This document shows positions 1 to 64,000 of a DNA stretch of 64,000 bases, one piece after another. The translations under genes were made by a program, and so were the position numbers. Source of the stretch: Candidatus Brockarchaeota archaeon. Lineage in GTDB: Archaea > Thermoproteota > EX4484-205 > JAAOZP01. Under the pieces are notes generated by a model that searched no databases, was not told the origin of the DNA, and saw only the letters and a program-made list of their open reading frames with translations. How positions within the stretch are numbered: the stretch's first letter is position 1; each line of letters begins with the position of its first letter. The stretch spans positions 56,455 through 120,454 of the forward strand of contig JAFNJB010000055.1 in NCBI GenBank assembly GCA_017601245.1. The letters run 5' to 3'.

Positions 1-2089
1 GTCTGTCAAGTATTATTGACGGTGAGATTACTCTCTCAACCATAACCCGATACGGGTCTCTACTCACCGGAACTGTTAAGCCCACTTCGGAAAGCACTAT
101 TGACCCGACGATTTTAGATAATGCTCTATTGCCAAGGTCGCCGAGGCAGGCATGTATAATCGTATAATCTCCCCATTTCTCGAGGACTATTCTCCTATCT
201 GTACCTACTGGTATCCCTTTTTCGAGACATTCTAAAATTGGTTTGATGACCTTAATGGCGAAATCTTTTTCGACACCGTATTTCTCAGCTATTTCACCAG
301 CTATCTCCTCTTGCCTAAGTCCCCTTAGATACTCTTCTTCAACAAATCTTCTAAGAGCCCCAACTTCCATCGCGGTTTCATAGGTCACGGGTATTTCCTC
401 ACCGGTCCAGAAAGGTACTGCGCCCAGAGGGTCTTCCGCCCTTTTTACAATAACTTTACCGTTGAAAACCTGTATTATCGACCATACTAGGCCTCCCATT
501 ACAAACTTGGTACCGGGGAGGCCTTTTTCCGCAACGAATTCTTCGTCAAGATTCCCGACGACGAGATTTTCTTCTTCGCAGAAGACAGGATATTGATTAA
601 CCTCCGGTATGCTCGATATGTGCTCGAAGAAGAATCTTATGAGCTCTCTTCTTCTACCCGGCCTTACGGTGTCGCTATGCTCATCGAGAATCAGCAGTTT
701 AGGATATTGCGAAGAGAGAAAATCTAGTACTCTCTTGAACTCCTCTACGGAGATCTTTGAATACGGCGTGCTTTTCTTAACGAGTTTAAACATTTCTTCC
801 ATATTGTAATGGCTTTTCTCTAAAAGCATCCCAACTACTTGATGTGCGAGAATATCGTAAGGAGCCTCCGGGGGTGAGACAGGCTCGTAAATACTGTTCA
901 AAGCCCTCCTCCTTATAACCATTGATTCGATAGCATCGTCCTCATCCATACATAAGACCATTCCACGGGAGGTTAAGCCAATCCTGTGACCGCTTCTCCC
1001 AATCCTCTGTATGAGCCTAGAGGCCTGTCTAGGAGAGCCGTATTGAATTACGAAATCTATCAGACCGATGTCTATACCGAGCTCAAGGCTGGAAGTACAT
1101 ACTAGCCCTCTCAACTCTCCTTCTTTCAAACCCTCTTCAGCCTTGACCCTAGCCTCCACGCCAAGCGATCCGTGATGGATTGAAACAGGGGTTGGAAGGT
1201 TCATTACTAGAAGCCTGTTTGAAAGCGCTTCAGCAGTAGCCCTAGTATTTGTGAAGAGCAATAATGCGTTACTTCTGCCAAGCGTTTCCTTAACTACTCT
1301 CAACCTTGCCGCTACTTCCGGGGTTGTTAAAAGTCTCTCAGCAAGTAAATAGTCTTCATCGATAACTTCTGGAAGCACAAGGTTTATTTCAATATCCTTG
1401 GGGACCGGTGTTACAATGACCTTGAAGCTTTCTTCTGATCCTACGAGGAAGCGCGCAAGTTGCTCTGGCTCACCTATCGTTGCAGAAAGTCCTATGATCT
1501 GTATCTTCCCTCCTACAAGACTCTTCAACCTCTCTAGGCCGAGTGAAAGTTGGCTTCCTCTCTTATCGGAAGCAAGCTCGTGAAGCTCATCTACCACGAC
1601 CCACCTAACAGTTTTCAAATGGTTTCTGAGCCTAGAACCTATTAAAAGTATTTGGAACGTCTCCGGAGTTGTTATGAGAATATGAGGAGGGCTTAGTGAC
1701 TGTATCCTCCTTTGAGAAGAAGACGTGTCCCCGTGTCTTACAGAAATCTTGAAGTCAAGCCTACTCGCCCACCAGCTTATCCTTTCAACCAGATCCCTGT
1801 TTAAAGCCCTAAGCGGGGTTATATAGAGCATGAAAATACCGTTCTTAAAATTAACCCTCTCCCTAACCATTGCGCTTAAAATAGGCAGTAGGGCTGCCTC
1901 AGTCTTCCCTATTCCAGTCGGAGCCACTATTAGAACATTGTTTCCGTCAATTATCTCGGGTATTGCCCTAATCTGAGGTTCTGTTAAAGGCATTAGCCCT
2001 TTCTCTAAAACAAGCTTTACGACAGGCTCGGCAAGCATCGAAACGACTTCTTCGCTAGATAAGCTTTTCACAAGGAATGACTTAAGCAT
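1..2089 (-). CDS. Lhr-type DEAD/DEAH-box ATP-dependent helicase, 5' part (partial; runs off the left edge)
   Basis: Reverse-strand ORF starting at ATG (complement of 2087-2089), N-terminus MLKSFLVKSLSSEEVVSMLAEP, with no stop before position 1. Walker A-like PTGIGKTEAALLPIL around complement of 1880-1920 and a DELHEL (DExH) box further on. The ORF track omits it because the frame is open to the edge. Confidence 0.75.
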   Translation of the reverse strand, partial: MLKSFLVKSLSSEEVVSMLAEPVVKLVLEKGLMPLTEPQIRAIPEIIDGNNVLIVAPTGIGKTEAALLPILSAMVRERVNFKNGIFMLYITPLRALNRDLVERISWWASRLDFKISVRHGDTSSSQRRIQSLSPPHILITTPETFQILLIGSRLRNHLKTVRWVVVDELHELASDKRGSQLSLGLERLKSLVGGKIQIIGLSATIGEPEQLARFLVGSEESFKVIVTPVPKDIEINLVLPEVIDEDYLLAERLLTTPEVAARLRVVKETLGRSNALLLFTNTRATAEALSNRLLVMNLPTPVSIHHGSLGVEARVKAEEGLKEGELRGLVCTSSLELGIDIGLIDFVIQYGSPRQASRLIQRIGRSGHRIGLTSRGMVLCMDEDDAIESMVIRRRALNSIYEPVSPPEAPYDILAHQVVGMLLEKSHYNMEEMFKLVKKSTPYSKISVEEFKRVLDFLSSQYPKLLILDEHSDTVRPGRRRELIRFFFEHISSIPEVNQYPVFCEEENLVVGNLDEEFVAEKGLPGTKFVMGGLVWSIIQVFNGKVIVKRAEDPLGAVPFWTGEEIPVTYETAMEVGALRRFVEEEYLRGLRQEEIAGEIAEKYGVEKDFAIKVIKPILECLEKGIPVGTDRRIVLEKWGDYTIIHACLGDLGNRALSKIVGSIVLSEVGLTVPVSRDPYRVMVERVISPSIILDR

Positions 2090-2138
2090 TTAGTTGAAAA
2101 ACATTCCCTTTCAATCATAAAACAGCTTCTAATGTAAA

Positions 2139-2771
2139 CTACCATAGAGAACTAATGCCTTCCAACAGAAAGGAGGCCCCTATTACTACTATTGCAAGAT
2201 TACATGCCGTTATAAGAATCTTCAAGCCTTTCCCCCTAAGGCTCCTGGCACCACTAGCCATTAGCCCGGAAATGGACCCTAGGACCACTAAGTCACCTAT
2301 TTCGTGACTAATATAGAATAGTACTACCCCCACTAGGCCCCATGCTAACGATTTAGAAATGTAGGCTGCTCCTATGGTAAGCCACCATGTAATCCAGTAT
2401 GGGTTTGAAACAGATATGGTCGCGCCCAGTAGAACCGTGGTTGGGGAACGATGAGTTTTAACAATGCCTCCAGCCTCAACACTCTCCCTTTTCTTTGCAA
2501 GAGATAAAACACCAGTCAATATCAGTACGATACCGCCAACTATGCCTATTAAAGGATAATACTCCTTTTCAACGTGGAGTAAACCGTATGTCAGCATTAT
2601 GGTGATGGGTGCTTCTGCCAGAGCATGCCCAAGCGACAGTAATAAACCCGGTTTGAAACTTTTCATGGAGGAGGATTCTCTAATAGTCGTAACCATTAAA
2701 GGACCTGGAGCAAGAGCTCCTGAAAGTGAAACTAAAAAGGAGGTTAAGGGTATTTCCATTAGACTATTCAA
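2139..2771 (-). CDS. LysE/RhtB-family amino-acid exporter (membrane)
   Basis: 210 aa, six predicted TM helices, N-terminal ...LAPGPLMV... motif typical of the LysE translocator family. Confidence 0.55.
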   Translation of the reverse strand: MNSLMEIPLTSFLVSLSGALAPGPLMVTTIRESSSMKSFKPGLLLSLGHALAEAPITIMLTYGLLHVEKEYYPLIGIVGGIVLILTGVLSLAKKRESVEAGGIVKTHRSPTTVLLGATISVSNPYWITWWLTIGAAYISKSLAWGLVGVVLFYISHEIGDLVVLGSISGLMASGARSLRGKGLKILITACNLAIVVIGASFLLEGISSLW

Positions 2772-2785
2772 AATTCTTCAACCCT

Positions 2786-3616
2786 TCAAACATTTTTCTT
2801 CAACATCATCTCACCATAATTAACGGTGAATATTTTCGGCATTCGCCTCTTATGCCGATTTCGCTTCACCCTCTCCATAACCTTCCTCACAGTTTCTAGA
2901 GGAACCTTTAAAGTCCTCTCGATTTCTTTTTCACTAAGGCCCTTTTCAAACCTCAGGTAGAGTATTGCATCCAATGTGTCATAGTCGATTCCAATTTCTC
3001 CTTCTGCAGTCTGGCCTGGCCAAAGAGCTGGTGAAGCCGGTTTATTACGTATTTTTTCAGGTACTCCAAGATGCTCGGCTAATTGTCTAACCATGGTCTT
3101 ATAAAGCCCTCCTATTGGAAATAGGTCTGCACCACCGTCGCCATACTTAGTGAAATAGCCTATAAGTATCTCGCTTTTATCACCCGTGCCTATTACCAAG
3201 CCCTTGTTGACAGCAGCCTCGTGATACAGGATGATCATCCTACTCCTGGCCATTATATTCCCTTTCTCAACCCTACCCATCTGCCCTAGAATATTCTCGA
3301 AAACATCTACAATAGGATCTATGCTGATAAGCCTCCAATTACCCTCCGGTATGTTCAGCTGTTTAACGATTGTCTTCGCATCTTCAACATCTTCCTGTGG
3401 CGTAGCTTTAGAAGGCAGTATGTATAGTCTGATGTATTCCCTTCCCAATGCCCTTACAGCTAAATGGGCGACAACGCTACTATCAAGACCACCTGAGAGT
3501 CCTATTACACCCGTTCTCTTACTTGCATCTTCAAAATATTTTCTTATGCTATCAGTCAAGTATTCGACAACTCTATTGTAGTCGAGCTTTGGCAGGATTT
3601 CACTGGTTCTTCCCAT
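2786..3616 (-). CDS. nadE: NH3-dependent NAD+ synthetase
   Basis: 276 aa with PP-loop SGGLDSS (GLSGGLDSSVVAHLA). Size and motif spacing are typical of archaeal NadE. Confidence 0.85.
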   Translation of the reverse strand: MGRTSEILPKLDYNRVVEYLTDSIRKYFEDASKRTGVIGLSGGLDSSVVAHLAVRALGREYIRLYILPSKATPQEDVEDAKTIVKQLNIPEGNWRLISIDPIVDVFENILGQMGRVEKGNIMARSRMIILYHEAAVNKGLVIGTGDKSEILIGYFTKYGDGGADLFPIGGLYKTMVRQLAEHLGVPEKIRNKPASPALWPGQTAEGEIGIDYDTLDAILYLRFEKGLSEKEIERTLKVPLETVRKVMERVKRNRHKRRMPKIFTVNYGEMMLKKNV

Positions 3617-3671
3617 CGGGTTTCACGTATTACCCTTTAATATAAACCTTGAACCTAATCCAATTTCCATT

Positions 3672-4193
3672 TTACAACCCGCTGATCAAATCGTAGATTC
3701 CAACTATGGTCTTAGCATCCTTAATGGTGCCGTCTCTCACCATTCTCAATGCTTCTTCCACAGTCACTTCTAATACTTCTACATCCTCGTCTGGCTCTGG
3801 GCTCTGGCTCTTCTTATTCAATCCCCTTGCTATGAAAAGCGTTATCTTCTCTGTCGAATACCCCGGCGCCAGGTAGAATCTCCTCACCATTTTCAAAGAC
3901 TCTGCCTCATATCCCGTTTCCTCTAAAAGCTCTCTCCTAGCGCATTCTTCTTCGCCTTCCCCCTCATTCAGTGTTCCAGCAGGTGCTTCTATAAGAGTCT
4001 CCCTCGCCGGAAGCCTGTATTGTCTGACTAAAACTATTTTTCCATCGTCTTTTATAGGAATTATTACGACGGCACCCGGGTGCTCTACAACCTCCCTAAT
4101 CGTCTCAACACCGTTAATCGAAACGCGGTACCTAACGAGGGATAATAGCCTCCCCGTATATGCTTTCTCCATATCTAAGACCATCTCCGGCAT
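3672..4193 (-). CDS. NUDIX hydrolase (ADP-ribose pyrophosphatase-like)
   Basis: 173 aa with Nudix box GTLNEGEGEEECARRELLEETGY (GX5EX7REUXEEXGU). Confidence 0.75.
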   Translation of the reverse strand: MPEMVLDMEKAYTGRLLSLVRYRVSINGVETIREVVEHPGAVVIIPIKDDGKIVLVRQYRLPARETLIEAPAGTLNEGEGEEECARRELLEETGYEAESLKMVRRFYLAPGYSTEKITLFIARGLNKKSQSPEPDEDVEVLEVTVEEALRMVRDGTIKDAKTIVGIYDLISGL

Positions 4194-4261
4194 GTTTCAA
4201 AGAGGGAAAGAATTAGACAATAAACTTTTATCTACACTAATCATATCTATGTTTCCTAAGC

Positions 4262-4828
4262 TTGATGGTTATTGAAAAACAAGAAGCTGATTACAGAAGG
4301 CAGGGAGGCGAAGTACAATTATTGCCTCTACACACAAAATGGGGATTGTTTCCTATTACCGTCCTAATCTTCTCTTTAACTTTTATACTTTCTTCGATGA
4401 TTCCCATTGAAAAGAGCTTGGCTGAAGAAATAATGGTATCTCTTAAAGAGCAATTCTTGAATTCTAACCTGATAGTTGTTTTCCTAAACAATCTCCTACT
4501 AAGTCTCGTCATGATGATACCCGTATTTGGCTTCGTATTCAGTATTTTCTCATCGTCTCTCAATGGTACGGCAATTTCCGCAATTTCAATTGTAACGGGC
4601 TCCCCTCCGCTTCATATTGCAATAAAACTCCTTTCAAACCCAGGGGTTATTCTTGAAATTCTTGCTTTTGGGTTAGCATCTGCGCAGAGCCTTGCTGGCT
4701 TCTTCGCAATAGTTGAGAAAAGGTTTAGGAGGGAACTTAAAGAATACTTAACGACGATAGTAGTAGTCATAGGTTTGTTACTAATATCCGCTTTATTAGA
4801 AATGTTTTTTCAAACAATCTCCTCATGA
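4262..4828 (+). CDS. SpoIIM/DUF95-like integral membrane protein
   Basis: 188 aa, multiple TM segments, no catalytic motif; the true start may be internal. Confidence 0.3.
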   Translation: MMVIEKQEADYRRQGGEVQLLPLHTKWGLFPITVLIFSLTFILSSMIPIEKSLAEEIMVSLKEQFLNSNLIVVFLNNLLLSLVMMIPVFGFVFSIFSSSLNGTAISAISIVTGSPPLHIAIKLLSNPGVILEILAFGLASAQSLAGFFAIVEKRFRRELKEYLTTIVVVIGLLLISALLEMFFQTISS

Positions 4829-5496
4829 TAAGAATACTTTTCTCAGACCTAGATGGAACGCTTGTTGAAGAAGAAAGCAGTTGGAGGCTAGTTCATCGTT
4901 TTCTCGGTACTGACCATATCGCTGCAAGAGCTCTAGAAAGGTTTTCAAGAGGGGAAATAAACTACGAAGAGTTTGTAGAACATGATGTGAACCTCTGGCC
5001 CAAAAGACTTCCAAAATCCTTTTTTGAATACATCTTTTCCAAAGTTAGGATAAGGCCAGGTGCTAAGAACCTATTTAAACAGCTTAAGGATTTGGGGGTT
5101 AAGAGGGTAATAGTTACAAGCGGACTCAACGTATTAGCAGAAAGGATATGTAGAGAATTAGAGGTTGATGAATGTATCTCCAATGAGATGATTTTCGATG
5201 AAAATGGGTTATTCACCGGAAACGTTATAGTTAACGTAGATCCTTCTAATAAGGCTAAGGTTCTAGAGGACGTGTGTAGGAAATATTCTATTCCTTTAAA
5301 AGATTCCATCGCAATAGGCGATACAAGGTACGATGAAAGCATGTTTAGAATTGCAGGTTTGTCTATACTTTTATATAAAAAGCGGGGACAGAGCATACCC
5401 CTTGAAAAATCTAGAGCAAGTTATGTTGTGGACAGCCTTGAAGAAGCGACAAAAATACTAATCAATCTTATTGAAAAAGAAAAAGGATTAAAATAG
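4825..5496 (+). CDS. HAD-superfamily hydrolase (phosphoserine phosphatase-like)
   Basis: N-terminal DLDGTLV (HAD motif I DxDGT) and C-terminal IAIGDTRYDESM (motif IV). 223 aa. Confidence 0.6.
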   Translation: MIRILFSDLDGTLVEEESSWRLVHRFLGTDHIAARALERFSRGEINYEEFVEHDVNLWPKRLPKSFFEYIFSKVRIRPGAKNLFKQLKDLGVKRVIVTSGLNVLAERICRELEVDECISNEMIFDENGLFTGNVIVNVDPSNKAKVLEDVCRKYSIPLKDSIAIGDTRYDESMFRIAGLSILLYKKRGQSIPLEKSRASYVVDSLEEATKILINLIEKEKGLK

Positions 5497-5497
5497 C

Positions 5498-5647
5498 CTA
5501 TTTCTTAGCTTTTTTAGCCTTCTTAGCCTTCTTGGTCTTCTTAGCCTTTGGTTTTGCCTTAGCCTTCTTAGCCTTCTTAGGAGGTGCTTCAGGTGCTGCA
5601 GGTGCTGCTGCAGCAGGAGCCTCTCCCCCAGTACCTGCTTCGCTCAT
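5498..5647 (-). CDS. 49-aa Lys/Ala-rich highly basic small protein (possible chromatin/nucleic-acid-binding protein)
   Basis: Not in the ORF track (<60 aa). Complement of 5498-5647 reads ATG...TAG and encodes MSEAGTGGEAPAAAAPAAPEAPPKKAKKAKAKPKAKKTKKAKKAKKAKK. Sits alone in the intergenic gap between the HAD hydrolase and cytidylate kinase. Confidence 0.35.
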   Translation of the reverse strand: MSEAGTGGEAPAAAAPAAPEAPPKKAKKAKAKPKAKKTKKAKKAKKAKK

Positions 5648-5698
5648 GATAAAATATTTTCTTTCCAGTCATATATAAATCTTTAATACAATTCAAGC

Positions 5699-6244
5699 TT
5701 ACTTCCTACTTTCCAAAGCCTCAAGTATTAATGAGACAGCGTTTTCAAACGATATCCTGGAGGTGTTTATCATTAGGTCATACAGTAGTGGGTCTTTCCA
5801 GTTCCTATGGAAAAGCTTCTCCACCAGACTATTCCTATCTATGTCTGAAGCCTTAATGTCTTCTTCAATCTGCTTAAGGTCCTCGGTCTTCCTCCTCTCA
5901 GCAAGATGCTTAACCCTATCATTCATATCCCTATACAGAAATACTCTAAGGTCTGCCTCATGCGCTAAAGCCATGAGAGCACTCCTCCCCTCTATTATAG
6001 CTGGACCATTGTTTACTATATCCAAAACCATGCTGTAAAGGACTTTTTCTATCTCTATTTCTCCCGATATGGATTTATCAACGAGGGCTTTATAGCTGAG
6101 GGTCGGTGAAGACACTAAATTCCTTATAAGCCTCTCAGTATTGTGAACCTCCAAACCGAGTTTTTGAGAAAGCAATTCTCCAACCTCAGTACAGCCGGCT
6201 CCAAGTTCTCCAGCAATTAGAATAACAGGTTTAACTCTGCTCAT
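5699..6244 (-). CDS. cmk: archaeal-type cytidylate kinase
   Basis: 181 aa, P-loop-like IAGELGAGCTEVGELLSQKLG at the N-terminus; size and layout match archaeal CMP kinase (adenylate kinase fold). Confidence 0.6.
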   Translation of the reverse strand: MSRVKPVILIAGELGAGCTEVGELLSQKLGLEVHNTERLIRNLVSSPTLSYKALVDKSISGEIEIEKVLYSMVLDIVNNGPAIIEGRSALMALAHEADLRVFLYRDMNDRVKHLAERRKTEDLKQIEEDIKASDIDRNSLVEKLFHRNWKDPLLYDLMINTSRISFENAVSLILEALESRK

Positions 6245-6285
6245 TTATATTCAGCTTCGCTAACGCTTTTTTTTAAACGTTTCCT

Positions 6286-6729
6286 CTACTTCTTTAGATA
6301 CCTCCTAATGGCTAGTAGGGCCAATAATATGTAAACGGCTATGAAATATGGTGATAAGAGCACATGATTAACAGAATAATTGAGGTTTACTAACAAGTCC
6401 CGGTCTGCTTTAAATTCTAATGAGCGTCTACTACCATTAACGTTTTCAAGCTTATACCAGAATCCATAGTCGCTTACAACCTCGGGTTCTCCGGTAATGC
6501 GTAGATAGCTGCCTTTAGGAACCTTAAAAACTAGTGCTTTAGAGGAATTGACCTTCAGCTCCACTCCATACATGTTCGAAGATCCGTTTACATATACCCG
6601 AAAGGTTGATTTTGCAAAGGGGTCAATGGGCGATATATTAAGCACGACTGTAATGTTTACTGTCTCAATTTCGCTGACTGGTTGTAGGGATGCTAGCAGT
6701 ACGAGCACCAGTATTCCAGTTATATTCAA
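6286..6729 (-). CDS. secreted protein with C-terminal TM anchor (hypothetical)
   Basis: Signal peptide MNITGILVLVLLASL, multiple N-x-S/T sequons, C-terminal hydrophobic helix followed by RRYLKK. Confidence 0.4.
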   Translation of the reverse strand: MNITGILVLVLLASLQPVSEIETVNITVVLNISPIDPFAKSTFRVYVNGSSNMYGVELKVNSSKALVFKVPKGSYLRITGEPEVVSDYGFWYKLENVNGSRRSLEFKADRDLLVNLNYSVNHVLLSPYFIAVYILLALLAIRRYLKK

Positions 6730-6791
6730 CGGGTCTTACAATCTAAACCTGAATATAATCCTTATTTTCCCCCGAATATTGATTCAGAATA

Positions 6792-7436
6792 ATGCTTAAA
6801 GATCCAAGTGAAACCGTTGAGTTTAAGCTGTTAAAGAGGCTTCTGGAGAATGGTCTTGTAATAAGCAGAGGCGAAGCTATGGAATACTGGGAGTTTTTTA
6901 GAAATCTTTTAACTAGGGGGGTTATATTTGAATATGAAGGCTGTTTCAAAGCTCTTCCTGAATGTTGCCTATTATTGCTTCAAAAATTGGTAGAATCTGG
7001 TTTTTGTCTGGAAACATTGTTTAAATCAGTAAACTGGAGAGGTTTTGAGAGGATTATTGCAGAAATATTCAGGTTTCACGGTTTTAAGGTTCGGGAGCAT
7101 TTCAGGTTCCATGTTGGAAAGGTTTTCAGAGAAATAGATGTCTTGGTTGAAACACCCTTGCTACTAATATCGGCAGACTGTAAACAATGGGTTAAGAGGA
7201 ACTATAGTCTTAAAACAGCCTGCAAGCTCCAGTTTGAAAGGTCAAGGCTATTGCTAAAATACCTTACTGAAAAAAAGAATATTTTAAAGGAGGTCTATCC
7301 CCTAGTTGTGACATTCTTGGACTCTGAAGCCATGTTCATGAACAACTGTATAGTCGTACCGGTTTGGAAGATAAGGAACATAGCTGAAGCACCGGAGATT
7401 CTAAAAACAATGGGGAAACCTGTTTCTCTATTCTAA
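6792..7436 (+). CDS. Mrr-cat/restriction-endonuclease-like (PD-(D/E)xK) domain protein
   Basis: FERIIAEIFRFHGFKV ... EIDVLVE ... ISADCKQW parallels the Mrr catalytic core (G-x-D-hhh ... Q-C-K). 214 aa. Confidence 0.4.
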   Translation: MLKDPSETVEFKLLKRLLENGLVISRGEAMEYWEFFRNLLTRGVIFEYEGCFKALPECCLLLLQKLVESGFCLETLFKSVNWRGFERIIAEIFRFHGFKVREHFRFHVGKVFREIDVLVETPLLLISADCKQWVKRNYSLKTACKLQFERSRLLLKYLTEKKNILKEVYPLVVTFLDSEAMFMNNCIVVPVWKIRNIAEAPEILKTMGKPVSLF

Positions 7437-8126
7437 TATCCACATTTCTCTAGATCGTGGGATAAAGAGTAGTTTCGCTTTTATTAGGAGCCTCTTCTCG
7501 TCCAGGGAGCCGTCTAATAGCAGTATGTCCCCGTGGATTAGGGGGATGTTTGCGTCAGCCATTGTCTTGAAGGTTTTAAAACCATTGTTAAAGTCAAATA
7601 TGGTGAGGCATTCGCCACCCTCCCTGTTATACTTGCTCATCATCCCGGTTTTAACAGGTATCTCTATGGAAAGGCTTTTCCTACTCCTTATTATTATTCC
7701 CTCGACTTTCCCAACGAGCCATTCTCCAGCTAAACCAGGTATTCCGGCCAGCCTATCTTCCACAGCCATCGTCAATTCTCTGCTAGGTATGTCTATCTCA
7801 AGAATGTAATCTGTGCCAGGAATGGGCTTGAACAACTCCATTGGGACTAGTGTTTTAATAACAGGTTTGAGGAAGGGTAGCATTACAGAATTGGCTATTG
7901 CCCTGCTTATCATTACGGAATCTTCATCCAGAAGCTCAGTGGCCTCAGGAGGAGGCCCTCTAAGTAGTCCACGTGCAGTATCAAGAGTATTCTGCAGAAT
8001 TTTAAGGTCTACCTGCTTATCAGGCTCATAGACCATTATCAATTCCGCCAGGCCTGCTGACCGGTATTCTTTCTTGACGAAACCAATCAATTCCCCTCCA
8101 TGCATGACTGGAGATCCTTCAACCAT
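7428..8126 (-). CDS. conserved hypothetical protein (first gene downstream of the CofE/CofC/RimK-like cluster, same strand)
   Basis: 232 aa, soluble, no motif I can assign; co-oriented and tightly spaced with the three genes upstream. Confidence 0.35.
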   Translation of the reverse strand: MVEGSPVMHGGELIGFVKKEYRSAGLAELIMVYEPDKQVDLKILQNTLDTARGLLRGPPPEATELLDEDSVMISRAIANSVMLPFLKPVIKTLVPMELFKPIPGTDYILEIDIPSRELTMAVEDRLAGIPGLAGEWLVGKVEGIIIRSRKSLSIEIPVKTGMMSKYNREGGECLTIFDFNNGFKTFKTMADANIPLIHGDILLLDGSLDEKRLLIKAKLLFIPRSREMWILE

Positions 8127-8188
8127 GCTTTCCGCAAGCAGCTTAGTATTATTAACGGTTTTCTTTAACCGTAGAAAATACTTTAAGA

Positions 8189-8941
8189 CTAAAGGAACAA
8201 TTCTCTCTTCCTAGGCCTCAAAATACTCCTAACCCCAAGCTCTGAAAAATCATACTCATAGCCTTTTATCAAAGAGCCTATTATTCCTTCAGACGAGCTT
8301 CCTGTCACAAGCTCGCTTGCAGCAGCCAGTTCGTCGACTACGGCAATACGTTTAAACCTTAAAACGTATCCGTAGAGATCCCTAGTTCCCCTGAGGTCCT
8401 TAAGCGGGGCTATGCCAGAGCATCCTATGGCCATGTTGACCTGGCCTATTCTAAAAGGCCTATCGAAGGAGTCGGTTATTATCACCCCAACCTTTACCCC
8501 CTCATCTAGGAATTGTCTCCTTATCACCTCTGCAACCTTATCCGGATTCCTAGGGTGGAAAGCCATACTCAAACCCCCATCCACATTTGAAACGTCAACT
8601 CCCGAGTTTGCACATATTATCCCGCTTCTGGTTCTTGTTATGAGTCGGGTTCCAACTAGTCTTATTATCTCCCTGCTTTCTCTTAGAATAATTTCAACCT
8701 CCTCGGGCGGCTTACGTATCCTGTCAGCTATTGCTAGGGCTAATGGACTGGGCTTAACCTGTTTAAAACTCACTACGCAACCAATGGCTTTAGATACTGC
8801 AACGTGAGTTAGAGTAACTATGTCCCCATTCTCCACGTTTACGCCTTCTTTTTTCAGGGAGTCTATCGTTATCTTAGCTAGGTTATCGCCCTTCTTTATG
8901 TCCCCATCGTATTTTATACCGAAAATCCTGATTTCCCTCAA
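8189..8941 (-). CDS. CofE-like F420-0:gamma-glutamyl ligase family protein
   Basis: GDIVTLTHVAVSKAIG and ICANSGVDVSNVDGG match the two signature regions of the CofE family. 250 aa. Confidence 0.65.
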   Translation of the reverse strand: MREIRIFGIKYDGDIKKGDNLAKITIDSLKKEGVNVENGDIVTLTHVAVSKAIGCVVSFKQVKPSPLALAIADRIRKPPEEVEIILRESREIIRLVGTRLITRTRSGIICANSGVDVSNVDGGLSMAFHPRNPDKVAEVIRRQFLDEGVKVGVIITDSFDRPFRIGQVNMAIGCSGIAPLKDLRGTRDLYGYVLRFKRIAVVDELAAASELVTGSSSEGIIGSLIKGYEYDFSELGVRSILRPRKRELFL

Positions 8942-9558
8942 AGCTTCCTACCCATTTTTGCAAGAATCTTCTCTACAAACTGTATGTCTGAAGCCCGGGT
9001 GATCCTTATGCTTGATAATAGCATCGGGTCAAGGTCTTTCATAGTAGAGTGAGCTAAGTACATTACTCTCCTAAGCTTCTCTACAATACCATTCATATTC
9101 TCCTCTTCCGTATTTTCAATGGCCTCAATTAGGCTCCTCCTATTGTATGCTGATAGAAACCAGTCGACCTCTCCCTTCGCATTCCTCGTGAGGACAGCGT
9201 CTCTTTTTTCACAGAGCTCTGTTAAGAGAGCAAGCAAGTCAACCGGTATTAAGGGAGCATTCGCAGGAGCTGTAATAACCACGTTTCCACGTGTAATACG
9301 CATACCCTCTCTTAGAATAGCTGGTATGTTATTAGAATTGCTTATTTCAACAATCTTGCAATCGTCGAAACCATACTCTGAAACAACCTTGTAGTAAGCT
9401 TCTATCGACCCCTTCAATACTGCTAAAACAACTTCTTCTGCAACTTCTCCGATATTCCTCACTACGTGAAGGAAAATGGGGTATTCTCCAAGCCTGTTAA
9501 ACTCGATGAAGTTCTCGCTAGTATAGCCAATTGCCATAATAAGACCGCTGGCCCTCAA
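8938..9558 (-). CDS. MobA-like/CofC-like nucleotidyltransferase
   Basis: 206 aa; N-terminal LIMAIGYTSENF resembles the NTP-transferase G-rich loop. Overlaps the neighbours by 4 nt on each side (operonic). Confidence 0.4.
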   Translation of the reverse strand: MRASGLIMAIGYTSENFIEFNRLGEYPIFLHVVRNIGEVAEEVVLAVLKGSIEAYYKVVSEYGFDDCKIVEISNSNNIPAILREGMRITRGNVVITAPANAPLIPVDLLALLTELCEKRDAVLTRNAKGEVDWFLSAYNRRSLIEAIENTEEENMNGIVEKLRRVMYLAHSTMKDLDPMLLSSIRITRASDIQFVEKILAKMGRKL

Positions 9559-10397
9559 CTCTTACTCGCCTCGTAGTAAACGTATCTTATTAATTCTCGT
9601 GCAATATTTATCTTCAAATTTTCTTCAACACCCTTAAAATCCGGCTGGGAGTTAACATCTAATATAAAGGCTTTATCCCCCTTGAGCGATATGTCTACTC
9701 CGGCGAAATCACATTTTAAAAAGGTCGAGGCTTTAATAGCAAGTTCTTTTATCTCTTCACTGGCTTCAAAACTGCTTCCAACTCCGCCTTGAGATATGTT
9801 TGTAACGGGCTTTTCTGAAGTCCTCTTCATAACCGCTATTACACATCCTCCCAAGACCAATACCCTAAGGTCCCAATTATCTTCTTTAGCACATGATTGA
9901 GCTATCCAAACCATACTGCCCCCAGCGAAGCATAGTTCCTTAGAGTCTTCAATTAATCTTACTCCTCTTCCACGCGAGCCGTAAGTTGGTTTTAAGAAGA
10001 AGGGTAGATTCATTTCAGCAAGCATCTTTCTAGAAGGGGATATTATGGAATCGGGTATGGGAAGATTGTTTAACGATAAATTCCTGTAAGTGATAGTCTT
10101 GTCTAGAGTATTAAAATATCCCTGGAAAGAATTTAACACGTAAAAACCCTCTTCCTCAAGTATTCTTGTAAGGAACATGGCATAAAGCATTATCGGGCTG
10201 GATGTCGTCTTAGGTCTTGATAACACGCTTCTAACATTATTGTCAAATGCTCTCAGCAAGGTTTTCCCATTTTCGATCAAAACCGCAGTATCTTTAAAAT
10301 CAACTATTTTACAAGGTATTCCCTGCTTATTCGCCTCCTCTAATAAACGCATTGAGAAGTACGACATCGGTTTATGCGTTAAAATCGCTATTGCCAA
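9555..10397 (-). CDS. RimK-family ATP-grasp ligase (CofF/LysX/RimK-like alpha-L-glutamate ligase)
   Basis: 280 aa; ATP-grasp core FFLKPTYGSRGRGVRLIE and C-terminal GVDISLKGDKAFILDVNSQPDFKGVE. Confidence 0.65.
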   Translation of the reverse strand: MAIAILTHKPMSYFSMRLLEEANKQGIPCKIVDFKDTAVLIENGKTLLRAFDNNVRSVLSRPKTTSSPIMLYAMFLTRILEEEGFYVLNSFQGYFNTLDKTITYRNLSLNNLPIPDSIISPSRKMLAEMNLPFFLKPTYGSRGRGVRLIEDSKELCFAGGSMVWIAQSCAKEDNWDLRVLVLGGCVIAVMKRTSEKPVTNISQGGVGSSFEASEEIKELAIKASTFLKCDFAGVDISLKGDKAFILDVNSQPDFKGVEENLKINIARELIRYVYYEASKS

Positions 10398-10425
10398 TTC
10401 TACTTTAAACGCTCTACGCCTAAAT

Positions 10426-11031
10426 TTAAGCTTGATGTGCCAACAATTCTAAAAGCACAGAGCCCAAAGCTTTTAAAGTCGAGGCCTTGTCCTCCCCGCC
10501 TACGATGATTATTGAATCACCTTCTTTAGGCCCTATTTCACATATCTTGATATGATCCCTGTCGGAAATGGATTTAAGGTCATTGGTAACGTAGGGCACT
10601 TCTACGCTTCCATCTTTATAGAAGAGGAGGACTGCACCGGTTCCACCGAATCTGACAACCATATCCCTAATTCTCAGTATTTCAGATATTTTGATACCTC
10701 TTAGTACAGCAGCGTAATTTATCTTCCCTACTGACAAATATTCCAAGCTAATCCTACATATCTTTGGTACGAACACCCTTATTTTACTAAGCATGCTTAC
10801 GCCCTTTTCGGTCAATTTGCTACCTGCCCTAGAAGTAGATATCAATCTATGTTTTTTCATGTACTTAATCATGCTTTTTACAGAACCCTCTCCAAGGCCC
10901 AAAAGCTCCTGAAGCCTAGCTCTAGACAAGCCGCCTTCAGCATAAAACATGGCTAAAATAACATGGCCAATGTTAAAATCCTTAGGGTGTTTCTCGAGTT
11001 CTTTCACCATCTTCTTTAAAACTTGTTCCAC
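10426..11031 (-). CDS. winged-helix regulator-like protein with uncharacterised C-terminal domain
   Basis: N-terminal segment LSRARLQELLGLGEGSVKSMIKYMKKHRLIS looks like a wHTH; 201 aa. Confidence 0.35.
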   Translation of the reverse strand: MEQVLKKMVKELEKHPKDFNIGHVILAMFYAEGGLSRARLQELLGLGEGSVKSMIKYMKKHRLISTSRAGSKLTEKGVSMLSKIRVFVPKICRISLEYLSVGKINYAAVLRGIKISEILRIRDMVVRFGGTGAVLLFYKDGSVEVPYVTNDLKSISDRDHIKICEIGPKEGDSIIIVGGEDKASTLKALGSVLLELLAHQA

Positions 11032-11065
11032 AAAGTATTACAACTAGGGCTTCTGTAGAAAAACT

Positions 11066-11569
11066 TTAAGGCTTCTCAGGCGGCCAATGACTTGTGTCGA
11101 CAAGACACCATGCTATCACATCGCCGTCACTCAGAAAGTATGAATCGCATCCAGTTTCACCGAGCACCCAATCCTTTTTCGTAACGTCCCACTTATACCA
11201 AATCCAGTAATAGGAATCATGGGAATTCACATTGTTTATGCCTAGTACGAAGATGCCAAATGGGAAAGTCTGATAGCTCACCCTGCCCTTAGTCACGTAA
11301 ACAGTTGCGTTGAAAAGCGTCCATCCTACGGGAACCATAGTATTGTTGAACCATGTCTTGGTACCGTTTTCATACTTTATAAGTATGTTTACTCTATTGG
11401 TTATGCCTTCAACGCTTTTTAATAGCTCTGAGTAAGTCTTTTCTATATTATCTAACTGCATTTTCAAGTTGATTAAGAACATGGCTTCTCCTATTGCTAT
11501 TGCTAATAGGAATATTGTTGTAATAAACCATACGCTTCGTGGAAGTTTCATCTTGGACATTTTATCCAA
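11066..11569 (-). CDS. secreted DUF4430-like (transcobalamin-like) protein
   Basis: Signal anchor, then a C-terminus ending YFLSDGDVIAWCLV resembling the DUF4430 C-terminal GD-hh-hxh motif. 167 aa. Confidence 0.35.
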   Translation of the reverse strand: MDKMSKMKLPRSVWFITTIFLLAIAIGEAMFLINLKMQLDNIEKTYSELLKSVEGITNRVNILIKYENGTKTWFNNTMVPVGWTLFNATVYVTKGRVSYQTFPFGIFVLGINNVNSHDSYYWIWYKWDVTKKDWVLGETGCDSYFLSDGDVIAWCLVDTSHWPPEKP

Positions 11570-12125
11570 GATATCTCCTATTTAAATTTTTATCCTCTTG
11601 TCCGCTTACGCCACATATTACTGGTGTAATTAAGGGAAATAAAAACGCATTAGAAATCTCATGGATTAATCCCATTGGTAGAGGGAAATTCATCGTAAGC
11701 AACCCCATTATAACGGATCCGTAGAAAAGGTATCCTACGAAACTGTTTGTTATTACATCGTAAACAAAAGTGGAGAAAAAACCTAATGAGCTTAGGAATA
11801 GAGAATTATATAGATTTATCCTATTCCACTCCGCTTTAAGGCTTAAGGCAATTCTAGAAAATAGAACATAAACCATCTCGCTCAGAGTAACTAATATCAA
11901 TGTCGGTAGGCTAAAGCCCCAGGGGTTCAACGTTCCATAGACTATCCATATAACCACCGCTAGAGTTGCTCCAAATCTCATCCCGAATGCTAGGCTGGAT
12001 GCGAAAACTATGGAGTCCATAAGCTTAACATTTGGAACAATTACTAAAGCATAATTCGAAGAAATTGTCAGGGCTGATAGTAACGATAGAAGAGCAATGT
12101 TTCTTGCAAGCATTCTGGTTTTCAT
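11562..12125 (-). CDS. ECF-transporter S-component-like small membrane protein
   Basis: 187 aa, five to six TM helices; overlaps the DUF4430-like gene by 8 nt, a frequent pairing with ECF S components. Confidence 0.35.
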   Translation of the reverse strand: MKTRMLARNIALLSLLSALTISSNYALVIVPNVKLMDSIVFASSLAFGMRFGATLAVVIWIVYGTLNPWGFSLPTLILVTLSEMVYVLFSRIALSLKAEWNRINLYNSLFLSSLGFFSTFVYDVITNSFVGYLFYGSVIMGLLTMNFPLPMGLIHEISNAFLFPLITPVICGVSGQEDKNLNRRYLG

Positions 12126-12287
12126 ATTCTTATTCTATTTGGATATTTTATCCAACATCTTATTAAAGTTATATTCATAACCTTAACTTCAAAAATCAAC
12201 GATGAGGCTTAATCCATGTCTGTGAAAAGTTTTTAAATCGTGGTTTTTAAATAGAGTGAAAAGTTTAAAATACCGGAGGTCTGTGGT

Positions 12288-13235
12288 ATGAATATGCCAT
12301 CTAGGGTTATGATATTGCTAATAGCTATCATTACATTAATCAGTGCTTTTTCTGTTTACCGGTATTACAATAATAACCATCCTCAAGATGTGTCAAGGTC
12401 TGAGAGAATATCTTTACTTATGAGCCTTAACTTGACGGATCGTGAGACTGCCATATTGTTCGACGATAAATACAGTTATATGGCTGTTAACGGAAGCTAC
12501 AATCAGACTGTTCTCGAATTCTTCTCATACTGGTGTCTTAATCAAAGCCTTGCTGAGGAATGTCTAAATGCTTTTAAAAACGTTTGGGAAGCAAATAATT
12601 GCCTTTCTAAATACTATGAAAGGCCTAAGAGGATATTGTTTCTCATTGAACATGCTAATGCAACAGAGTCTGAAGCAGAGTTTTTCGATCGAGAATATAG
12701 CTATCTAGCTACGGGTACTGAGTATAATCAGACTGTTCTCAAATTCTTCAATTATTGGCGTGTAAATAACAGTTTAGCATCCCTTTCTTTAAGCATTCTT
12801 CAAGATATTGAAGAGACTAATAGCTACCTTTCTCAAATAGAAGGTGTTAACAAGAATTTTCTTTCAAAAGAGGATTTAACGCTAATTCTCGCAATATACA
12901 CTGATAAGGAAGAGTATTCGCTTACTAAGGGTGAAGAGTTAAAATTAACAGTTACTTTATTGAGCAGCAAGAATTTGGGGGATGTTAATATTGAAATATT
13001 TGGTTTTAAAAGTCGTCACAGGGGATATGTGGTTAATAATAAATGGATTGATCCTAGGGGTGTTTTGAAGATTCCAGTTCAGAGGGGTTTTAATTCAAAA
13101 ACATTCAGCATAGATATTCCATGCTCGCCTTGCTACGGTATTCAAAGCGGTTTAAACAATTTGACATGTGTAATTAAATATGGTAACTTGAGTCTAAGCG
13201 TTACAAAATCATTCCTATTAAAATCGGAATCTTAA
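12288..13235 (+). CDS. secreted cysteine-containing protein with internal tandem duplicated domain
   Basis: Signal anchor MNMPSRVMILLIAIITLISAF. Duplicated module FDDKYSYMAVNGSYNQTVLEFFSYWCLNQSLA / FDREYSYLATGTEYNQTVLKFFNYWRVNNSLA, plus a CSPC motif near the C-terminus. Confidence 0.5.
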   Translation: MNMPSRVMILLIAIITLISAFSVYRYYNNNHPQDVSRSERISLLMSLNLTDRETAILFDDKYSYMAVNGSYNQTVLEFFSYWCLNQSLAEECLNAFKNVWEANNCLSKYYERPKRILFLIEHANATESEAEFFDREYSYLATGTEYNQTVLKFFNYWRVNNSLASLSLSILQDIEETNSYLSQIEGVNKNFLSKEDLTLILAIYTDKEEYSLTKGEELKLTVTLLSSKNLGDVNIEIFGFKSRHRGYVVNNKWIDPRGVLKIPVQRGFNSKTFSIDIPCSPCYGIQSGLNNLTCVIKYGNLSLSVTKSFLLKSES

Positions 13236-13237
13236 AT

Positions 13238-14347
13238 TTGATGCAAAAACATTTCAAAAGTTTTCCGTCACTTGTCTTTACAGTAATATTCTTCTCGATT
13301 TTTCTGACGATTGCTAATGCTTCACCTCAGAATATAACCGTTTACTACTTTGTTGCAGAAGGCTGTGAACATTGCATAAGGGCTGAGAATCATATCAGCG
13401 TGATCAAGACGCATTATCCTAGCGTAGTTTTCAAAAGGTTCGACATATTTAATAACGATACTAACGTTGAACTGTTCATTACCCTTGCCGAAGGCTTTAA
13501 CATAACTGAAGAAAATCGTGAGGTGCCAGCGGTTTTCATAGGTGATAAGTGTCTAATTGGAGAGGAAGCCATTATTCAGAAATTAGAAAGTCTCATACTG
13601 GAATATACTAGTGGCGAGTATTACGATAAGGCTGGTGAAATAATAGAGCACTTAAAGAAGGATCGTACTGCATTATCCCTCCCCTCTCTAGCAAGCGTAG
13701 TAATCGCTGCCTTCATAGATTCACTAAACCCTTGTGCATTTGCTACAATAATACTGCTCTTAACATATTCTATTTCACAGGGCTCCCCTAAGAGGATGCT
13801 GTTAAATTGCGGAGCGTTCATAATCGGCGTCTTAGTCTCTTACTTTAGCATTGGCATGGGTCTACTATACTTGATTAACATTTCTCCATTTAGAATATTA
13901 TTGCGTTACTTAATCGGCTCAGTAGCAATCTTCTTCGCAATACTGGAGTTTAAGGAATTCCTTTTTTACGGCAAGGGTATAAACCTCGAACGGCCTGATG
14001 CTTTAGACAGGATCATAAAAAGATACTCTTCTAACATAACAATTGCAGCAGGTTTTCTAATTGGCATGGCTGTTTCGATGATTGAATTACCTTGTACCGG
14101 TGGAATCTACATATCAATGCTATACGTGCTTGCAAAAGTGGGTTTGACATTACAGGTTTTCTTACTCCTCCTTTTATACAACGTAATATTCATTCTACCC
14201 CTTATCGTTATCGTCATTCTCGTTTACTTAGGTAAGAGTTTATTGGAGATCGATGCTTGGAGGATTGAGAAGAGAAGGTACATGAGGCTGATAGCGGGGA
14301 TACTCCTGCTAATAGTGAGTATTGCAATAATTACTGGCTTAATCTAA
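13238..14347 (+). CDS. thioredoxin-fold (CxxC) domain fused to CcdA/DsbD-family transmembrane thiol-disulfide transporter
   Basis: Signal peptide; Trx-like YYFVAEGCEHCIRAE; TM domain with the two DsbD/CcdA signature cysteines, SLNPCAF (TM1) and ELPCTGG (TM4). Confidence 0.7.
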   Translation: MMQKHFKSFPSLVFTVIFFSIFLTIANASPQNITVYYFVAEGCEHCIRAENHISVIKTHYPSVVFKRFDIFNNDTNVELFITLAEGFNITEENREVPAVFIGDKCLIGEEAIIQKLESLILEYTSGEYYDKAGEIIEHLKKDRTALSLPSLASVVIAAFIDSLNPCAFATIILLLTYSISQGSPKRMLLNCGAFIIGVLVSYFSIGMGLLYLINISPFRILLRYLIGSVAIFFAILEFKEFLFYGKGINLERPDALDRIIKRYSSNITIAAGFLIGMAVSMIELPCTGGIYISMLYVLAKVGLTLQVFLLLLLYNVIFILPLIVIVILVYLGKSLLEIDAWRIEKRRYMRLIAGILLLIVSIAIITGLI

Positions 14348-14349
14348 CT

Positions 14350-15675
14350 CTAACCGAATGCTCTTGTTATCTTAACGTTCCTAATTACTGCAGTGGGAGC
14401 ATATGTTGGTACTTCTACCTCCCACCATTTAATGGGATAGAGCCTGTCTGAAAGAAGTTCTATGTTAGAAATGATTCTTTGAAGATTGTCGCTTATTCTA
14501 CATCCTTTGACTGGATACTTAATCTCGCCATCTTCAACGTAGAAAGCACCGTCCCTAACTATAGTGGAGAAGTCTCCAGTCTTATAGTTCTGGTATCTCT
14601 GATACCAACTGTTTGTTAAAAATAATCCTTTTCCAAGTTTCTGCAACATGTCTTCTTCCTTTACGTTACCAGGCTTAATTATTATGTTCCAAGGATGTGG
14701 GTATATTATTCCAGCGTTTCCTGTGGATGATGTTCCAGCAACCCTAGCCGTCCTACTATTGTGTAAATAGTTTTTTAAAACACCGTTCTCTATTATTACC
14801 GTTCTCTGAGTAGGTATGCCCTCCTCGTCGAAAATTTTCTCACCTAGACCCTGAGGCATAGTAGGATCATCTATAATAGTTAGCTCATCTGCACCAACCT
14901 TCTCACCAAGCTTACCGCTGAGAAAGCTCATTTCTATTTGAACAAGAAAGCCTGAGGCAAAACCTGCAACCTCACTCATTATATTTGCAAATATTAATGG
15001 TCCCATGTAAACATCATACACCCCTTCTTCTATGAATCTTGGGTTTAGGCTCTTTCTAGCTATTTCGCCAGCCCTCCTACCAGCATCGTAAGGATCGAAG
15101 TCTCTTAGAGTTGTAGAGCATGAGACCCATTGCCCAGTTGCTTCTGAACTTGCAAACGCCCGGTGGTTAAGGCTTATTGATGAAGATTCTTCTTGTAAGT
15201 CTAGGCCTGTTGAAGAAACAAGCCTCTCCTCCTGGTGATCAGCATATATTATTCCCGCGCTCCTCTCTGCACCAGATTCCCTGCTTGCCTTAACAGCTTC
15301 GGAAACATAGGAAATCAATTGCTCATCCATTCTCCTTATTCTCCCCTCAACCCTTTTTCCAGTCCTATAATTGAAAGGCCCTTTCGGTATTGGAGCATAA
15401 TACGGGGATGGTGGGGAGTTTTTAGTCATGGTTATAACATCGTCAACGATTTTCTCGATGAAGTCTTCGGAGACGTTTTCAAAGCTTCCCAAGAAGCTTC
15501 TTTCCCTAATGCTGCTGTATATTGTTACGGTATTTATCACCTCGGAGAGGGCTATGGTGGGTTCATTGTTAGCATATCTTACAGAGCTCCTCTCATGTGT
15601 TCTCAGTATTACTATTGCTTCTTCAGCTCCTTTTTCCATTAGCATTTTCAAAACCTTCTCATGAAGCTCAACCAT
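14350..15675 (-). CDS. pmbA: TldE/PmbA-family metalloprotease-associated protein
   Basis: 441 aa TldD/PmbA fold lacking HExxxH; sits immediately downstream of TldD. Confidence 0.8.
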   Translation of the reverse strand: MVELHEKVLKMLMEKGAEEAIVILRTHERSSVRYANNEPTIALSEVINTVTIYSSIRERSFLGSFENVSEDFIEKIVDDVITMTKNSPPSPYYAPIPKGPFNYRTGKRVEGRIRRMDEQLISYVSEAVKASRESGAERSAGIIYADHQEERLVSSTGLDLQEESSSISLNHRAFASSEATGQWVSCSTTLRDFDPYDAGRRAGEIARKSLNPRFIEEGVYDVYMGPLIFANIMSEVAGFASGFLVQIEMSFLSGKLGEKVGADELTIIDDPTMPQGLGEKIFDEEGIPTQRTVIIENGVLKNYLHNSRTARVAGTSSTGNAGIIYPHPWNIIIKPGNVKEEDMLQKLGKGLFLTNSWYQRYQNYKTGDFSTIVRDGAFYVEDGEIKYPVKGCRISDNLQRIISNIELLSDRLYPIKWWEVEVPTYAPTAVIRNVKITRAFG

Positions 15676-15676
15676 G

Positions 15677-17110
15677 CTATCCTACACCTCCTACCCTGAT
15701 GCTCCTTATTCTTACACTGGGTCCCCCGGTGTATACTGGTACTCCTTGCATAGGATCTCCCTTACCGCACGTTGCTGCTGTAAAACCCAAATCCCTGCCT
15801 ACGGCATCGATGCTTGTGAAAAGCTTCTCGGTAGTTATTTCTATGACCGGATTTTTAACGGGAACCGTTAATTTACCATCTTCTATGAGATAGGCTTCAA
15901 GACCAACGTATCTCTGGTTCCACCTTTTATCGTCAATATTCCACTCCATAAAGCTCTTGATATAGACTCCTTTCGAAACATCGTTTAAAAGCTCTTCTAA
16001 AGTGTAATCTCCCGGAAGCATGAAGGTATTAGACATCCTAACTATCGGCTCCACATCGTATCCTGATGCTCTTGCAGAACCATTGCTTTTTACACCCAGC
16101 TTTGCTGCAGTCTCCCTGTTCATTAAGAATTCGAATATCCTTCCCTCTTTTATCAAGTATTTTCTCCTAGCCTTAACTCCCTCGTCGTCGAAAAGATAAA
16201 ACCCAAAGGAGCCGGGTATAGTTGGGTCGTCGACCAGATTGACAATTTCACTTCCAATCTTCCTACCAATATCGTTCGGCGTCAGATATGATTCGCCTGC
16301 TTGAGCCCCTTCTCTACCAAGTATTCTATCAGCTTCCCCAGGGTGTCCAGAGGCTTCATGCGATATTATTCCCGTCACCTCGCTACCGATAACCACGTCC
16401 ATAATCCCCTCAGGAGTCCTTATTGAATCGACAAGCATTTTATGAAGCGCTTTTACCTCTTCTTTTAGCTTCTCCTCAAGCTTCCAAGACTCTACGGCTT
16501 CCAAGCCTCCTGAGCCTCCAAATTGCAGGGTTCTCTGTATAACCCCCTTAGAGGGATCCGCTACTGTTATCAATGCTGAGAAAGAGGGGCGTGTTGTCCT
16601 TGATGATATGAAAGCCCCTTCAGTGTTAACATATAATCGTTCGCTCCTTTCTTCTGAATAGGCTAGATATCTAGATGATACGCTTACACCTTGGCTTAAA
16701 ATCTCATCATCCAATTTCTTAAGGAAATCGACTTTATCGTTTAAACTCCAATTCTCAAGATTCTTCTTTTCGAAAACACTCCACTCTATAGAATATGCCT
16801 CTTCTTCTGAAAAACTAATAGCTGTCTTCTTATTTAATGAAGATGCCCTGGCCATTTTAATGGCTTTATCCACTACGCTTGTAATCGTTTCAGGCTTTAA
16901 TAGATTAGTTGAAGCAAAACCCAATCCTCCATTAACGATAACCCTAATACCTATTCCTCTTTCATAATTTGCCTCAACTGCTTCCACTTCTCCGTTTTTT
17001 AAAGCAATGTTTTTCTCAAAATCGTTGTGGAATCTAGCTTCGGCATAGGAGGCTCCGGATGCAATAGCATAATCGAGAATCCTTTTCAACAGTTCAACCA
17101 AGTTTGTCAT
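15677..17110 (-). CDS. tldD: TldD metalloprotease
   Basis: 477 aa with HExxxH in GIISHEASGHPGEAD; a TldD/TldE pair separated by 1 nt. Confidence 0.85.
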   Translation of the reverse strand: MTNLVELLKRILDYAIASGASYAEARFHNDFEKNIALKNGEVEAVEANYERGIGIRVIVNGGLGFASTNLLKPETITSVVDKAIKMARASSLNKKTAISFSEEEAYSIEWSVFEKKNLENWSLNDKVDFLKKLDDEILSQGVSVSSRYLAYSEERSERLYVNTEGAFISSRTTRPSFSALITVADPSKGVIQRTLQFGGSGGLEAVESWKLEEKLKEEVKALHKMLVDSIRTPEGIMDVVIGSEVTGIISHEASGHPGEADRILGREGAQAGESYLTPNDIGRKIGSEIVNLVDDPTIPGSFGFYLFDDEGVKARRKYLIKEGRIFEFLMNRETAAKLGVKSNGSARASGYDVEPIVRMSNTFMLPGDYTLEELLNDVSKGVYIKSFMEWNIDDKRWNQRYVGLEAYLIEDGKLTVPVKNPVIEITTEKLFTSIDAVGRDLGFTAATCGKGDPMQGVPVYTGGPSVRIRSIRVGGVG

Positions 17111-17266
17111 GTTCCTAAGAATCTTAATCTTTTTTATAAACTTCTCGCATCTTTTTTTGGGAAAATATTTAAGCTGCTTTATTGTTATTTTTTAACAGTT
17201 TTGACAGAAGAGTTAAAGAGGGTGCTTTCGGAAATCCAGAGTTCCCTATGTCCACTAACTTTTTCA

Positions 17267-17605
17267 ATGAGAAAGTATATTGACAATGGTTTAGAGGTTA
17301 ATATAGATGATATTGACACTCTAGGGCAGAGTTTTATTTCGCTTGCAAACCGTTTCAGGAATCAACTTAAGGAATTAAAGCACACAGTCTTGTCGCTTAC
17401 TCTCATGGAAGCTGGTGTAAGTATAAGGGGAAGAGTTAGGAGAATGAGGAGGAGAGGAGTATCAGCAGATGATATCGTGTTCTTTGAGGAAGTTTATTCT
17501 CTAGTAAAACTTATTGAAGATAGTATTGCTTCCGGAGAGTATTATGAGGAGCTTTTAAAAATATATCGAGGTAAGCTTAACGAAGATCTCCACACTCACA
17601 CATAG
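17267..17605 (+). CDS. hypothetical protein (start uncertain)
   Basis: ORF-track frame 17027-17605; the upstream part overlaps the TldD start, so the first plausible internal ATG (17267) is taken. No motifs. Confidence 0.2.
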   Translation: MRKYIDNGLEVNIDDIDTLGQSFISLANRFRNQLKELKHTVLSLTLMEAGVSIRGRVRRMRRRGVSADDIVFFEEVYSLVKLIEDSIASGEYYEELLKIYRGKLNEDLHTHT

Positions 17606-18332
17606 CATCGTGTATGATCGATTCCAATGCTTCAAATCCTGTTTTAGTAATGGCTGAAACAAAAACAGTTCTTTGTCTCCTAAGCATAGGATGTATGATT
17701 CTAGAATATTCTAACATGTATTCCTGTAAGAGTCCACCCTCTTCTTCAACAATCCTTTTTTCTAAATAATCCGGATTCTGCATTAAGAGTTCCAGATCGC
17801 TTCTTCCCAATGCATCAGCTTTGGTAACTACGTGGACAAGTGGAACGTTTAATCTCAACCTGCACGCTGCTGCTAATGAAAACATAGCTATAAGATCGCT
17901 TGGGTGACATATTAGCTGACCGTCTATTAAAAATACTATTATCGTCCTACCAATTCCAGAAAGGCTATTTACAATCTCCGGCCCCGTATTTCTGAATACG
18001 AACAACTCGCTTTGGCCGGGAGTATCAATAAGCCTATAATCTGCTTGGGAAAGTTCTATTCTAGAAGTTAATTCACGACTCTTTTCAGCCAACATGTCCA
18101 TGGCCCTTATCATAGCTCCATTTGGCCCTAGCTTTTCCCTCTTCATTATCTCCTCAACTGTAAAGAATTCTCTAATATCGAATGATGGAGAATAGGGTAC
18201 TTCTTCAGCTCCAGGATCAAGATTTACAAAAGAAATTTTCTGACCGCTTGAGCCTAGCCACTTACCATATTCGCTAACTAGAGTTGTCTTTCCCGATCCA
18301 GCTGGACCTATGAAAACTATCTGCATTACCAA
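17577..18332 (-). CDS. GPN-loop GTPase
   Basis: P-loop GPAGSGKTT and the eponymous GPN motif (KLGPNGAMI). 251 aa, archaeal PAB0955/Npa3 family. Confidence 0.8.
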   Translation of the reverse strand: MVMQIVFIGPAGSGKTTLVSEYGKWLGSSGQKISFVNLDPGAEEVPYSPSFDIREFFTVEEIMKREKLGPNGAMIRAMDMLAEKSRELTSRIELSQADYRLIDTPGQSELFVFRNTGPEIVNSLSGIGRTIIVFLIDGQLICHPSDLIAMFSLAAACRLRLNVPLVHVVTKADALGRSDLELLMQNPDYLEKRIVEEEGGLLQEYMLEYSRIIHPMLRRQRTVFVSAITKTGFEALESIIHDAMCECGDLR

Positions 18333-18379
18333 TTTTACTTAGAGACTCAAACCGAGACTACTTAAATATTGTATTAGGA

Positions 18380-18997
18380 TTAAGCTTCTCCCTCGATTTC
18401 TTTCAATAGCCTTGATAAGAAAGCCTCCATGAATTCGTGTCTTTCTTTTGCAATTGCTTTAGCCATCCTAGTGTTTAATAAATACCTTATTTTAAGAAGC
18501 TTATCGTAAAAATGTTTGAGAGTTGAAGCAACGTTCTCATCTTTAGAATAAATGGGGATTTTCCTATTACCTCCGTGGGAGAACGTTCTCGCAATGCCTA
18601 TGGCACCGATTGCATCCAGGCGGTCGGCATCTTGGAGTATTTTCGCCTCTAAGGTGGTTGCTTTGATTCCACTCTTGAACCTGTGTTGTCTAATTGCTTC
18701 TTGGACTTTTACTATCTTATCTCTTGGGAAACCTATTTCATAAAGGATTTTACCTGCAATCTCAGCGCTTTTCTCAGAATGGTCGATGCCTTCCTCAAAC
18801 TCGTATGAAATACCAACGTCGTGAAGAAGGGCTGCTGCAGTAAGTACCTCGGGATCACCGCCCTCCTCATTCATAATCTTCATACACATTTTATAGACTC
18901 TTTCAGCATGAGACCAATCATGTCCAGGATCTGAATTGTAATACTTCAATGCCTTCTCTCTAATTAAATCTACTAAACTATTCATGTTCTGGAACAT
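18380..18997 (-). CDS. HD-domain phosphohydrolase
   Basis: H...HD motif (WSHAERV ... LLHDVG). 205 aa. Confidence 0.7.
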   Translation of the reverse strand: MFQNMNSLVDLIREKALKYYNSDPGHDWSHAERVYKMCMKIMNEEGGDPEVLTAAALLHDVGISYEFEEGIDHSEKSAEIAGKILYEIGFPRDKIVKVQEAIRQHRFKSGIKATTLEAKILQDADRLDAIGAIGIARTFSHGGNRKIPIYSKDENVASTLKHFYDKLLKIRYLLNTRMAKAIAKERHEFMEAFLSRLLKEIEGEA

Positions 18998-19020
18998 CTC
19001 CGTAAAGACCTTATGCTGAG

Positions 19021-20385
19021 TTAAGGCGTACTCTTTAAATTTATTACAGACATGGCGTAGGAAACCGCTCTATCTATCAATTCTCTGTATTTCCCCAAAT
19101 AATTCTTTGGATTCATGGTTTCTATCAATTCTCCACGATCGATATACTTAGTGACTTCAGGATCACTTTCCAATACTTCTAGGAGGCTCTTATTCTCGGC
19201 AATAGCCTTCCTAGATAGTTTTCTAATAGTATCGTAAGCCTTCCTCCTCCCCATGCCCCTCCTAGCTAGTTTCATCATTACTGCTTCACTCATTATCCTG
19301 CCCCTTGTTAATTCTAAGTTCTTCAACATATTTTCAGGATAAACCCTTAGGTTCTTCAACACGTTCTCCATAGTAATCAGCATTTCATCGAGTAGTATCA
19401 TACACAATGGTATTGTAAATCTCTCATTACTGGAATTGGAAAGGTCTCTTTCATGCCATAATGGAATGTTTTCTAGAGCAGGTATTACCATACCCCTCAG
19501 TAATTTAGCGAGTCCGGATACCTTCTCACTATCGACAGGGTTCTGTTTCTGAGGCATCGTGCTACTTCCACGTTGTTGCTCGCCAAAGCCTTCGGCAGCC
19601 TCCATTATCTCTGTTCTTTGCAGATTCCTTATTTCAACAGCTATCCTATCTAAGCTTGAACCTAATAACGCTGCCCAAAGCATTAATTCAGCGAACCTGT
19701 CTCTGCAAATTACCTGTGTCGCTATCTCAACCGGTTCAAGGCCAAGCCTACTCATAGTCTTCTCCTCTATCAAGAGGGCTTTTTCTCCGAAGGCCGCCAT
19801 AGTACCAACCGCCCCGCCGATCTTTCCCCTCAATACTCTTTTTGAGAGCTGCATCATTCTCTCATAGTTTCTAGCAAGCTCAGCAGCGTAAACAGCGAAT
19901 TTGAATCCAAGCGTTATAGGAATGGCATGTTGACCGTGAGTTCTACCTGGCATTACAAAATCCCTGTATTTCTCAGCCATGCTACATAGGGTTTCTATGA
20001 GGGAAGTCAATCTATTACCGATTATGCTAAAAGCCTCTTTCAGTTGTAGTACCAATGCTGTATCTGTTATATCATTGCTAGTCGCACCCCAGTGGACATA
20101 TTCTCCATATTCTCCACATTCTTCGGAAAGCACTTCCACCATAGCCGCTATGTCATGCTTAGTTATTTTCTCCCTCTCTTTTACTCTGTCAACAGTAACT
20201 ATACTGGAAACCGCTTTGCTTCTTATCATTAAAGCGGCTTCTTGCGGTATCTCTCCTACTTCGGCTAAGGCTTCTGCTAAAGCCGCCTCTACATCAAGCA
20301 TTTTCTGAAGCCTGTTCTCCTCTTCGAAAATTCTCCTCATCTCGATGGAACCGTACCTGCCTGTGTCTATTGGGCAAATCGGCAT
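19021..20385 (-). CDS. purB: adenylosuccinate lyase
   Basis: Fumarate-lyase signature GSSTMPQKQNP, N-terminal WGATSNDITDTA. 454 aa. Confidence 0.9.
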   Translation of the reverse strand: MPICPIDTGRYGSIEMRRIFEEENRLQKMLDVEAALAEALAEVGEIPQEAALMIRSKAVSSIVTVDRVKEREKITKHDIAAMVEVLSEECGEYGEYVHWGATSNDITDTALVLQLKEAFSIIGNRLTSLIETLCSMAEKYRDFVMPGRTHGQHAIPITLGFKFAVYAAELARNYERMMQLSKRVLRGKIGGAVGTMAAFGEKALLIEEKTMSRLGLEPVEIATQVICRDRFAELMLWAALLGSSLDRIAVEIRNLQRTEIMEAAEGFGEQQRGSSTMPQKQNPVDSEKVSGLAKLLRGMVIPALENIPLWHERDLSNSSNERFTIPLCMILLDEMLITMENVLKNLRVYPENMLKNLELTRGRIMSEAVMMKLARRGMGRRKAYDTIRKLSRKAIAENKSLLEVLESDPEVTKYIDRGELIETMNPKNYLGKYRELIDRAVSYAMSVINLKSTP

Positions 20386-20515
20386 GTCACGAAAATCCCA
20401 CTCAGGTTAATTAAGTTTGCTAAGCTTTTTATGGGAGGACTACGATGCTACATTAATTTTGGGGCTTAAACTTTATATCAAGGTATTCTAATAACTAAGA
20501 AGGAGGTGAGCTTTA

Positions 20516-21499
20516 ATGAATCTATGGAAATTGAGGCTTAACATGATTGTCACGATGATGCTGGTTATTACAGTTACTACCGGTTTCTTAGCAGTCATAC
20601 TTTCAATCATGGGGGTTTCGCTGTTTTTAATGTTGCCCATAATAATACTGTGGAACCTTGTTCAATGGCTTATTGGCCCATATCTAATAGATTACATATA
20701 CCGTGTAAGGCCTTTAAACGAGGGAGAACTACCATGGCTTGAGCAGAGTGTAGAAAAGCTTTCTGAGAGAAGCGGGTTTAAAAAAGCTCCCAAAATAATG
20801 ATTTCAGATATTCCTTTGCCCAATGCTTTCGCGTATGGGAGTCCTCTAACGGGTTCAAGAGTGGCGGTGACAAGAGGCTTACTAGATAATTTAAACGAGG
20901 CTGAGGTTGAAGCAGTCATAGGACATGAGTTGGGACATCTCAAACATAAGGATGTTCAAATAATGATGTTTCTCTCTGTCCTTCCTGCAATAGTCTACTG
21001 GATAGCATACTCTCTCTATTACTCTGGTGTCTTTTCTTCCCGTTCAAGTAGGGAGAGGGGTAATGGCGGGCTTCTCCTGCTTGTGGGTATGCTTGGTATG
21101 GCACTATACTATATACTAACCCTCCTTATCTTGAGTTTTAGCAGGAGTAGGGAGTATTATGCAGATTACCATGGTTCCACAGTGTCTGATGGAGGCCCGT
21201 TAAGCCTTGCGAGTGCTCTCGTGAAAATATCTGATGTTAATGCTAGGACGCGTGAAAGGGTTAAAACATCATTAGCGGGATACGCTTCCTTCAAGACGCT
21301 TCTCATAGTAGACCCTGAAGCAAGTACTAAAGCAGAGCTTGGGAGAACGTATGACATTCGTTCCCTTGAAGAATTCGCCTCCAGGGATATTACTGCATCC
21401 GAAAGACTTGTAGAAGCATTGAGCACTCATCCTAATGTTAAGAAACGAGTTAGAAATCTCTTAGAACTTCATAAAGCTTTAAGTGGGCAACCGCAGTAA
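20516..21499 (+). CDS. htpX: HtpX-like M48 zinc metalloprotease (membrane)
   Basis: HExxH in VIGHELGHLKH, four TM segments, 327 aa. GGAGG-type ribosome-binding site 8 nt upstream of the ATG. Confidence 0.85.
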   Translation: MNLWKLRLNMIVTMMLVITVTTGFLAVILSIMGVSLFLMLPIIILWNLVQWLIGPYLIDYIYRVRPLNEGELPWLEQSVEKLSERSGFKKAPKIMISDIPLPNAFAYGSPLTGSRVAVTRGLLDNLNEAEVEAVIGHELGHLKHKDVQIMMFLSVLPAIVYWIAYSLYYSGVFSSRSSRERGNGGLLLLVGMLGMALYYILTLLILSFSRSREYYADYHGSTVSDGGPLSLASALVKISDVNARTRERVKTSLAGYASFKTLLIVDPEASTKAELGRTYDIRSLEEFASRDITASERLVEALSTHPNVKKRVRNLLELHKALSGQPQ

Positions 21500-21797
21500 T
21501 CTACAGTCTTTCAATAGTTCTCTAAAAACAGGAGCTTCTTTTTAATTTCCAACCCAACTATAATGATGACGCGCTTCTAACCAATCCTCGTCAGAATCCT
21601 CATTTTTTAACTCTCGGAACATCTATGGATTTAACCCATTTTTAGAGCTGGATGTAGAAAGAAATCTTGTTTTTGAAAAATGAACTTTTTTAGATTTTTT
21701 TAAGGCATGTTGCCTTTTTTTGAACATTTTAAAACTGAAATATCGTTAAAACGCTTATTAACAACGCTAAACACATTTTTTTAGGTGTGCTGAAACG

Positions 21798-22511
21798 ATG
21801 AGCATCTGTAAAAATAATGGAAGAAACGATTTGAAAATACTGGCTATGATAGCAGTTGCATTGATTTCAGCTCTAATGCTACTATCCTTTATCCGAGCTT
21901 CAGGAGATACTGACTCCGACGAGGAGAATTATATATGGGAAGAGTATTATGAGGACAACATTACTATCCCCTTCGAAGATTTTACAATGTCTCTAGACAA
22001 TGAAACAATGCCATTTTCCCTTGGTAAGAATATGTCAGTGCTGATACGGAATATTACTCAAACGCATAGGGAAAACCTACTGAGAATAAGACTCCAAAGG
22101 AGGATGATGCTCAACAATACTTGGCGTGAAAGACTTAGGATACTGAACCAGACCAAAAACGAGATGAGGGCTTGCATAGAAGAGAGAAATAGAGAGATGG
22201 AGAGGCTCCGTGAAATGTTGAGAAACGGTAACATTACACGTGAGGAATTCATAATGGAAATGAATAGGATAAGGCTTGAAGTGAGAACCAGGTTGAGTTT
22301 GTTAAAAGAGACTAGCAAAGAAGCGTTAAAGGCACTGCGGGAAAACATCTCCGAGGAGAATAAGAACTTCGCAAAACAGATTGTTGAAGAAAATCATAGA
22401 TTCCAGAAAGAGATGAAACAATTACATGAGAGGATAAGAGAGGAAGTGAAAGAGAAAGTTAGGGAGCAAGTTCAGAATAAAGGCGTTGGGAAAAATACGG
22501 GTAAAAAGTAA
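21798..22511 (+). CDS. membrane-anchored charged coiled-coil protein (hypothetical)
   Basis: N-terminal signal anchor, many N-glycosylation sequons, then a long R/E/K-rich heptad-like region. Confidence 0.4.
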   Translation: MSICKNNGRNDLKILAMIAVALISALMLLSFIRASGDTDSDEENYIWEEYYEDNITIPFEDFTMSLDNETMPFSLGKNMSVLIRNITQTHRENLLRIRLQRRMMLNNTWRERLRILNQTKNEMRACIEERNREMERLREMLRNGNITREEFIMEMNRIRLEVRTRLSLLKETSKEALKALRENISEENKNFAKQIVEENHRFQKEMKQLHERIREEVKEKVREQVQNKGVGKNTGKK

Positions 22512-22558
22512 TCCATAACTCATAAATTTTATATTTTTCCAGAAAAACTCTACATCAA

Positions 22559-23800
22559 ATGTTGCAGAAGTCTATCTCAAGATTTGTTTCGATAGTAGTT
22601 CTTTTAATAACAATCATTATCTTACGAGAACCGCTTTCGATTAGGGGTGAATTTGAGTTTCAAACAACCTATAGGATAATCCTCCATGAAGATTCGTCAG
22701 CAACATGGATAGTCAAACTCTCGACACCTTTGCTTTCAGAAGAGGATAAGAAGGATTTTGAGGAATTTATGAAAAACGCTGACAGGGAGAGCATGCTATC
22801 CAGCTTCAAATCTACTATAGAAAACATAGTTAATAGGGCATCATTAATAACTGGGAGACCAATGTTGCCTAAGGATTTTAATCTTGAAATAGACTTTGGA
22901 GGTGGGATAATTAAACAACTTGGAATCATAGAGTACAGGTTTACTTGGGTTGGCTTCAGTCTTAAAACGCTTGATAAGATTGAAGTCGGAGATGTTTTCG
23001 AAGGAGGGTTCTATCTCTTTTCGGATGAAGTGCTTGAAATAGATTACTCAGAGTTGGCTGAAAACTACTTTCTAGAAATGGTAAGTCCCCATCCTTCAAA
23101 GGAAGAGTCTTCGAAAGTAACATGGTTTGGAAAACTTGACTTCTCTGATTGTGAGCCCCGATTGGTGTTCCAAAACAGGGTTTTAACTGTTGAAGAATTC
23201 TTATTAAACAATACTCGTGTTGAAAAAGGTCTTTCTCTAAGGGCTTACGGTAAGATTAGTCCACCAGTATCCAATTTAATCATTCATATAGTTTACAAAA
23301 ACCCCGAAGGCTTGGAAATCGTTAGAATGGTTACTGTAGGTAGTGATGGTTATTTTTCAGACGATTATACTCCAAATCTTGTTGGATCCTGGAGCGTTTC
23401 TTTACGATTACCATCCAATTCTAAGTATAAGATTAACAATCTTCCGCAACACATTATATTCTCAGTCTACGAAGAAGCAGAGAGCACTGAAGGTTCAGAG
23501 ACCTATCGATTATTGATCATTATAGCAGTTCTCATGGTAATAACCTTAGTCTCAGCTTCATTGATTCTATACCGTCGTAGGAAGAAACCGTCCTTGCCCT
23601 CAGACGAATACATGATTTCAGATGAAGAACTAGTACTTAGAATACTCAAGAACTCTGGGGGTAGATTGTTACAAAAACAGATAAAGGAAGCAACAGGCTT
23701 TTCAAAGGCAAAGACCTCAATGGTTTTGAACGAGCTTCAGAAGAAGGGATTAATTAGGAAAATAAAACGTGGAAGAGAATACTTGGTTGAATTAGCGTAA
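22559..23800 (+). CDS. single-pass membrane protein with large extracytoplasmic domain and cytoplasmic C-terminal winged-helix DNA-binding domain
   Basis: Signal peptide, about 330-aa extracellular region, TM helix LLIIIAVLMVITLVSASLILY, positively charged stop-transfer RRRKK, then wHTH ...LLQKQIKEATGFSKAKTSMVLNELQKKGLIRKIKRGREYLVELA. Confidence 0.55.
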   Translation: MLQKSISRFVSIVVLLITIIILREPLSIRGEFEFQTTYRIILHEDSSATWIVKLSTPLLSEEDKKDFEEFMKNADRESMLSSFKSTIENIVNRASLITGRPMLPKDFNLEIDFGGGIIKQLGIIEYRFTWVGFSLKTLDKIEVGDVFEGGFYLFSDEVLEIDYSELAENYFLEMVSPHPSKEESSKVTWFGKLDFSDCEPRLVFQNRVLTVEEFLLNNTRVEKGLSLRAYGKISPPVSNLIIHIVYKNPEGLEIVRMVTVGSDGYFSDDYTPNLVGSWSVSLRLPSNSKYKINNLPQHIIFSVYEEAESTEGSETYRLLIIIAVLMVITLVSASLILYRRRKKPSLPSDEYMISDEELVLRILKNSGGRLLQKQIKEATGFSKAKTSMVLNELQKKGLIRKIKRGREYLVELA

Positions 23801-23808
23801 TTCCGATT

Positions 23809-24444
23809 CTATTTCAGTATTTTCCCAGTATCCATATACCAGAGGTAAAGGTCCAGCTCCGCCAAAGAGATATTTAATTCTTCAGCTACTCTAGAGAGAA
23901 TTTTCTCTATTTCTAAATACTTGATTTCTGAAAGAACAGTAGGGATGTGTTTTATTAATCCATGCTCATGCAGAATTCTTAAAACATGCCTATCTATTAT
24001 TGCAAGGTTCTTGAAGCCTATGTTCCTAAGGAAATGACTGGCTTCTTTAAACCCTAATCCTAGGACGTTTTTTACAAGCCATTTCCTGATTTCCAACGGA
24101 TCCTTATCGCTCTTAACTGTCTTCCATACCTCGTTATAGATTTTTCTTGCTTCAACTATATATCTAGCTCTGCTCTTAGGATACCTGTGTCCGAGTCTTC
24201 TAAGCTTTTCAGCAAGGCTAAACTCATCAAGATTGAAGAAATCTTCTTCACACTCTCTTTGTATCCTTAATCCCCCTTCAGCGGAATAATTAGCAGTAAG
24301 TATGCAGAAGCAGAGCTCGCTGAAAGTCTTATCTCTATCTCTTCCCGTTTCTTCAAAGCTCTTAATTCTGTTCAGGACTGTTTCACTAACCTCTCTATCA
24401 GAGATGATTTTCCTCAGACTCCTAAGCAGGCTTCCCCATCCCAA
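23809..24444 (-). CDS. ogg: archaeal Ogg2-type N-glycosylase/DNA lyase (8-oxoguanine glycosylase)
   Basis: HhH-GPD element LGFKEASHFLRNIGFKNLAIIDRHV with catalytic Lys/Asp spacing. About 210 aa, as in Ogg2. Confidence 0.6.
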   Translation of the reverse strand: MGWGSLLRSLRKIISDREVSETVLNRIKSFEETGRDRDKTFSELCFCILTANYSAEGGLRIQRECEEDFFNLDEFSLAEKLRRLGHRYPKSRARYIVEARKIYNEVWKTVKSDKDPLEIRKWLVKNVLGLGFKEASHFLRNIGFKNLAIIDRHVLRILHEHGLIKHIPTVLSEIKYLEIEKILSRVAEELNISLAELDLYLWYMDTGKILK

Positions 24445-24447
24445 TAT

Positions 24448-26055
24448 GTGATTTCATTACTAATCGTCAAAGATTTAAAACTCTTAAAAACGCCTTCTAA
24501 AGTGAATATTACGATGAGGAGGTGGCTTGATACCGTAATACCGTTTCTTCCAGAAGTCGTGACGAGTGCTGATATGGCTGCCATAGAGGAAAATGCTGAA
24601 GCACTCGGTTTTCCAAGAATATGCATGATGGAGAATGCTGGTTCTGCAACGGCAAGATTCATATCCTCAAAGGTTGATGTTAAAGGAAAATCCTTTCTAA
24701 TTATATGTGGTACTGGTAATAATGGTGGAGATGGTTTCGTAGTCGCTAGGCATTTGAGGAATATGGGTGCTCACGTTATAGTTGTTCTGGTAGGCAGGCC
24801 TCAGGATATTAGGAGTATGGAGGCTAGGACAAATTGGAACCTCCTTCTACACATGGAAGAAGTAGAAAAGATTGTGATTAACGACTCGTCGGAAACGGGT
24901 ATTATCAGAGAGATACTTGAGAAATGTGACTATGTAGTTGACTCGATGCTTGGAACTGGCTTTAAGGGGACTTTGAAAGAACCATTCGCTTCAATCGTGA
25001 GGGAGTTGAATTCTTCCAATAAGATCATTTTTGCAGTCGATATCCCAACCGGCTTAGGCCCGGAAAGTAGTGAAGAAGACCTGGTCGTTAAAGCATCGTA
25101 TACAATAACATTCCATAAGACCAAGGATTTTCTAAGTAAGTATAAACATGCCGGCGAAGTCGTAGTGGCTGATATAGGTATTCCTCTTGAAGCCGAATTG
25201 TACACCGGCCCGGGGGATGTTAGGAGGGTTATTAAGAGTAGGAAAAAGTTTTCACATAAGGGAGATTACGGTTACGTTCTAGTAGTTGGAGGTAGTGAAA
25301 CCTTTTCTGGTGCACCGGCCTTAGCAGCATTATCAGCACTCAGAGTTGGGGTGGGGCTATCTATCGTAGCCGCGCCAGAATCCGTAGCTAGTTCGATTAG
25401 AGCAATTACGCCAGACCTCGTCGTATATGAGCTTCCAGGTAAACATCTCAATAATAAAGCATTGGATGTACTTTCAAAACTCATGGAGAAAGTTGATTCA
25501 TTAGTAATCGGTCCTGGTATAGGTCTTCACGAAGAAACTATTGAAACTGTTAAAATTCTAATTGAAGAAGCTAAGAGCAAATCATTACCCATAGTTGTCG
25601 ACGCGGACGGTTTTAAATCGCTAAAATCTTTTCCAAACTTGCTTAAGGGGGTTGTCGCCACTCCTCACCGGGGGGAATTCAAACACGTTTTTGACAAGGA
25701 GCTTAAGGAGAAATGGTTTGAAAACATTCCGATATTAATAGAGCTCTCCAAGAAATACGATTTCACAATACTTCTAAAAGGCTTTGAAACAATCGTTACA
25801 GACGGTACGAGGCTTAAGGTGAATAAACACGCTACACCAGGACTCGCCGTCGGAGGCACTGGGGATGTGTTATCTGGCATAATAGCTGCCTTCCTAGCAT
25901 GGGGTAATGATGGCTTTAGCTCAGCGGCGGCTGCGGCGTATGTTCACGGAGACGCTGGCTTAAAGGCTGTCGGGGAAAAAGGCTTTCACATAACCGCATC
26001 AGACTTGATAGATAAAATACCGGAAGCCATGAAGATATTTGACAAGGAGGAATAG
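24448..26055 (+). CDS. nnr: bifunctional NAD(P)H-hydrate repair enzyme Nnr (YjeF-N epimerase + YjeF-C ADP-dependent dehydratase)
   Basis: GTGNNGGDG (YjeF-N) and C-terminal carbohydrate-kinase-like GGTGDVLSG. The true start may be the internal M near 24514. Confidence 0.85.
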   Translation: MISLLIVKDLKLLKTPSKVNITMRRWLDTVIPFLPEVVTSADMAAIEENAEALGFPRICMMENAGSATARFISSKVDVKGKSFLIICGTGNNGGDGFVVARHLRNMGAHVIVVLVGRPQDIRSMEARTNWNLLLHMEEVEKIVINDSSETGIIREILEKCDYVVDSMLGTGFKGTLKEPFASIVRELNSSNKIIFAVDIPTGLGPESSEEDLVVKASYTITFHKTKDFLSKYKHAGEVVVADIGIPLEAELYTGPGDVRRVIKSRKKFSHKGDYGYVLVVGGSETFSGAPALAALSALRVGVGLSIVAAPESVASSIRAITPDLVVYELPGKHLNNKALDVLSKLMEKVDSLVIGPGIGLHEETIETVKILIEEAKSKSLPIVVDADGFKSLKSFPNLLKGVVATPHRGEFKHVFDKELKEKWFENIPILIELSKKYDFTILLKGFETIVTDGTRLKVNKHATPGLAVGGTGDVLSGIIAAFLAWGNDGFSSAAAAAYVHGDAGLKAVGEKGFHITASDLIDKIPEAMKIFDKEE

Positions 26056-26067
26056 TCTTCCCTAGTT

Positions 26068-26790
26068 ATGAGCTCGAAGCAAAAGATATTCGTAGGTACT
26101 TCAGGCTGGAGTTATGATTGGAATCCTAATGGCTTCGACTGGTATGTCAAGAACTCCGGTTTGAACAGTGTTGAGCTTAACGCTAGTTTCTACAGGTTTC
26201 CCTTTAGGAATCAAGTTTGTTCTTGGGCCAAGAAAACACCGAGAGGATTCAGGTGGGCGGTTAAAGTCTCCAGGATAGTTACACACGTGTACAGGATGGG
26301 CAGTAAAGCAGTTAAGACGTTTAACAAGTTCATTGATTTGTTTAAACCTCTTGAGGAAAGCATAGATTTCTACTTATTTCAACTTCCGCCTTTCATGGAA
26401 CCGAGTCATAACACGATTAGGAACATAGAGCGATTCTTTAAGGAAGTTGGGATTGTTGAAAAAGCTGCAATGGAGTGGAGAAACTTAAAATGGTTCTCAG
26501 GAGAATGGGAAGAATGGGCTAGTGAAAGAGGTATTACAGTAGTCTCTGTGGACGCCCCGGACTTACCAAGGCATGTTTTCAACACGACGGGGATAGTCTA
26601 CTTGAGGATGCACGGTAGGTCATCATGGTATTCTCACAATTACACCATTAATGAGCTTAATGAGATTGTAAAGAGAGTGATTGAGGCTAAACCAAAGAGA
26701 ATATACGTTTTCTTAAACAATGACCATTACATGATCGAAAATGCTAGAACAATTCTCAAAATCTTTGAGAATGTTATGTTGGAAACTTAA
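26068..26790 (+). CDS. DUF72 (UPF0759) family protein
   Basis: FVGTSGWSYDWNPNGFDW ... NASFYRFP matches the DUF72 N-terminal signature. 240 aa. Confidence 0.75.
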   Translation: MSSKQKIFVGTSGWSYDWNPNGFDWYVKNSGLNSVELNASFYRFPFRNQVCSWAKKTPRGFRWAVKVSRIVTHVYRMGSKAVKTFNKFIDLFKPLEESIDFYLFQLPPFMEPSHNTIRNIERFFKEVGIVEKAAMEWRNLKWFSGEWEEWASERGITVVSVDAPDLPRHVFNTTGIVYLRMHGRSSWYSHNYTINELNEIVKRVIEAKPKRIYVFLNNDHYMIENARTILKIFENVMLET

Positions 26791-26835
26791 CAAGCGATAA
26801 GTTTATTTCTCTCTCAAAATGCTTAAATTAACGCA

Positions 26836-27318
26836 TTGTCGATAACAGTGCCATACGTACCATCGCCACCTGAAGTTGTTGAGAAAATGCTTGAAATCGC
26901 TAAAGTTACGCCTGACGACGTTGTTTACGATTTAGGATGTGGAGATGGTAGGCTTCTTATTACAGCTATTAAGAAATTCGGCGCGAGGAAAGCAGTCGGA
27001 TACGAGATAAGGAAGGATCTTTACGAGGATCTAATCAGAAAAATAGAGAGGGAAGGCTTGTCAAGTAGGATAATTGTTTACAATGAAGACTTGTTGAATG
27101 CAGACTTGTCTGAAGCAACAGTAGTAACCCTATTCTTAACAACGTCTGCAAACGAAAAAATAAAACCGAAGCTTGAAGCCGAACTTAAGCCTGGGGCGAG
27201 AATAGTTAGCCACGAGTTCACGTTTAAAGACTGGGTTCCTCAAAAGGTTGAAACACTATCATGGCACAAGATATACCTCTACGTATTCCCAGACTGTAGC
27301 AATTGTAGGAAGAGGTAG
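26836..27318 (+). CDS. small class I SAM-dependent methyltransferase
   Basis: Motif I VYDLGCGDGRLL. 160 aa; apparent TTG start. Confidence 0.55.
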   Translation: MSITVPYVPSPPEVVEKMLEIAKVTPDDVVYDLGCGDGRLLITAIKKFGARKAVGYEIRKDLYEDLIRKIEREGLSSRIIVYNEDLLNADLSEATVVTLFLTTSANEKIKPKLEAELKPGARIVSHEFTFKDWVPQKVETLSWHKIYLYVFPDCSNCRKR

Positions 27319-27321
27319 GCA

Positions 27322-28008
27322 TCAAAGCTTTTTTGATAAAAGTTGTCCGAAAGAGCAATACTTTAATAAAACGCAATTTCTGCAAAGAGGATTCTTAGCC
27401 TTACACGTCCTCCTACCATGTTCTATCAGTAAGAGATGAGCTTTCAAATAGTATTTCGGCGGGAAAAATTTCATAAGCTTTACACGAGCCTCTTCATAAT
27501 CGTCTTTTTCATCCACTATTCCAAGCCTCCGAGAAACTCTGGAAACATGAGTATCTATGGGGAAAGTAGGTTTTCCTCCTGCAAATAAAAGCATTACATC
27601 AGCTGTCTTAGGGCCGACTCCTGGGAGGCTCATTAATTCGCTCCTCGCCTCTTCAAGGGGCTTCTCAAAAATCTGCTCAAGCCTGCCACCATATTTCTCA
27701 ATTACGATCTTAGCGAGTTTTTTAATTACAGTAGCCTTAACATTGTAAAGGCCAGAGGACCTTATAGCAGACTTCAAAACTTTCAAATCAGCCCTTAAAA
27801 TCTTCTCCGGAGTTATTCCAATCCTCTCCCTGAGCTTTTTCAATGATTTTGCAGTATTCTTATCGCTAGTGTTTTGCGATAGAATGGTTGCTATAAGTAA
27901 TTCAAAGGGAGTCTTACTTGAGAGAACTGGGAAATCCTTATCATCAAACCGGATTTCATCTTCCAGCTTCTTAAGGACTATGTTACTGCTTAATTTTTTT
28001 ATTCTCAA
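27322..28008 (-). CDS. nth: endonuclease III (HhH-GPD with [4Fe-4S] cluster loop)
   Basis: HhH LPGVGPKTADV and Fe-S cluster loop CKAKNPLCRNCVLLKYC. Confidence 0.85.
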   Translation of the reverse strand: MRIKKLSSNIVLKKLEDEIRFDDKDFPVLSSKTPFELLIATILSQNTSDKNTAKSLKKLRERIGITPEKILRADLKVLKSAIRSSGLYNVKATVIKKLAKIVIEKYGGRLEQIFEKPLEEARSELMSLPGVGPKTADVMLLFAGGKPTFPIDTHVSRVSRRLGIVDEKDDYEEARVKLMKFFPPKYYLKAHLLLIEHGRRTCKAKNPLCRNCVLLKYCSFGQLLSKKL

Positions 28009-28216
28009 TACTGTTTCTGGACGATTAATCTTTAATCAGTTTTAAAAATTACGTCTGCCGCAAAAACTAAGCTTGCAAAAGCAATTACCAAAAACTGTTT
28101 TTTATCAGTAACAAATAATTTATAAACTTATCTTTTAAAATCATTTCAAAATCTTTTGGAAAAATGTCGAGCAATTAGAACACCGATATATATAGAGCCT
28201 AGTACCATAACGTTCG

Positions 28217-28942
28217 GTGAAAACATTGGGAAAAATAAATATCAAGAATAAATGTTATCTAAGTCTGCATCTATTTAAGAAATTCCTGCAGAAAAAAGTA
28301 AATACGGCATTACCGTCAAGATTGGCATTAGTACTTTCCATTATATTAGGCATCGTTATTGTCTCTTTAATAGCCTCTTCTACTCTGAGAGGCCTTGAGA
28401 ACTCGCGATTAAGCGAAGCCTATACTGCCCCTGGAGAAGCCGGGGAAAGCACATCCCCAACAATTATTTACATACCTTTTCTTACATCTCTTGAAATACG
28501 TAATCCTGAGATTGCTCGTAAATATGGTGTTAAGGGTTATTTGGAGATTAAGCTGGCAAACATCTCTTCTGCTAAAGGCAGGCCTGTGATAAGCGGTAAG
28601 AAGGGTAAAGAAACGAGAATACCGCTGCTATTACACTACGTATCTTATGATGAAGAATTCAACGAAATTAAAGTTGTTTTAGACCCGATGGGCCCAGGAT
28701 TGAGCATAATTAAGGTATTGCCCAATAGAGAGGAAGTACTCATAAACCGGTATGTGAGGTATGAGCCTTCAGGTTCTATAAGTATAAAGCATAATCAGAC
28801 GATAGAGGTTACAATGATAGTTAACGTTCCCAAAGGCTTTCCGCTGACGATTTTCGACTTGGGTGCAGTAGGTATTTACACAGAACCTGAAGAAGGTATC
28901 GCTATGATTAACGATACTTCAATGGAGGGGGTGTTTCCATGA
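28217..28942 (+). CDS. membrane-anchored extracytoplasmic protein (hypothetical)
   Basis: TM anchor LALVLSIILGIVIVSLIASS near the N-terminus; the real start is probably internal. Confidence 0.3.
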   Translation: MKTLGKINIKNKCYLSLHLFKKFLQKKVNTALPSRLALVLSIILGIVIVSLIASSTLRGLENSRLSEAYTAPGEAGESTSPTIIYIPFLTSLEIRNPEIARKYGVKGYLEIKLANISSAKGRPVISGKKGKETRIPLLLHYVSYDEEFNEIKVVLDPMGPGLSIIKVLPNREEVLINRYVRYEPSGSISIKHNQTIEVTMIVNVPKGFPLTIFDLGAVGIYTEPEEGIAMINDTSMEGVFP

Positions 28943-29074
28943 TTAAAGATAGGCGCAATATGCTTAAAAAATCTGATAAAATATTTCTCTTGATTAAGTC
29001 TTTTAATTCTGAGCTTAATTCCAATACCAATACAAACAACTTTAGCACAACAACCTTATGTAGGAGGATACTTT

Positions 29075-29830
29075 ATGTCTACTGTGACGACAGCCAGCCG
29101 AGTTATATTCTCTTTTACTTATTCAGCACCAGCTAGCTCTTTTCCATCTGGTAGGTGGCTAGGCCCAGTTCTCAGTGTGGCTGGTGCTGCTAGTGGAACG
29201 ACACCAAGCGGATTGATATATCAGAGTGGTGCAGCATTGCTTAGAGACAATAGTGTTACTTGGGCCCCTCAAGCATGGTATGGTGCAAGTCGAGTACAAT
29301 ACAAGGAGTTCCCAAATATCGGTACCGGAAATTCTATACTGTTCGTTACAAGAATGGATATTGGATCTGGCACTGTACTTTACAGACTCTACGTATATCG
29401 GTCATGGTCCGATTACGATAATGACGTTCCTGTAATATATCAATGGTCCCACTCAACTAATGATGTTGCTTTTCTAGTAGGAAACCGATCTTATGGTGGT
29501 TTTAATATTAAGCACTTTCAATTCGGTGTTGAAAGCAATCAGCCCATTAATGGAATAGATTGGCTCGTAACTAATACGAATATGGCTTATTACGATGGGA
29601 GTAAATGGCGTTATCTTCCAGGATATGCTACCCTAGGAAACGTATCACATATCACTTGGATCGGGAACTACATATTTGGCATAGGTGGGACTGAGTACAG
29701 GGGGGTTAATGTGGGCTATAACTCCACTGACACCGTATGGTGGCGATATACTGGTACAACCGTGAAAGAAGGAAAATTGTTATGGAGCGGTAGTGGAATA
29801 ATAAGTAGTTCAAGAACACCTTACCTATAA
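29075..29830 (+). CDS. Trp/Tyr/Gly-rich beta-rich hypothetical protein
   Basis: GGAGG 7 nt upstream of the ATG. 251 aa, aromatic-rich (W x12), no signal peptide detected. Confidence 0.4.
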   Translation: MSTVTTASRVIFSFTYSAPASSFPSGRWLGPVLSVAGAASGTTPSGLIYQSGAALLRDNSVTWAPQAWYGASRVQYKEFPNIGTGNSILFVTRMDIGSGTVLYRLYVYRSWSDYDNDVPVIYQWSHSTNDVAFLVGNRSYGGFNIKHFQFGVESNQPINGIDWLVTNTNMAYYDGSKWRYLPGYATLGNVSHITWIGNYIFGIGGTEYRGVNVGYNSTDTVWWRYTGTTVKEGKLLWSGSGIISSSRTPYL

Positions 29831-29934
29831 AATATCAAGCAGAATAAGACTGCATTTTTCCACCATTTTTTAATTTTGGAAATAAGTGCATTTTTCTTCT
29901 TAACATTTTTATTCTTAAGCTTCCTGTTAAGACA

Positions 29935-30054
29935 ATGAGCTTCGAGGAGCATGAAGATAAGCTACATAAGAAGGTTGAAGCGAGACGCAGGGCCAGGCTT
30001 AGAAAAAGAGGACCATATAGGAAGGCTGCACTCGCCTTTAGACAAAAATCTTAA
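29935..30054 (+). CDS. 39-aa highly basic small ORF (speculative)
   Basis: ATG...TAA encoding MSFEEHEDKLHKKVEARRRARLRKRGPYRKAALAFRQKS. Lies in an otherwise empty 320-bp gap and is not in the ORF track. Confidence 0.15.
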   Translation: MSFEEHEDKLHKKVEARRRARLRKRGPYRKAALAFRQKS

Positions 30055-30153
30055 TTGCTCTTCAAATCAACACCTGAAAACTGGTTAAATCTGCTAATAA
30101 TTAGACTTAAAATTGATAAAGCTTAAGTTTCCCCTATTGAGGAAGCAATCAAA

Positions 30154-30966
30154 TTGGATACTCGATTAAATTGCGAGTTGATTTCTATAGGGAACGAACT
30201 CCTAATAGGTAAGGTAGTGAATACAAATGCTTCTTGGCTTGCCGACAAACTTACTAAACTTGGCGTTGCAGTTAAGAGGATTACCGTCATCGGCGACGAC
30301 CTCGATGAAATATCATCATGCATTAGAGAGGCGCTTTCAAGAAAGCCCTCGCTCATAATAATGACCGGCGGACTCGGACCTACTTACGACGATAAGACTC
30401 TTGAAGGTCTAGCAATAGCTCTAGGACTGAAACTAACCGTTCATCCTGAAGCTCTGGAAATGGTTAAGAGAAAATATGAAACTATGGGTGAAAGCCTTAC
30501 CGATGCAAGGATTAAGATGGCAAAGATGCCTGAGGGTGCAATACCTTTGCACAACCCTGTTGGAACTGCTCCGGCAGCCAAGATTTCCTGCGAGTCTACT
30601 ATAATATACGCTTTACCAGGCGTTCCCCGGGAGATGGAGGCTATATTCAACGAAGCCATTTCAAAGGAGATTTCGCTTTATTCAGGCTTTAAAATTGCTG
30701 AACACTCTTTCCGAATAGTCGGGGTTATGGAATCTGCTCTAGCTCCAATAATAAGCAAGGTTAAAGAACAGTATCCGGAAGTGTATGTGAAATCGCATCC
30801 TAAAGGTACTGAGGAGAAGCCAATTATCCATGTTTACTTGAATGCTTTCCATAGGGATGGAAACATCGCTAAGAGAATTGTCTTAGAAGCTGCTGAAAAA
30901 CTAATTAGCCTAATTGAAGATTCTTATGGCAAGGTTGTGTATCCGCTAGAGAATAGCAATGCCTAA
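30154..30966 (+). CDS. CinA-like molybdopterin-binding (MoCF-biosynthesis fold) domain protein
   Basis: N-terminal ELISIGNELLIGKVVNTNASWLADKL and ...TGGLGPTYDD... are typical of CinA/COG1058. Confidence 0.65.
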   Translation: MDTRLNCELISIGNELLIGKVVNTNASWLADKLTKLGVAVKRITVIGDDLDEISSCIREALSRKPSLIIMTGGLGPTYDDKTLEGLAIALGLKLTVHPEALEMVKRKYETMGESLTDARIKMAKMPEGAIPLHNPVGTAPAAKISCESTIIYALPGVPREMEAIFNEAISKEISLYSGFKIAEHSFRIVGVMESALAPIISKVKEQYPEVYVKSHPKGTEEKPIIHVYLNAFHRDGNIAKRIVLEAAEKLISLIEDSYGKVVYPLENSNA

Positions 30967-31409
30967 GGCTTTTCAGCTTTTTGAGCAAGAAGTTTGAAGA
31001 CCTCTTCTAAAAACAAGTGTCTCTTACGATAGAGACTATAGTAAGCTTCATAAATTATTGAAACTGAAATAAGTCCAATAAGGGCTGCAGACCAAATTCC
31101 ATGGATAAAAAATTCACCTATGAAGAAGATTATAAACACAACCATCAAGTAGTTAATGATGGTGATGGGTATTGGGAAAATTATCTGGGAAGACCCTATA
31201 ATCCTCGTCCCTCCCTCATCAGGATAAAGGTAAAAACTCATTTTCTTCCATGTTTCACGCGGTGATAAGCTTGAGGGATAACCATGTTCAACTACAATGC
31301 TTTTCCATGGTTCCTCCGATATTATTCTACAATTGTTTTTAATCAGAATGTTTCTCAATTCTCCATAAGCCCTTTGGGTTTCTAGGGAGACTACTTTTTC
31401 AATCAACAA
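30963..31409 (-). CDS. small integral membrane protein (hypothetical)
   Basis: 148 aa with two strongly hydrophobic helices in the C-terminal half. Confidence 0.35.
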   Translation of the reverse strand: MLIEKVVSLETQRAYGELRNILIKNNCRIISEEPWKSIVVEHGYPSSLSPRETWKKMSFYLYPDEGGTRIIGSSQIIFPIPITIINYLMVVFIIFFIGEFFIHGIWSAALIGLISVSIIYEAYYSLYRKRHLFLEEVFKLLAQKAEKP

Positions 31410-31484
31410 TCTTCCATATTATATACTGGTTATTAAGTTTTTTTGAAATCTGCTTATTTTTCAGAACTACTACCTAATCTGTTT

Positions 31485-32399
31485 TTAATGCACTTTTGAC
31501 ATAAGTATTTCTCTAACTTCTTTTTGCAGATTTAAGAGTACTTCCCTATCTTTCTCCAATTGTTCTCTATGGTATGCGGATTCAAGCCCCTTAAGTATTG
31601 GAGTACTTATCTCTAGGATTATGGGAGATATGGATATTGCCTTCTGAACAGTTAATGCATAGAGATCCGTGCTTTCATCGGACTTGCTTACGTTAATTTC
31701 TGAACCTCCTATCCAGTAGTAGGGAATCCCACTGGGATCTTTCCTTTCTAGAATATAAATATAGTTTTCAAACTTGATTTTTGCAAGCGTGATTAACTTC
31801 ACACTGGTGTCTTTTTCCGATTTTAAACGGAAAGTTTATGTTAAGTACGTATGGTTTAGAAAGCAGGTTTTCAATCATGAATCTAGTTATCTCGGCGGTA
31901 GCTCTCCAATGAATATTGGAATTACTCACTTTAAGCTGCCTACGTTCAATACTCGTCAGAATCTCGACGCTGAAGGCTATTGCTGGAACATCGTTCAACA
32001 AGGATTGTATTGCTGCAGCTATGGTTCCACTAGTAAAGAGATTGTCGAGAGTAATATTGTCGCCAATGTTTATACCACTTACAATTATGCAGGGCTTCTC
32101 CTTAAGAATTAGCTTGAAGGTTATAACCACGGCATCAGCTGGGTTCCGGAAATGAGGTATACGTGCCTATACTTATCCCCATGTATCTTACTGGAAATCA
32201 TGTTTACTCTAAGAGGCTTATGTAGAGTTATTGACTTGCCTGCAACGCTCATCTCATGCTCCGGCTTTGCAGCTACAATCTCGCCAATCTTAAGATCTAA
32301 TAAGTGCCTCCAAAATGCTTTGAAAGCTGGAAAATGCACTCCGTCATCATTCGTAAGCAGTATGATTCTGCTCAAACCTTGTTGAAAATGATTCTTCAA
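31485..32399 (-). pseudogene. surE: 5'/3'-nucleotidase SurE disrupted by two frameshifts
   Basis: Three consecutive overlapping minus-strand ORFs (32121-32399, 31768-32130, 31485-31802) carry N-terminal (ILLTNDDG ... VAAKPEHEMSVAGKSITLHKPLRV), middle (IIVSGINIG ... SGTIAAAIQ) and C-terminal (YYWIGG ... ISISPI) SurE segments in three different frames. Confidence 0.6.
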
Positions 32400-32491
32400 C
32401 CCTTTTAACCGTTTATTATCAAACGTGTAGAGGTTTAAAGCTGTTTGAGAAAGATTTTTATTAAAGCCTCAGAGGGACGATTCGATGAATA

Positions 32492-32734
32492 ATGGCACAG
32501 TATAGGGTTGCGGTTAACAAGGAGGTATGCATAGGATGCGGAGTATGCTACTCTACCTGTCCCGAAGTATTCGAAAGCGATGACGATGGTAAAAGCCAAG
32601 TTATCTCCAAATTCAGGTCTTCACTTACTCAAAACATGTCTGAAGGCTTTATAGACGACAGCGTTGTACAATGCGCAGAATCTGCAAGAGATACATGTCC
32701 CGTTCAAGCAATAACCGTCGAAAAGAAAGGCTGA
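32492..32734 (+). CDS. single-cluster [4Fe-4S]/[3Fe-4S] ferredoxin
   Basis: CIGCGVCYSTCP plus a distal C-P (DTCPVQAI); 80 aa, Pyrococcus-Fd-like layout. Confidence 0.7.
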   Translation: MAQYRVAVNKEVCIGCGVCYSTCPEVFESDDDGKSQVISKFRSSLTQNMSEGFIDDSVVQCAESARDTCPVQAITVEKKG

Positions 32735-32772
32735 TAATAGGGCTTTTTTCTTCAAATTAATGTTTTTAGAAT

Positions 32773-33651
32773 TTAGAATATTATCATTGATATTGTCCAA
32801 GCTATGGCTGCCCCAAGTCCTATGTACGGTAGGCCTGGCTGAGGCTTTTTGAAGTATCGAACTACATGAAGTACGATTATTAATCCGACTAGACCACCGG
32901 TTAAGACGAGTATTGCAGCTATAGTTTTTCCAGTATTTAGAAAAGTCGATACAGTAAGCATATTCGGAAAGGCTACATCCCCTAAGCCTAAGAAGGCTCC
33001 TTTCCTCTCTTCTCCTTCTACGATTTTAAGCTCTCTCGGAACACTTTTAATGGGAGATACAAGCATTGTCGGCAAATTCATTTTAAGAGTTTTCTCAGCC
33101 AGGCTGACCATACCTCCAGACTTTACTGCAAGGTAATCATATATTGCCATTAGGGAAAGAAGTATTACGAGCACCTGCGGTGAAAGAGATGCTCCAAACC
33201 AGGCTGCAAGGCTAGCGCTAATGAAGACGCCAACTGCATCTACTATATACCACTTGTAAAATCTGTTAAGTAATATTAGTATTGAAGCGGAAAACAATGC
33301 TGCTATTATAATCGAAAACGGGAAGTTGGGGATTAGAATACTTATTGTCACGAAAAGCACTGTAAATGCGCTGAAATAGAATAATCCTTTTAAAATAACC
33401 TCAAGCTTAAGTTTCACTATTATCATTACTACCACAAATACGATTATTATTGAGAACATGAGGAATAATACATTCATAGGATTCTCCGGGTTTTCGAAGA
33501 GAGTTAGCTCATTGACTACGTATAGTGGTGCTAGTATTAATGAGAGGATGCCTGCTGCAACGTATAGTAGAACTATGACGAGAGCTGCTGTATTCAACCC
33601 TGGACAATGAAACCCGGCCTTACGGATAAGCTTTACTATTCTAAATCTCAA
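32773..33651 (-). CDS. presenilin/signal-peptide-peptidase (A22) family intramembrane aspartyl protease homologue
   Basis: Polytopic; YD motif (LMAIYDYLAV) and GxGD motif (FLGLGDVAFP) in consecutive TM helices, plus a P-G-L (PAL-like) element near the C-terminus. Confidence 0.55.
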   Translation of the reverse strand: MRFRIVKLIRKAGFHCPGLNTAALVIVLLYVAAGILSLILAPLYVVNELTLFENPENPMNVLFLMFSIIIVFVVVMIIVKLKLEVILKGLFYFSAFTVLFVTISILIPNFPFSIIIAALFSASILILLNRFYKWYIVDAVGVFISASLAAWFGASLSPQVLVILLSLMAIYDYLAVKSGGMVSLAEKTLKMNLPTMLVSPIKSVPRELKIVEGEERKGAFLGLGDVAFPNMLTVSTFLNTGKTIAAILVLTGGLVGLIIVLHVVRYFKKPQPGLPYIGLGAAIAWTISMIIF

Positions 33652-34846
33652 CAGGCTTTGAATCTAACTGTTGCCCTGAGCCCTCAGTTTCTTCTTTTAT
33701 AAGATTTTTAATAACTTGAGAAGTTTCAAGTATTCCAGCTATTTCCATGAAGGTTTTACTAGCCTCTTCTTCTACAATTGGTCTGATCGCATTCCAGAGA
33801 GTATCAGCAACTTCATCCATTTTTCCACATTCGAAAACGGATATTCCATATGATTTAGCTAGTTCTTTAGCTTTATCGTTTGCACTCGGTACTGCTAAGA
33901 GTATTGCATGCTTAACTTCTACATCAAGTATCTTAGAGAAGAACGAGATTACTGGAATTTCATTGATAGATTTATCTTCAAAAAATATATCTACTATAAT
34001 TCTGGTTTCTTCACTAGCCCTGTCCGTACCCGGCCTGTATGCTACCATTGTGAATGGATGCTCCAAGCCTGACTTACCGCTGAGGAAGACTGAGGTTTTT
34101 ACTTCCCAGAATGCAGACCTAAGATTCTTAACAACTGATCCGAGGTCGAGCGTTTCTATTTCAATTATTTCTTTTCTTTCTTCGTTAACACTGTAACCGT
34201 ATACTTCAAAAGGATTATAATCCTCCTCTCTATAGTTTTTCTCACATCTGCTACAGATAAATTCTTTTATCGGGTTCTGTGAAAACTCTCCGCATACTAA
34301 ACACTTGTAAAGAACTCCTTTCTCAACATAGTCGCCCCTTTCTTTTTTAATAGATTCGTTACACTTGGGACATATCATTAAACCATCGGTAACTGTGAAA
34401 ACAGTTTTGAAATCAATATATCCACACTTATTATGTTGAATCGATTCACCTCTCTTGATGCTGGTAGAGCCACAAGCAGAGCATCTAAGTCTAAGAGAAA
34501 CATTGAGAGACCCGCATTGTGGACACGCTATCCTTGTCTCTAAAAGCTCTCTAATTAAGAATCCGTCTTCAGCAAGCTCCTCAAGGATGTTTCTCACCAC
34601 CTCCCCCCTAGCATCCATGATTTTCTCAGCATCTACATAGCTTAATGCCCCTTCTAAACTGATTTTTGGCTCAATTCTGCTTATTTTTCTCTCTTTGAAG
34701 GCTTTGAGCAGGTTTAAGACTTCTTTCCTCTTATAAAGTTCCTTGCCACTGAATACCAGCATTTTCAAATACCTCCTTTTCTTCCTTACTAAAACTCCTC
34801 CTTCCCATCCTGCCGAAATAGACTCGTCCATTAGGGGGGAGTACAA
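33641..34846 (-). CDS. multi-zinc-ribbon protein with N-terminal wHTH-like region and C-terminal PD-(D/E)xK-like domain
   Basis: Three CxxC...CxxC ribbons (CPQCG...CSACG, CPKCN ... CLVCG, CSRCE). C-terminal IIVDIFFED ... LDVEVKH ... SANDKAKELAKSYGISVFE resembles the Mrr/restriction-endonuclease fold. Overlaps the presenilin-like gene by 11 nt. Confidence 0.45.
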   Translation of the reverse strand: MYSPLMDESISAGWEGGVLVRKKRRYLKMLVFSGKELYKRKEVLNLLKAFKERKISRIEPKISLEGALSYVDAEKIMDARGEVVRNILEELAEDGFLIRELLETRIACPQCGSLNVSLRLRCSACGSTSIKRGESIQHNKCGYIDFKTVFTVTDGLMICPKCNESIKKERGDYVEKGVLYKCLVCGEFSQNPIKEFICSRCEKNYREEDYNPFEVYGYSVNEERKEIIEIETLDLGSVVKNLRSAFWEVKTSVFLSGKSGLEHPFTMVAYRPGTDRASEETRIIVDIFFEDKSINEIPVISFFSKILDVEVKHAILLAVPSANDKAKELAKSYGISVFECGKMDEVADTLWNAIRPIVEEEASKTFMEIAGILETSQVIKNLIKEETEGSGQQLDSKPVEI

Positions 34847-35096
34847 TCATTTTATCAAGACCTTCAGGGGGTTAGACGATATTTTTTAAGCAGATGAGTT
34901 AAAATGCTTCTGTCAGTAATCATTTAGACTCACATCATTTAAAGCTAGTTTTTAAGGGAAAGTACCTCCTTCTCATGTTTAACAATTATCAATTATTTTT
35001 ATCATTTAAAATTCTTCACGCAAATCCGATTGTCAAGAAAATTTTAGACAAGATTTATATTAAGATTGGTACAAAATCCTTGCTTTCAATATCAAC

Positions 35097-37286
35097 ATGG
35101 GAGATAAATGGAATAATCAAGGAGAGATGCAGATGTTTCAGACAATCAAACAATCTGATAATAACCTGTTTGAGCAGGGTTTGAAGAAGATAGTTAAGAG
35201 AGATGGTAGAATCGTTGACTTCGACAAGAATAAGATAACCGAAGCCATATGGAAGGCAATAAAATCCGTAGGTGGACAGGATAGAGAACTTGCAGAAAAG
35301 CTTTCAAATCAGGTTGTTGAACGTTTAGAGAGGCAACTTAAGCCGGGTGAAATCCCGCATGTAGAGCAGGTTCAGGACTTAGTAGAGCAGGTTCTCGTAG
35401 AGAATAACTTGTACAACGTTGCAAAATCCTATATTCTTTACAGGGCTCTTCATGCTCAAATAAGAGAATTTGTAGATAGTTATCTGGAGAATAAGAGTTG
35501 GCTCGTTAGAGAAAATGCTAATACAACATACTCGCTACAGGCATTGAACTTCCATATTTCTTCTCAGGTGATATCGCAATATTGGCTTCACAGGATTTTC
35601 AATAAGGGTAGAACTGAGATAAGAGAAGCACATTTAAACGGTGACTTTCATATTCATAATCTGGGTATCCTTGGACCATATTGTGTAGGATGGGATTTGA
35701 AAGACTTGTTGATGACGGGCTTTAAGGGTGTTAGGGGTAAAGTCTCAGCTAAGCCTGCAAAACACTTCCGAGTTGCCCTTGGACACGTTGTAAACTTCGT
35801 CTTCACATTACAGGGAGAAGCCGCCGGTGCTCAAGCCTTCTCCAACTTTGACACCTACCTGGCTCCATTCATAAGATATGATAACCTTGATTACAAATCG
35901 GTTAAACAGGCTCTTCAAGAATTCATGTTTAACATGAATATTCCAACTAGAGTAGGTTTTCAAACACCTTTTTCAAACATAACCCTAGACCTTAAGGTTC
36001 CAAGCTTCATGGAGGATGAACCAGTTATAATAGGTGGAGAAACTATGGATGCAACCTACGGCGATTTCCAAGAAGAAATGGATATTTTCAATAGGGCTCT
36101 GGCTGAAGTAATGCTGGAGGGTGATGCTGTTGGAAGAGTATTCACCTTTCCAATTCCAACTGTAAACATAACGAAAGATTTTGATTGGGATGATGAAACA
36201 ATAAGGAAAGTATTAGAGACTTCTGCAAAATACGGCATTCCGTATTTCGCCAACTTCATAAACTCCGATATGAACCCTGAGGATGTACGTTCAATGTGTT
36301 GCCATCTAAGGCTGGATAAGAGAGAGTTGAAGAAGAGAGGCGGAGGACTTTTCGGAGCAAACCCGCTAACGGGCTCTATTGGAGTAGTTACAATAAACAT
36401 GCCGAGAATAGGTTATTTGTCTAAGAGTGAAGGCGATTTCTTTGAAAGGCTCGATAGGCTCATGGTCCTTGCTAAAGACGTTCTGGAAATAAAGAGGAAG
36501 TGGCTTGAAAAGTTTACAGAAGCTGGTCTATATCCGTATTCAAAGTTCTACTTGAGACATATAAAAGAGGCCTTCGGATCATACTGGAAGAATCACTTCA
36601 GTACTATTGGACTCGTAGGCATGAATGAAGCCTGTCTAAACTTCCTGGGATGTAGCATAGGAGACCCTGAAGGCTTAAGCTTCTCCATAAAAGTTTTAGA
36701 CTTCATGAGGAAGAGACTACAGGATTTCCAAGAAGAAACTGGGAATATCTTTAACCTTGAAGCAACACCTGCTGAAGGTACTTCTCATAGACTTGCTAAG
36801 ATAGATAAGAAGATGTATCCGAATATAATAGTTGCAAATGAGGAAAATGTCAAGAAAGGTGCAGCACCTTACTATACTAACTCAACTCACTTGCCAGTAT
36901 ACTATACAGACGACCTCTGGGAATACCTTAGACTTCAAGAGCCGCTTCAAATAAGGTATACTGGTGGGACCGTCGTACATATATGGCTTGGCGAAAGCAA
37001 TCCTCCAGTAGATTCTATTGCAACATTAATCAGGAAAATATGTGAGAACTTTAAGCTACCGTATTTTACAATAACGCCAACATTCAGCATTTGTCCAGAA
37101 GATGGTTATTTATCCGGTGAACAGCCTAATTGTCCCAAATGTGGAAGAATTACAGAAGTCTATTCTAGAGTCGTAGGGTATTTAAGACCGGTTGACCAAT
37201 GGAATTCAGGAAAGCAGGAAGAATTTAAACAGAGAAAAATGTTTGATAAAGCTATAACAAGAAAAGTTGTTGAGATAACAAAATAG
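35097..37286 (+). CDS. nrdD: anaerobic (class III) ribonucleoside-triphosphate reductase
   Basis: N-terminal ATP-cone (KRDGRIVDFDKNKITEAI), C-terminal Zn-ribbon CPEDG...CPKCG, and glycyl-radical motif RVVGYLRPV. 729 aa. Confidence 0.9.
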   Translation: MGDKWNNQGEMQMFQTIKQSDNNLFEQGLKKIVKRDGRIVDFDKNKITEAIWKAIKSVGGQDRELAEKLSNQVVERLERQLKPGEIPHVEQVQDLVEQVLVENNLYNVAKSYILYRALHAQIREFVDSYLENKSWLVRENANTTYSLQALNFHISSQVISQYWLHRIFNKGRTEIREAHLNGDFHIHNLGILGPYCVGWDLKDLLMTGFKGVRGKVSAKPAKHFRVALGHVVNFVFTLQGEAAGAQAFSNFDTYLAPFIRYDNLDYKSVKQALQEFMFNMNIPTRVGFQTPFSNITLDLKVPSFMEDEPVIIGGETMDATYGDFQEEMDIFNRALAEVMLEGDAVGRVFTFPIPTVNITKDFDWDDETIRKVLETSAKYGIPYFANFINSDMNPEDVRSMCCHLRLDKRELKKRGGGLFGANPLTGSIGVVTINMPRIGYLSKSEGDFFERLDRLMVLAKDVLEIKRKWLEKFTEAGLYPYSKFYLRHIKEAFGSYWKNHFSTIGLVGMNEACLNFLGCSIGDPEGLSFSIKVLDFMRKRLQDFQEETGNIFNLEATPAEGTSHRLAKIDKKMYPNIIVANEENVKKGAAPYYTNSTHLPVYYTDDLWEYLRLQEPLQIRYTGGTVVHIWLGESNPPVDSIATLIRKICENFKLPYFTITPTFSICPEDGYLSGEQPNCPKCGRITEVYSRVVGYLRPVDQWNSGKQEEFKQRKMFDKAITRKVVEITK

Positions 37287-37371
37287 CTTATTTTTAAGAT
37301 TTCAACACGATAGTTTTCGGTTATATAACAAAACAGTTTTTAAGGCCCCCTGTCGATTTCTTAAGTTTGAG

Positions 37372-37575
37372 ATGTCATTAAGCAGCCTAGATAGGGCTGT
37401 TCTATTAATACTGGTGTGGAGCCTTTTATTGGAAATACTTACCCTCGCGTACTTTATTGCCAGTTCACAAATATTTCGCTTTGAATTTGGACTTACGGTT
37501 TTCCTCGTAATCATTACACTTCCCTTAATAATATTTCTCGTATGTAAGATTGCGAAAGCAAACCGTCCTTTATAA
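37372..37575 (+). CDS. 67-aa two-TM small membrane protein (speculative)
   Basis: Two clean hydrophobic helices; competes with an antisense ORF (37302-37589) of no recognisable character. Confidence 0.2.
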   Translation: MSLSSLDRAVLLILVWSLLLEILTLAYFIASSQIFRFEFGLTVFLVIITLPLIIFLVCKIAKANRPL

Positions 37576-37878
37576 CTGCACACTACCATATTTCTTAACC
37601 TGACTAAAATTAATTATGTTGTTCTTGAATTACTATACACTATACTATACTTAATACTTTGATGATAATAAACACTATTTATGGGTATTAAACGGTTTCA
37701 AATCTTATTAAAAATGTTACATTTTAAAAAAAGTACTAAAAAGTTCTTTTACACTCGAGACTTTTTATTTTCTAAAAGTTTACAGTGTAAAATATCGTCC
37801 CATTGTATTTTCAATTAAAGTTTATTGACAGAAATGTTTATAAATAAAAAAGGAAGTGGGAACCAACGGTGAAAACCC

Positions 37879-39921
37879 TTGAAAAACATTAAAAGTTTAG
37901 TGCTAACCTCTCTTGTGATCCTGTCGTTAGTCATCTACCCCATCTTCGTCCCAGTGACAATCGTAAGGGCACAGGTTCCCAGGGAGGATACTCTCGTCGT
38001 CTCTAGTGGCTGGCAACCGGAAATTTTCAACCCCTTCTCCGGATCGCCCTGTTGGGGAACATGGCTAATGTATCCATCATTATACATGTACAGCTTTGTT
38101 TCTGATGAGCTAATACCTTACTTAGCTGAGAGCTACAGGTGGATCGACATTTACACTCTAGAAATTAAGATAAGAGATGCAGCAAAATGGTCAGATGGTA
38201 CTCCAATAACAGCTGACGACGTTAAATATACTCTTGAAGCCGGCAAGAGACTTGGCTCTCCCTGGGCGGGCGTGTGGGACTATCTGGAGAGAGTAGACGT
38301 AGTGGATTCTAAAACGGTTCGTCTAGTGACATCGGCTGCGAAGCTTAATACATTTACATTCTTACAAATATTATACTATCCACCCATAGTTCCAAAGCAT
38401 AGATGGGAGGTATTAGAGAAGCAATATGGTTCAAAGCTACCAACAGACTTTACAGATAGAGATCCAAAAGCAATAGTAACCGGCGGTCCATATAGAATGA
38501 AAGAATATTCAGAAGGAGAAACAGCTCTATACGAAAGAGATGACAATTGGTGGGGCAAAACTATCTTTGGTCTCCCCGCACCGAAGTATATCCTACACAA
38601 GAAGTATGCTTCTAACGAGCTCGCTGCTGCAGCGTTTGAAAAAGGTGAGCTTGACTTAGCGTCACACTTCTTCGTAAACATATGGGAAATGTGGACAGTC
38701 AAAGGCAAGGCTAGGGGAACATACTTGAAGAATCCTCCATACTACTTAGGCAGCGATCACGCTCTGCTCGTAATAAACTGGAAGGAGCCTCTCATAAGCT
38801 CAGATCTTAGGAGGGCGATTGCATTTGCAATCGACTATGAAAGATTAACTCGAGTAGCTCAATGTGGATACAGTATCAAGTCTTCTCCAAGCATGGTAAA
38901 ATGGGGTATGTATGAAAAGTGGATGGATAAGGAACTAGTTGAGAAATACGGTTACTACTACGATCCAAACAAAGCCAAACAAATACTCGACGCTGCCGGC
39001 ATAAAAGATACTAATGGTAACGGAATAAGGGAAATCGGCGGTAAAGACCTAAGGCTGAAGATAGAGGTTCCGATGGGATGGACAGACTGGATGGACATGT
39101 GTAACATAATAGCAGAAAATCTAAAGGCTGTGGGTATTGACGTAAAGCCAGAATTCCCAGACTTCTCTGTTTGGGCCGATAAAATAGACAAGGGAGACTT
39201 TGACATGGTCATATTCTGGTCCGTCGGTGGAGGCGTAGACCATCCGTGGAATATATTCAGGTATACACTTGATCCGAGATTGGACAGGCCTTGGGGAGGA
39301 AACATCGCTGGATACACTAAGACAGATGCCATGCCATTAATAGACCAGGCTGCTAAGCTCAATCCAGAGAAGGACTTTATACAGCTTAAACAAATATACA
39401 GCGAACTACAGCGGATTGCCCTCACAGACCTTCCAGTCATAGTGATGTTCGAGAAGCCACTGTGGTACGAGTATGGTGAGGACTACTGGGTTGGCTTTCC
39501 AAATGAAGAGAACAAGAGATGGTTTGCTGGAATGTACACTGAATCTTGGCCAAACAATCTACCGATGCTGTTCTACATTGCTAAGAAAGGTCAGAAATCT
39601 ATCGTACCGGAGTGGATAGAAAATACAAAGTTCCCAGTGTCGAAATTGTTCAAGGATTGGGCAGTGGCTCCAACGGTTGAGCAAAGAAGAATTGAAGAAA
39701 TAGGAGAAACGTTAAGAAGTCTCAGTGGTGCTCTATCTTCCATATCTTCTCAGCTCAGTAGTGCTGTTAGCGAATTGAGTAGTGCTGTTAGCGAAGTGAA
39801 AGCGGCATCAAAGAGTACTGTTGAATCCATCAATTCAATAAACAATCTCCTAATGGTTCAAATAGTTCTTACGATCATAGTCTTGCTTGCAGTAATCTTC
39901 TTGATAGTCAGAAAGAAATAA
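37879..39921 (+). CDS. oppA: ABC peptide transporter substrate-binding protein (family 5, OppA/DppA-like) with C-terminal TM anchor
   Basis: Signal peptide, about 600-aa SBP_bac_5-like body, Ser/Ala-rich linker with a 2x21-nt tandem repeat, C-terminal hydrophobic helix + RKK. TTG start. Confidence 0.8.
   Translation: MKNIKSLVLTSLVILSLVIYPIFVPVTIVRAQVPREDTLVVSSGWQPEIFNPFSGSPCWGTWLMYPSLYMYSFVSDELIPYLAESYRWIDIYTLEIKIRDAAKWSDGTPITADDVKYTLEAGKRLGSPWAGVWDYLERVDVVDSKTVRLVTSAAKLNTFTFLQILYYPPIVPKHRWEVLEKQYGSKLPTDFTDRDPKAIVTGGPYRMKEYSEGETALYERDDNWWGKTIFGLPAPKYILHKKYASNELAAAAFEKGELDLASHFFVNIWEMWTVKGKARGTYLKNPPYYLGSDHALLVINWKEPLISSDLRRAIAFAIDYERLTRVAQCGYSIKSSPSMVKWGMYEKWMDKELVEKYGYYYDPNKAKQILDAAGIKDTNGNGIREIGGKDLRLKIEVPMGWTDWMDMCNIIAENLKAVGIDVKPEFPDFSVWADKIDKGDFDMVIFWSVGGGVDHPWNIFRYTLDPRLDRPWGGNIAGYTKTDAMPLIDQAAKLNPEKDFIQLKQIYSELQRIALTDLPVIVMFEKPLWYEYGEDYWVGFPNEENKRWFAGMYTESWPNNLPMLFYIAKKGQKSIVPEWIENTKFPVSKLFKDWAVAPTVEQRRIEEIGETLRSLSGALSSISSQLSSAVSELSSAVSEVKAASKSTVESINSINNLLMVQIVLTIIVLLAVIFLIVRKK
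39757..39798 (+). repeat. 2 x 21-nt in-frame tandem repeat inside the oppA linker
   Basis: agtagtgctgttagcgaattg / agtagtgctgttagcgaagtg (20/21 identical), encoding SSAVSEL/SSAVSEV. Confidence 0.8.
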
Positions 39922-39973
39922 ATAAAAAAATAATAGAAAGAGTTATATACTACCTTTTTTCTTTTTCTATATA

Positions 39974-41014
39974 ATGTCTAGAGAAGAGAGAAAACCATTA
40001 AATCCAATGCTTATTTACTTACTTAGAAGAATGTGCTTTTTACTTGCGACGTTTTTCGTCTTCACGATAATAATATTCTCTCTTCCACGTATGATTCCAG
40101 GAAATCCATTAGCCATATTACTTAGAGATATTCTCAATAGAATGACACTTCAGCCGGAAACGATTAAGGAAATCGAGAGGAAATTACTTGAACAATACGG
40201 ATTGGATAAACCGTTACACATACAGTTCACAGATTTCGTATCTAGAATTTTTAAGGGAGATTTAGGAATTTCTTTCTATTTCCGTATACCTGTTGCGGAA
40301 GTAATCTTTTCTAGAATTCCTTGGACACTAATGCTACTCGTACCTTCGACGATAGTATCGTGGATAATAGGTAATTTCTTGGGGGCTATAGCTGCTTATA
40401 AGAGGGGGAAGGCAACTGATAACATATTGATGTCAATTTTCCTTACTCTATCTCAAGTACCATACTATTGGTTGGCAATGATATTACTCTTTATTTTTGC
40501 AGTCAGATACGAAATCTTCCCGCTTGGAGGAACTTGGGATACTAGTCGTTTCATAACCCCCTCTCTTACTTTAGAATTCATAACCGACTATTTGGCACAC
40601 TACATTCTTCCCTTTGCATCTATAGTTTTGAGTGCAATAGGCGGGTGGGCAATAGGCATGAGGGTTATGGCAATATACGAGTTGGGTTCTGATTATGTGG
40701 TATATTCTGACTCATTGGGGTTGAAGGATAGTAAAATCCTTGAGTATGTTTTTAAAAACTCCATACTGCCTCAAATCACCGGCCTCGCTTTAAACTTTGG
40801 TTCTGTAGTTGGAGGCCAACTTCTTACAGAGCTCGTTTTCAACTATAGAGGAATGGGGCGAATACTCTATGATTCCATAAATAAGCTAGATTATCCGTTG
40901 ATAGAGGGAATATTTATAATACTAATTTCTACGTTACTTATTGCAAACTTGATAGTGGATTTCATTTATGCCTATCTCGATCCTCGGGTGAGAACAGGCT
41001 ATGCAGAAGCGTAG
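39974..41014 (+). CDS. oppB: ABC peptide transporter permease (OppB/DppB-like)
   Basis: Six TM helices, BPD-transport EAA-like loop; directly follows oppA. Confidence 0.85.
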   Translation: MSREERKPLNPMLIYLLRRMCFLLATFFVFTIIIFSLPRMIPGNPLAILLRDILNRMTLQPETIKEIERKLLEQYGLDKPLHIQFTDFVSRIFKGDLGISFYFRIPVAEVIFSRIPWTLMLLVPSTIVSWIIGNFLGAIAAYKRGKATDNILMSIFLTLSQVPYYWLAMILLFIFAVRYEIFPLGGTWDTSRFITPSLTLEFITDYLAHYILPFASIVLSAIGGWAIGMRVMAIYELGSDYVVYSDSLGLKDSKILEYVFKNSILPQITGLALNFGSVVGGQLLTELVFNYRGMGRILYDSINKLDYPLIEGIFIILISTLLIANLIVDFIYAYLDPRVRTGYAEA

Positions 41015-41870
41015 GAAGTTATTATTAATTCCTAAGGAGATGTTCAAGATAAAGAAATTCACATTCAGCATTAGTGTACTAGTAGTGGTTATACTCGTTG
41101 CATTAGTGGGACCACCTTTATATCCTAAGTTAAACCTTTCATTATACGCTGGCACACCCGATACTCCTCCGAGTAACGAATTTCCACTTGGTACTGATAG
41201 GAACGGTAGAGATATACTGTCCCATCTCCTTATTGGCATAAGGACATCTCTTTACGTTGGAGTTATTGCAACAATCATAGCATTAACAATAGGAATTCTC
41301 GTTGGCAGTTTTGCTGGATTCAAGGGTGGTGTAATCGACGAAATACTAATGATGATTACTAACATAATATATACTCTCCCAGCGATACTTCTGATGATAC
41401 TCATAGCCTCATACCTAAAGGAGAGGTCGCCGCTTTTTGTATCTATAGTAATTGGTGTTACATCATGGCCTTGGCTGGCCAGAGCAGTCAGAGCGCAGAT
41501 AATGAGCCTTAAGGAGAGAGAGTTTGTACAAATGTCTAAGATGTCCGGTTTGAAGGGGTATGAAATCATATTCAAGGATCTATTGCCGAATATGGCGTCT
41601 TATATATTCATGAGCGTGGCCCTATTACTCTCAATATCTATGCTTGCAGAGGCAGGGTTGAGCATGATAGGCGCAGGTATAGATCCTTCAACGGAGAGCT
41701 CGTTAGGAGTAATGCTTCAAAGAGCTCAACAAGGTGAAGCAATCCGTTTAGGAAGGTGGTGGTGCTTCGTGCCTCCTGGAATCGTACTAGTCCTTATTAC
41801 AACATCACTACTCATGCTGTCAACTTCTATAGATGAATATTTTAACCCTAGGTTGAGAGGTGGGAAGTAA
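41001..41870 (+). CDS. oppC: ABC peptide transporter permease (OppC/DppC-like)
   Basis: 289 aa permease; 14-nt overlap with oppB. Confidence 0.85.
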   Translation: MQKRRKLLLIPKEMFKIKKFTFSISVLVVVILVALVGPPLYPKLNLSLYAGTPDTPPSNEFPLGTDRNGRDILSHLLIGIRTSLYVGVIATIIALTIGILVGSFAGFKGGVIDEILMMITNIIYTLPAILLMILIASYLKERSPLFVSIVIGVTSWPWLARAVRAQIMSLKEREFVQMSKMSGLKGYEIIFKDLLPNMASYIFMSVALLLSISMLAEAGLSMIGAGIDPSTESSLGVMLQRAQQGEAIRLGRWWCFVPPGIVLVLITTSLLMLSTSIDEYFNPRLRGGK

Positions 41871-42841
41871 TGAGCCTTCTCAAGGCTGAAGGCTTAAGAG
41901 CATATTACAATTCTCCAATTGGTCAAGTTAAGGCTGTTGAAGACATAAGCCTATCGGTAGAGGAAGATGACTTCATAGGTATAGCCGGAGAATCTGGCTG
42001 TGGAAAATCTACCCTTGCAAACGTTCTTATGATGAATATAAGGCCTCCTCTAAAGCTCTACGGAGGAAGGCTTTTCTTAAATGGCGAAGAAATATCGGAT
42101 AAAAGTAGGGATTATGTTAAGGAGAAATTCTGGGGTACGGTAATTTCCATCGTGCCCCAGGCTGCTTTAAACTCTTTAATGCCAACTAAGAGGACTAAGG
42201 AATTCATAATAGACGTTGTGCAGGCTCATAAGAAAATCAGTGAGAAAGAGATTATAGAGATGGCTAAGAACAAGTTCGTTGAACTCGGGCTTTCTCCAAG
42301 CGTATTAGACCTTTACCCGCATGAATTGAGTGGAGGAATGAGGCAGAGAGTGATCATAGTTGCCTCTACGATATTGAATCCTAAGGTACTCATAGCAGAT
42401 GAGCCGACGTCGGCACTCGACGTCTCAACTCAAAAACAAGTCTTAAAAATGATGTTAGACCTGCAAAGAAAGCAATCGATTAGGAGCACTATTCTCATAA
42501 CTCATGATATTGCTATACAGAGGCAGGTCTGCAATAAGCTAATAGTAATGTATGCGGGTAGAATTGTAGAGTATGGAAATGTAGATGATGTTTTGTATAA
42601 TCCCAAGCATCCGTACACAAAGGGTTTGATAAACTCGGTCCTAACACCGGAACCGGAAGTAAGGCGAAGAGGCCTGATGGCATTGTTTATACCTGGTGAG
42701 CCGCCGAATCTAGTTAATCCTCCACCGGGATGCTCTTTCCACCCCAGATGCCCGTTTGCAATGCCCAGGTGTAAATCAGAAACCCCAGGATTAACATATA
42801 GTGGTGATAGGGCTGTTGCATGCTGGCTGTATATACTCTAG
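41870..42841 (+). CDS. oppD: ABC peptide transporter ATP-binding protein (OppD/DppD-like)
   Basis: Walker A GESGCGKST, signature LSGGMRQR, Walker B LIADEPTSALD, C-terminal oligopeptide-transporter domain with a Cys cluster. Confidence 0.9.
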   Translation: MSLLKAEGLRAYYNSPIGQVKAVEDISLSVEEDDFIGIAGESGCGKSTLANVLMMNIRPPLKLYGGRLFLNGEEISDKSRDYVKEKFWGTVISIVPQAALNSLMPTKRTKEFIIDVVQAHKKISEKEIIEMAKNKFVELGLSPSVLDLYPHELSGGMRQRVIIVASTILNPKVLIADEPTSALDVSTQKQVLKMMLDLQRKQSIRSTILITHDIAIQRQVCNKLIVMYAGRIVEYGNVDDVLYNPKHPYTKGLINSVLTPEPEVRRRGLMALFIPGEPPNLVNPPPGCSFHPRCPFAMPRCKSETPGLTYSGDRAVACWLYIL

Positions 42842-42851
42842 GTGATGAGTC

Positions 42852-43649
42852 ATGTTATCAAGTATCATTTTGAAAGTTGAGGACCTGACCAAGGTGTACG
42901 AGACTGGTCTTTTCAAGAAGAAGTACATTACTGCAGTTGACAAAGTGTCTTTCAATGTTTCAAGAGGCGAAATAGTCTCTCTAGTCGGTGAAAGCGGTAG
43001 TGGTAAAACGACTGTTGCTAAGATTATATTAAGACTCCTACCTCCCACTTCTGGAAGAGTTTTCTATAACGGTGAAGACATATGGGAGAAGAAAAGCATA
43101 GAGGATTTGAAGAAATACTGGCGTGAGGTCCATGCGGTTTTCCAAGACCCATTCGCTTCTTTCAACCCTGTTTACAAAATAGACAGAGTGTTAGAGCAGG
43201 CTTTTAACCTAATGGGTACTCCTGTTGATGAAAACGCTATTAAAGAAGCATTGAAGGAAGTTGCATTATTGCCTAGCGAGGTCTTAGGGAAGTATCCCCA
43301 TGAGCTCTCCGGAGGCCAGAGGCAGAGATTAATGATTGCAAGATGCTTCCTGCTTAAGCCAAAGCTTATCCTGGCAGACGAGCCTGTTTCCATGGTTGAT
43401 GCTTCAACTAGAGCGAGCATAGTGAACCTTTTCCTCAGATTGAGAGACGAGTATAAGACTTCAATAATCTTCATAACTCACGACCTAGGATTAGCATACT
43501 TCGTCAGCGATAGAATATTAATCATGTATAAAGGTAGAATAGTGGAAGAGGGCTCACCTGATGAGTTAATAAGCTCTCCCAAGGACGCTTATACAAGGAG
43601 CCTCTTAGAATCCGTACCTCTCTTATATGGAAAATGGGCGGGCTTCTAG
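42852..43649 (+). CDS. oppF: ABC peptide transporter ATP-binding protein (OppF/DppF-like)
   Basis: Walker A GESGSGKTT, LSGGQRQR, ILADEP. Confidence 0.9.
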   Translation: MLSSIILKVEDLTKVYETGLFKKKYITAVDKVSFNVSRGEIVSLVGESGSGKTTVAKIILRLLPPTSGRVFYNGEDIWEKKSIEDLKKYWREVHAVFQDPFASFNPVYKIDRVLEQAFNLMGTPVDENAIKEALKEVALLPSEVLGKYPHELSGGQRQRLMIARCFLLKPKLILADEPVSMVDASTRASIVNLFLRLRDEYKTSIIFITHDLGLAYFVSDRILIMYKGRIVEEGSPDELISSPKDAYTRSLLESVPLLYGKWAGF

Positions 43650-43741
43650 ATTAAAAGACGAGTACGATTCATCACCATTCATCTAATACTATCGGGAAAC
43701 TAATGTTCAACTTTTAAATATGCTGAGCCCCAAATGATTTC

Positions 43742-45211
43742 ATGCAATTACCTGATAGAAATGAGCTGGAGAAAATCGGTATAGTGGCGAGTGATTCTAG
43801 TGAAACTAGGGCCAAGCTCCTCTTAGAGGAAAAACAGGAGCTTAGGGTCAGGTCTGAGGAAATAGTTGTGATCGATACTCCAAACGGGTATGTATTGGGG
43901 GTTCTTAGAAGTGGGAGCGGGGTTAATGAGGCTCTTAAAGCAAATGCTTACAGGCCTAGTGTAGCATACGCTAAGAAAGGGGGAGTGCCCTCTGGAGCCA
44001 GGGAGATATATACTTTCGAAATAATGGTGATAGGAGTGATAACAGAAAATGGGATTGAGCAGAACCGTCTGATAATACCTCCTAGGAGTAATGTTTACTT
44101 GTTTAGAAAAGGTGCTTCAAACCCTTTGGAGTATGTTGCCAGGAACAGACCAGTTATCTGGAAGGCATGTTTAGACGGTCATGAGGATTGGAAAATCCCG
44201 TTCGATAGTTCATTCTTAACATATCACATCGGCGTCTTTGGAGCGACTGGCAGCGGTAAGTCTTGGCTTACACGACATGTAATAATACCCGTCCTTCTTG
44301 AGGCGGGCTTCAAAGTCCTCGTACTGGATTGGAACGGGGAGGATTATGCTCCTTATTTCAAGGACAAGGCTATTCCAATATCGCGTTTAAAACTCGACGA
44401 GAAGGCTATTGTCAGTTACATCATGGAGAAGGCTGAATACTTCGGGTATTCAAGTTCATACAGAGATTCTAACCCGGTTAAGGAAGCCTTGGAAGATTAT
44501 GTTTCGAAAAGGTGGGAGGAGGTTTCGCAGAAAAAGCCTGAGGAAATATTCCTGGACATGAGGAGCTACTTGGACAATAGCATTAAGCAGATCGTGACTC
44601 GAGAGGATCAGAGAAAGAACGCTCTCCGCAAGATGGAGTATGGGTTTAAGAAGCTTAAACCAACTGATCTGGACGCGGTAAGAGGCTCTTTAAGCATTGA
44701 AGAATTGGTTGAAGAATTAAGCAGAGAAGAGGCGGGTATTAGAGTAATTGATATGAGCCTAGTAGGGAGTGAAGAGAAGCTATCCTTTTTCAACTCCTTG
44801 GCCAGATTCCTAGAGGAGGGGATGGAACTCGGAGAATCGCTTAACATCGCCCTCGTAATAGATGAGGGTCCCCAGTATGCTCCTTGGGAGCCTAAGGGGA
44901 TACAGGGTGAGTCAACTGAGCATATTAAGAACTTGTGTGCTTTAGGTAGGAAACATAGGCTTTGCATAGTAATAATATCACAGGGTATAGCTGGAGACAT
45001 AGGTATAAACGCCGCTGTGAGAAGGAATCTTAATACTCAATTCTTCGGAGCACTACACCCGTTGGATATGCAAGAAGCTGACAACTGGCTTAAACCCTAT
45101 GGAATACAGAGAGAGTACCTACTGTCTTTAAAACCAGGCCAGTTCTACTTCGTCGGAAAAGCCAACCCCTCGCCAATACCGCTTCTAATCTCTTTCAAAC
45201 CGGAGGGCTAG
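43742..45211 (+). CDS. HerA-like (FtsK/HerA superfamily, DUF87) ATPase with N-terminal HAS-barrel
   Basis: HAS-barrel-like N-terminus, Walker A GVFGATGSGKS, Walker B IALVIDEGPQYAP, CIVIISQ sensor region. 489 aa. Confidence 0.8.
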   Translation: MQLPDRNELEKIGIVASDSSETRAKLLLEEKQELRVRSEEIVVIDTPNGYVLGVLRSGSGVNEALKANAYRPSVAYAKKGGVPSGAREIYTFEIMVIGVITENGIEQNRLIIPPRSNVYLFRKGASNPLEYVARNRPVIWKACLDGHEDWKIPFDSSFLTYHIGVFGATGSGKSWLTRHVIIPVLLEAGFKVLVLDWNGEDYAPYFKDKAIPISRLKLDEKAIVSYIMEKAEYFGYSSSYRDSNPVKEALEDYVSKRWEEVSQKKPEEIFLDMRSYLDNSIKQIVTREDQRKNALRKMEYGFKKLKPTDLDAVRGSLSIEELVEELSREEAGIRVIDMSLVGSEEKLSFFNSLARFLEEGMELGESLNIALVIDEGPQYAPWEPKGIQGESTEHIKNLCALGRKHRLCIVIISQGIAGDIGINAAVRRNLNTQFFGALHPLDMQEADNWLKPYGIQREYLLSLKPGQFYFVGKANPSPIPLLISFKPEG

Positions 45212-45217
45212 TGCAGA

Positions 45218-46408
45218 GTGTCCTCTGAAACAGCATGGAGCAAGCTTCCAATAGATCTTCAAGAACAGTTCTACGATAGGGCTGAGAAAGAAGCGAGAAG
45301 GCTAGTGAAAATCATACGGGAGCTTGGTTCTCAAATAGAGGCTTTTAGAAATGAAATCGCTCCCTACATACATAGGTTTGACTTCGGGTCTTCTAAGGAA
45401 TTCTCCATAGCTGCAGTAGACGGCTCCTTTTCACCAAGGCCTGCGGAAACTATCGGAGCAAGGTTTGCAGTTTACTCAGCCGGGTTTATCATGATCAAAG
45501 GCGGGGAAATAGTTAAAGAAGGCTATCTCTCAGACGATATTCGACATGACCAATCGTATACACGAGAATTCTCCAGCGCGATTCTCCATGTTCAAGAATC
45601 TCGCTTAGAAAGGGAAGCGGCTTTGAAAGCCTTAAGCGAAAACCCAGATCTAATATTAATAGACGGTAGCTTCTTAGGCTTTGCCTATTCCCTCTTTAGG
45701 GTTAGGAGGATAATTCCGATCCCGGAATGGATAATCGAGAGGGCTAGAGAAACCCTGGAGATGACTGAGAAGCTACTCGACTCTGGAAAGTGCGCTGGAG
45801 TAGTGAAGAGGGGTAGGAGTAGGGCAATAGGCGGCTGGTTGTCTGTGAAGGAGGGCAGGAGAAATCCGTTGGTAGAATACTTGGATAAGCAGATCTTACA
45901 CTATCTTATGAAGCCTCCCGCACTCTTCAACTATATGGAGATGCTTAGAGAACCCGGGGTTCAAAGGATTTATAGCAGGGTTAGCGATTTGCTAAGCCAC
46001 AGCGTTGAGCTTAATCCTGAGAATGCTCTAGAATCCGCTAGGAAGTGGGCTATGGAGAGTCTTGTGAAAGCATTAGACGTGTCTGAGGAGAAGGCTAAAG
46101 CGTTGGAATCTAGAATAAACCGGATTCAGATAAAGGTTAGCGATGAAAACCCTCCTTTCGAGCTTGAGGTACCGGTTGGGTTTGAGGAAAAGACTCTCGA
46201 GGTTCTTCTATCTAACTCTGAGAATTTCAACATGGCTACTGGTTTACCTATGGCTATAGATCTCGTGGATGAGAACGTCACATTACCGGCTGAATTCACA
46301 AGGGAATTCGTCAGGGAGGTTGAAGCGAGGATCATTGATTTCTACGATGGTAGTCTTGGCGAAGTAAGAAACTTCTTCACTAATATGAATCCGCAGAAAG
46401 AGCTTTAA
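45218..46408 (+). CDS. NurA-family 5'-3' nuclease
   Basis: Conserved catalytic Asp contexts IAAVDGS and LILIDGS typical of the NurA domain. 396 aa; begins 6 nt after the HerA-like stop. Confidence 0.7.
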   Translation: MSSETAWSKLPIDLQEQFYDRAEKEARRLVKIIRELGSQIEAFRNEIAPYIHRFDFGSSKEFSIAAVDGSFSPRPAETIGARFAVYSAGFIMIKGGEIVKEGYLSDDIRHDQSYTREFSSAILHVQESRLEREAALKALSENPDLILIDGSFLGFAYSLFRVRRIIPIPEWIIERARETLEMTEKLLDSGKCAGVVKRGRSRAIGGWLSVKEGRRNPLVEYLDKQILHYLMKPPALFNYMEMLREPGVQRIYSRVSDLLSHSVELNPENALESARKWAMESLVKALDVSEEKAKALESRINRIQIKVSDENPPFELEVPVGFEEKTLEVLLSNSENFNMATGLPMAIDLVDENVTLPAEFTREFVREVEARIIDFYDGSLGEVRNFFTNMNPQKEL

Positions 46409-46443
46409 CTCTTTTATATCCTGCTTACCAATGATCATTAATA

Positions 46444-47397
46444 ATGAGTTGGATCATTCTTGCGCACGGTGATTGCGACGGTATTTGTTCAGCATCGCTC
46501 GCTACAGCAGCGAAGAAGGATGTGAAAATCATTTTCACAAGCCCGGCTAACCTCTTGTTTGAGTTAAAATCTATTCCAGAGGGAAATAATGTCATAATTA
46601 TGGATGTTGCTTTAACACACAAGTACAAGAATGAAATAGTGCTGGAATTGAAAAGACTATGCTCCAGTGGAGAAGTAATATACCTTGACCATCACCCACT
46701 CCCATCTAGGTTAAGCCTTAGAAAAATTCCCGTAAAAACGATTAAGAGCAAGGGTGCATGCGCCTCTGAGTTAACATATGTATTCTTCGAAGAAGAGCTA
46801 AATCCCGAGATGAGTAGAGTCGCCATCTACGGAGCTATAGGAGATTATAGTGACAATACTCCTCGAATCAAAGAGCTCTTGAAGAAGTGGGATAAGAGAG
46901 AGCTTTACCTTGAGGCCGGGATACTTGTGGCTGCGTTGGAGGGTGTTAAGAAGAGAGATTTCGGATTCAAGAGGAATCTTGTCAACTATCTTTCTGAAAA
47001 CAGGCTTCCGAGTTCCGATAGAAACTTAGTTGAAATAGCATTGCGTGAATCTGAGAAGGATGAGAAAATGCGTCAAGTAGTTAAGAATTCGGTGAAGAGA
47101 CATGGGAGGGTAGCTTACGTAATCAACATCGGATGGTCTCTCGGAAAGGCGGCGACATACGCTAGAGCATATGCTGATGCGCTAGTGGGGGTTGCTGCAG
47201 AGGAAATCGATGAAAATATTGATATGAGCGTGAGATCAGTAAGCTTGAATAACCTCCATAAAATAGTATCTAAAGTTGCTGAGGAGCTTGGAGGCGTGGG
47301 GGGTGGTCACGCCAATGCAGCTGGGGCGAGAATCCCCAAAGGGCTCTTTCCAGAGTTTATAAGAAGGCTCGATGAAATGCTTTTGAAGAATAGTTGA
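46444..47397 (+). CDS. DHH/DHHA1 phosphoesterase (NrnA/RecJ-like)
   Basis: DHH motifs HGDCDG, IMDVA, YLDHHP and DHHA1 GGGH (LGGVGGGHANAAG). 317 aa. Confidence 0.8.
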   Translation: MSWIILAHGDCDGICSASLATAAKKDVKIIFTSPANLLFELKSIPEGNNVIIMDVALTHKYKNEIVLELKRLCSSGEVIYLDHHPLPSRLSLRKIPVKTIKSKGACASELTYVFFEEELNPEMSRVAIYGAIGDYSDNTPRIKELLKKWDKRELYLEAGILVAALEGVKKRDFGFKRNLVNYLSENRLPSSDRNLVEIALRESEKDEKMRQVVKNSVKRHGRVAYVINIGWSLGKAATYARAYADALVGVAAEEIDENIDMSVRSVSLNNLHKIVSKVAEELGGVGGGHANAAGARIPKGLFPEFIRRLDEMLLKNS

Positions 47398-47469
47398 AGG
47401 TTCTTCAATTAAAAAGTCAGTGCTTTCATAAAAGTTATATTTTCTGAGATTAAATAAGTATCTTGAAAA

Positions 47470-50022
47470 ATGAACGCGATGAAATTATCGTATTGCCTGC
47501 CACTAGTCCTAATACTTTTCTTATCATTATCTTCTTTTCAAATTACAAATAATGTTGCATCTGCAAAAACTTTGGTAACCAGAGTCTTTTACCCTTCTCA
47601 TGATGCTGTAGTTTATGAAGGCGATCCAGAACGGAACTTCGGTTCTCATGCTGAAATCGGCATTAATTACAGGATCGGTTTCAGAGACAGGTCTTTCATA
47701 ATGTTTGACTTAACTACTCTGCCTCCAGGCTCAACCATAGTTTCCGCAACCCTAAACCTCTACATGTACGATGCACCAAATTCCAGCAGAACCATTGCTT
47801 GTCATGAGATAGTTGAGGAACCGTGGAATGAGCTTAGTATAACTTGGAATAACCAGCCTTTAACAACAGTATTCTTAACCTCCGTGATAACTGGAACCCG
47901 CCCTAAAAAGCTTAGTTTTGACGTGAAAGAATCGCTTGTAAAATTCACCTGCAAGGATGAAATGGATTATATGCCGAATTACGGTTGGGTGTTGAAGGAT
48001 ATTAATGAAACTATAGGCGATAAGGATGATCCCCTTTGGATATGTTCGAAAGAACATCCTGATCAAGATAAACGTCCATATTTAGAAGTTAAGTTTTACC
48101 CGCCTCACCTAGAGTTAAACATTGAAGAGTCTTCGATAGAAGCGGGTAATTGGGTAAGGATTACAGTTCATCGAAAGACAAGCAGTAATGAGCCGATTAC
48201 TAGAGGAAGGCTTAAAATCAAATTCAGTTCTAATTCAACTTCAACCAGCAAAAAATTTTCAATAACCCCAGGGGGATCAGAAATAACCGAGCTAGTAATA
48301 CCCAATGAAGAGAGCTCCGTCACATTCTACTATTATGATGAAAAGGCTGGAACATGGAAGATAAGCGTCTGGACTGATGATTATGTAGATTACATGGGTG
48401 ATGCTAAAGTAATAAAAGTCAGGCCTGGACCATTATACTCATTCGGCTTTGAGCATATCTCCTCTCCAAAGATAATGGCTGCTCCATTTGCAATAACGAT
48501 TATTGCATACGATATTTACGGAAACGTTAAAACAGATTACACTGGGCAAAATACTCTTTCAGATACGACTGGTACGATAGAGCCTAATACAACCGGGAAA
48601 TTTAAAGATGGAAAATGGACAGGAAACGTGACTATAAGCAGAACTGGAAGAAACATTAAGATAACAACCGTTGGAGACGGTGCTATTGGCGAGAGTAACC
48701 CGTTCGATATTGCAATCGGCCCCCCCTCAAGAATTAGAATAGCACCGTCAGACTTCGCCGCAGCCCTAGGAGTCGTCTATTCTCATCTCAATATTTCTCT
48801 TACAGATATTGGTGGCTCAGAATCTTCAGCTACGACTGATGTATTGGTGAATCTTTCTACAAATTCTCCTGGTGGCGAATTCAGAGAACATGGAACAGGG
48901 AGGAAGATAACGAGCATAATAATCCCGGCTGGCAGGAGTACGGTTTACGTGGATTACTATGACACAGCAAATGGAACATGGATTCTAACAGCCTCGGCAC
49001 AAGGATTTGAAACAGGAAGGGCGAAAGTAAATGTGAAACCGGATACTACTCCACCTGAAATCGAAATAAAGATAAACGATCCGAAGCATGAAACACCATC
49101 CGGAATCTATGTATCGGGCTTAACGCCCATTTCCTTTTCGATTAAAGATGATCTCAGCGGTGTTATGGAAGTAAGATATAGGATAGATGAAAATTCTTGG
49201 AACTCATACTACTCAGATTTCAACCTAAACGCTTATTCTGAAGGCATGCATGTCATAACGTATTTTGGTATAGACAGAGCCGGTAATAAGGGAGCTGAGA
49301 AGAACATAACAATAATTCTAGATAAGACTCCTCCAAACGTTGAAAAAGTTTCCCCAACTGGAAAATTGTTTTCAAACTCAATAATAGTTAACTTCATCGC
49401 TAAGGTTAACGACTCGATGTCGGGAGTTAAAAAAGTAGAGTTATTCGTCGACGATATTTCTCAAGGGTTAATGAATATTAGCAGAGGAGAATATGTTAAA
49501 AAAGTGAACCTTTCCGAGGGATATCACGAATGGAGCATTAGGGTTATGGATAGAGTTGGCAACTTTTTAGATTTCAACTACTCTTTTACACTGTTCGTCG
49601 ATACTAAAAATCCAATAATTTATGAAATCTCGCAACCTTCAGCTGTATTCGGAGAATCGGCGATAATATCTTGTAAAGCTTATGATGAAGATTCCGGCAT
49701 TAAGGCTGTTTACCTTTTCTACTCTACGGATAAAGGTTCTAGTTGGATGGTTTTTTCCATGACGTTTCAAGGGGATACGTATATTGGTTCAATACCCCCT
49801 CAATTCATATTTACTGAAGTCCATTACTACGTCGAGGTTGTTGATAATGCTGGAAATAGGTTTCGATCAAGCCTATTCAAGTATACTGTAGGAATACCGC
49901 CCTGGCTTTATTCAATAATTGCGCTTTCAATTGCAGTCAGCATCTACATACTCCTTGCTAAGAAGTTGTTTGCGAAAAGAAAAACAAAATCCGACCGGGT
50001 TTTACAACAGGTTTCTGATTAA
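47470..50022 (+). CDS. large cell-surface protein: DNRLRE domain + Ig-like repeats + C-terminal TM anchor
   Basis: Signal peptide; N-terminal SATLNLYMYDAPNS...EPWNELSITWNNQP (DNRLRE-domain signature); repeated TPPE/TPPN beta-sandwich-like modules; C-terminal hydrophobic helix followed by KKLFAKRKTK. Confidence 0.6.
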   Translation: MNAMKLSYCLPLVLILFLSLSSFQITNNVASAKTLVTRVFYPSHDAVVYEGDPERNFGSHAEIGINYRIGFRDRSFIMFDLTTLPPGSTIVSATLNLYMYDAPNSSRTIACHEIVEEPWNELSITWNNQPLTTVFLTSVITGTRPKKLSFDVKESLVKFTCKDEMDYMPNYGWVLKDINETIGDKDDPLWICSKEHPDQDKRPYLEVKFYPPHLELNIEESSIEAGNWVRITVHRKTSSNEPITRGRLKIKFSSNSTSTSKKFSITPGGSEITELVIPNEESSVTFYYYDEKAGTWKISVWTDDYVDYMGDAKVIKVRPGPLYSFGFEHISSPKIMAAPFAITIIAYDIYGNVKTDYTGQNTLSDTTGTIEPNTTGKFKDGKWTGNVTISRTGRNIKITTVGDGAIGESNPFDIAIGPPSRIRIAPSDFAAALGVVYSHLNISLTDIGGSESSATTDVLVNLSTNSPGGEFREHGTGRKITSIIIPAGRSTVYVDYYDTANGTWILTASAQGFETGRAKVNVKPDTTPPEIEIKINDPKHETPSGIYVSGLTPISFSIKDDLSGVMEVRYRIDENSWNSYYSDFNLNAYSEGMHVITYFGIDRAGNKGAEKNITIILDKTPPNVEKVSPTGKLFSNSIIVNFIAKVNDSMSGVKKVELFVDDISQGLMNISRGEYVKKVNLSEGYHEWSIRVMDRVGNFLDFNYSFTLFVDTKNPIIYEISQPSAVFGESAIISCKAYDEDSGIKAVYLFYSTDKGSSWMVFSMTFQGDTYIGSIPPQFIFTEVHYYVEVVDNAGNRFRSSLFKYTVGIPPWLYSIIALSIAVSIYILLAKKLFAKRKTKSDRVLQQVSD

Positions 50023-50394
50023 TTCTTTTTCCGTTACTATCCCCACCATTTTACCGCCTTTTACAACAACAATTCTCCTTATCCCTTTTTCCTTCATCAT
50101 AGTTATGGCCTTAAGAATAGGTTCATCAGGATCTATGGTAACGAGCGGTTTACTCATTATCTCTTTACAAACCGTCTTTTTAGGGTCTTTATTCTCGATC
50201 AAAACCCTTCTAATTAAATCTCTTTCAGTAACTATTCCCTCTGGTTTTCCCCCGGATTCTACAACAACCGCTCCTATTCCATAGTTTATCATTTTATTGG
50301 CCGCTTCGAAAACCGGGTCTGTTGGTAAAACGCTTATCACAGGAGAAGACATTACATCTCTAACTTTCTTCTCTCCCTTCTCCAAGGTAGGCAT
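50002..50394 (-). CDS. CBS-domain pair protein
   Basis: Two CBS motifs (VRDVMSSPVISV ... GAVVV; KEIMSKPLVTI ... RRIVVV). 130 aa. Confidence 0.8.
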   Translation of the reverse strand: MPTLEKGEKKVRDVMSSPVISVLPTDPVFEAANKMINYGIGAVVVESGGKPEGIVTERDLIRRVLIENKDPKKTVCKEIMSKPLVTIDPDEPILKAITMMKEKGIRRIVVVKGGKMVGIVTEKELIRNLL

Positions 50395-50472
50395 CCTCCA
50401 ACTAAATTGATATAAAACATTGATTAATAACTTTTCTCTTGTTTATCTTAAAATTGAAAGTCTTTGTTTAAA

Positions 50473-51501
50473 CTATATGAGTTCGAGAATGAAAACATGC
50501 GGATAAAGGCCGCCTGTTTCCACTACTCTTTCATGGACTATTTTAAACTTTTTCGTTTTTAAAATCAGGCTCCTAAAAGAAGTTGCCTTAAGGTTTATTA
50601 TAACCATCCTCCCATCCGGCTTCATAATTCTATAGGCCGTATTCAAAAAGGACCAGTACAATTCCTTAAGATTTCTCTCTCTGCCTAATCTAACACCGTA
50701 AGGTGGATTAGTCACTATCTTATCTATTTCCCTACCGTAGTACTCGTCCAATCTCCGCGCATCTGCTGTTTTCAAAAATACGTATCCTTCAACTCCAGCC
50801 GCCTTAATGTTTTCACATGCTCCCTTTAGAAACCTGCTGTTTATATCACTACCTAGGATTTTTATCTTGCCATCCCATATTTGCGCAGCCTCTATGAGTA
50901 TTGTCCCTCCTCCACAGAAGGGGTCAAGCAGTGTATCGCCATCTCTTATGTCTGCCATCCTAAGCATTCCGTAGGCTAATGGCGCTTTTATCGCTGCCGG
51001 GTGATTAAATGGTCTTTCAAACCTTTTATGCAACGATTCTCTTGTTAACTGAATACCGATATAGCACTTACTGCCTATAACATCACAAATGATGTTTACG
51101 TCGAAATTCTCTAAATCGACCTTTTTCCCATACTTCTCAACTATTGCTTGACCAGCGTATTTTTGCACTTGAATGGATGTGAAGGAATGTTCTCCTATTC
51201 TTTGACTTGTAACCCTAAAAGTATTTGCATTATCCAATTCCTCTATTTCTATTTCCTTAAGATTCCTATAGATATCTGATAGGCCTTCATCGCTTGTTTT
51301 TATTTCAAACATAGTCACGTATTTTATAGCGTGGTAGATGGATCGTAACGAAAAAATCTTTCCGATTTCCTTCTCATCGATTTCCGTAATCAGCTTGCCA
51401 GGGAGATTATGGAAACTAGACACGGAAGCTCCTATTTTCTCGCCCACTTCCTTTTCCACAATATCCTCTATGCCCGGGTTAGTGGTTAACAGTATCTTCA
51501 T
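50473..51501 (-). CDS. THUMP-domain tRNA guanine-N2 methyltransferase (archaeal Trm-G10/Trm11/Trm14 family)
   Basis: N-terminal THUMP region, motif I LLDPFCGGGTILIEAA, motif IV NPPYG. 342 aa. Confidence 0.75.
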   Translation of the reverse strand: MKILLTTNPGIEDIVEKEVGEKIGASVSSFHNLPGKLITEIDEKEIGKIFSLRSIYHAIKYVTMFEIKTSDEGLSDIYRNLKEIEIEELDNANTFRVTSQRIGEHSFTSIQVQKYAGQAIVEKYGKKVDLENFDVNIICDVIGSKCYIGIQLTRESLHKRFERPFNHPAAIKAPLAYGMLRMADIRDGDTLLDPFCGGGTILIEAAQIWDGKIKILGSDINSRFLKGACENIKAAGVEGYVFLKTADARRLDEYYGREIDKIVTNPPYGVRLGRERNLKELYWSFLNTAYRIMKPDGRMVIINLKATSFRSLILKTKKFKIVHERVVETGGLYPHVFILELI

Positions 51502-51533
51502 TTTAATCTCTATTTATGAGAACTACTTGTTTC

Positions 51534-52046
51534 TCACCAATGTTCGTAATGGACAATTTCTTCCAAGGGCTTACGGTCTACTACGGGTCCCTTTTCCTCA
51601 GCTGGATATCCTATTGGTGTCATGGCTACTACACGTATTTCTCGAGGAATTCCCAGTACTTTCTTAACTTCTTGCTCATCGAATGCGCCGATCCAGCATG
51701 TTCCAAGCCCCTCTTCCCAAGCTGCTAGAACCAGATTCTGCATGGCTATGGCAACGTCAACCTTCCAGTATTCTTCCCCGTCTTTCCTAGTCCACGCTTT
51801 AGCTGGATTTGCACATGCTACTATTATGACTGGAGCGTTTACAAACCAGTCTCTAGGATATGCTGCTCCCAGTTTCCTCTTTACTTCAGGATCAGTTACT
51901 ACAATAAAATCCCACGGTTGACGGTTTACTGCAGAGGGAGCAAGCCTAGCTGCCTCCAATACTCGTAGCAATTTATCTCTTTCAACAGGCTTTTCTAAGT
52001 ATTTTCTTATGCTTCTTCTCGTTCTAACCGCTTCGAACACGTTCAT
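51534..52046 (-). CDS. nitroreductase-family NAD(P)H:flavin oxidoreductase
   Basis: N-terminal RRSIRKY ... APSAVNRQPWDFIVV signature. 170 aa. Confidence 0.8.
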   Translation of the reverse strand: MNVFEAVRTRRSIRKYLEKPVERDKLLRVLEAARLAPSAVNRQPWDFIVVTDPEVKRKLGAAYPRDWFVNAPVIIVACANPAKAWTRKDGEEYWKVDVAIAMQNLVLAAWEEGLGTCWIGAFDEQEVKKVLGIPREIRVVAMTPIGYPAEEKGPVVDRKPLEEIVHYEHW

Positions 52047-52092
52047 TTTATTTTTCAGTGTTAATTCTTAAGCGGCATGCTATAAATATAAG

Positions 52093-52977
52093 TTACGTTT
52101 TCTCTAAGAGTTTAAACGTCTCGTAGAAACTCGACGTTTCTCTGAATGCCTTTTCAGCAATGTTAAAGACATTTATCCTAGTCTCTTTTATACGAATATG
52201 CCAACCCAAGTCTTCACTCTTCTCCCATCTGCCACCGAGTCTTCTAACCAATACTTCGCCAAGATAGCTTCCCGTCATTAACACGAGTTTTAAAAGCACT
52301 ATACTTTGCGGTTCATCACTATTGATACTAATATCTCTGAATAATTCTCTAGGCCAGTGAGCATCTACAACCCTATCCAATTCCATAAGAGACTCTGGGG
52401 TATAATCGATAGGTTTAAGCTCCATGTTGAAGAACCATTCTACACATTCTGCAGCGCAATGCCTAAAAAAGGAGGGGCCTGTTGTTAAAACCCTCTCATT
52501 GTCCTCTATTATTTCTCCATTTTCATCCCTACAGTAATATTTTATTCCTATTTCTTTCTCCTTTAAGGAATTTATCCAATGATTCAAATACTTGTCTATA
52601 AGCTCCCAATCGGGATTCTCGGAATCAAGTTTACAATCCTCAAAAAATTGTAGTTTTAAGTGTTCTGCGATGAATAAAGCATCCATATCTCCCCTTATCG
52701 ACTTGGATTCTTCTATTATCTGTCCTATTTTGGAAAGCCTTGCACCATCGAGCTTGGATTCTAAGAGTCTCTTAGCTATTGCAAAGGCTGAACGTATTGC
52801 AAAAGCTTTCTCGTTCTCATCAAAGCCCCCTCTCATGAAGTCATCAATCCAGTTGTAGAAAACCAGCAGGAAACCTATCCTATCCCTATCCTTAGAATCT
52901 ATCGTTTTATTAAAAAGACTCCTGTACTCTTCGGTAATATCTCTTAAAGGTCTTATCCGAGATGACTCATTACTCAT
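52093..52977 (-). CDS. hypothetical cytoplasmic protein
   Basis: 294 aa, acidic, no recognisable motif. Confidence 0.35.
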   Translation of the reverse strand: MSNESSRIRPLRDITEEYRSLFNKTIDSKDRDRIGFLLVFYNWIDDFMRGGFDENEKAFAIRSAFAIAKRLLESKLDGARLSKIGQIIEESKSIRGDMDALFIAEHLKLQFFEDCKLDSENPDWELIDKYLNHWINSLKEKEIGIKYYCRDENGEIIEDNERVLTTGPSFFRHCAAECVEWFFNMELKPIDYTPESLMELDRVVDAHWPRELFRDISINSDEPQSIVLLKLVLMTGSYLGEVLVRRLGGRWEKSEDLGWHIRIKETRINVFNIAEKAFRETSSFYETFKLLEKT

Positions 52978-53030
52978 TAATCATGATAGAACCGGGTTGT
53001 TTAAAACTCTTACTCTATCGAGTTCAACTC

Positions 53031-53333
53031 CTAAATTTCCTTTCTTTTCAAGACTTTTTTTACAGCTTCTTCCCTCTCCCTGCTTTTATTAACATCCTCA
53101 AATAACCATCTTCTTAACTCTTCTATATCCACTCTGGGTATCGACTTCTTCGTTCTCGCTTCTCTCGCTATCTTCTGATGTTCAACTAGTGTTGATATCA
53201 ATTCCTCAAGCTTCTTCTCTTTTTCCCAGTAGTAATTGTAAACCTCCGGCCCTATAGCGCTTTCTTTCCTCCTTCTAATTTCTTCAAGTTCCTTTTTAAG
53301 TGAATTTATTATTTCCTCATCCTTCTCGCTCAA
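53031..53333 (-). CDS. small charged coiled-coil protein (paralogue of 59490-59705)
   Basis: Shares LK.ELEEIRRRKESAIGPEVYNYYWEKEKKLEE with 59490-59705 (KAQLEEVRKKKEKAIGPDAYEFYWQKEKELER). Confidence 0.45.
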   Translation of the reverse strand: MSEKDEEIINSLKKELEEIRRRKESAIGPEVYNYYWEKEKKLEELISTLVEHQKIAREARTKKSIPRVDIEELRRWLFEDVNKSREREEAVKKVLKRKEI

Positions 53334-53455
53334 ATCTGCTCGACGCTTTCCGACTATATTTCTTAATTCGACAGATTTAAACCTTCCTGCTCGAATATGC
53401 TAAGAATGTTATTGTCGAAATGCGTCAAGTACTTTTATTCAAAAATTACTTTATA

Positions 53456-54454
53456 TCAGTATAATAAGGATATTAAGAGAATCATCAAGAAGTATATTGT
53501 CAATGTCAAAATTATTTCAATAGCCTTATCTGGATAATCCTTTTTGAAAATAAACCGTACTGGAAGCCTCAAGACTTTCCCAATAAGATTGGAAACAGGC
53601 ATCATAAACGGTGTTTTAGAACGGTATTTCTCATATTCTTCCCTATGCTTTTCAATCATTATCAACTCTTCTCTTAAAGCAATTCCTATTAGTATGAAAG
53701 CAAAAATGGTCCAGAAGAATGGCGGTGGTGCGAAATATCCGCCTCTAGGAGGTAGGAAAACATACTTATCGTATACTAGGAGACCATAGCTCCACAATAG
53801 GAAGCTGAAATACTGGGGGTGTCTGGAATACTTATAGATGAGTGATTTTGCAAATCCCGATTTTTGAAGCTTGTAGTAAAGCCATGTGGTGCAACTCATG
53901 AAGAAAATTATAGAGCTTACCATTATAATGGTTAGAAAAAGAGTCTCATCGAGACTTTGTAAATATCCTCCAAAAACGTTATTGAGCATAAACCTCAGAG
54001 CATCATACGGGAAATAAACAATATCCCCAAGCTCTAAGAGACTGCTTGCCATACTTATTTTTTCATAAATAGATGATCCGGGGAAAAGTTCTAAGAATGG
54101 AAGCCATATTATTCTCAATATCCCTACTCCCGCTAAGAAGAACATTACTGAAGCAAAATAGCTGAAAGTGGGGAGAAATAGAATAAAAGAACCTAGGAAG
54201 CTAATTTTATATTTCTTAAAAACAAATCCAAGTATTATCAGAATTATTATCATCGTTAGACAGAAGTATCCCAATGGTCGCAGTGAATTTACAAAACTCT
54301 CCGCTTCTTCTATTTCGCCAACACCATAGTGTGGTATCGCTTCTCCAAGAAGGTTGTTTAATACGTGTGGTAATTCTACAGTAGAATATAGAAGTGCATA
54401 AGAGAATATTGCTGAAAGAATTATCGAAATAATCATTGCTTGAGATTTATGCAT
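53456..54454 (-). CDS. polytopic membrane protein with C-terminal ICMT/PEMT-like methyltransferase motif
   Basis: Eight or more TM helices; YKYSRHPQYFSFLLWSYG resembles the isoprenylcysteine carboxyl methyltransferase RHPxY-hydrophobic-G motif. Confidence 0.45.
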   Translation of the reverse strand: MHKSQAMIISIILSAIFSYALLYSTVELPHVLNNLLGEAIPHYGVGEIEEAESFVNSLRPLGYFCLTMIIILIILGFVFKKYKISFLGSFILFLPTFSYFASVMFFLAGVGILRIIWLPFLELFPGSSIYEKISMASSLLELGDIVYFPYDALRFMLNNVFGGYLQSLDETLFLTIIMVSSIIFFMSCTTWLYYKLQKSGFAKSLIYKYSRHPQYFSFLLWSYGLLVYDKYVFLPPRGGYFAPPPFFWTIFAFILIGIALREELIMIEKHREEYEKYRSKTPFMMPVSNLIGKVLRLPVRFIFKKDYPDKAIEIILTLTIYFLMILLISLLY

Positions 54455-54893
54455 TTTTCAGAACCAAACCTCTTGTAGCGTCTTTTTAAATTTTAAGGAT
54501 TTTTCAATTCGCTGTCTGCAATACTTCATTTTTTTCTCGGGCTCATTAAATCACATGGAGTTTACAGTTGGTTAAGTTTCCATCGCTTTTAACCTGAGCG
54601 TCGAGAGTTATTATGAGGTTTTTCAACGGCGGGGTTTAAGAGATATTTTTCTAATAAAGGAAGGTCTTAATTTAGATTATTGTGTAATGTATTCAATGTG
54701 TTTGAATATTCCAATAATGCGGGAGTATCTGGGTTTACAAGGTTACATTCATCGGAAACACAATGATGCAAATTGCGACATATGTTACTTAGAACTAGCA
54801 AGGAAGTTTTATATCGATTGTTGAGAAATACTTTAAGCTGGGAGAACTTAAGACAAAATGTTTTTATCTTAATAACAATTCCATTTTCAGGAA

Positions 54894-55592
54894 ATGACGG
54901 CAAATTTATCAGAGGAGGATTTGAGAAGGTTACTTGCAAAATATGCTCATGCAATATACAATGCTAAATTGGCTACTGGCCCCGGTGGGACTCTAAGCGC
55001 TAGACTTGCAAACAGCGATATAATATTTGTTAAACCAAGTGGGTTTAATCTTGGTGAATTAAAGCCTGAAGACTTTATAGGTGTAGATTTGAAAACGCTC
55101 CAAGTAGTGAAGGGGACTGCAAAACCGTCGATGGAGACTGGAGTTCTAGCGAAATGTCATTTAGCTAGGGAAGACGTTAATGCTGTAATCCATGCTCACC
55201 CTCCCTTCTGCATATCTTTAAGTTCAGTAGACCTTGATATTAATACTCCTCTATATCCAGATCACGTAGTCTTTTTAGAAGAAGTCGCTACGCTACCCTT
55301 CTACGCTCCTGGTTCAGAAGAATTGGCTGAGGCTGTTGGAAAGGCTGCAAGAAAACATAATTGCATACTGTTGAAAAATCACGGCGTGATAACATTGGGT
55401 TCTTCACTTAGGGAAGCATATTACAGGCTAGAGATAATGGAGGAGAGTGCAAAAATAATTGTTTTTTCTTCGGTTTTGGCTACTATGAAGAGACCAGATG
55501 GGAAACCGGATTCGCTTTCAGCTGAACAAGCCGATTCTATTCGTAGGCTTCAAATGGAAGCATATAGAAAGAGTCTTGCTAAGAATTGGTAG
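54894..55592 (+). CDS. fucA: class II aldolase (L-fuculose-/L-rhamnulose-1-phosphate aldolase-like)
   Basis: Aldolase_II fold: GPGGTLSARL ... VKPSG ... AVIHAHPPF (zinc-binding His cluster). 232 aa. Confidence 0.75.
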   Translation: MTANLSEEDLRRLLAKYAHAIYNAKLATGPGGTLSARLANSDIIFVKPSGFNLGELKPEDFIGVDLKTLQVVKGTAKPSMETGVLAKCHLAREDVNAVIHAHPPFCISLSSVDLDINTPLYPDHVVFLEEVATLPFYAPGSEELAEAVGKAARKHNCILLKNHGVITLGSSLREAYYRLEIMEESAKIIVFSSVLATMKRPDGKPDSLSAEQADSIRRLQMEAYRKSLAKNW

Positions 55593-55599
55593 TCTTACG

Positions 55600-57150
55600 T
55601 TATGTTTCAATAGCTTTTAACTCTTTAAATTCTTCTTCGAGGCTCTGGTAAAGCCTCTTGTAAATTCTGTATAATTTCTCGTATTTTAACGAAGCTTCAG
55701 GATCCGGCTTAATTATCTCGCTACTAGACAACCATTCCCTTATGACCTCGTATCCTTTTAGGGTTTTTGTTCCTACGCCGGCAAGCAGAGCATCACCATA
55801 GGGTGCCCCTATGCTTGAAGCCAAATACTCAACATCCATGTTTAACACGTCCGTTATTATCTTTCTCCAAAGCCTCGACTTTGCTCCACCGTTAACCAGT
55901 ATAGCTCTCTTAAGAGGTATTCCCACCTCTCTAGCAGTTTCCACGCAATACCTTATGGCATAAGCCACTCCTTCTAGGACGGCTCTGAAAATATGAGCCT
56001 TGGTATGTCTCAGAGTTAGACCGAATAATACTCCCCTAACATACTCGTCCCACCAGGGTGCTCTTTCACCAACCATCATATGTGGTAGAAATATTAATCC
56101 ATTAGAACCAGGGGGTGTCCTCTCGGCTTCAAGGTCAAGAATACTATAGGAACTTAACCCGAGTTCTTTACTCAAACTGTTTTCAATACTCCCGAAATTA
56201 TCCCTAAACCATCTTACACAATATCCAGCGGTTATAATTCCTGCGAAAGAATAATATTTGCGATCATCATAGGCAACGTGAGAATAATTTACCATTTTAC
56301 GCGAGAACCTAGGCTCATCCTGGATGAAACCGTTACACGTTGAAGTGCCTAGCATCATAGCAAGTTCACCATCTTCAAGTGCCCCAACCCCGAGGGCTGA
56401 CATCGGTGCATCGATACCCCCTGCGCAAACCGGCGTACCCTTAGCCAACCCGCTAAGTTCAGCACCTTTCGAAGTCACTTCGCCAACCACATCCTTAGAC
56501 ATGCTTATTTTCTCCGGGAAGAAGCTTCTCGGTATCCCCAGTTCAGACATAAGGCTTTCAGCAAATCTCTTTTCCTTGGGGTTGAATATGCCTCCGTAAT
56601 TTCCTATTGAAGAATAATCAACTGAAATTTCTCCCGTAAGCTTATATATACAATATGCATTGGGAGTGACGAACTGGTATATCTTATTCCAAACATGCGG
56701 TTCATTCCTCTTTATCCAAAGCATCTTAGTATATCCGTAATATGGGTCTATAGTATTACAGGTTTCTTTGAAGACAGTTTCTTCCCCTATCTTCTCCCTT
56801 ATCCATTTACATTCTTCAGTAGCCCTCCTATCAGCCCATATTAAGCATGGTCTCAATGGATTCATTTCCTTATCGCAAGGTATTCCGGATCCACCGTAGA
56901 GGCTACTTATGCAGTAGCCAGCTATGTCACGCGGATCAATTCCTGCCTTCTTTATAACCTCTTTTATAGTTTCACATACGGCGTTAAACCATACGTCGGG
57001 CCATTGTTCAGCCCAACCCGTTTTAGGAGTCAATACTCCATACTCTACGGTTGCGTTCGCAATCTCCTTGCCTTCAGCATTAACAAGTACGGTCTTAGTT
57101 GCTGAAGTCCCTATGTCAGTACCGAGAAAGAGACTGCTCAATTCAAACAC
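55600..57150 (-). CDS. FGGY-family sugar kinase (fuculo-/rhamnulo-/xylulokinase-like)
   Basis: N-terminal FLGTDIGTSATKTVL and FGGY C-terminal domain. 516 aa. Confidence 0.8.
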   Translation of the reverse strand: MFELSSLFLGTDIGTSATKTVLVNAEGKEIANATVEYGVLTPKTGWAEQWPDVWFNAVCETIKEVIKKAGIDPRDIAGYCISSLYGGSGIPCDKEMNPLRPCLIWADRRATEECKWIREKIGEETVFKETCNTIDPYYGYTKMLWIKRNEPHVWNKIYQFVTPNAYCIYKLTGEISVDYSSIGNYGGIFNPKEKRFAESLMSELGIPRSFFPEKISMSKDVVGEVTSKGAELSGLAKGTPVCAGGIDAPMSALGVGALEDGELAMMLGTSTCNGFIQDEPRFSRKMVNYSHVAYDDRKYYSFAGIITAGYCVRWFRDNFGSIENSLSKELGLSSYSILDLEAERTPPGSNGLIFLPHMMVGERAPWWDEYVRGVLFGLTLRHTKAHIFRAVLEGVAYAIRYCVETAREVGIPLKRAILVNGGAKSRLWRKIITDVLNMDVEYLASSIGAPYGDALLAGVGTKTLKGYEVIREWLSSSEIIKPDPEASLKYEKLYRIYKRLYQSLEEEFKELKAIET

Positions 57151-57157
57151 CCTTAAC

Positions 57158-58363
57158 CTATCCTCTGAGTATTATCTTCTTTACGAAGTTTATTATTTCA
57201 GCCTGGTCTCCTGTTTCCCTTACTCGTTCAAGCTCCTCTTTCCTAGCATATATCAAAAGGGCTTTTTTAGCAAGGTTTGCAAAAATCTCCTTAGATAAGT
57301 ACATCGCTTTAACGGGATCTGTCCTATAGGTAAATTGATCTTCACCGAACCATCCGTCGTAGCCAGTGTCTATTGCTGAATAAATGAAATCAACCATCCT
57401 CCATATGTCTCCGGTTCCGGCAATCCTGTCCTCATCATTACTGTGAAGCTTAGCCGTATTTATATGGAAGTTGACTAAAGGTACTCCAAAAGTCTTTAAG
57501 GCATACACTGTAGCTGCTGGTTCGACAGCGTACATTTGCTCATGTCCATAATCTATACACACACCCATATTATTCCCTCCACATCGTTCGTTAACGGTCT
57601 TAGCAACTAAGGCTGCATGATGGGTAGTTGGTATAACCATATTGCCCTCTCTCGGCTCGTGGAGTTTAGCTTCAATACCGAATATAAGCCCGGATTTCTT
57701 AGCCTCTCTATTTATTTTCTCACACCCGTCTATGAAAAACTCAAGTTGCTTACCATAGTTTACCTCGAAATTATAATCCCAGCCGTCGGATCCCGGCCAT
57801 AGGGAAACACTGTTACAACCAAGTTCCTTGGCAATTTCAACTGCCTGAATAGCTATTTGAATAGCTTCTTCTCTTACTTTTGGAGACGGGTTTGTTATGC
57901 CTCCCATTTTCCACTTCGGGTCCGTCCAAAGATTTATGTTCATGTTTGTTGGTACCAACCCTAGCTTCTTTAACTCATCTTTAACTTCTCCGATAAAGCT
58001 CTGCACTTTCCTATAATTAGAGTCTATAAAGAGCACATCATGAAACTCGACCCCCTTTATGCCTGCTTGCTTAATTCTACGGAGTTGAGAAATTATATCG
58101 CTTCTGAAGTTCGGGTCGTTGCTATTATAACCTCTGGTAGCAAACCTGTCCATGAAATCTCCTGCAGACCAGTGTCCAGCTGCAAATTTTATACCAAAAT
58201 CCTCAAAAAACTTGTCAATTATGTCCCCCTCAAGATATTCTGAGTATTCTGTTTCCAATTTTTTAAGAATATCAATACTTATCTTCATTTGCAATGAGAA
58301 AAGATCCTGGAAGCTAATAAGTATTTCGTTATGCTTCACTACTCTATTTATCCAACAATACAT
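57158..58363 (-). CDS. xylose-isomerase-fold (TIM-barrel) sugar isomerase, XylA/RhaI-like
   Basis: KFAAGHWSAGDFMDRF (cf. XylA F-x-F-G-x-W-T) and GVEFHDVLFID (cf. XylA FCFHDRD). 401 aa. Confidence 0.55.
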   Translation of the reverse strand: MYCWINRVVKHNEILISFQDLFSLQMKISIDILKKLETEYSEYLEGDIIDKFFEDFGIKFAAGHWSAGDFMDRFATRGYNSNDPNFRSDIISQLRRIKQAGIKGVEFHDVLFIDSNYRKVQSFIGEVKDELKKLGLVPTNMNINLWTDPKWKMGGITNPSPKVREEAIQIAIQAVEIAKELGCNSVSLWPGSDGWDYNFEVNYGKQLEFFIDGCEKINREAKKSGLIFGIEAKLHEPREGNMVIPTTHHAALVAKTVNERCGGNNMGVCIDYGHEQMYAVEPAATVYALKTFGVPLVNFHINTAKLHSNDEDRIAGTGDIWRMVDFIYSAIDTGYDGWFGEDQFTYRTDPVKAMYLSKEIFANLAKKALLIYARKEELERVRETGDQAEIINFVKKIILRG

Positions 58364-58423
58364 CTCCTTAAGGCTGTTAAATTTAATGGGAAAAGAATTC
58401 CTAACAGGACCATGATGCTTTCT

Positions 58424-59380
58424 TTACTGATATTTTTCTTTCCTCATCCACTCTCCGATTTCTCTTAGCCTTTTTACCTGTTCTGGATCAAGTTCACCAT
58501 TTGGTAAAGGTCCAACGTTTAATAGTAGGTTTGCACCTAATCTATTCACCTTTTTCAAAATCTCTATGAGCTCCAAGCTGGACTTATAGTTCTTGTCATC
58601 CTTATTATAGCCCCAGCTATTGTTAATAGTCATACAGGTTTCTAAAGGAAGATTTGAAACCTTAGCTTTGTTAAAGCCAGAGGTATTCTCCCCTGGGGCA
58701 TCTTGTTCAAATATTTGAAAGTCCTCTCCTGGAAAAGGATCTACATGATGATTATTACCTATTAGGGCTGACGGTTGAAGCGAATGTATCATATCGTAGA
58801 GTTCTCCGAGACGCCAATCAGCATCAGGCTTATCCCACCATCCATCGAACCAGAAACCAGCTATCTCGCCATAGTTTAAGCAGAGTTCTCTCACCTGTCC
58901 AATATAGTATTCAAGATACCTATTCCAATCTCCACCCGGTTCTCTACCCGAGTATTGGCCAGTAATGCCCAGAGGATAGTAATCCGGGTGATGCCAATCG
59001 AGTAATGAGTAATATATGAACACCTTAATACCGTTCTTTCTGGCTACTTCTACGAGTTCCTTCAGAACATCTCTCTTGAAAGGTGTGTTAGTTACTTTAT
59101 AATCAGTGAGCTCAGAGTCATACATGCAAAACCCATCGTGATGCTTACTCGTGAAGGTTATGTATTTCGCACCGGCCTCTTTAAAAATACTAATCCATTT
59201 TTCAGCGTCGAATAGGACAGGGTTGAATTGATCTTTAAGCTTCTCATATTCTTTAATGCTCATTCTATCGTTATGCATAACCCATTCTCCTTTTCCCAAA
59301 ATGGAGTAAATCCCCCAATGGATGAATATGCCGAACTTTGCCTCTCTAAACCACTTTATTGAAACCTCCCTGTTGCTCAT
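58424..59380 (-). CDS. GH29 alpha-L-fucosidase (catalytic domain only)
   Basis: KFGIFIHWGIYS, KHHDGFCMYDS, YYSLLDWHHPDY are GH29 hallmarks. 318 aa. Confidence 0.8.
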   Translation of the reverse strand: MSNREVSIKWFREAKFGIFIHWGIYSILGKGEWVMHNDRMSIKEYEKLKDQFNPVLFDAEKWISIFKEAGAKYITFTSKHHDGFCMYDSELTDYKVTNTPFKRDVLKELVEVARKNGIKVFIYYSLLDWHHPDYYPLGITGQYSGREPGGDWNRYLEYYIGQVRELCLNYGEIAGFWFDGWWDKPDADWRLGELYDMIHSLQPSALIGNNHHVDPFPGEDFQIFEQDAPGENTSGFNKAKVSNLPLETCMTINNSWGYNKDDKNYKSSLELIEILKKVNRLGANLLLNVGPLPNGELDPEQVKRLREIGEWMRKEKYQ

Positions 59381-59489
59381 TGTTAGAAACTAAAACCCGA
59401 TCAGAGATTTATTAATTCAACTTCTTATCTACAGCCATCAAACTGTAAATGTTCTTCTGGAAGAATATTATACATCTTCTTGTTAAAAA

Positions 59490-59705
59490 TCAGCCGACAC
59501 TTGGAAATGCCAATATCTTCTGAATCTCTCTTTCAAGCTCTTTTTCCTTTTGCCAATAAAATTCGTAAGCATCGGGTCCAATAGCCTTCTCTTTTTTCTT
59601 CCTAACCTCCTCTAATTGTGCTTTTAGAGAAGAAAGTAGCTTTTCCTTTAAGTCTTCCGCCTCTTCTTTGGCTTTTTTCTCGTCAAATACTAGTACGGGC
59701 TCCAT
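59490..59705 (-). CDS. small charged coiled-coil protein (paralogue of 53031-53333)
   Basis: 71 aa; shared motif with 53031-53333 (see above). TATA-like tatatataaa and a perfect palindrome immediately upstream. Confidence 0.45.
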   Translation of the reverse strand: MEPVLVFDEKKAKEEAEDLKEKLLSSLKAQLEEVRKKKEKAIGPDAYEFYWQKEKELEREIQKILAFPSVG

Positions 59706-59748
59706 CCAGGTCTCGGAGAGGCCTTTGTTTTCCTATATATAAACTTTT

Positions 59749-59770
59749 GTTTTTGAAATGTTTCAAAAAC
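59749..59770. promoter_or_regulatory. perfect 10-2-10 palindrome next to a TATA-like box, upstream of minus-strand gene 59490-59705
   Basis: GTTTTTGAAA-TG-TTTCAAAAAC; tatatataaa lies at 59733-59743, about 30 nt from the ATG at 59705. Confidence 0.4.
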
Positions 59771-59986
59771 AATTTGAAAATGTTTTTGGCTAAGAAAAGG
59801 CGTAAAAACGCCATTTTTGACCAATCATTCTTTTTAACATGAAAATGTTAAAAAACAATTTTGTTAAAATATCTCATCCTAGACAGGATTTCTCTTTTTC
59901 TCACTTGGCTGCGAGTTTCCATTTTTGACAAGTTATCCCCATGCTTCCAAATTTTATATTGATTTGCAAGTCTTTTAGTCTAGAAG

Positions 59987-60700
59987 ATGGCGAAGACACT
60001 TCTCCATATTTCTAAAATGATTGACCACTCGCTTTTACACCCCGCCCTTTCAGATGATGATCTTAAAGCAGGATGTATATTGGCAAAGAAGTACGATGTT
60101 GCAGCAGTATGCATTAAACCGTATGCTGTTAAGCTTGCTAAAGAAATACTTTCCGGAACGAGTGTAGCAGTGTGTACAGTTGTGGGTTTTCCTCATGGGA
60201 GTAGTACTACGGAGATGAAAGTAGAAGAAACCCGAAGAGCCTGTGAAGAGGGTGCAACTGAGATAGACTTCGTTGTAAACATTGGGAAAGTCCTCAGTAG
60301 AGACTGGGATTATGTATCTAGAGAGATAAAGATGATTAACGATACTGCAATCGAAAAGGGTGCTATAGTCAAGGTTATATTTGAAAACGGCTATTTGACT
60401 GATGAACTTAAGATAAAGCTTTGCCACATATGCAATCAACATCGAGTAGCTTTTGTTAAAACATCAACTGGATACTGCTTTGTAAGACAACCCGATGGTA
60501 CCTACGTATACAAGGGCGCTGTTGAAGAAGACGTTATTCTAATGCGTAGAGAATGCATTCCCGAAATTCAGGTAAAAGCAGCGGGCGGTATTAGAACTCT
60601 TGATGACCTGCTTAGGTTTAAAGCCCTAGGGGCGACTAGAATAGGGACTTCAGCAACAGAGACCATAATTGAAGAGGCTAAGAGACGCGGCTATAGGTAG
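59987..60700 (+). CDS. deoC: deoxyribose-phosphate aldolase
   Basis: IDHSLLHP ... VAAVCIKPYAV ... VCTVVGFPHGSSTT ... GATEIDFVVNIG (Schiff-base Lys region in FVKTSTG). 237 aa. Confidence 0.8.
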   Translation: MAKTLLHISKMIDHSLLHPALSDDDLKAGCILAKKYDVAAVCIKPYAVKLAKEILSGTSVAVCTVVGFPHGSSTTEMKVEETRRACEEGATEIDFVVNIGKVLSRDWDYVSREIKMINDTAIEKGAIVKVIFENGYLTDELKIKLCHICNQHRVAFVKTSTGYCFVRQPDGTYVYKGAVEEDVILMRRECIPEIQVKAAGGIRTLDDLLRFKALGATRIGTSATETIIEEAKRRGYR

Positions 60701-60817
60701 CATTAATTTTCTTAAATTGATGATGGAATTATTCTCCCAATATACTTCCCACATATTTCCAATTGTGCTAAGGATTTCTTACGAAGAGTTCTTAAATGTC
60801 TGATTTGTTTTAGAAAC

Positions 60818-61696
60818 ATGCGAAGCATCGGCACAAGTAATTTAGGTTACTTACTTTTAGTTCTCGTCTCGATTCTCTGGGGCACCTCATTTCCATTGAT
60901 CAAGATGGTTACGGCAAGTATTGATGCTAACGAGTATGTAGCATTTAGGTTCATATTAACTGTTTTCATACTTTCACCCTATTTTGTTTATGTTCTCTTA
61001 AAGAAGAGAAACGAGTTTTTCAAAGTTGCTAAACCAGGAGTAATATTGGGATTAATGTATTTCGGTGGAATATTCTTCCAAGGTCTAGGGACGAAATACA
61101 CAACGGCTTCAAACTCAGGGTTTATAACAAGCCTCTACATCCCTATAGTGTACGTCATTGATGTATTAAACCATAGATTGAATTACAGTCACAGGTTTAC
61201 GCTAGCACTTTTTTTATCGATGTTAGGAATATATTTGATCTCCGGCGGATATTATGAATTGAGGATTGGAGATTTAATAGTTTTAATAAGCGCTTTCTTC
61301 TGGGCGTTTCAAATCCTAGCTATTGACAAGTTTTCCAAAGAGGGTTTCTTTTCACTCGATCTAGTATTCTTCCAGTATGCAGTGACTGCTCTCCTTGGAT
61401 CAGTATCTGCTTCCTCTTCTTTAAATCTTTTAAAAATGAGTGAAGTCTTTTTTCCACTTCTTTACCTGGCGGTTGTATGCTCTATTCTCGTAGGTGTTTT
61501 ACAAATAATAGGTCAGAGATACACAACCGCCTCCCAAGCCTCTCTGATATACGTGCTTGAACCAGTATTCGCAGCCCTTTTCTCATTCGTGTTATTAGGC
61601 GAAAGGCTTAATGTCCCTGAGCTGGCTGGTGCTTTCTTAATACTGTGTTCAGTATTAATATCTTCATGGGAGGCCACTAGAGTAAAAACAGATTAG
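60818..61696 (+). CDS. EamA/DMT-superfamily transporter
   Basis: Ten TM helices in a 2x5 arrangement. 292 aa. Confidence 0.7.
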   Translation: MRSIGTSNLGYLLLVLVSILWGTSFPLIKMVTASIDANEYVAFRFILTVFILSPYFVYVLLKKRNEFFKVAKPGVILGLMYFGGIFFQGLGTKYTTASNSGFITSLYIPIVYVIDVLNHRLNYSHRFTLALFLSMLGIYLISGGYYELRIGDLIVLISAFFWAFQILAIDKFSKEGFFSLDLVFFQYAVTALLGSVSASSSLNLLKMSEVFFPLLYLAVVCSILVGVLQIIGQRYTTASQASLIYVLEPVFAALFSFVLLGERLNVPELAGAFLILCSVLISSWEATRVKTD

Positions 61697-61747
61697 TTGA
61701 AAAATTCTTAAGGCTGTAATATCGAAAAATCATTTCTAGAATGTGGC

Positions 61748-62479
61748 TCAATATAGATTTAATATGGAGAATGCTTCCGGCATTAATATATAGAAGATCA
61801 TTAAGATTAAAAAAGAGGATATTGGGACAGTTATATTATCATCGATAGGTCCAAATTCAAAATGTTCTATAATACTGCTAACTAGACCCGCAATCACTCC
61901 TGGTAGTGCAAGCTTTAGCCCTATTACAACGTTAACTATGGCCATAGCAAGATTCCCCCACCATGATTTAGTCCTCCTCTTGAACATAATGTTTCTAACT
62001 AGACCCGTTGCGGCGTCTCCAAGCGCCATGAAGAGTATTGGTATTACACCAAACCAAAAGTTTCCATTGGTTAACACCCATCCGGCAGTGAGTATTAGTC
62101 CCCAGCTTAGGCAGAAATGTACTTCATAAGCATTATCCCTGGTTTGAAACCAATACATCGGCTTATTTATTAAATGAGGTATGAGGGTAAAAACACCCAG
62201 TATCATCGAGAGGGAAAGCGGGTACAAGGGTGTGCTGAATAAAAAGGGCACAAGATACCCTATTATTCCTCCTGCGAGAATGTGAATCATCTTCCTGTTG
62301 TAATACACGGCAACGTTATCAGGAACCTTCTTAATCATAGCCTTGTAAAAGAAATACGTTAATACACCTACGACGAATAATACCCATAGGAATAATGCTC
62401 CTGCATAAGTCGCTTCAATCACAAGAGTTTCAAACATTGTCTTAGAAACCTTTAGACAATTATAAAAACTGTTCTCCAT
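61748..62479 (-). CDS. CTP-dependent polyprenol/dolichol kinase or CdsA-family membrane protein
   Basis: Polytopic with FMALGDAATGLVRN, which resembles the CTP-transferase_1/dolichol-kinase G-D-x-x-A-x-x-x-G motif. Confidence 0.4.
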   Translation of the reverse strand: MENSFYNCLKVSKTMFETLVIEATYAGALFLWVLFVVGVLTYFFYKAMIKKVPDNVAVYYNRKMIHILAGGIIGYLVPFLFSTPLYPLSLSMILGVFTLIPHLINKPMYWFQTRDNAYEVHFCLSWGLILTAGWVLTNGNFWFGVIPILFMALGDAATGLVRNIMFKRRTKSWWGNLAMAIVNVVIGLKLALPGVIAGLVSSIIEHFEFGPIDDNITVPISSFLILMIFYILMPEAFSILNLY

Positions 62480-62529
62480 CTATCCTTCTATTTACAATTT
62501 TAAAAACCTGCTTTTCAGCTAATTTTAAC

Positions 62530-62982
62530 CTACAAGGGCAGGCTAAAATCCTCTTTAACAATCGTTAATACGAAATGAGTATTGGCCCTTTCAACATTCG
62601 GTATCGATAATACTTTTTTAGTGAACTTGCTTAATTCAGAAGGGTTTCTGAATCTTCCTATCACTATAGCGTCAACATCTCCCGTGACATCGTAGACTGC
62701 ACAGACTCCAGGTAATTCAGCTAGTTTCTGTTCTACTTCAACAAGCTTACCCTTGGATACTGTTACTTCAGTTATGCTAGTTACAGTATACCCGAGCTTT
62801 TGATAATCAACGCTCACCGTATATTTCTTTATTATTCCCTTCTCCTCCATCTTTCTTATTCTAGACAATACTGTCCCGGGAGCAACGCCAAGCTTCTTAG
62901 CAATCCTCCTATAGGTAACCCTGGAATCCTCCATGAATTCCCTTAATATTTTCAAATCGAGTTCATCTATAACTGATTCCAT
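62530..62982 (-). CDS. lrp: Lrp/AsnC-family transcriptional regulator
   Basis: HTH LDLKILREFMEDSRVTYRRIAKKLGVAPGTVLSRIRKMEEKGII plus C-terminal RAM domain. 150 aa. Confidence 0.85.
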   Translation of the reverse strand: MESVIDELDLKILREFMEDSRVTYRRIAKKLGVAPGTVLSRIRKMEEKGIIKKYTVSVDYQKLGYTVTSITEVTVSKGKLVEVEQKLAELPGVCAVYDVTGDVDAIVIGRFRNPSELSKFTKKVLSIPNVERANTHFVLTIVKEDFSLPL

Positions 62983-63024
62983 CCCAAACCTATTCTAGGT
63001 TTTCTCCATAGTTATAAAGGTTTT

Positions 63025-64000
63025 TCAAAAGTTTTCCAAGACCTTATCAATGAAGCTTTGCAGAAAATCTTCATAATCTCTTAAATCGCTCTCGTTAGGA
63101 TAGTTCACATATTCTCTTACTGGAGACAGAACATCGTAACCCGCGTCTTTCAACAGTATAGGAATCTTATTTGCGGCAGCACCTCCCCATAGCTTAGTAA
63201 CCACTACTGCAGAGATCTTCCCTTCCCCAAGCTTCTTTATCCTCATGAGTTCAATAAGATTGGTTATTGGAGGGAATATGTTTCCTTCGTAAATTGGGGT
63301 TATGAAAAGAACTCCCGCAGAGTCAAGTACATCGCTTAACACATGGTTTAAATCATTACCTACAGCATTATGCATAACGACTTCAACCTTTCTGCTAATA
63401 ATGTTCTTCGCGAATTCTGCGAGTTTTTCAGTAAGGCCATACATCGTTCCATATATTATTGTTATCTTCCTTTTCTTTTCCATATTACACCAAGAAAGCA
63501 ACTCTTTCATGAACTCTTTTATTCTGCTTCTCAATACAGCACCATGAGATGGTGCTATTATTTCAGGATTAATTCCTAGCCTACTAACCTTATCGAGTGC
63601 TCTTAGTACCATTTGTCTATAGGTGACTACAACTGTAGCAAAGTATTCCTTAGCTTCATGCATGTATTTTACAAAATCGATCTCATCATCGAACACAGGT
63701 TTTTCTAAGGCGCCGAATGCTCCAAAGGCATCGGAACTGAACAAAATTTTTTCATCTTCCAAATAGAGAAACATGGTGTCCGGCCAATGTATCCACGGTA
63801 ACTCAATAACCCTAAGAATCCTATTACCAATAGTTATCTCATCCCCGTCTTTAACAACATTCGTCTCAAGATTAAACATGCTCCTCATAAAAAATGAGGC
63901 TCGTGAAGTAGAATACACAATTGGATTACCGATCCTGCTTAATATGCCGCTTATTAAACCACTATGGTCAGGCTCCGTGTGTAAAACAGCTATTTTCCTT
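63025..64000 (-). CDS. flavodiiron protein (FprA-type; metallo-beta-lactamase + flavodoxin domains), 3' part (partial; start beyond the right edge)
   Basis: The frame stays open to the window end. Upstream in-frame residues KIAVLHTEPDHSGL carry the di-iron H-x-E-x-D-H motif; the C-terminal flavodoxin-like domain begins ITIIYGTMYGLTEKLA. Confidence 0.75.
   Translation of the reverse strand, partial: RKIAVLHTEPDHSGLISGILSRIGNPIVYSTSRASFFMRSMFNLETNVVKDGDEITIGNRILRVIELPWIHWPDTMFLYLEDEKILFSSDAFGAFGALEKPVFDDEIDFVKYMHEAKEYFATVVVTYRQMVLRALDKVSRLGINPEIIAPSHGAVLRSRIKEFMKELLSWCNMEKKRKITIIYGTMYGLTEKLAEFAKNIISRKVEVVMHNAVGNDLNHVLSDVLDSAGVLFITPIYEGNIFPPITNLIELMRIKKLGEGKISAVVVTKLWGGAAANKIPILLKDAGYDVLSPVREYVNYPNESDLRDYEDFLQSFIDKVLENF

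Follow-up and report, generated by a model that had tools for sequence, protein, structure and literature searches.

Regulated intramembrane proteolysis modules, such as a site-2 protease with its anti-sigma factor, act on a membrane-anchored substrate, and the pair is conserved across lineages. For archaeal presenilin homologs (PSHs) the natural substrate is unknown (PMC9263693) and, as their partners are not known either, a conserved neighbor gene would be a valuable lead. The TackOD1 output domain (arCOG06883; Galperin et al., 2018) spans ~200 residues, carries five CxxC motifs and one HxxC motif, and is of obscure function (PMC5847659). Thaumarchaeal TackOD1 proteins are encoded in type IV pilus loci (PMC4858521).

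The window studied here is a 64,000-nucleotide stretch of DNA from a Candidatus Brockarchaeota archaeon. It contains two adjacent minus-strand open reading frames, here called gene A (upstream) and gene B (downstream), which the first-pass annotation had presented as a translationally coupled operon and an undescribed regulator-protease system. Both reading frames are real. Our analysis makes it likely that they are two separate, individually known genes, neighbors in one Brockarchaeota-related sublineage rather than the halves of a coupled system. Because the pair occurs in a single subclade and the genes do not overlap, ordinary gene order accounts for the arrangement better than a new system does.

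Gene B (positions 32773..33597; this and all coordinates below are of minus-strand features) encodes a 274-amino-acid PSH of the presenilin/SPP family (A22), an assignment that rests on NCBIfam, Pfam, PDB entry 4HYC and the PGAP annotation. The protein matched the PSH equivalog model NF041679 of NCBIfam with 148 bits (cut-off 125) and the Pfam family SPP (PF06550) with an E value of 9.5e-35 and 120.9 bits (cut-off 23.9). Its match to 4HYC (E value of 1.8e-24) was nearly full-length, covering residues 13-288 of 301. The first catalytic aspartate lies in the YD motif (Tyr153-Asp154, codons at 33136..33141), which aligned with the YD of 4HYC (AIYDYLAV with AVYDAISV), and the second lies in the GLGD motif (Gly204-Asp207, codons at 32977..32988), which aligned with the GMGD of 4HYC (LGLGDVAFP with MGMGDLIMP). 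The PSH alignment shows no variation at Y153, D154, G204, G206 or D207. Hydropathy analysis detected several hydrophobic segments and, together with the 4HYC alignment, suggests a topology of nine transmembrane helices. By these matches gene B is a standard archaeal PSH that has kept both catalytic aspartates and is a predicted protease, and the first-pass assignment of the downstream protein as a presenilin/SPP homolog with YD and GLGD motifs was correct.

Gene B is distantly related to MCMJR1, the Methanoculleus marisnigri PSH (4HYC; MEROPS A22), and the YD, GxGD and C-terminal QPGLP motifs of the two proteins are in register. The two catalytic helices are joined by a cytoplasmic loop that is shorter in gene B than in MCMJR1; otherwise nothing striking distinguishes it. 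Compared with PSHs from other archaeal phyla, gene B shows about 29-36% identity.

Gene A (33641..34762) encodes a soluble, 373-amino-acid protein of the TackOD1 family, as judged from Pfam, homolog N-termini and hydropathy. The match to the Pfam model PF18551 (E values of 4e-26 to 5e-26, 92 bits, cut-off 32) spans residues 12-192 of the protein and profile positions 7-188 of 188. The family to which the zinc-ribbon protein belongs is thus TackOD1, and not TFIIB/TFS, which the first-pass annotation had named as an example of a known family. The start codon is most likely ATG 34762, because all 12 of the close homologs in the alignment begin with MLVFS, and because the sequence further upstream contains indels between relatives that are not multiples of three, so that its coding character is not conserved. 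A Shine-Dalgarno-like sequence, AAGGAGGT (34771..34778), was found by inspection 8 nt 5' of this ATG, and the alignment shows GAGGTAA or GGGGTAA kept at the site in relatives. The length of 401 residues reported at first is a longest-ORF artifact. Public gene calls for gene A (396/401 amino acids), like the open reading frame 33641-34846, place the start too far upstream. No transmembrane segment was detected in the gene A protein by Kyte-Doolittle hydropathy with a 19-residue window; the highest mean was 1.33. The protein is soluble, as initially described, and cytoplasmic, and its family is already known.

The N-terminal segment of gene A (residues 1-76; 34535..34762) is helical and falls within the Pfam TackOD1 model according to profile matches. 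Among the top 98 homologs of the C-terminal domain of gene A, 11 matched HTH_45 and five matched TrmB. Residues 1-76 are probably a winged helix-turn-helix (wHTH), which we infer and do not observe, because the AF2 model of this segment is of low confidence. Three serial zinc ribbons follow (residues 80-173; 34244..34525) with the motifs CPQC, CSAC, HNKC, CPKC, CLVC and CSRC, as delimited by alignment. Their cysteines and histidine are invariant among close gene A homologs and almost fully conserved across the family as a whole. The full-length AF2 model, built from a 12-sequence alignment, was poor (pLDDT 50) and we used its zinc-ribbon part alone, which was predicted at pLDDT 77-91 even with so shallow an alignment. 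The serial arrangement of three ribbons in the first-pass annotation stands, but the motifs are not three canonical CxxC...CxxC pairs: gene A has the eleven conserved cysteines, five CxxC and one HxxC, that define TackOD1. Gene A resembles the published TackOD1 proteins in this Cys/His pattern, in the match over residues 12-192 and in its stand-alone architecture, which is among those published (PMC5847659). It goes beyond them in that an Mrr-like domain of the PD-(D/E)xK fold and then a long helix follow the ribbons. It also differs in its neighbors, which are nrdD and PSH rather than the type IV pilus loci of published thaumarchaeal TackOD1 proteins (PMC4858521).

The PSH start is most likely TTG 33597, since the N-terminus encoded from this codon (MNTAAL...) agrees with the N-termini of homologs and with the 274-amino-acid PGAP call named PSH. 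This start leaves a 43-nt gap after the gene A stop codon. The 11-nt overlap of stop and start that had been described was a product of longest-ORF calling, and translational coupling is left without support, as the stop codon neither overlaps nor abuts the corrected downstream start. The distance between gene A and PSH varies among the loci that contain gene A, with gene calls giving 5, 42 and 75 nt.

A BRE/TATA-like element, AAAGCTTATCC (33624..33634), was identified by its conservation within the 43-nt gap and ends 26 nt 5' of the PSH start. Whether or not a locus has gene A, the pattern AAAG[C/T]TTATCC occurs 26-34 nt 5' of the PSH start, and it was kept at the same place in six of the seven lineages compared; three of these six lack gene A. 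The idea that AAAGYTTATCC serves as a promoter word throughout the genome was rejected; the window contains four matches, compared with 4.9 expected, and conservation of the pattern 5' of PSH is therefore site-specific. Its conservation and position indicate that AAAGCTTATCC is probably the promoter of PSH itself, and gene B would then be transcribed from its own element in the spacer. No obvious T-rich terminator was found between gene A and PSH, so co-transcription by read-through is possible.

The distribution of the pairing was surveyed at 80 PSH loci from GTDB species-representative genomes, with fetched flanks of up to 5 kb. A TackOD1/Mrr-like open reading frame was detected in the flanks of four of these loci, all from one Brockarchaeota-related subclade, and a TackOD1 neighbor was found at none of the 67 distant PSH loci (0/67). 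The co-occurrence across archaeal genomes that a functional system would lead one to look for is therefore limited, among the loci surveyed, to a single subclade. Loci carrying gene A share one gene order: nrdD is divergent from gene A, PSH follows gene A on the same strand, a ferredoxin gene follows PSH on the opposite strand, and surE lies beyond it in the orientation of gene A. Gene A orthologs, which were found at 11 loci and whose protein identity goes down to about 55-62%, are always directly 5' of PSH and on the same strand. In the sister clade, represented by nine loci that group together as one clade in a neighbor-joining tree, NrdD is still encoded beside PSH but gene A is missing, and neither tblastn nor HMM searches found it in that clade. 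The PSHs of the sister clade are 66-70% identical, and NrdD, PSH, ferredoxin and SurE are all kept.

The adjacency of gene A and PSH has outlasted considerable divergence. This weighs against our preferred explanation, as it could reflect selection and not inertia alone.

The genomic contexts of distant gene A relatives were looked up for a handful of cases from four lineages. No PSH was found near the gene in any of the four. The distant relatives adjoin genes for type IV pilus components, GT2 glycosyltransferases, PilZ proteins and small GTPases, and elsewhere the TackOD1-Mrr module occurs in fusions with REC or GGDEF domains. The undescribed regulator-protease system proposed at the outset thus gives way to a known family, TackOD1, without conserved linkage to PSH.

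The C-terminus of gene A is a long helix (residues 315-361; 33680..33820), defined by alignment, AF2 and hydropathy and predicted at pLDDT 78-94. It holds the most conserved stretch of the protein in the clade, EEEASKxFMExAxILETSQ (invariant columns among close homologs). The hydrophobicity of the helix is too low for a membrane-spanning segment, and hydropathy gave no support to the idea that gene A contains a transmembrane segment serving as a protease substrate. Comparable C-terminal helices are present in distant relatives, including P0024, whose locus does not contain PSH.

These features bear on the strongest rival to our explanation, a clade-specific partnership in which gene A and PSH share a transcript and function jointly. 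The partnership could take the form of docking via the C-terminal helix, of control of PSH expression by gene A, or of control of gene A by a fragment that PSH releases. Such a partnership would fit the constant placement of gene A at all 11 loci, the short gap and the exceptional conservation of the helix. We nevertheless regard it as unlikely, as the genes do not overlap, the motif upstream of PSH is conserved with or without gene A, the sister clade has PSH without gene A, and the pairing is absent from the distant PSH loci surveyed and from the contexts examined in four distant gene A lineages. Gene A also has no segment able to serve as an intramembrane substrate, and P0024 has a similar helix but no PSH among its neighbors. 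The likeness of the locus to regulated intramembrane proteolysis modules is limited to one feature, a cytoplasmic protein of DNA-binding type encoded beside an intramembrane protease; unlike those modules, gene A lacks a transmembrane segment and the pairing is limited to one subclade. A more specific proposal, in which gene A was recruited as a partner of PSH through docking of the helix on PSH or the membrane, with proteolysis controlling gene A or being controlled by it, we consider very unlikely. If true, this partnership would offer the first genetic clue to what an archaeal PSH does in the cell.

The intergenic region of about 335 nt (34763-35096) between gene A and the divergently transcribed nrdD, the gene for an anaerobic ribonucleotide reductase, contains strongly conserved blocks. 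One of these is a conserved non-coding block, TTTAAA..ATGTGAGTCTAAATGATTACTGACAGAAGCATTTTAACT (34897..34943), delimited by alignment. Its core pattern is exact in all 11 loci with gene A and absent from all loci without gene A, and the block is a candidate promoter or operator of gene A. We also considered whether the block encodes an RNA and rejected this reading: no Rfam match was obtained, and RNAalifold gave -0.8 kcal/mol with zero covarying pairs and no supported structure. A C/D-box reading was likewise discarded, since the boxes do not keep their positions from one relative to another.

The divergent arrangement raises the possibility that gene A encodes a transcription factor acting locally on nrdD, a functional analog of zinc-ribbon regulators such as NrdR. 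The shared intergenic region with its conserved blocks, found in every gene A locus, and the combination of a wHTH-like segment with zinc ribbons in gene A are consistent with this role. The sister clade, however, retains nrdD with its promoter-proximal block without gene A, the gene A relatives looked up elsewhere do not adjoin nrdD, and profile searches revealed neither an ATP-cone nor homology to NrdR in gene A. Control of nrdD is therefore improbable, somewhat more so than a partnership with PSH in the general form.

Residues 206-312 of gene A (33827..34147) form a divergent Mrr-like domain of the PD-(D/E)xK fold, recognized with AF2 and Foldseek and marked by the sequences GKSGLEHPFT, IIVDIFF and FSKILD. 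A domain-only AF2 model, built with a deeper alignment, had a pLDDT of 91.4 and the topology alpha-beta-beta-beta-alpha-beta-alpha-beta. The best Foldseek match in the PDB was 1y88/AF1548 (E value of 6e-7, TM 0.45), followed by Cdn1, MspJI, NucS, Can2 and Bax1. Sequence-profile searches that compared the C-terminal domain with the PDB found no significant match, with 1y88 appearing at no better than an E value of 0.26, so the structural comparison was used to assign the fold. The Mrr/PD-(D/E)xK-like fold that had been suspected from motif order is thus borne out by the model and by the 1y88 match.

A profile search with the domain found 430 related 50% clusters. Pfam Mrr_cat was matched by 19 of the 98 top homologs (best E value of 9e-17), but the domain in the window itself had no Mrr_cat match at E values up to 0.1. 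The link between gene A and Mrr_cat, as judged from these profiles, is transitive, through the family members that match. NA-iREase1 (PF22722), a family of inactive restriction endonucleases, was matched by seven of the 98. In 68 of the 98, as in gene A, TackOD1 is followed by the Mrr-like domain and a long helix.

The domain has the same alpha-beta-beta-beta-alpha-beta core as Mrr_cat/AF1548 (PF04471, 1y88) but has not kept the canonical D...(D/E)xK triad. Thr238 occupies the place of the beta-2 Asp and Phe260 that of the beta-3 Lys, although Asp258 is present, and gene A thus lacks the catalytic motif of D in beta-2 and (D/E)xK in beta-3. Thr238 is invariant in 12 of 12 close homologs. Among 142 domains of the family, 76 have Asp at position 238, 43 have Ser or Thr there, and none has Lys at position 260; H235, K277 and D280 are nearly invariant. 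K277 from helix alpha-2 could conceivably stand in as a catalytic lysine. Reading IIVD as the "PD" and EVK as the "ExK" was rejected, since EVK comes after helix alpha-2 in the model and position 284 is variable in the family. The earlier placement of the catalytic motif was accordingly mistaken; LDVEVKH covers the last part of helix alpha-2 and the loop leading into beta-4, and is not part of beta-3.

The least probable of the alternatives, and one we give hardly any credence, is that gene A is an active, zinc-ribbon-targeted nuclease of the Mrr type (type IV restriction-like) or a defense effector: the Mrr-like fold, the nucleases among which its nearest structural matches lie and the homologs with Mrr_cat matches would suit such a role, but Mrr_cat does not match the domain itself, Thr238 and the family-wide absence of the beta-3 lysine speak against catalysis, some homologs match the inactive NA-iREase1 family, and the neighbors are housekeeping genes and not a defense island.

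Under the explanation we prefer, that of two known genes side by side, the gene A protein would have a regulatory or "output" role and bind nucleic acids in a zinc-dependent way. Its Mrr-like domain may function in binding or oligomerization without cutting.

For PSH biology, gene A does not provide the lead that a conserved neighbor would be, as the gene order is lineage-specific and PSH is unchanged where gene A is missing. A modest by-product of the analysis is the Mrr-like domain that very often comes after TackOD1 and lies outside both the published description of ~200 residues and the Pfam model. The domain carries a signature peculiar to its family, GxSGxxHxF[D/S/T]...D...FAKxxD. The pilus, glycosyltransferase, PilZ and small-GTPase neighbors of the distant relatives hint at a role of TackOD1-Mrr proteins in the control of cell-surface structures, which may help later work on the TackOD1 family.

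Two neighbouring minus-strand open reading frames are present in the window, which the first-pass annotation had read as a translationally coupled operon with an 11-nt overlap of stop and start. Their longest-ORF coordinates (33641-34846 and 32773-33651) are too long for both genes. The start of gene A, which encodes a zinc-ribbon protein of the TackOD1 family (PF18551), was placed at the ATG at 34762 (33641-34762, minus strand) because the Shine-Dalgarno-like sequence AAGGAGGT precedes this ATG, the N-terminus there reads MLVFS in 12 of 12 close homologues, and the stretch from the ORF-list start to this ATG differs in relatives by indels whose lengths are not divisible by three, one of them a large deletion in a single relative. 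The length of gene A in public records MBO3770006.1 and MEM2343819.1 is 396 or 401 amino acids. A length of 373 amino acids is predicted instead from the MLVFS start, from the Shine-Dalgarno-like sequence and from 34763-34846 (minus strand), which has a non-coding pattern. Gene B, encoding the presenilin homologue PSH, was assigned to 32773-33597 (minus strand, 274 amino acids) from the N-termini of its homologues (MNTAA... or MNMAT...) and from NCBI's own call of 274 amino acids on the identical sequence. The stop codon of gene A (TAG, 33641-33643) is thus separated from the PSH start by 43 nt, so the overlap is an artefact and the evidence for translational coupling falls with it.

The 43-nt gap contains a promoter-like motif, AAAGCTTATCC (33624-33634, minus strand), which ends 26 nt before the PSH start. 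The pattern AAAG[C/T]TTATCC[G/A]T was found 26-34 nt upstream of PSH in six of seven compared lineages, three of them without gene A, and the seventh has the TATA-like sequence AAACGTTTAAAAA; AAAG[C/T]TTATCC is not a common word in the window. The position and composition of the motif fit an archaeal BRE/TATA element that would drive a PSH mRNA with a short leader or none. Gene A is preceded, about 135 nt ahead of its start, by a conserved non-coding block of 45 nt (34897-34943, minus strand), which hardly varies among relatives even though their proteins share only about 60% identity. The core pattern of this block was exact in every locus with gene A (11 of 11) and absent from all loci lacking the gene, and the block had no Rfam match and no supported RNA fold. 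Possible diverged remnants of it (…TTAATCCATTACTAAAC…) occur in the NrdD-PSH spacer of loci without gene A. The NrdD-proximal block ATATAAATCTTGTCTAAA (35043-35060) is common, in diverged form, to loci with and without gene A. The sequence ATATAAAT[C/T]TT[G/C]TCT[A/G]AA..TTT[C/T]TTGA[C/T]AA adjoins the nrdD start in every relative, whether gene A is present or not (35030-35060 in the window; 5849 and 5883 in the relatives' loci L009 and L010, and others), and is probably the nrdD promoter or operator. In loci lacking gene A, about 110-130 nt separate the NrdD and PSH promoter regions. This distribution of blocks argues that gene A and its own upstream region form a cassette between the two promoter regions.

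At the domain level, the first-pass annotation was largely right. The membrane protein is indeed a presenilin/SPP homologue: it scored 148 bits against the NCBIfam PSH equivalog model (cut-off 125), matched Pfam SPP with an E-value of 9.5e-35, and aligned over nearly the full chain with 4HYC, the solved PSH of Methanoculleus marisnigri (E 1.8e-24). In that alignment the YD and GLGD motifs of gene B fall on YD and GMGD of 4HYC, and these residues are invariant in a PSH alignment reaching down to about 28% identity. By these sequence criteria gene B is an ordinary archaeal presenilin homologue, predicted to be a standard PSH protease. Archaeal PSH/SPP enzymes are still listed without a known physiological role (PMC9263693).

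Gene A belongs to the TackOD1 family and combines a wHTH-like segment and zinc ribbons with a degenerate Mrr-like domain. The Pfam TackOD1 match covers residues 12-192 (92 bits; cut-off 32), and the metal-binding pattern of five CxxC and one HxxC is exactly that published for TackOD1, whose function was called obscure by its describers and whose members were assigned to arCOG06883 (PMC5847659). This arCOG was reported mostly from thaumarchaeal type IV pilus loci (PMC4858521). No transmembrane segment was found in gene A (the top 19-residue hydropathy mean was 1.33), so it is not an obvious intramembrane substrate. Conservation within the clade is highest in the C-terminal helix (EEEASKxFMExAxILETSQ), which is polar; similar helices are seen in distant relatives, among them P0024 and P0030. 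Gene A is most likely a nucleic-acid-binding regulator. TackOD1 forms fused to REC or to GGDEF also exist.

The C-terminal 180 residues of gene A matched no Pfam model by themselves. Scored against 1.84 billion cluster representatives, their profile detected 430 relatives at E <= 1e-3; of the 98 top relatives, 68 also contain TackOD1, 19 match Pfam Mrr_cat (best E 9e-17) and seven match the inactive-REase family NA-iREase1. The AlphaFold2 model of the domain, built from a 35-sequence alignment, was confident (pLDDT 91.4), with the topology alpha-beta-beta-beta-alpha-beta-alpha-beta followed by a 47-residue helix. Foldseek matched it in the PDB first to 1y88/AF1548 (E 6e-7) and then to Cdn1, MspJI, NucS, Can2 and Bax1, all of the PD-(D/E)xK fold, which confirms the fold guessed from sequence in the first pass. 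The canonical catalytic motif is missing from the model: Thr238, invariant in the clade, takes the place of the canonical Asp where beta-2 begins, and Asp258-Ile-Phe260 stands at the beta-3 (D/E)xK. Among the 142 family domains compared, 76 have Asp and 43 have Ser or Thr at position 238, and none has Lys at position 260. Gly229, Ser231, Gly232, His235, Lys277, Asp280 and Pro292 are nearly invariant, and the family has its own signature, GxSGxxHxF[D/S/T]...D...FAKxxD...P. Judged from sequence and model, the family should not be classed among active Mrr nucleases; Lys277 of helix alpha-2 may complete an alternative active site. The Mrr-like domain (33827-34147, minus strand) is recognised by no current Pfam model, and the TackOD1 description makes no mention of it.

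Among 5.8 billion clusters, full-length gene A homologues made up only 12 (clustering at 90% identity), which share 55-100% identity with the query; beyond these, identity falls to about 25-37%. Every locus with such a homologue has the order NrdD (reverse), gene A and PSH (both forward), ferredoxin (reverse) and SurE (forward); the whole neighbourhood is syntenic, and the pair is therefore not independent evidence for a functional link. Sister-group MAGs retain NrdD, PSH (66-70% identical), ferredoxin and SurE, and neither tblastn nor HMM search found gene A in their loci; an apparent 2.4-kb gap in one of them is an intein-containing NrdD. Scanning GTDB with each species represented by a single genome gave 80 PSH loci, whose flanks were inspected up to 5 kb (shorter on small contigs). 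A TackOD1/Mrr-like ORF was present in the flanks of only four, all in the close, Brockarchaeota-related clade, and was missing from those of nine other loci of that clade. Loci without gene A form a single clade in a neighbour-joining PSH tree, so one gain or one loss explains the pattern.

The best explanation is that these are two independent genes, each belonging to an already known family, adjacent through lineage-specific gene order. A functional link restricted to this clade keeps a low probability, because gene A and PSH are never separated where gene A exists, but positive support for such a link is absent. The new coupled system first proposed is not supported, as the overlap is gone and the pairing is syntenic and confined to one clade, with no TackOD1/Mrr-like ORF in the fetched flanks (up to 5 kb) of 67 distant PSH loci (Thermoplasmata, Archaeoglobi, ANME-1, Methanosarcinales, DHVE2 and Bathyarchaeia) and no PSH in any context looked up for distant gene A relatives.

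Other features of the neighbourhood varied among relatives. SurE (5'-nucleotidase; 31485-32399, minus strand) is split over three frames in the window, the frame changing near 32142 and again within the overlap at 31741-31835, and is a single intact ORF of 282-294 amino acids in all relatives; either the split copy is a pseudogene or the Candidatus Brockarchaeota MAG from which the window comes has an assembly error here. NrdD of the window (35097-37286) is an intein-free 729-amino-acid ORF. Two inteins are apparent in NrdD of one Brockarchaeota relative (1511 amino acids; L009 1167-5702) and one in that of another (1099 amino acids, with intein and LAGLIDADG matches; L010 2435-5734). HerA-NurA directly follows nrdD in several relatives. 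In the window a plus-strand ORF run (37879-43649) separates nrdD from the HerA-NurA pair and, from its first gene, an SBP_bac_5 solute-binding protein, is probably an ABC peptide transporter operon.

Distant gene A relatives have neighbours of other kinds. In three Methanomethylicaceae loci the relative follows a DEAD/ResIII helicase and is convergent with a type IV pilus cluster (T2SSE and two T2SSF). Two further relatives, matched in the TackOD1 part only (L094 and L095), are respectively convergent with a 1962-amino-acid GT2 protein and part of a gene string that also includes PAPS reductase, a GTPase-PilZ protein and GT2. P0024, the closest outgroup of gene A, is immediately preceded by a small Ras/Arf-like GTPase and has a GT2 glycosyltransferase nearby. 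These cell-surface and signalling neighbours (L091-L097) hint that the TackOD1 family controls surface structures. What is mildly new here is the recurrent combination of TackOD1 with an Mrr-like domain, along with the pilus, polysaccharide and GTPase genes to which it is linked.

Follow-up and report, generated by a model that had tools for sequence, protein, structure and literature searches.

Three ORFs lie on the same (+) strand of the 64-kb stretch of DNA that was analysed (the window): 43742–45211, 45218–46408 and 46444–47397. They encode a HerA-like ATPase (489 aa, ATG start), a NurA-like nuclease (396 aa, GTG start) and a DHH/DHHA1 phosphoesterase (317 aa, ATG start), and are separated by 6 nt (herA/nurA) and 35 nt (nurA/DHH). 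Hundreds of full-length homologues were found for each, and they are therefore genuine genes. An Opp-type ABC importer (37879–43649) precedes them, and the gene of an 850-aa CBM96/Ig-like surface protein (47470–50022) follows. An initial annotation of this DNA had described three co-directional genes, with gaps of 6 and 35 nt, between an ABC importer and a surface-protein gene. The ORF list agrees exactly with the former description, and the flanks were confirmed. The motifs quoted there (GVFGATGSGKS, VIDEGPQYAP, IAAVDGS, LILIDGS, HGDCDG, DHH and GGGH) are all present in the translations, and Pfam supports the three domain calls (HerA-like, NurA and DHH/DHHA1).

The first protein matched the DUF87/HerA central domain of Pfam (9.7e-19). 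In its AlphaFold (AF2) model (pLDDT 90), the N-terminus forms a beta-rich, HAS-barrel-like domain (approximately residues 9–121). The RecA-like core carries the Walker A motif GATGSGKS (residues 167–174) and the Walker B motif VIDE (D374 and E375); G170, G172, K173, S174, D374 and E375 were invariant in the family alignment. When the model was searched with Foldseek, the best matches were T. kodakarensis HerA-NurA (9x1m, 3.6e-22) and S. solfataricus HerA (4d2i, 1.7e-21), with about 15% identity and TM 0.65–0.68 over most of the length. Hence, at the level of the fold, the protein is a HerA-type ATPase of the HerA/FtsK superfamily. Assignment to the canonical HerA of archaeal double-strand-break repair was rejected, since with the NCBIfam HerA equivalogs NF040819 and NF040937 only 17.4 bits were reached where the cut-off is 970, and 15.3 bits where it is 800. 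When the family profile was compared with PDB entries, E-values of 4.7e-11 for DUF4297-HerA, 7e-9 for anti-phage HerA, 2e-7 for Sulfolobus (Sso) HerA and 2e-4 for Thermococcus (Tko) HerA were obtained. By profile, the Sulfolobus and Thermococcus proteins are no nearer than bacterial anti-phage HerA.

The NurA-like protein scored 38.7 bits with Pfam NurA (PF09376, 1e-9) against a gathering threshold of 21; the NCBIfam NurA models gave no match. Its AlphaFold model (pLDDT 92) has an RNase H/PIWI-like fold. S. solfataricus NurA (2ygk, 4.7e-12) ranked first in Foldseek, followed by T. kodakarensis and P. furiosus NurA, TdpB and EndoV, and the family profile matched Tko NurA of the PDB at E=0.03 only. 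D68, E131 and D149 were invariant in an alignment of 30 sequences. They occupy equivalent secondary-structure elements (strand, helix and strand), in the same order as in P. furiosus (Pfu) NurA, whose structure has the catalytic residues D51/E105/D126/H411 and a conserved C-terminus (PMC3300031). The C-terminus of the present protein is conserved as well and ends in an invariant NPQK tail. D68, E131 and D149 are the predicted catalytic residues, along with D348/D351. With a score above the Pfam threshold, the fold and the D-E-D site, the protein is a member of the NurA nuclease family.

Both Pfam domains were detected in the third protein, DHH at 7e-8 (33.2 bits against 28.1) and DHHA1 at 1e-11 (45.7 bits against 25.9). 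Its catalytic motifs are complete (H8-x-D10-x-D12, D54, D82-H83-H84, D134/D137 and G286-G-G-H289); within the family D10, D12, D54, D82-H83-H84, D134/D137 and G286–G288 are invariant, and H289 nearly so. Motifs I–IV and GGGH place the protein in the DHH/DHHA1 phosphoesterase superfamily. The best matches of the family profile in the PDB were PfuRecJ (5x4i, 1.3e-17), GAN (5ghr, 4.8e-15) and MjRecJ2 (~1e-12), and the archaeal RecJ/GAN/Cdc45-like nucleases share with the protein the DHH and DHHA1 domains and all catalytic motifs. It is, however, not an archaeal RecJ or GAN proper. The scores fell below the cut-offs of NCBIfam RecJ_archaeal (NF053576, 73.5 bits against 360) and GAN (NF053575, 37.4 bits against 850), the terminal domains alone align, and the middle/OB-like domain is missing from its 317 aa, as compared with about 430–500 aa in those nucleases. 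Nanornases/pAp phosphatases of the NrnA type are alike in size, but the match to bacterial NrnA (8iu7, 4e-5) was weaker than that to archaeal RecJ. The DHH gene is thus predicted to encode a small archaeal-RecJ-like phosphoesterase without the middle/OB domain.

We looked for mre11 and rad50 by ORF size and a motif scan. No Mre11- or Rad50-like gene was found in the 64-kb window: NrdD and the surface protein are its only ORFs of at least 700 aa, and neither a GNH[DE] phosphoesterase motif nor a Rad50-type Walker A occurs in any of its ORFs. The earlier remark that mre11-rad50 is missing nearby was thereby borne out, and a canonical herA-mre11-rad50-nurA operon was rejected, as the window has no Rad50-sized or Mre11-motif ORF. 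Among approximately 100 related loci, neither gene stood beside the pair; a short Rad50-like ATPase was located upstream in seven Nitrososphaeria loci only.

NurA lies directly 3′ of HerA in 77 out of 80 species-representative loci, as well as at every locus looked up singly, and the neighbour-joining (NJ) trees of the two proteins are congruent. The conserved unit comprises only two genes, HerA and NurA, and is widespread in TACK archaea. With the canonical archaeal HerA-NurA (4d2i/2ygk; Pfu NurA 3tai; Tko 9x1l–9x1p) it shares the folds, the gene pairing, Walker A/B, the D-E-D site and the NurA C-terminus. It differs in its identity of only ~13–16% to the canonical pair, in its failure with all curated HerA equivalog models, in lacking the mre11-rad50 operon and in having Asp instead of His at the fourth NurA catalytic position. 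It also differs in being confined to TACK lineages and in comprising several paralogous subfamilies. At least three subfamilies were discerned, and two can occur in one genome. Several genomes carry two copies of the family, among them GD2_1 (L024, L097) and JZ1_bin.63 (L052, L062), and locus L008 has a tandem pair. Judged from sequence, the pair is a deep-branching, non-canonical HerA-NurA family and not the orthologue of the end-resection proteins. This accords with the suggestion in the initial annotation that the pair could be a paralogue, the NCBIfam equivalogs being far under cut-off and the profiles no closer to canonical HerA. Multiple nurA-herA paralogue pairs have been described in Thermoproteales (PMC3396285, PMC3973734). 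These are additional to the recombination pair, lie away from mre11-rad50, occur several to a genome and co-evolve as pairs; the pair in the window likewise lies away from mre11-rad50 and may also be additional to a recombination pair.

It is conceivable that this is the only HerA-NurA of the organism, a relocated and highly divergent orthologue that would carry out classical end resection with Mre11-Rad50 encoded elsewhere. A homologous-recombination pair has been annotated in thermophilic Nitrososphaeria (PMC5797428) and may belong to the family described here. In some Nitrososphaeria, translation of the pair is coupled to that of a Rad50-like ATPase carrying a CxxC hook motif, and the repair helicase Lhr adjoins several loci. 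We consider this explanation very unlikely, given that the canonical HerA equivalog models were missed about 50-fold in score, that the genomes and the tandem locus named above hold two copies of the family, and that Thermoproteales carry at least three pairs, one of which only is canonical.

Upstream of herA there is a BRE/TATA promoter-like element, GTTCAACTTTTAAATATG (43705–43722, + strand), with its TATA core at 43712–43720, 21 nt 5′ of the ATG. The motif GTTCAACTTTTTAAA(C/T)A recurs at a constant distance in about 15 relatives of the clade, among which the genes upstream of herA vary (ABC importer, NrdD, HTH or Lhr), and we infer that the element is a promoter. Within the 3′ end of herA, a Shine-Dalgarno-like GGAGG (45202–45206, +) is situated 11 nt 5′ of the nurA GTG. 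In all clade relatives, GGAG or GGGG occupies the same place, and the 6-nt gap is conserved too. Because of this gap and the Shine-Dalgarno-like site, nurA appears to be translationally coupled to herA. The nurA-DHH spacer contains a TATA-like box of its own, CTTTTATAT (46411–46419, +), 24 nt 5′ of the DHH ATG; CTTTTATAC/T is present about 24–30 nt 5′ of DHH in most clade relatives, and no Shine-Dalgarno site precedes the DHH gene. The box is still there in locus L022, in which nurA and DHH stand 820 nt apart with an 88-aa ORF between them, and unlinked DHH orthologues have a conserved box of their own at the same distance. The box is therefore a putative promoter of DHH.

The initial annotation had treated the three genes as one module and proposed that the three-gene neighbourhood be examined in related genomes. 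This comparison did not favour a single module: among the species-representative loci, a DHH gene 3′ of the pair was confined to one clade, in which HerA shares at least 81% identity with the HerA of the window. The pair was present at the five loci whose DHH is at least 65% identical and absent from five at 60–63%; in approximately 70 more distant DHH loci it was present in one only (L147). Outside the clade, about 64 HerA-NurA loci are without DHH. The nearest outgroup (L033) has the order herA-nurA-CBM96. DHH itself is common across TACK archaea, with HD-domain, HtrA-like, CdvC/Vps4 and LysX genes as neighbours in other genomes, and so proved to be a conserved gene that is unlinked in synteny elsewhere, as half of a counter-argument in the initial annotation had it. 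Inside the clade, DHH adjoins nurA in 13 of 14 species-level loci and is retained near nurA even where the downstream CBM96 is missing (L021, L022, L032). Within the clade the two genes thus form a stable neighbourhood, and they may be co-transcribed with the pair by read-through.

On balance, we favour two transcription units over a single three-gene system, with moderate confidence. The first would be a herA-nurA bicistron transcribed from the conserved BRE/TATA box, in which GGAGG couples nurA. The second would be the DHH/DHHA1 gene under its own TATA-like box, which adjoins the pair in one Brockarchaeota-like clade only. Its product is probably a metal-dependent single-strand exonuclease or an oligonucleotide-degrading enzyme.

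A different reading, which we regard as unlikely, is that this lineage recruited the RecJ-like DHH protein to assist the HerA-NurA motor as an additional nuclease. Its task might be to remove single strands or short oligonucleotides that NurA releases, or to resect one strand and so fill the nuclease role of Mre11 in the canonical operon. The adjacency in 13 of 14 clade loci, steadier than that of CBM96, is consistent with such a machine, as is the divergent arrangement of DHH and herA-nurA in the distant lineage of L147. Other third partners are tightly linked to the pair elsewhere, namely a short Rad50-like ATPase (gaps of −4 to +71 nt), a beta-CASP nuclease (3–17 nt), the Lhr helicase and an archaeal RecJ-family gene (L065). 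As DNA-processing genes recur beside the pair, it is plausible that the pair is functionally linked to a partner nuclease. There is also a precedent for a HerA ATPase, NurA and a DHH-family nuclease that act on shared DNA ends: in D. radiodurans, HerA interacts with RecJ at the protein level and stimulates it, and NurA competes (PMC4663267). With this interplay and the paralogous HerA-NurA pairs of Thermoproteales already published, the earlier belief that the combination had never been characterized does not hold. On the other hand, the RecJ of that species (DrRecJ) is of the large bacterial type and possesses an OB fold together with a dedicated HerA-binding C-terminal domain, whereas the protein described here has two domains and neither an extra domain nor clade-specific residues; linked and unlinked DHH orthologues could not be told apart by any indel or fixed substitution. 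The approximately 70 DHH loci (41–63% identity) without the pair, the HerA-NurA loci and the outgroup without DHH, and a promoter-like box where a Shine-Dalgarno site is absent likewise argue for two units.

The analysis establishes the structure and family of the genes, the predicted folds, the conserved residues, the synteny and the presence of promoter-like motifs. For the preferred two-unit reading, we infer from these how the genes are grouped into transcription units, how their products assemble and act, and what they do in the cell, as follows. The HerA-like protein would form a hexameric ring, with HAS-barrel and RecA-like ATPase core. Double-stranded DNA would be driven by this ring into a NurA-like dimer attached to the ring face, where the strands would be parted and cut at the D-E-D(-D) metal site; overall, linear DNA ends would be processed or destroyed at the expense of ATP. 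The scheme is borrowed from the cryo-EM study of T. kodakarensis HerA-NurA (PMC12977600) and the Pfu NurA structure, and is proposed because the fold and the catalytic residues are homologous; by analogy, a motor-feeds-nuclease mechanism is presumably shared with the canonical pair.

The same activity could serve in defence. HerA-NurA, with or without DHH, might destroy invading linear DNA in the manner of the bacterial anti-phage systems Sir2-HerA, DUF4297-HerA and TdpAB, in which a HerA hexamer is combined with a nuclease or effector and TdpB is NurA-like. The HerA of the window is as similar to anti-phage HerA as to canonical HerA, by Foldseek and by profile, and the NurA model matches TdpB. 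PADLOC gave weak HerA matches (mad8 2.8e-13, HerA 4.7e-13). Relatives of the pair are found beside a type III CRISPR-Cas cassette (L008), among HEPN/NTase pairs (L002) and behind an N6/N4 DNA methylase (L067, L097). Thermoproteales have CRISPR-associated nurA-herA pairs, and T. kodakarensis HerA-NurA degrades both strands, for which its authors propose an antiviral role (PMC12977600). We nevertheless consider an anti-virus or anti-plasmid module quite unlikely for the window copy. The known PADLOC systems, including MADS, were rejected: the HerA matches are partial (best 48 bits), PADLOC was blank for NurA and DHH, and no cognate effector is nearby, Sir2 and DUF4297 being absent. Neither csm6 nor a cas gene or repeat array lies near the pair, in contrast to the CRISPR-associated pairs of Thermoproteales. 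No flanking repeats and no repeat or CRISPR array were found in the window and no cas genes among the annotated neighbours, so assignment to that type was likewise rejected, L008 being the one relative that adjoins such a cassette. IMG/VR yielded no relative on viral contigs. HerA retains 45–50% identity between classes, a slower divergence than is usual for a defence gene. In GC, GC3 and codon usage the locus stays inside the spread of the window, and no compositional anomaly appeared. The window copy lies in a core-genome context, and the idea of a defence island finds no favour with its synteny, its normal composition and the lack of viral or mobile signs. Since the copy is chromosomal, vertically inherited and among housekeeping genes, the pair most likely processes DNA ends during repair or recombination, or surveys broken DNA; a mobile defence cassette is less likely.

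Housekeeping neighbours and deep conserved synteny are found for the window copy and most of its relatives. In other loci the pair is accompanied by genes for ThrRS, EF-1alpha, SRP54, Pus10, CTP synthase, ArgRS and fibrillarin/Nop5. The gene order in Bathyarchaeia is THUMP methyltransferase-herA-nurA-nitroreductase, with the methyltransferase orthologue immediately 5′ of herA in 13–14 loci and the nitroreductase immediately 3′ of nurA in at least eight. In the clade of the window, the methyltransferase lies 2.5–8 kb downstream of the pair, inverted, and the nitroreductase is a few kb off. Both were identified in the window outside the module, 3–4.6 kb from the pair, the THUMP/UPF0020 methyltransferase at 50473–51501 (− strand; Pfam and Bathyarchaeia synteny) and the nitroreductase at 51534–52046 (− strand; Bathyarchaeia synteny). 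We regard these two genes as relics of the neighbourhood that the pair had ancestrally.

The window contained three co-directional ORFs. The first (43742–45211, +) encodes a HerA-like ATPase of 489 aa and matched the Pfam DUF87/HerA central domain (9.7e-19); the second (45218–46408, +; 396 aa, GTG start) encodes a NurA-like nuclease and matched Pfam NurA at 1e-9, above the gathering score. The third (46444–47397, +; 317 aa) matched Pfam DHH plus DHHA1. In the ORF listing, the herA-nurA and nurA-DHH gaps were 6 and 35 nt. The initial annotation had described these three genes from their motifs; all the motifs it quoted were confirmed in the translations, as were the gaps, and Pfam bore out the three assignments. 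It had also remarked that mre11 and rad50 were missing nearby, and neither a Rad50-sized ORF nor an ORF with the Mre11-type GNH[DE] motif was present in the window. The trio was flanked by an Opp-type ABC importer (5′) and an 850-aa CBM96/Ig-like surface protein (3′). The remaining genes of the window were metabolic or housekeeping (TldD/PmbA, adenylosuccinate lyase, NAD(P)HX repair, NrdD, FGGY kinase, and an Lhr helicase fragment). The loci closest to this one were labelled Candidatus Brockarchaeota and came from hot-spring MAG series such as DRTY, JZ, and GD2; a NurA protein identical to the window's carries the same label. At 33641–34846 (−), upstream of NrdD, lies a protein of 401 aa that matches TackOD1 (Thaumarchaeal output domain 1) and is kept in the related loci L005 and L011. 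The NrdD of L011, a close relative, has 1584 aa (1901–6655) with Hint, intein, and LAGLIDADG matches; that of the window (35097–37286) has 729 aa and no intein.

We examined the HerA-like and NurA-like proteins by structure prediction and family alignment. AlphaFold gave confident models for both (pLDDT 90 and 92, respectively). In Foldseek searches, the best matches of the HerA model were the T. kodakarensis HerA-NurA complex and S. solfataricus HerA, at about 15% identity; bacterial anti-phage HerAs and Deinococcus HerA followed close behind, also at about 15%. The NurA model matched S. solfataricus NurA best, then Thermococcus/Pyrococcus NurA, TdpB, and endonuclease V. The Walker A and Walker B residues of HerA were invariant in the family alignment. 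Invariant in NurA were D68, E131, D149, D348, D351, and a C-terminal NPQK motif, the first three lying on the strand, helix, and strand that bear D51, E105, and D126 in P. furiosus NurA (PMC3300031). In the latter protein, the conserved C terminus reaches the active site of the partner (PMC3300031). With conserved residues at matching structural positions, both proteins look catalytically competent, as judged from alignment and models.

Against the curated NCBIfam equivalogs, the window's HerA scored 15–17 bits, the cut-offs being 800–970, and a search with its NurA returned no NurA model. PDB searches with single HerA or NurA sequences were nearly empty, and it took family profiles and predicted structures to obtain matches. 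The HerA family profile matched DUF4297-HerA (4.7e-11) and an anti-phage HerA (7e-9) no less well than Sulfolobus HerA (2e-7) or Thermococcus HerA (2e-4); the NurA profile reached E = 0.03 at best, against Thermococcus NurA. On these NCBIfam scores and E-values, canonical orthology was rejected. Hence, it is very unlikely that the pair is the canonical end-resection pair, relocated away from mre11-rad50, and the view that it is non-canonical was upheld.

Full-length HerA homologues of 45–55% identity were found in Nitrososphaeria, Bathyarchaeia, Korarchaeia, Nezhaarchaeales, Conexivisphaera, and Caldarchaeum-like and Thermoprotei MAGs, and a scan of species-representative genomes yielded 173 HerA-encoding stretches. 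Adjacency was scored with HMMs made from our own alignments. Of the 80 loci kept, 77 had NurA directly 3′ of HerA, and one of the three exceptions was at a contig end. The three genes had been proposed to form one module; the conserved unit is instead of two genes, DHH adjoining it in one lineage only. Neighbour-joining trees of HerA and NurA agreed and comprised three subfamilies, two of which may occur within one genome, as in GD2_1 (loci L024 and L097), contig JARVKA010000008 (L052 and L062), and the tandem pairs of L008. In the window's clade (Brockarchaeota-like loci with a HerA identity of 81% or more to the window's copy), a GGAG/GGGG site was found 8–12 nt 5′ of the nurA start, within the herA 3′ end, and GTTCAACTTTTTAAA(C/T)A about 21–25 nt 5′ of the herA ATG, regardless of the upstream gene. 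Together these sequences may mark an archaeal promoter driving a coupled herA-nurA bicistron.

The surroundings of the pair were compared among lineages. In 13–14 Bathyarchaeia loci the order was THUMP methyltransferase-herA-nurA-nitroreductase. Orthologous THUMP and nitroreductase genes are present in the window (50473–52046, −) and lie 2.5–9 kb off in its relatives. Since they are still near, the neighbourhood of the pair is old and has been inherited vertically; the DHH gene, the CBM96 protein, and the CBS gene were inserted or rearranged into it in the window's lineage. In other lineages the neighbours of the pair were ThrRS, EF-1alpha, SRP54, Pus10, CTP synthase, ArgRS, and fibrillarin/Nop5. 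The CBM96/Ig-like gene (47470–50022) and the convergent CBS-domain gene (50002–50394) overlap at their 3′ ends by 21 nt; the former follows DHH in most clade relatives, but not in L021, L022, and L032.

Linkage of DHH to the pair was assessed from both sides. From the HerA side, DHH followed NurA only at HerA identities of 81% or more to the window's copy (13 loci). L033, the closest outgroup (HerA 73%), has herA-nurA-CBM96 without DHH, and none of about 64 more distant HerA loci had a gene of the DHH family next to the pair. From the DHH side (80 metagenome loci), the pair was upstream only at DHH identities of at least 65% (five loci); five loci at 60–63% had no pair, and among about 70 at 41–57% it occurred only in L147, in divergent orientation. 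In that locus (1–3438), the orthologue of the window's DHH is separated from herA-nurA by a 63-nt spacer.

The DHH family comprised proteins of 313–332 aa with 44–50% identity, from Methanomethylicia, Bathyarchaeia, Brockarchaeota, and Desulfurococcaceae, with all the DHH and DHHA1 catalytic motifs conserved. Archaeal RecJ-type nucleases were nearest to its profile (PfuRecJ, 1.3e-17; GAN, 4.8e-15; MjRecJ2, ~1e-12), the match to NrnA being much weaker (4e-5). Unlike PfuRecJ, GAN, and MjRecJ2, the window's DHH lacks the middle domain, and it scored far under the NCBIfam cut-offs. In Methanomethylicaceae and Bathyarchaeia look-ups its neighbours were a CdvC/Vps4-like ATPase with LysW/X, or a flavoprotein, NUDIX, and Lhr; a census (n = 103 neighbours) gave HD-domain, HtrA-like, Vps4, and LysX genes. 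A replication (Cdc45/GAN-like) role is possible but was not supported, none of the HD-domain, HtrA-like, CdvC/Vps4, and LysX neighbours elsewhere being a replication gene.

The 35-nt spacer between nurA and DHH had no Shine-Dalgarno site, and carried CTTTTATAT 24 nt 5′ of the ATG. This box is kept in clade relatives, including L022, where nurA and DHH are 820 nt apart; where DHH orthologues are unlinked, a conserved box of their own stands equally far from the start. We consider it fairly probable that the locus consists of two units: a core-genome HerA-NurA motor-nuclease, non-canonical and bicistronic, and beside it a separate DHH gene with its own promoter-like box, which would encode a RecJ-like product and whose adjacency to the pair is specific to one lineage.

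No third gene was common to the whole HerA-NurA family, the upstream and downstream censuses being heterogeneous. Seven Nitrososphaeria loci of one subfamily (L062, 8271–12668; also L060, L069, L070, L086, L092, and L093) have a Rad50/SMC-like ATPase of 545–585 aa directly 5′ of HerA-NurA, with gaps of −4 to +71 nt and no adjacent Mre11 gene. The ATPase shows Walker A GSGKTS, a central hook-like CPLCG, an MSTGE signature, and Walker B LLLDEPEEGLD. Its curated matches were all far under cut-off (arcadin-4, 96–113 bits; ASRP, 62; Rad50, 53; PADLOC LmuB, 78–90). A beta-CASP metallo-beta-lactamase (Lactamase_B_2 plus RMMBL; weak RNase J family match) lies directly 3′ of nurA in HR01 and L079, 3–17 nt past it, in two aigarchaeal or Nitrososphaerota lineages (L004, 10643–12040 / L082; L079, 12621–14048). 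A large Lhr-type helicase adjoins the pair on the 5′ side in L033 (7060–9936) and on the 3′ side in L073 (12638–15379), with further copies 1.8–3.4 kb away in L077 and L081. Lhr is also seen as the fragment at the window start (1–2089, −) and near the DHH orthologue in L018. In the Bathyarchaeia MAG locus L065, a 398-aa archaeal RecJ-family gene (7429–8625; 204 bits against a cut-off of 360) is 378 nt 5′ of herA; beyond the window's clade, a DHH-family gene is next to the pair independently in L065 and in L147. Three subfamily-C loci (L044, 12715–13668; L045, 3979–4932; L049, 12722–13675) have a conserved 317-aa protein 45–70 nt 3′ of nurA. It matched neither an NCBIfam model nor the DHH HMM, and happens to equal the window's DHH in length.

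Because nucleic-acid enzymes are tightly attached in these other lineages, DNA-end processing is likely to be the functional theme of the family. The same tight coupling of the pair to Rad50-like ATPase, beta-CASP, Lhr, and archaeal RecJ-family genes, along with the stability of DHH adjacency within the clade (13 of 14 loci, also where CBM96 is missing), would suit a true three-component HerA-NurA-DHH machine. However, comparison of linked and unlinked DHH orthologues revealed no separating indel or fixed substitution, in contrast to Deinococcus RecJ, which has a dedicated HerA-binding domain (PMC4663267), and we regard such a machine as unlikely. An accessory role of DHH with HerA-NurA is possible. 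A broader and quite speculative proposal is an undescribed, Mre11-independent DNA-end-processing system in TACK archaea, in which a non-canonical HerA-NurA core would take lineage-swapped third parts (a short Rad50-like ATPase bearing a CxxC hook, or else a beta-CASP nuclease, an Lhr helicase or a DNA methylase), a small RecJ-like DHH filling the nuclease role of Mre11 in the Brockarchaeota-like clade.

Multiplicity of such pairs has been described before. In 2012, genomes of Pyrobaculum and other Thermoproteales were reported to have several nurA-herA pairs each, with a single canonical one, and a CRISPR-associated pair was among those described (PMC3396285), and 'Cas HerA/NurA' was catalogued in 2014 (PMC3973734). 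In Deinococcus, HerA binds and stimulates RecJ, and NurA competes with RecJ (PMC4663267); the claim that HerA, NurA, and DHH had never been characterised in combination is thus answered by this precedent. Nothing came up when the literature was searched for Brockarchaeota together with Rad50. The window's pair is a new, uncharacterised HerA-NurA of an already known kind of system. The trio is probably a lineage-specific neighbourhood rather than a new system, so the three-gene combination adds little by itself. Overall, the observations of the initial annotation stood (ORFs, domains, absence of mre11/rad50, a non-canonical pair), whereas the three-gene module and, for this copy, the defence island were not supported. 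Very divergent additional HerA-NurA pairs, one or several to an organism, occupy stable chromosomal positions in many uncultured TACK archaea, and the different enzymes attached by lineage are natural variants for testing the function of this motor-nuclease.

Opinion is divided at present on whether archaeal HerA-NurA resects ends or destroys foreign DNA. In a structural study of 2026, the Thermococcus complex was shown to degrade both strands, and the authors doubt a direct resection role and propose defence (PMC12977600). For the window's copy, a paralogous defence or DNA-processing module had been suggested. The GC z-scores of herA, nurA, and DHH were 1.1–1.7 with ordinary codon usage; no repeats flanked the three genes, the window held no repeat array, and no relative was found among IMG/VR viral contigs. 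Scanning the window for Rfam families and tRNAs gave no match, and hence it has no tRNA integration site. On these grounds a mobile or defence island was rejected. PADLOC assignment also failed, HerA giving only weak generic P-loop matches and NurA and DHH none. A small share of relatives do lie in defence-like settings. We judge a defence module to be quite improbable here. The three alternatives to the two-unit reading were weighed separately and partly overlap.

Among these settings, locus L008 (1–13871; JGI 3300005858) has two HerA-NurA pairs of different subfamilies in tandem, with a type III Cas10/Cmr cassette, Cas4, and a gene resembling Csx1 immediately before them, and the pair of L002 lies among HEPN/nucleotidyltransferase pairs. 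An N6/N4 DNA methyltransferase (SPPY motif) is directly 5′ of a divergent HerA-NurA in L067 (4432–5355) and L097 (341–1219), with gaps of −4 and 51 nt, an arrangement reminiscent of modification-linked defence systems. The Brockarchaeota MAG GD2_1 has L097 as a second copy besides the window-like L024. In the Thermoprotei MAG locus L001, a TnpB/Cas12f-like gene and a serine resolvase (IS607-type element; 1363–3151) lie about 5 kb 5′ of HerA-NurA.
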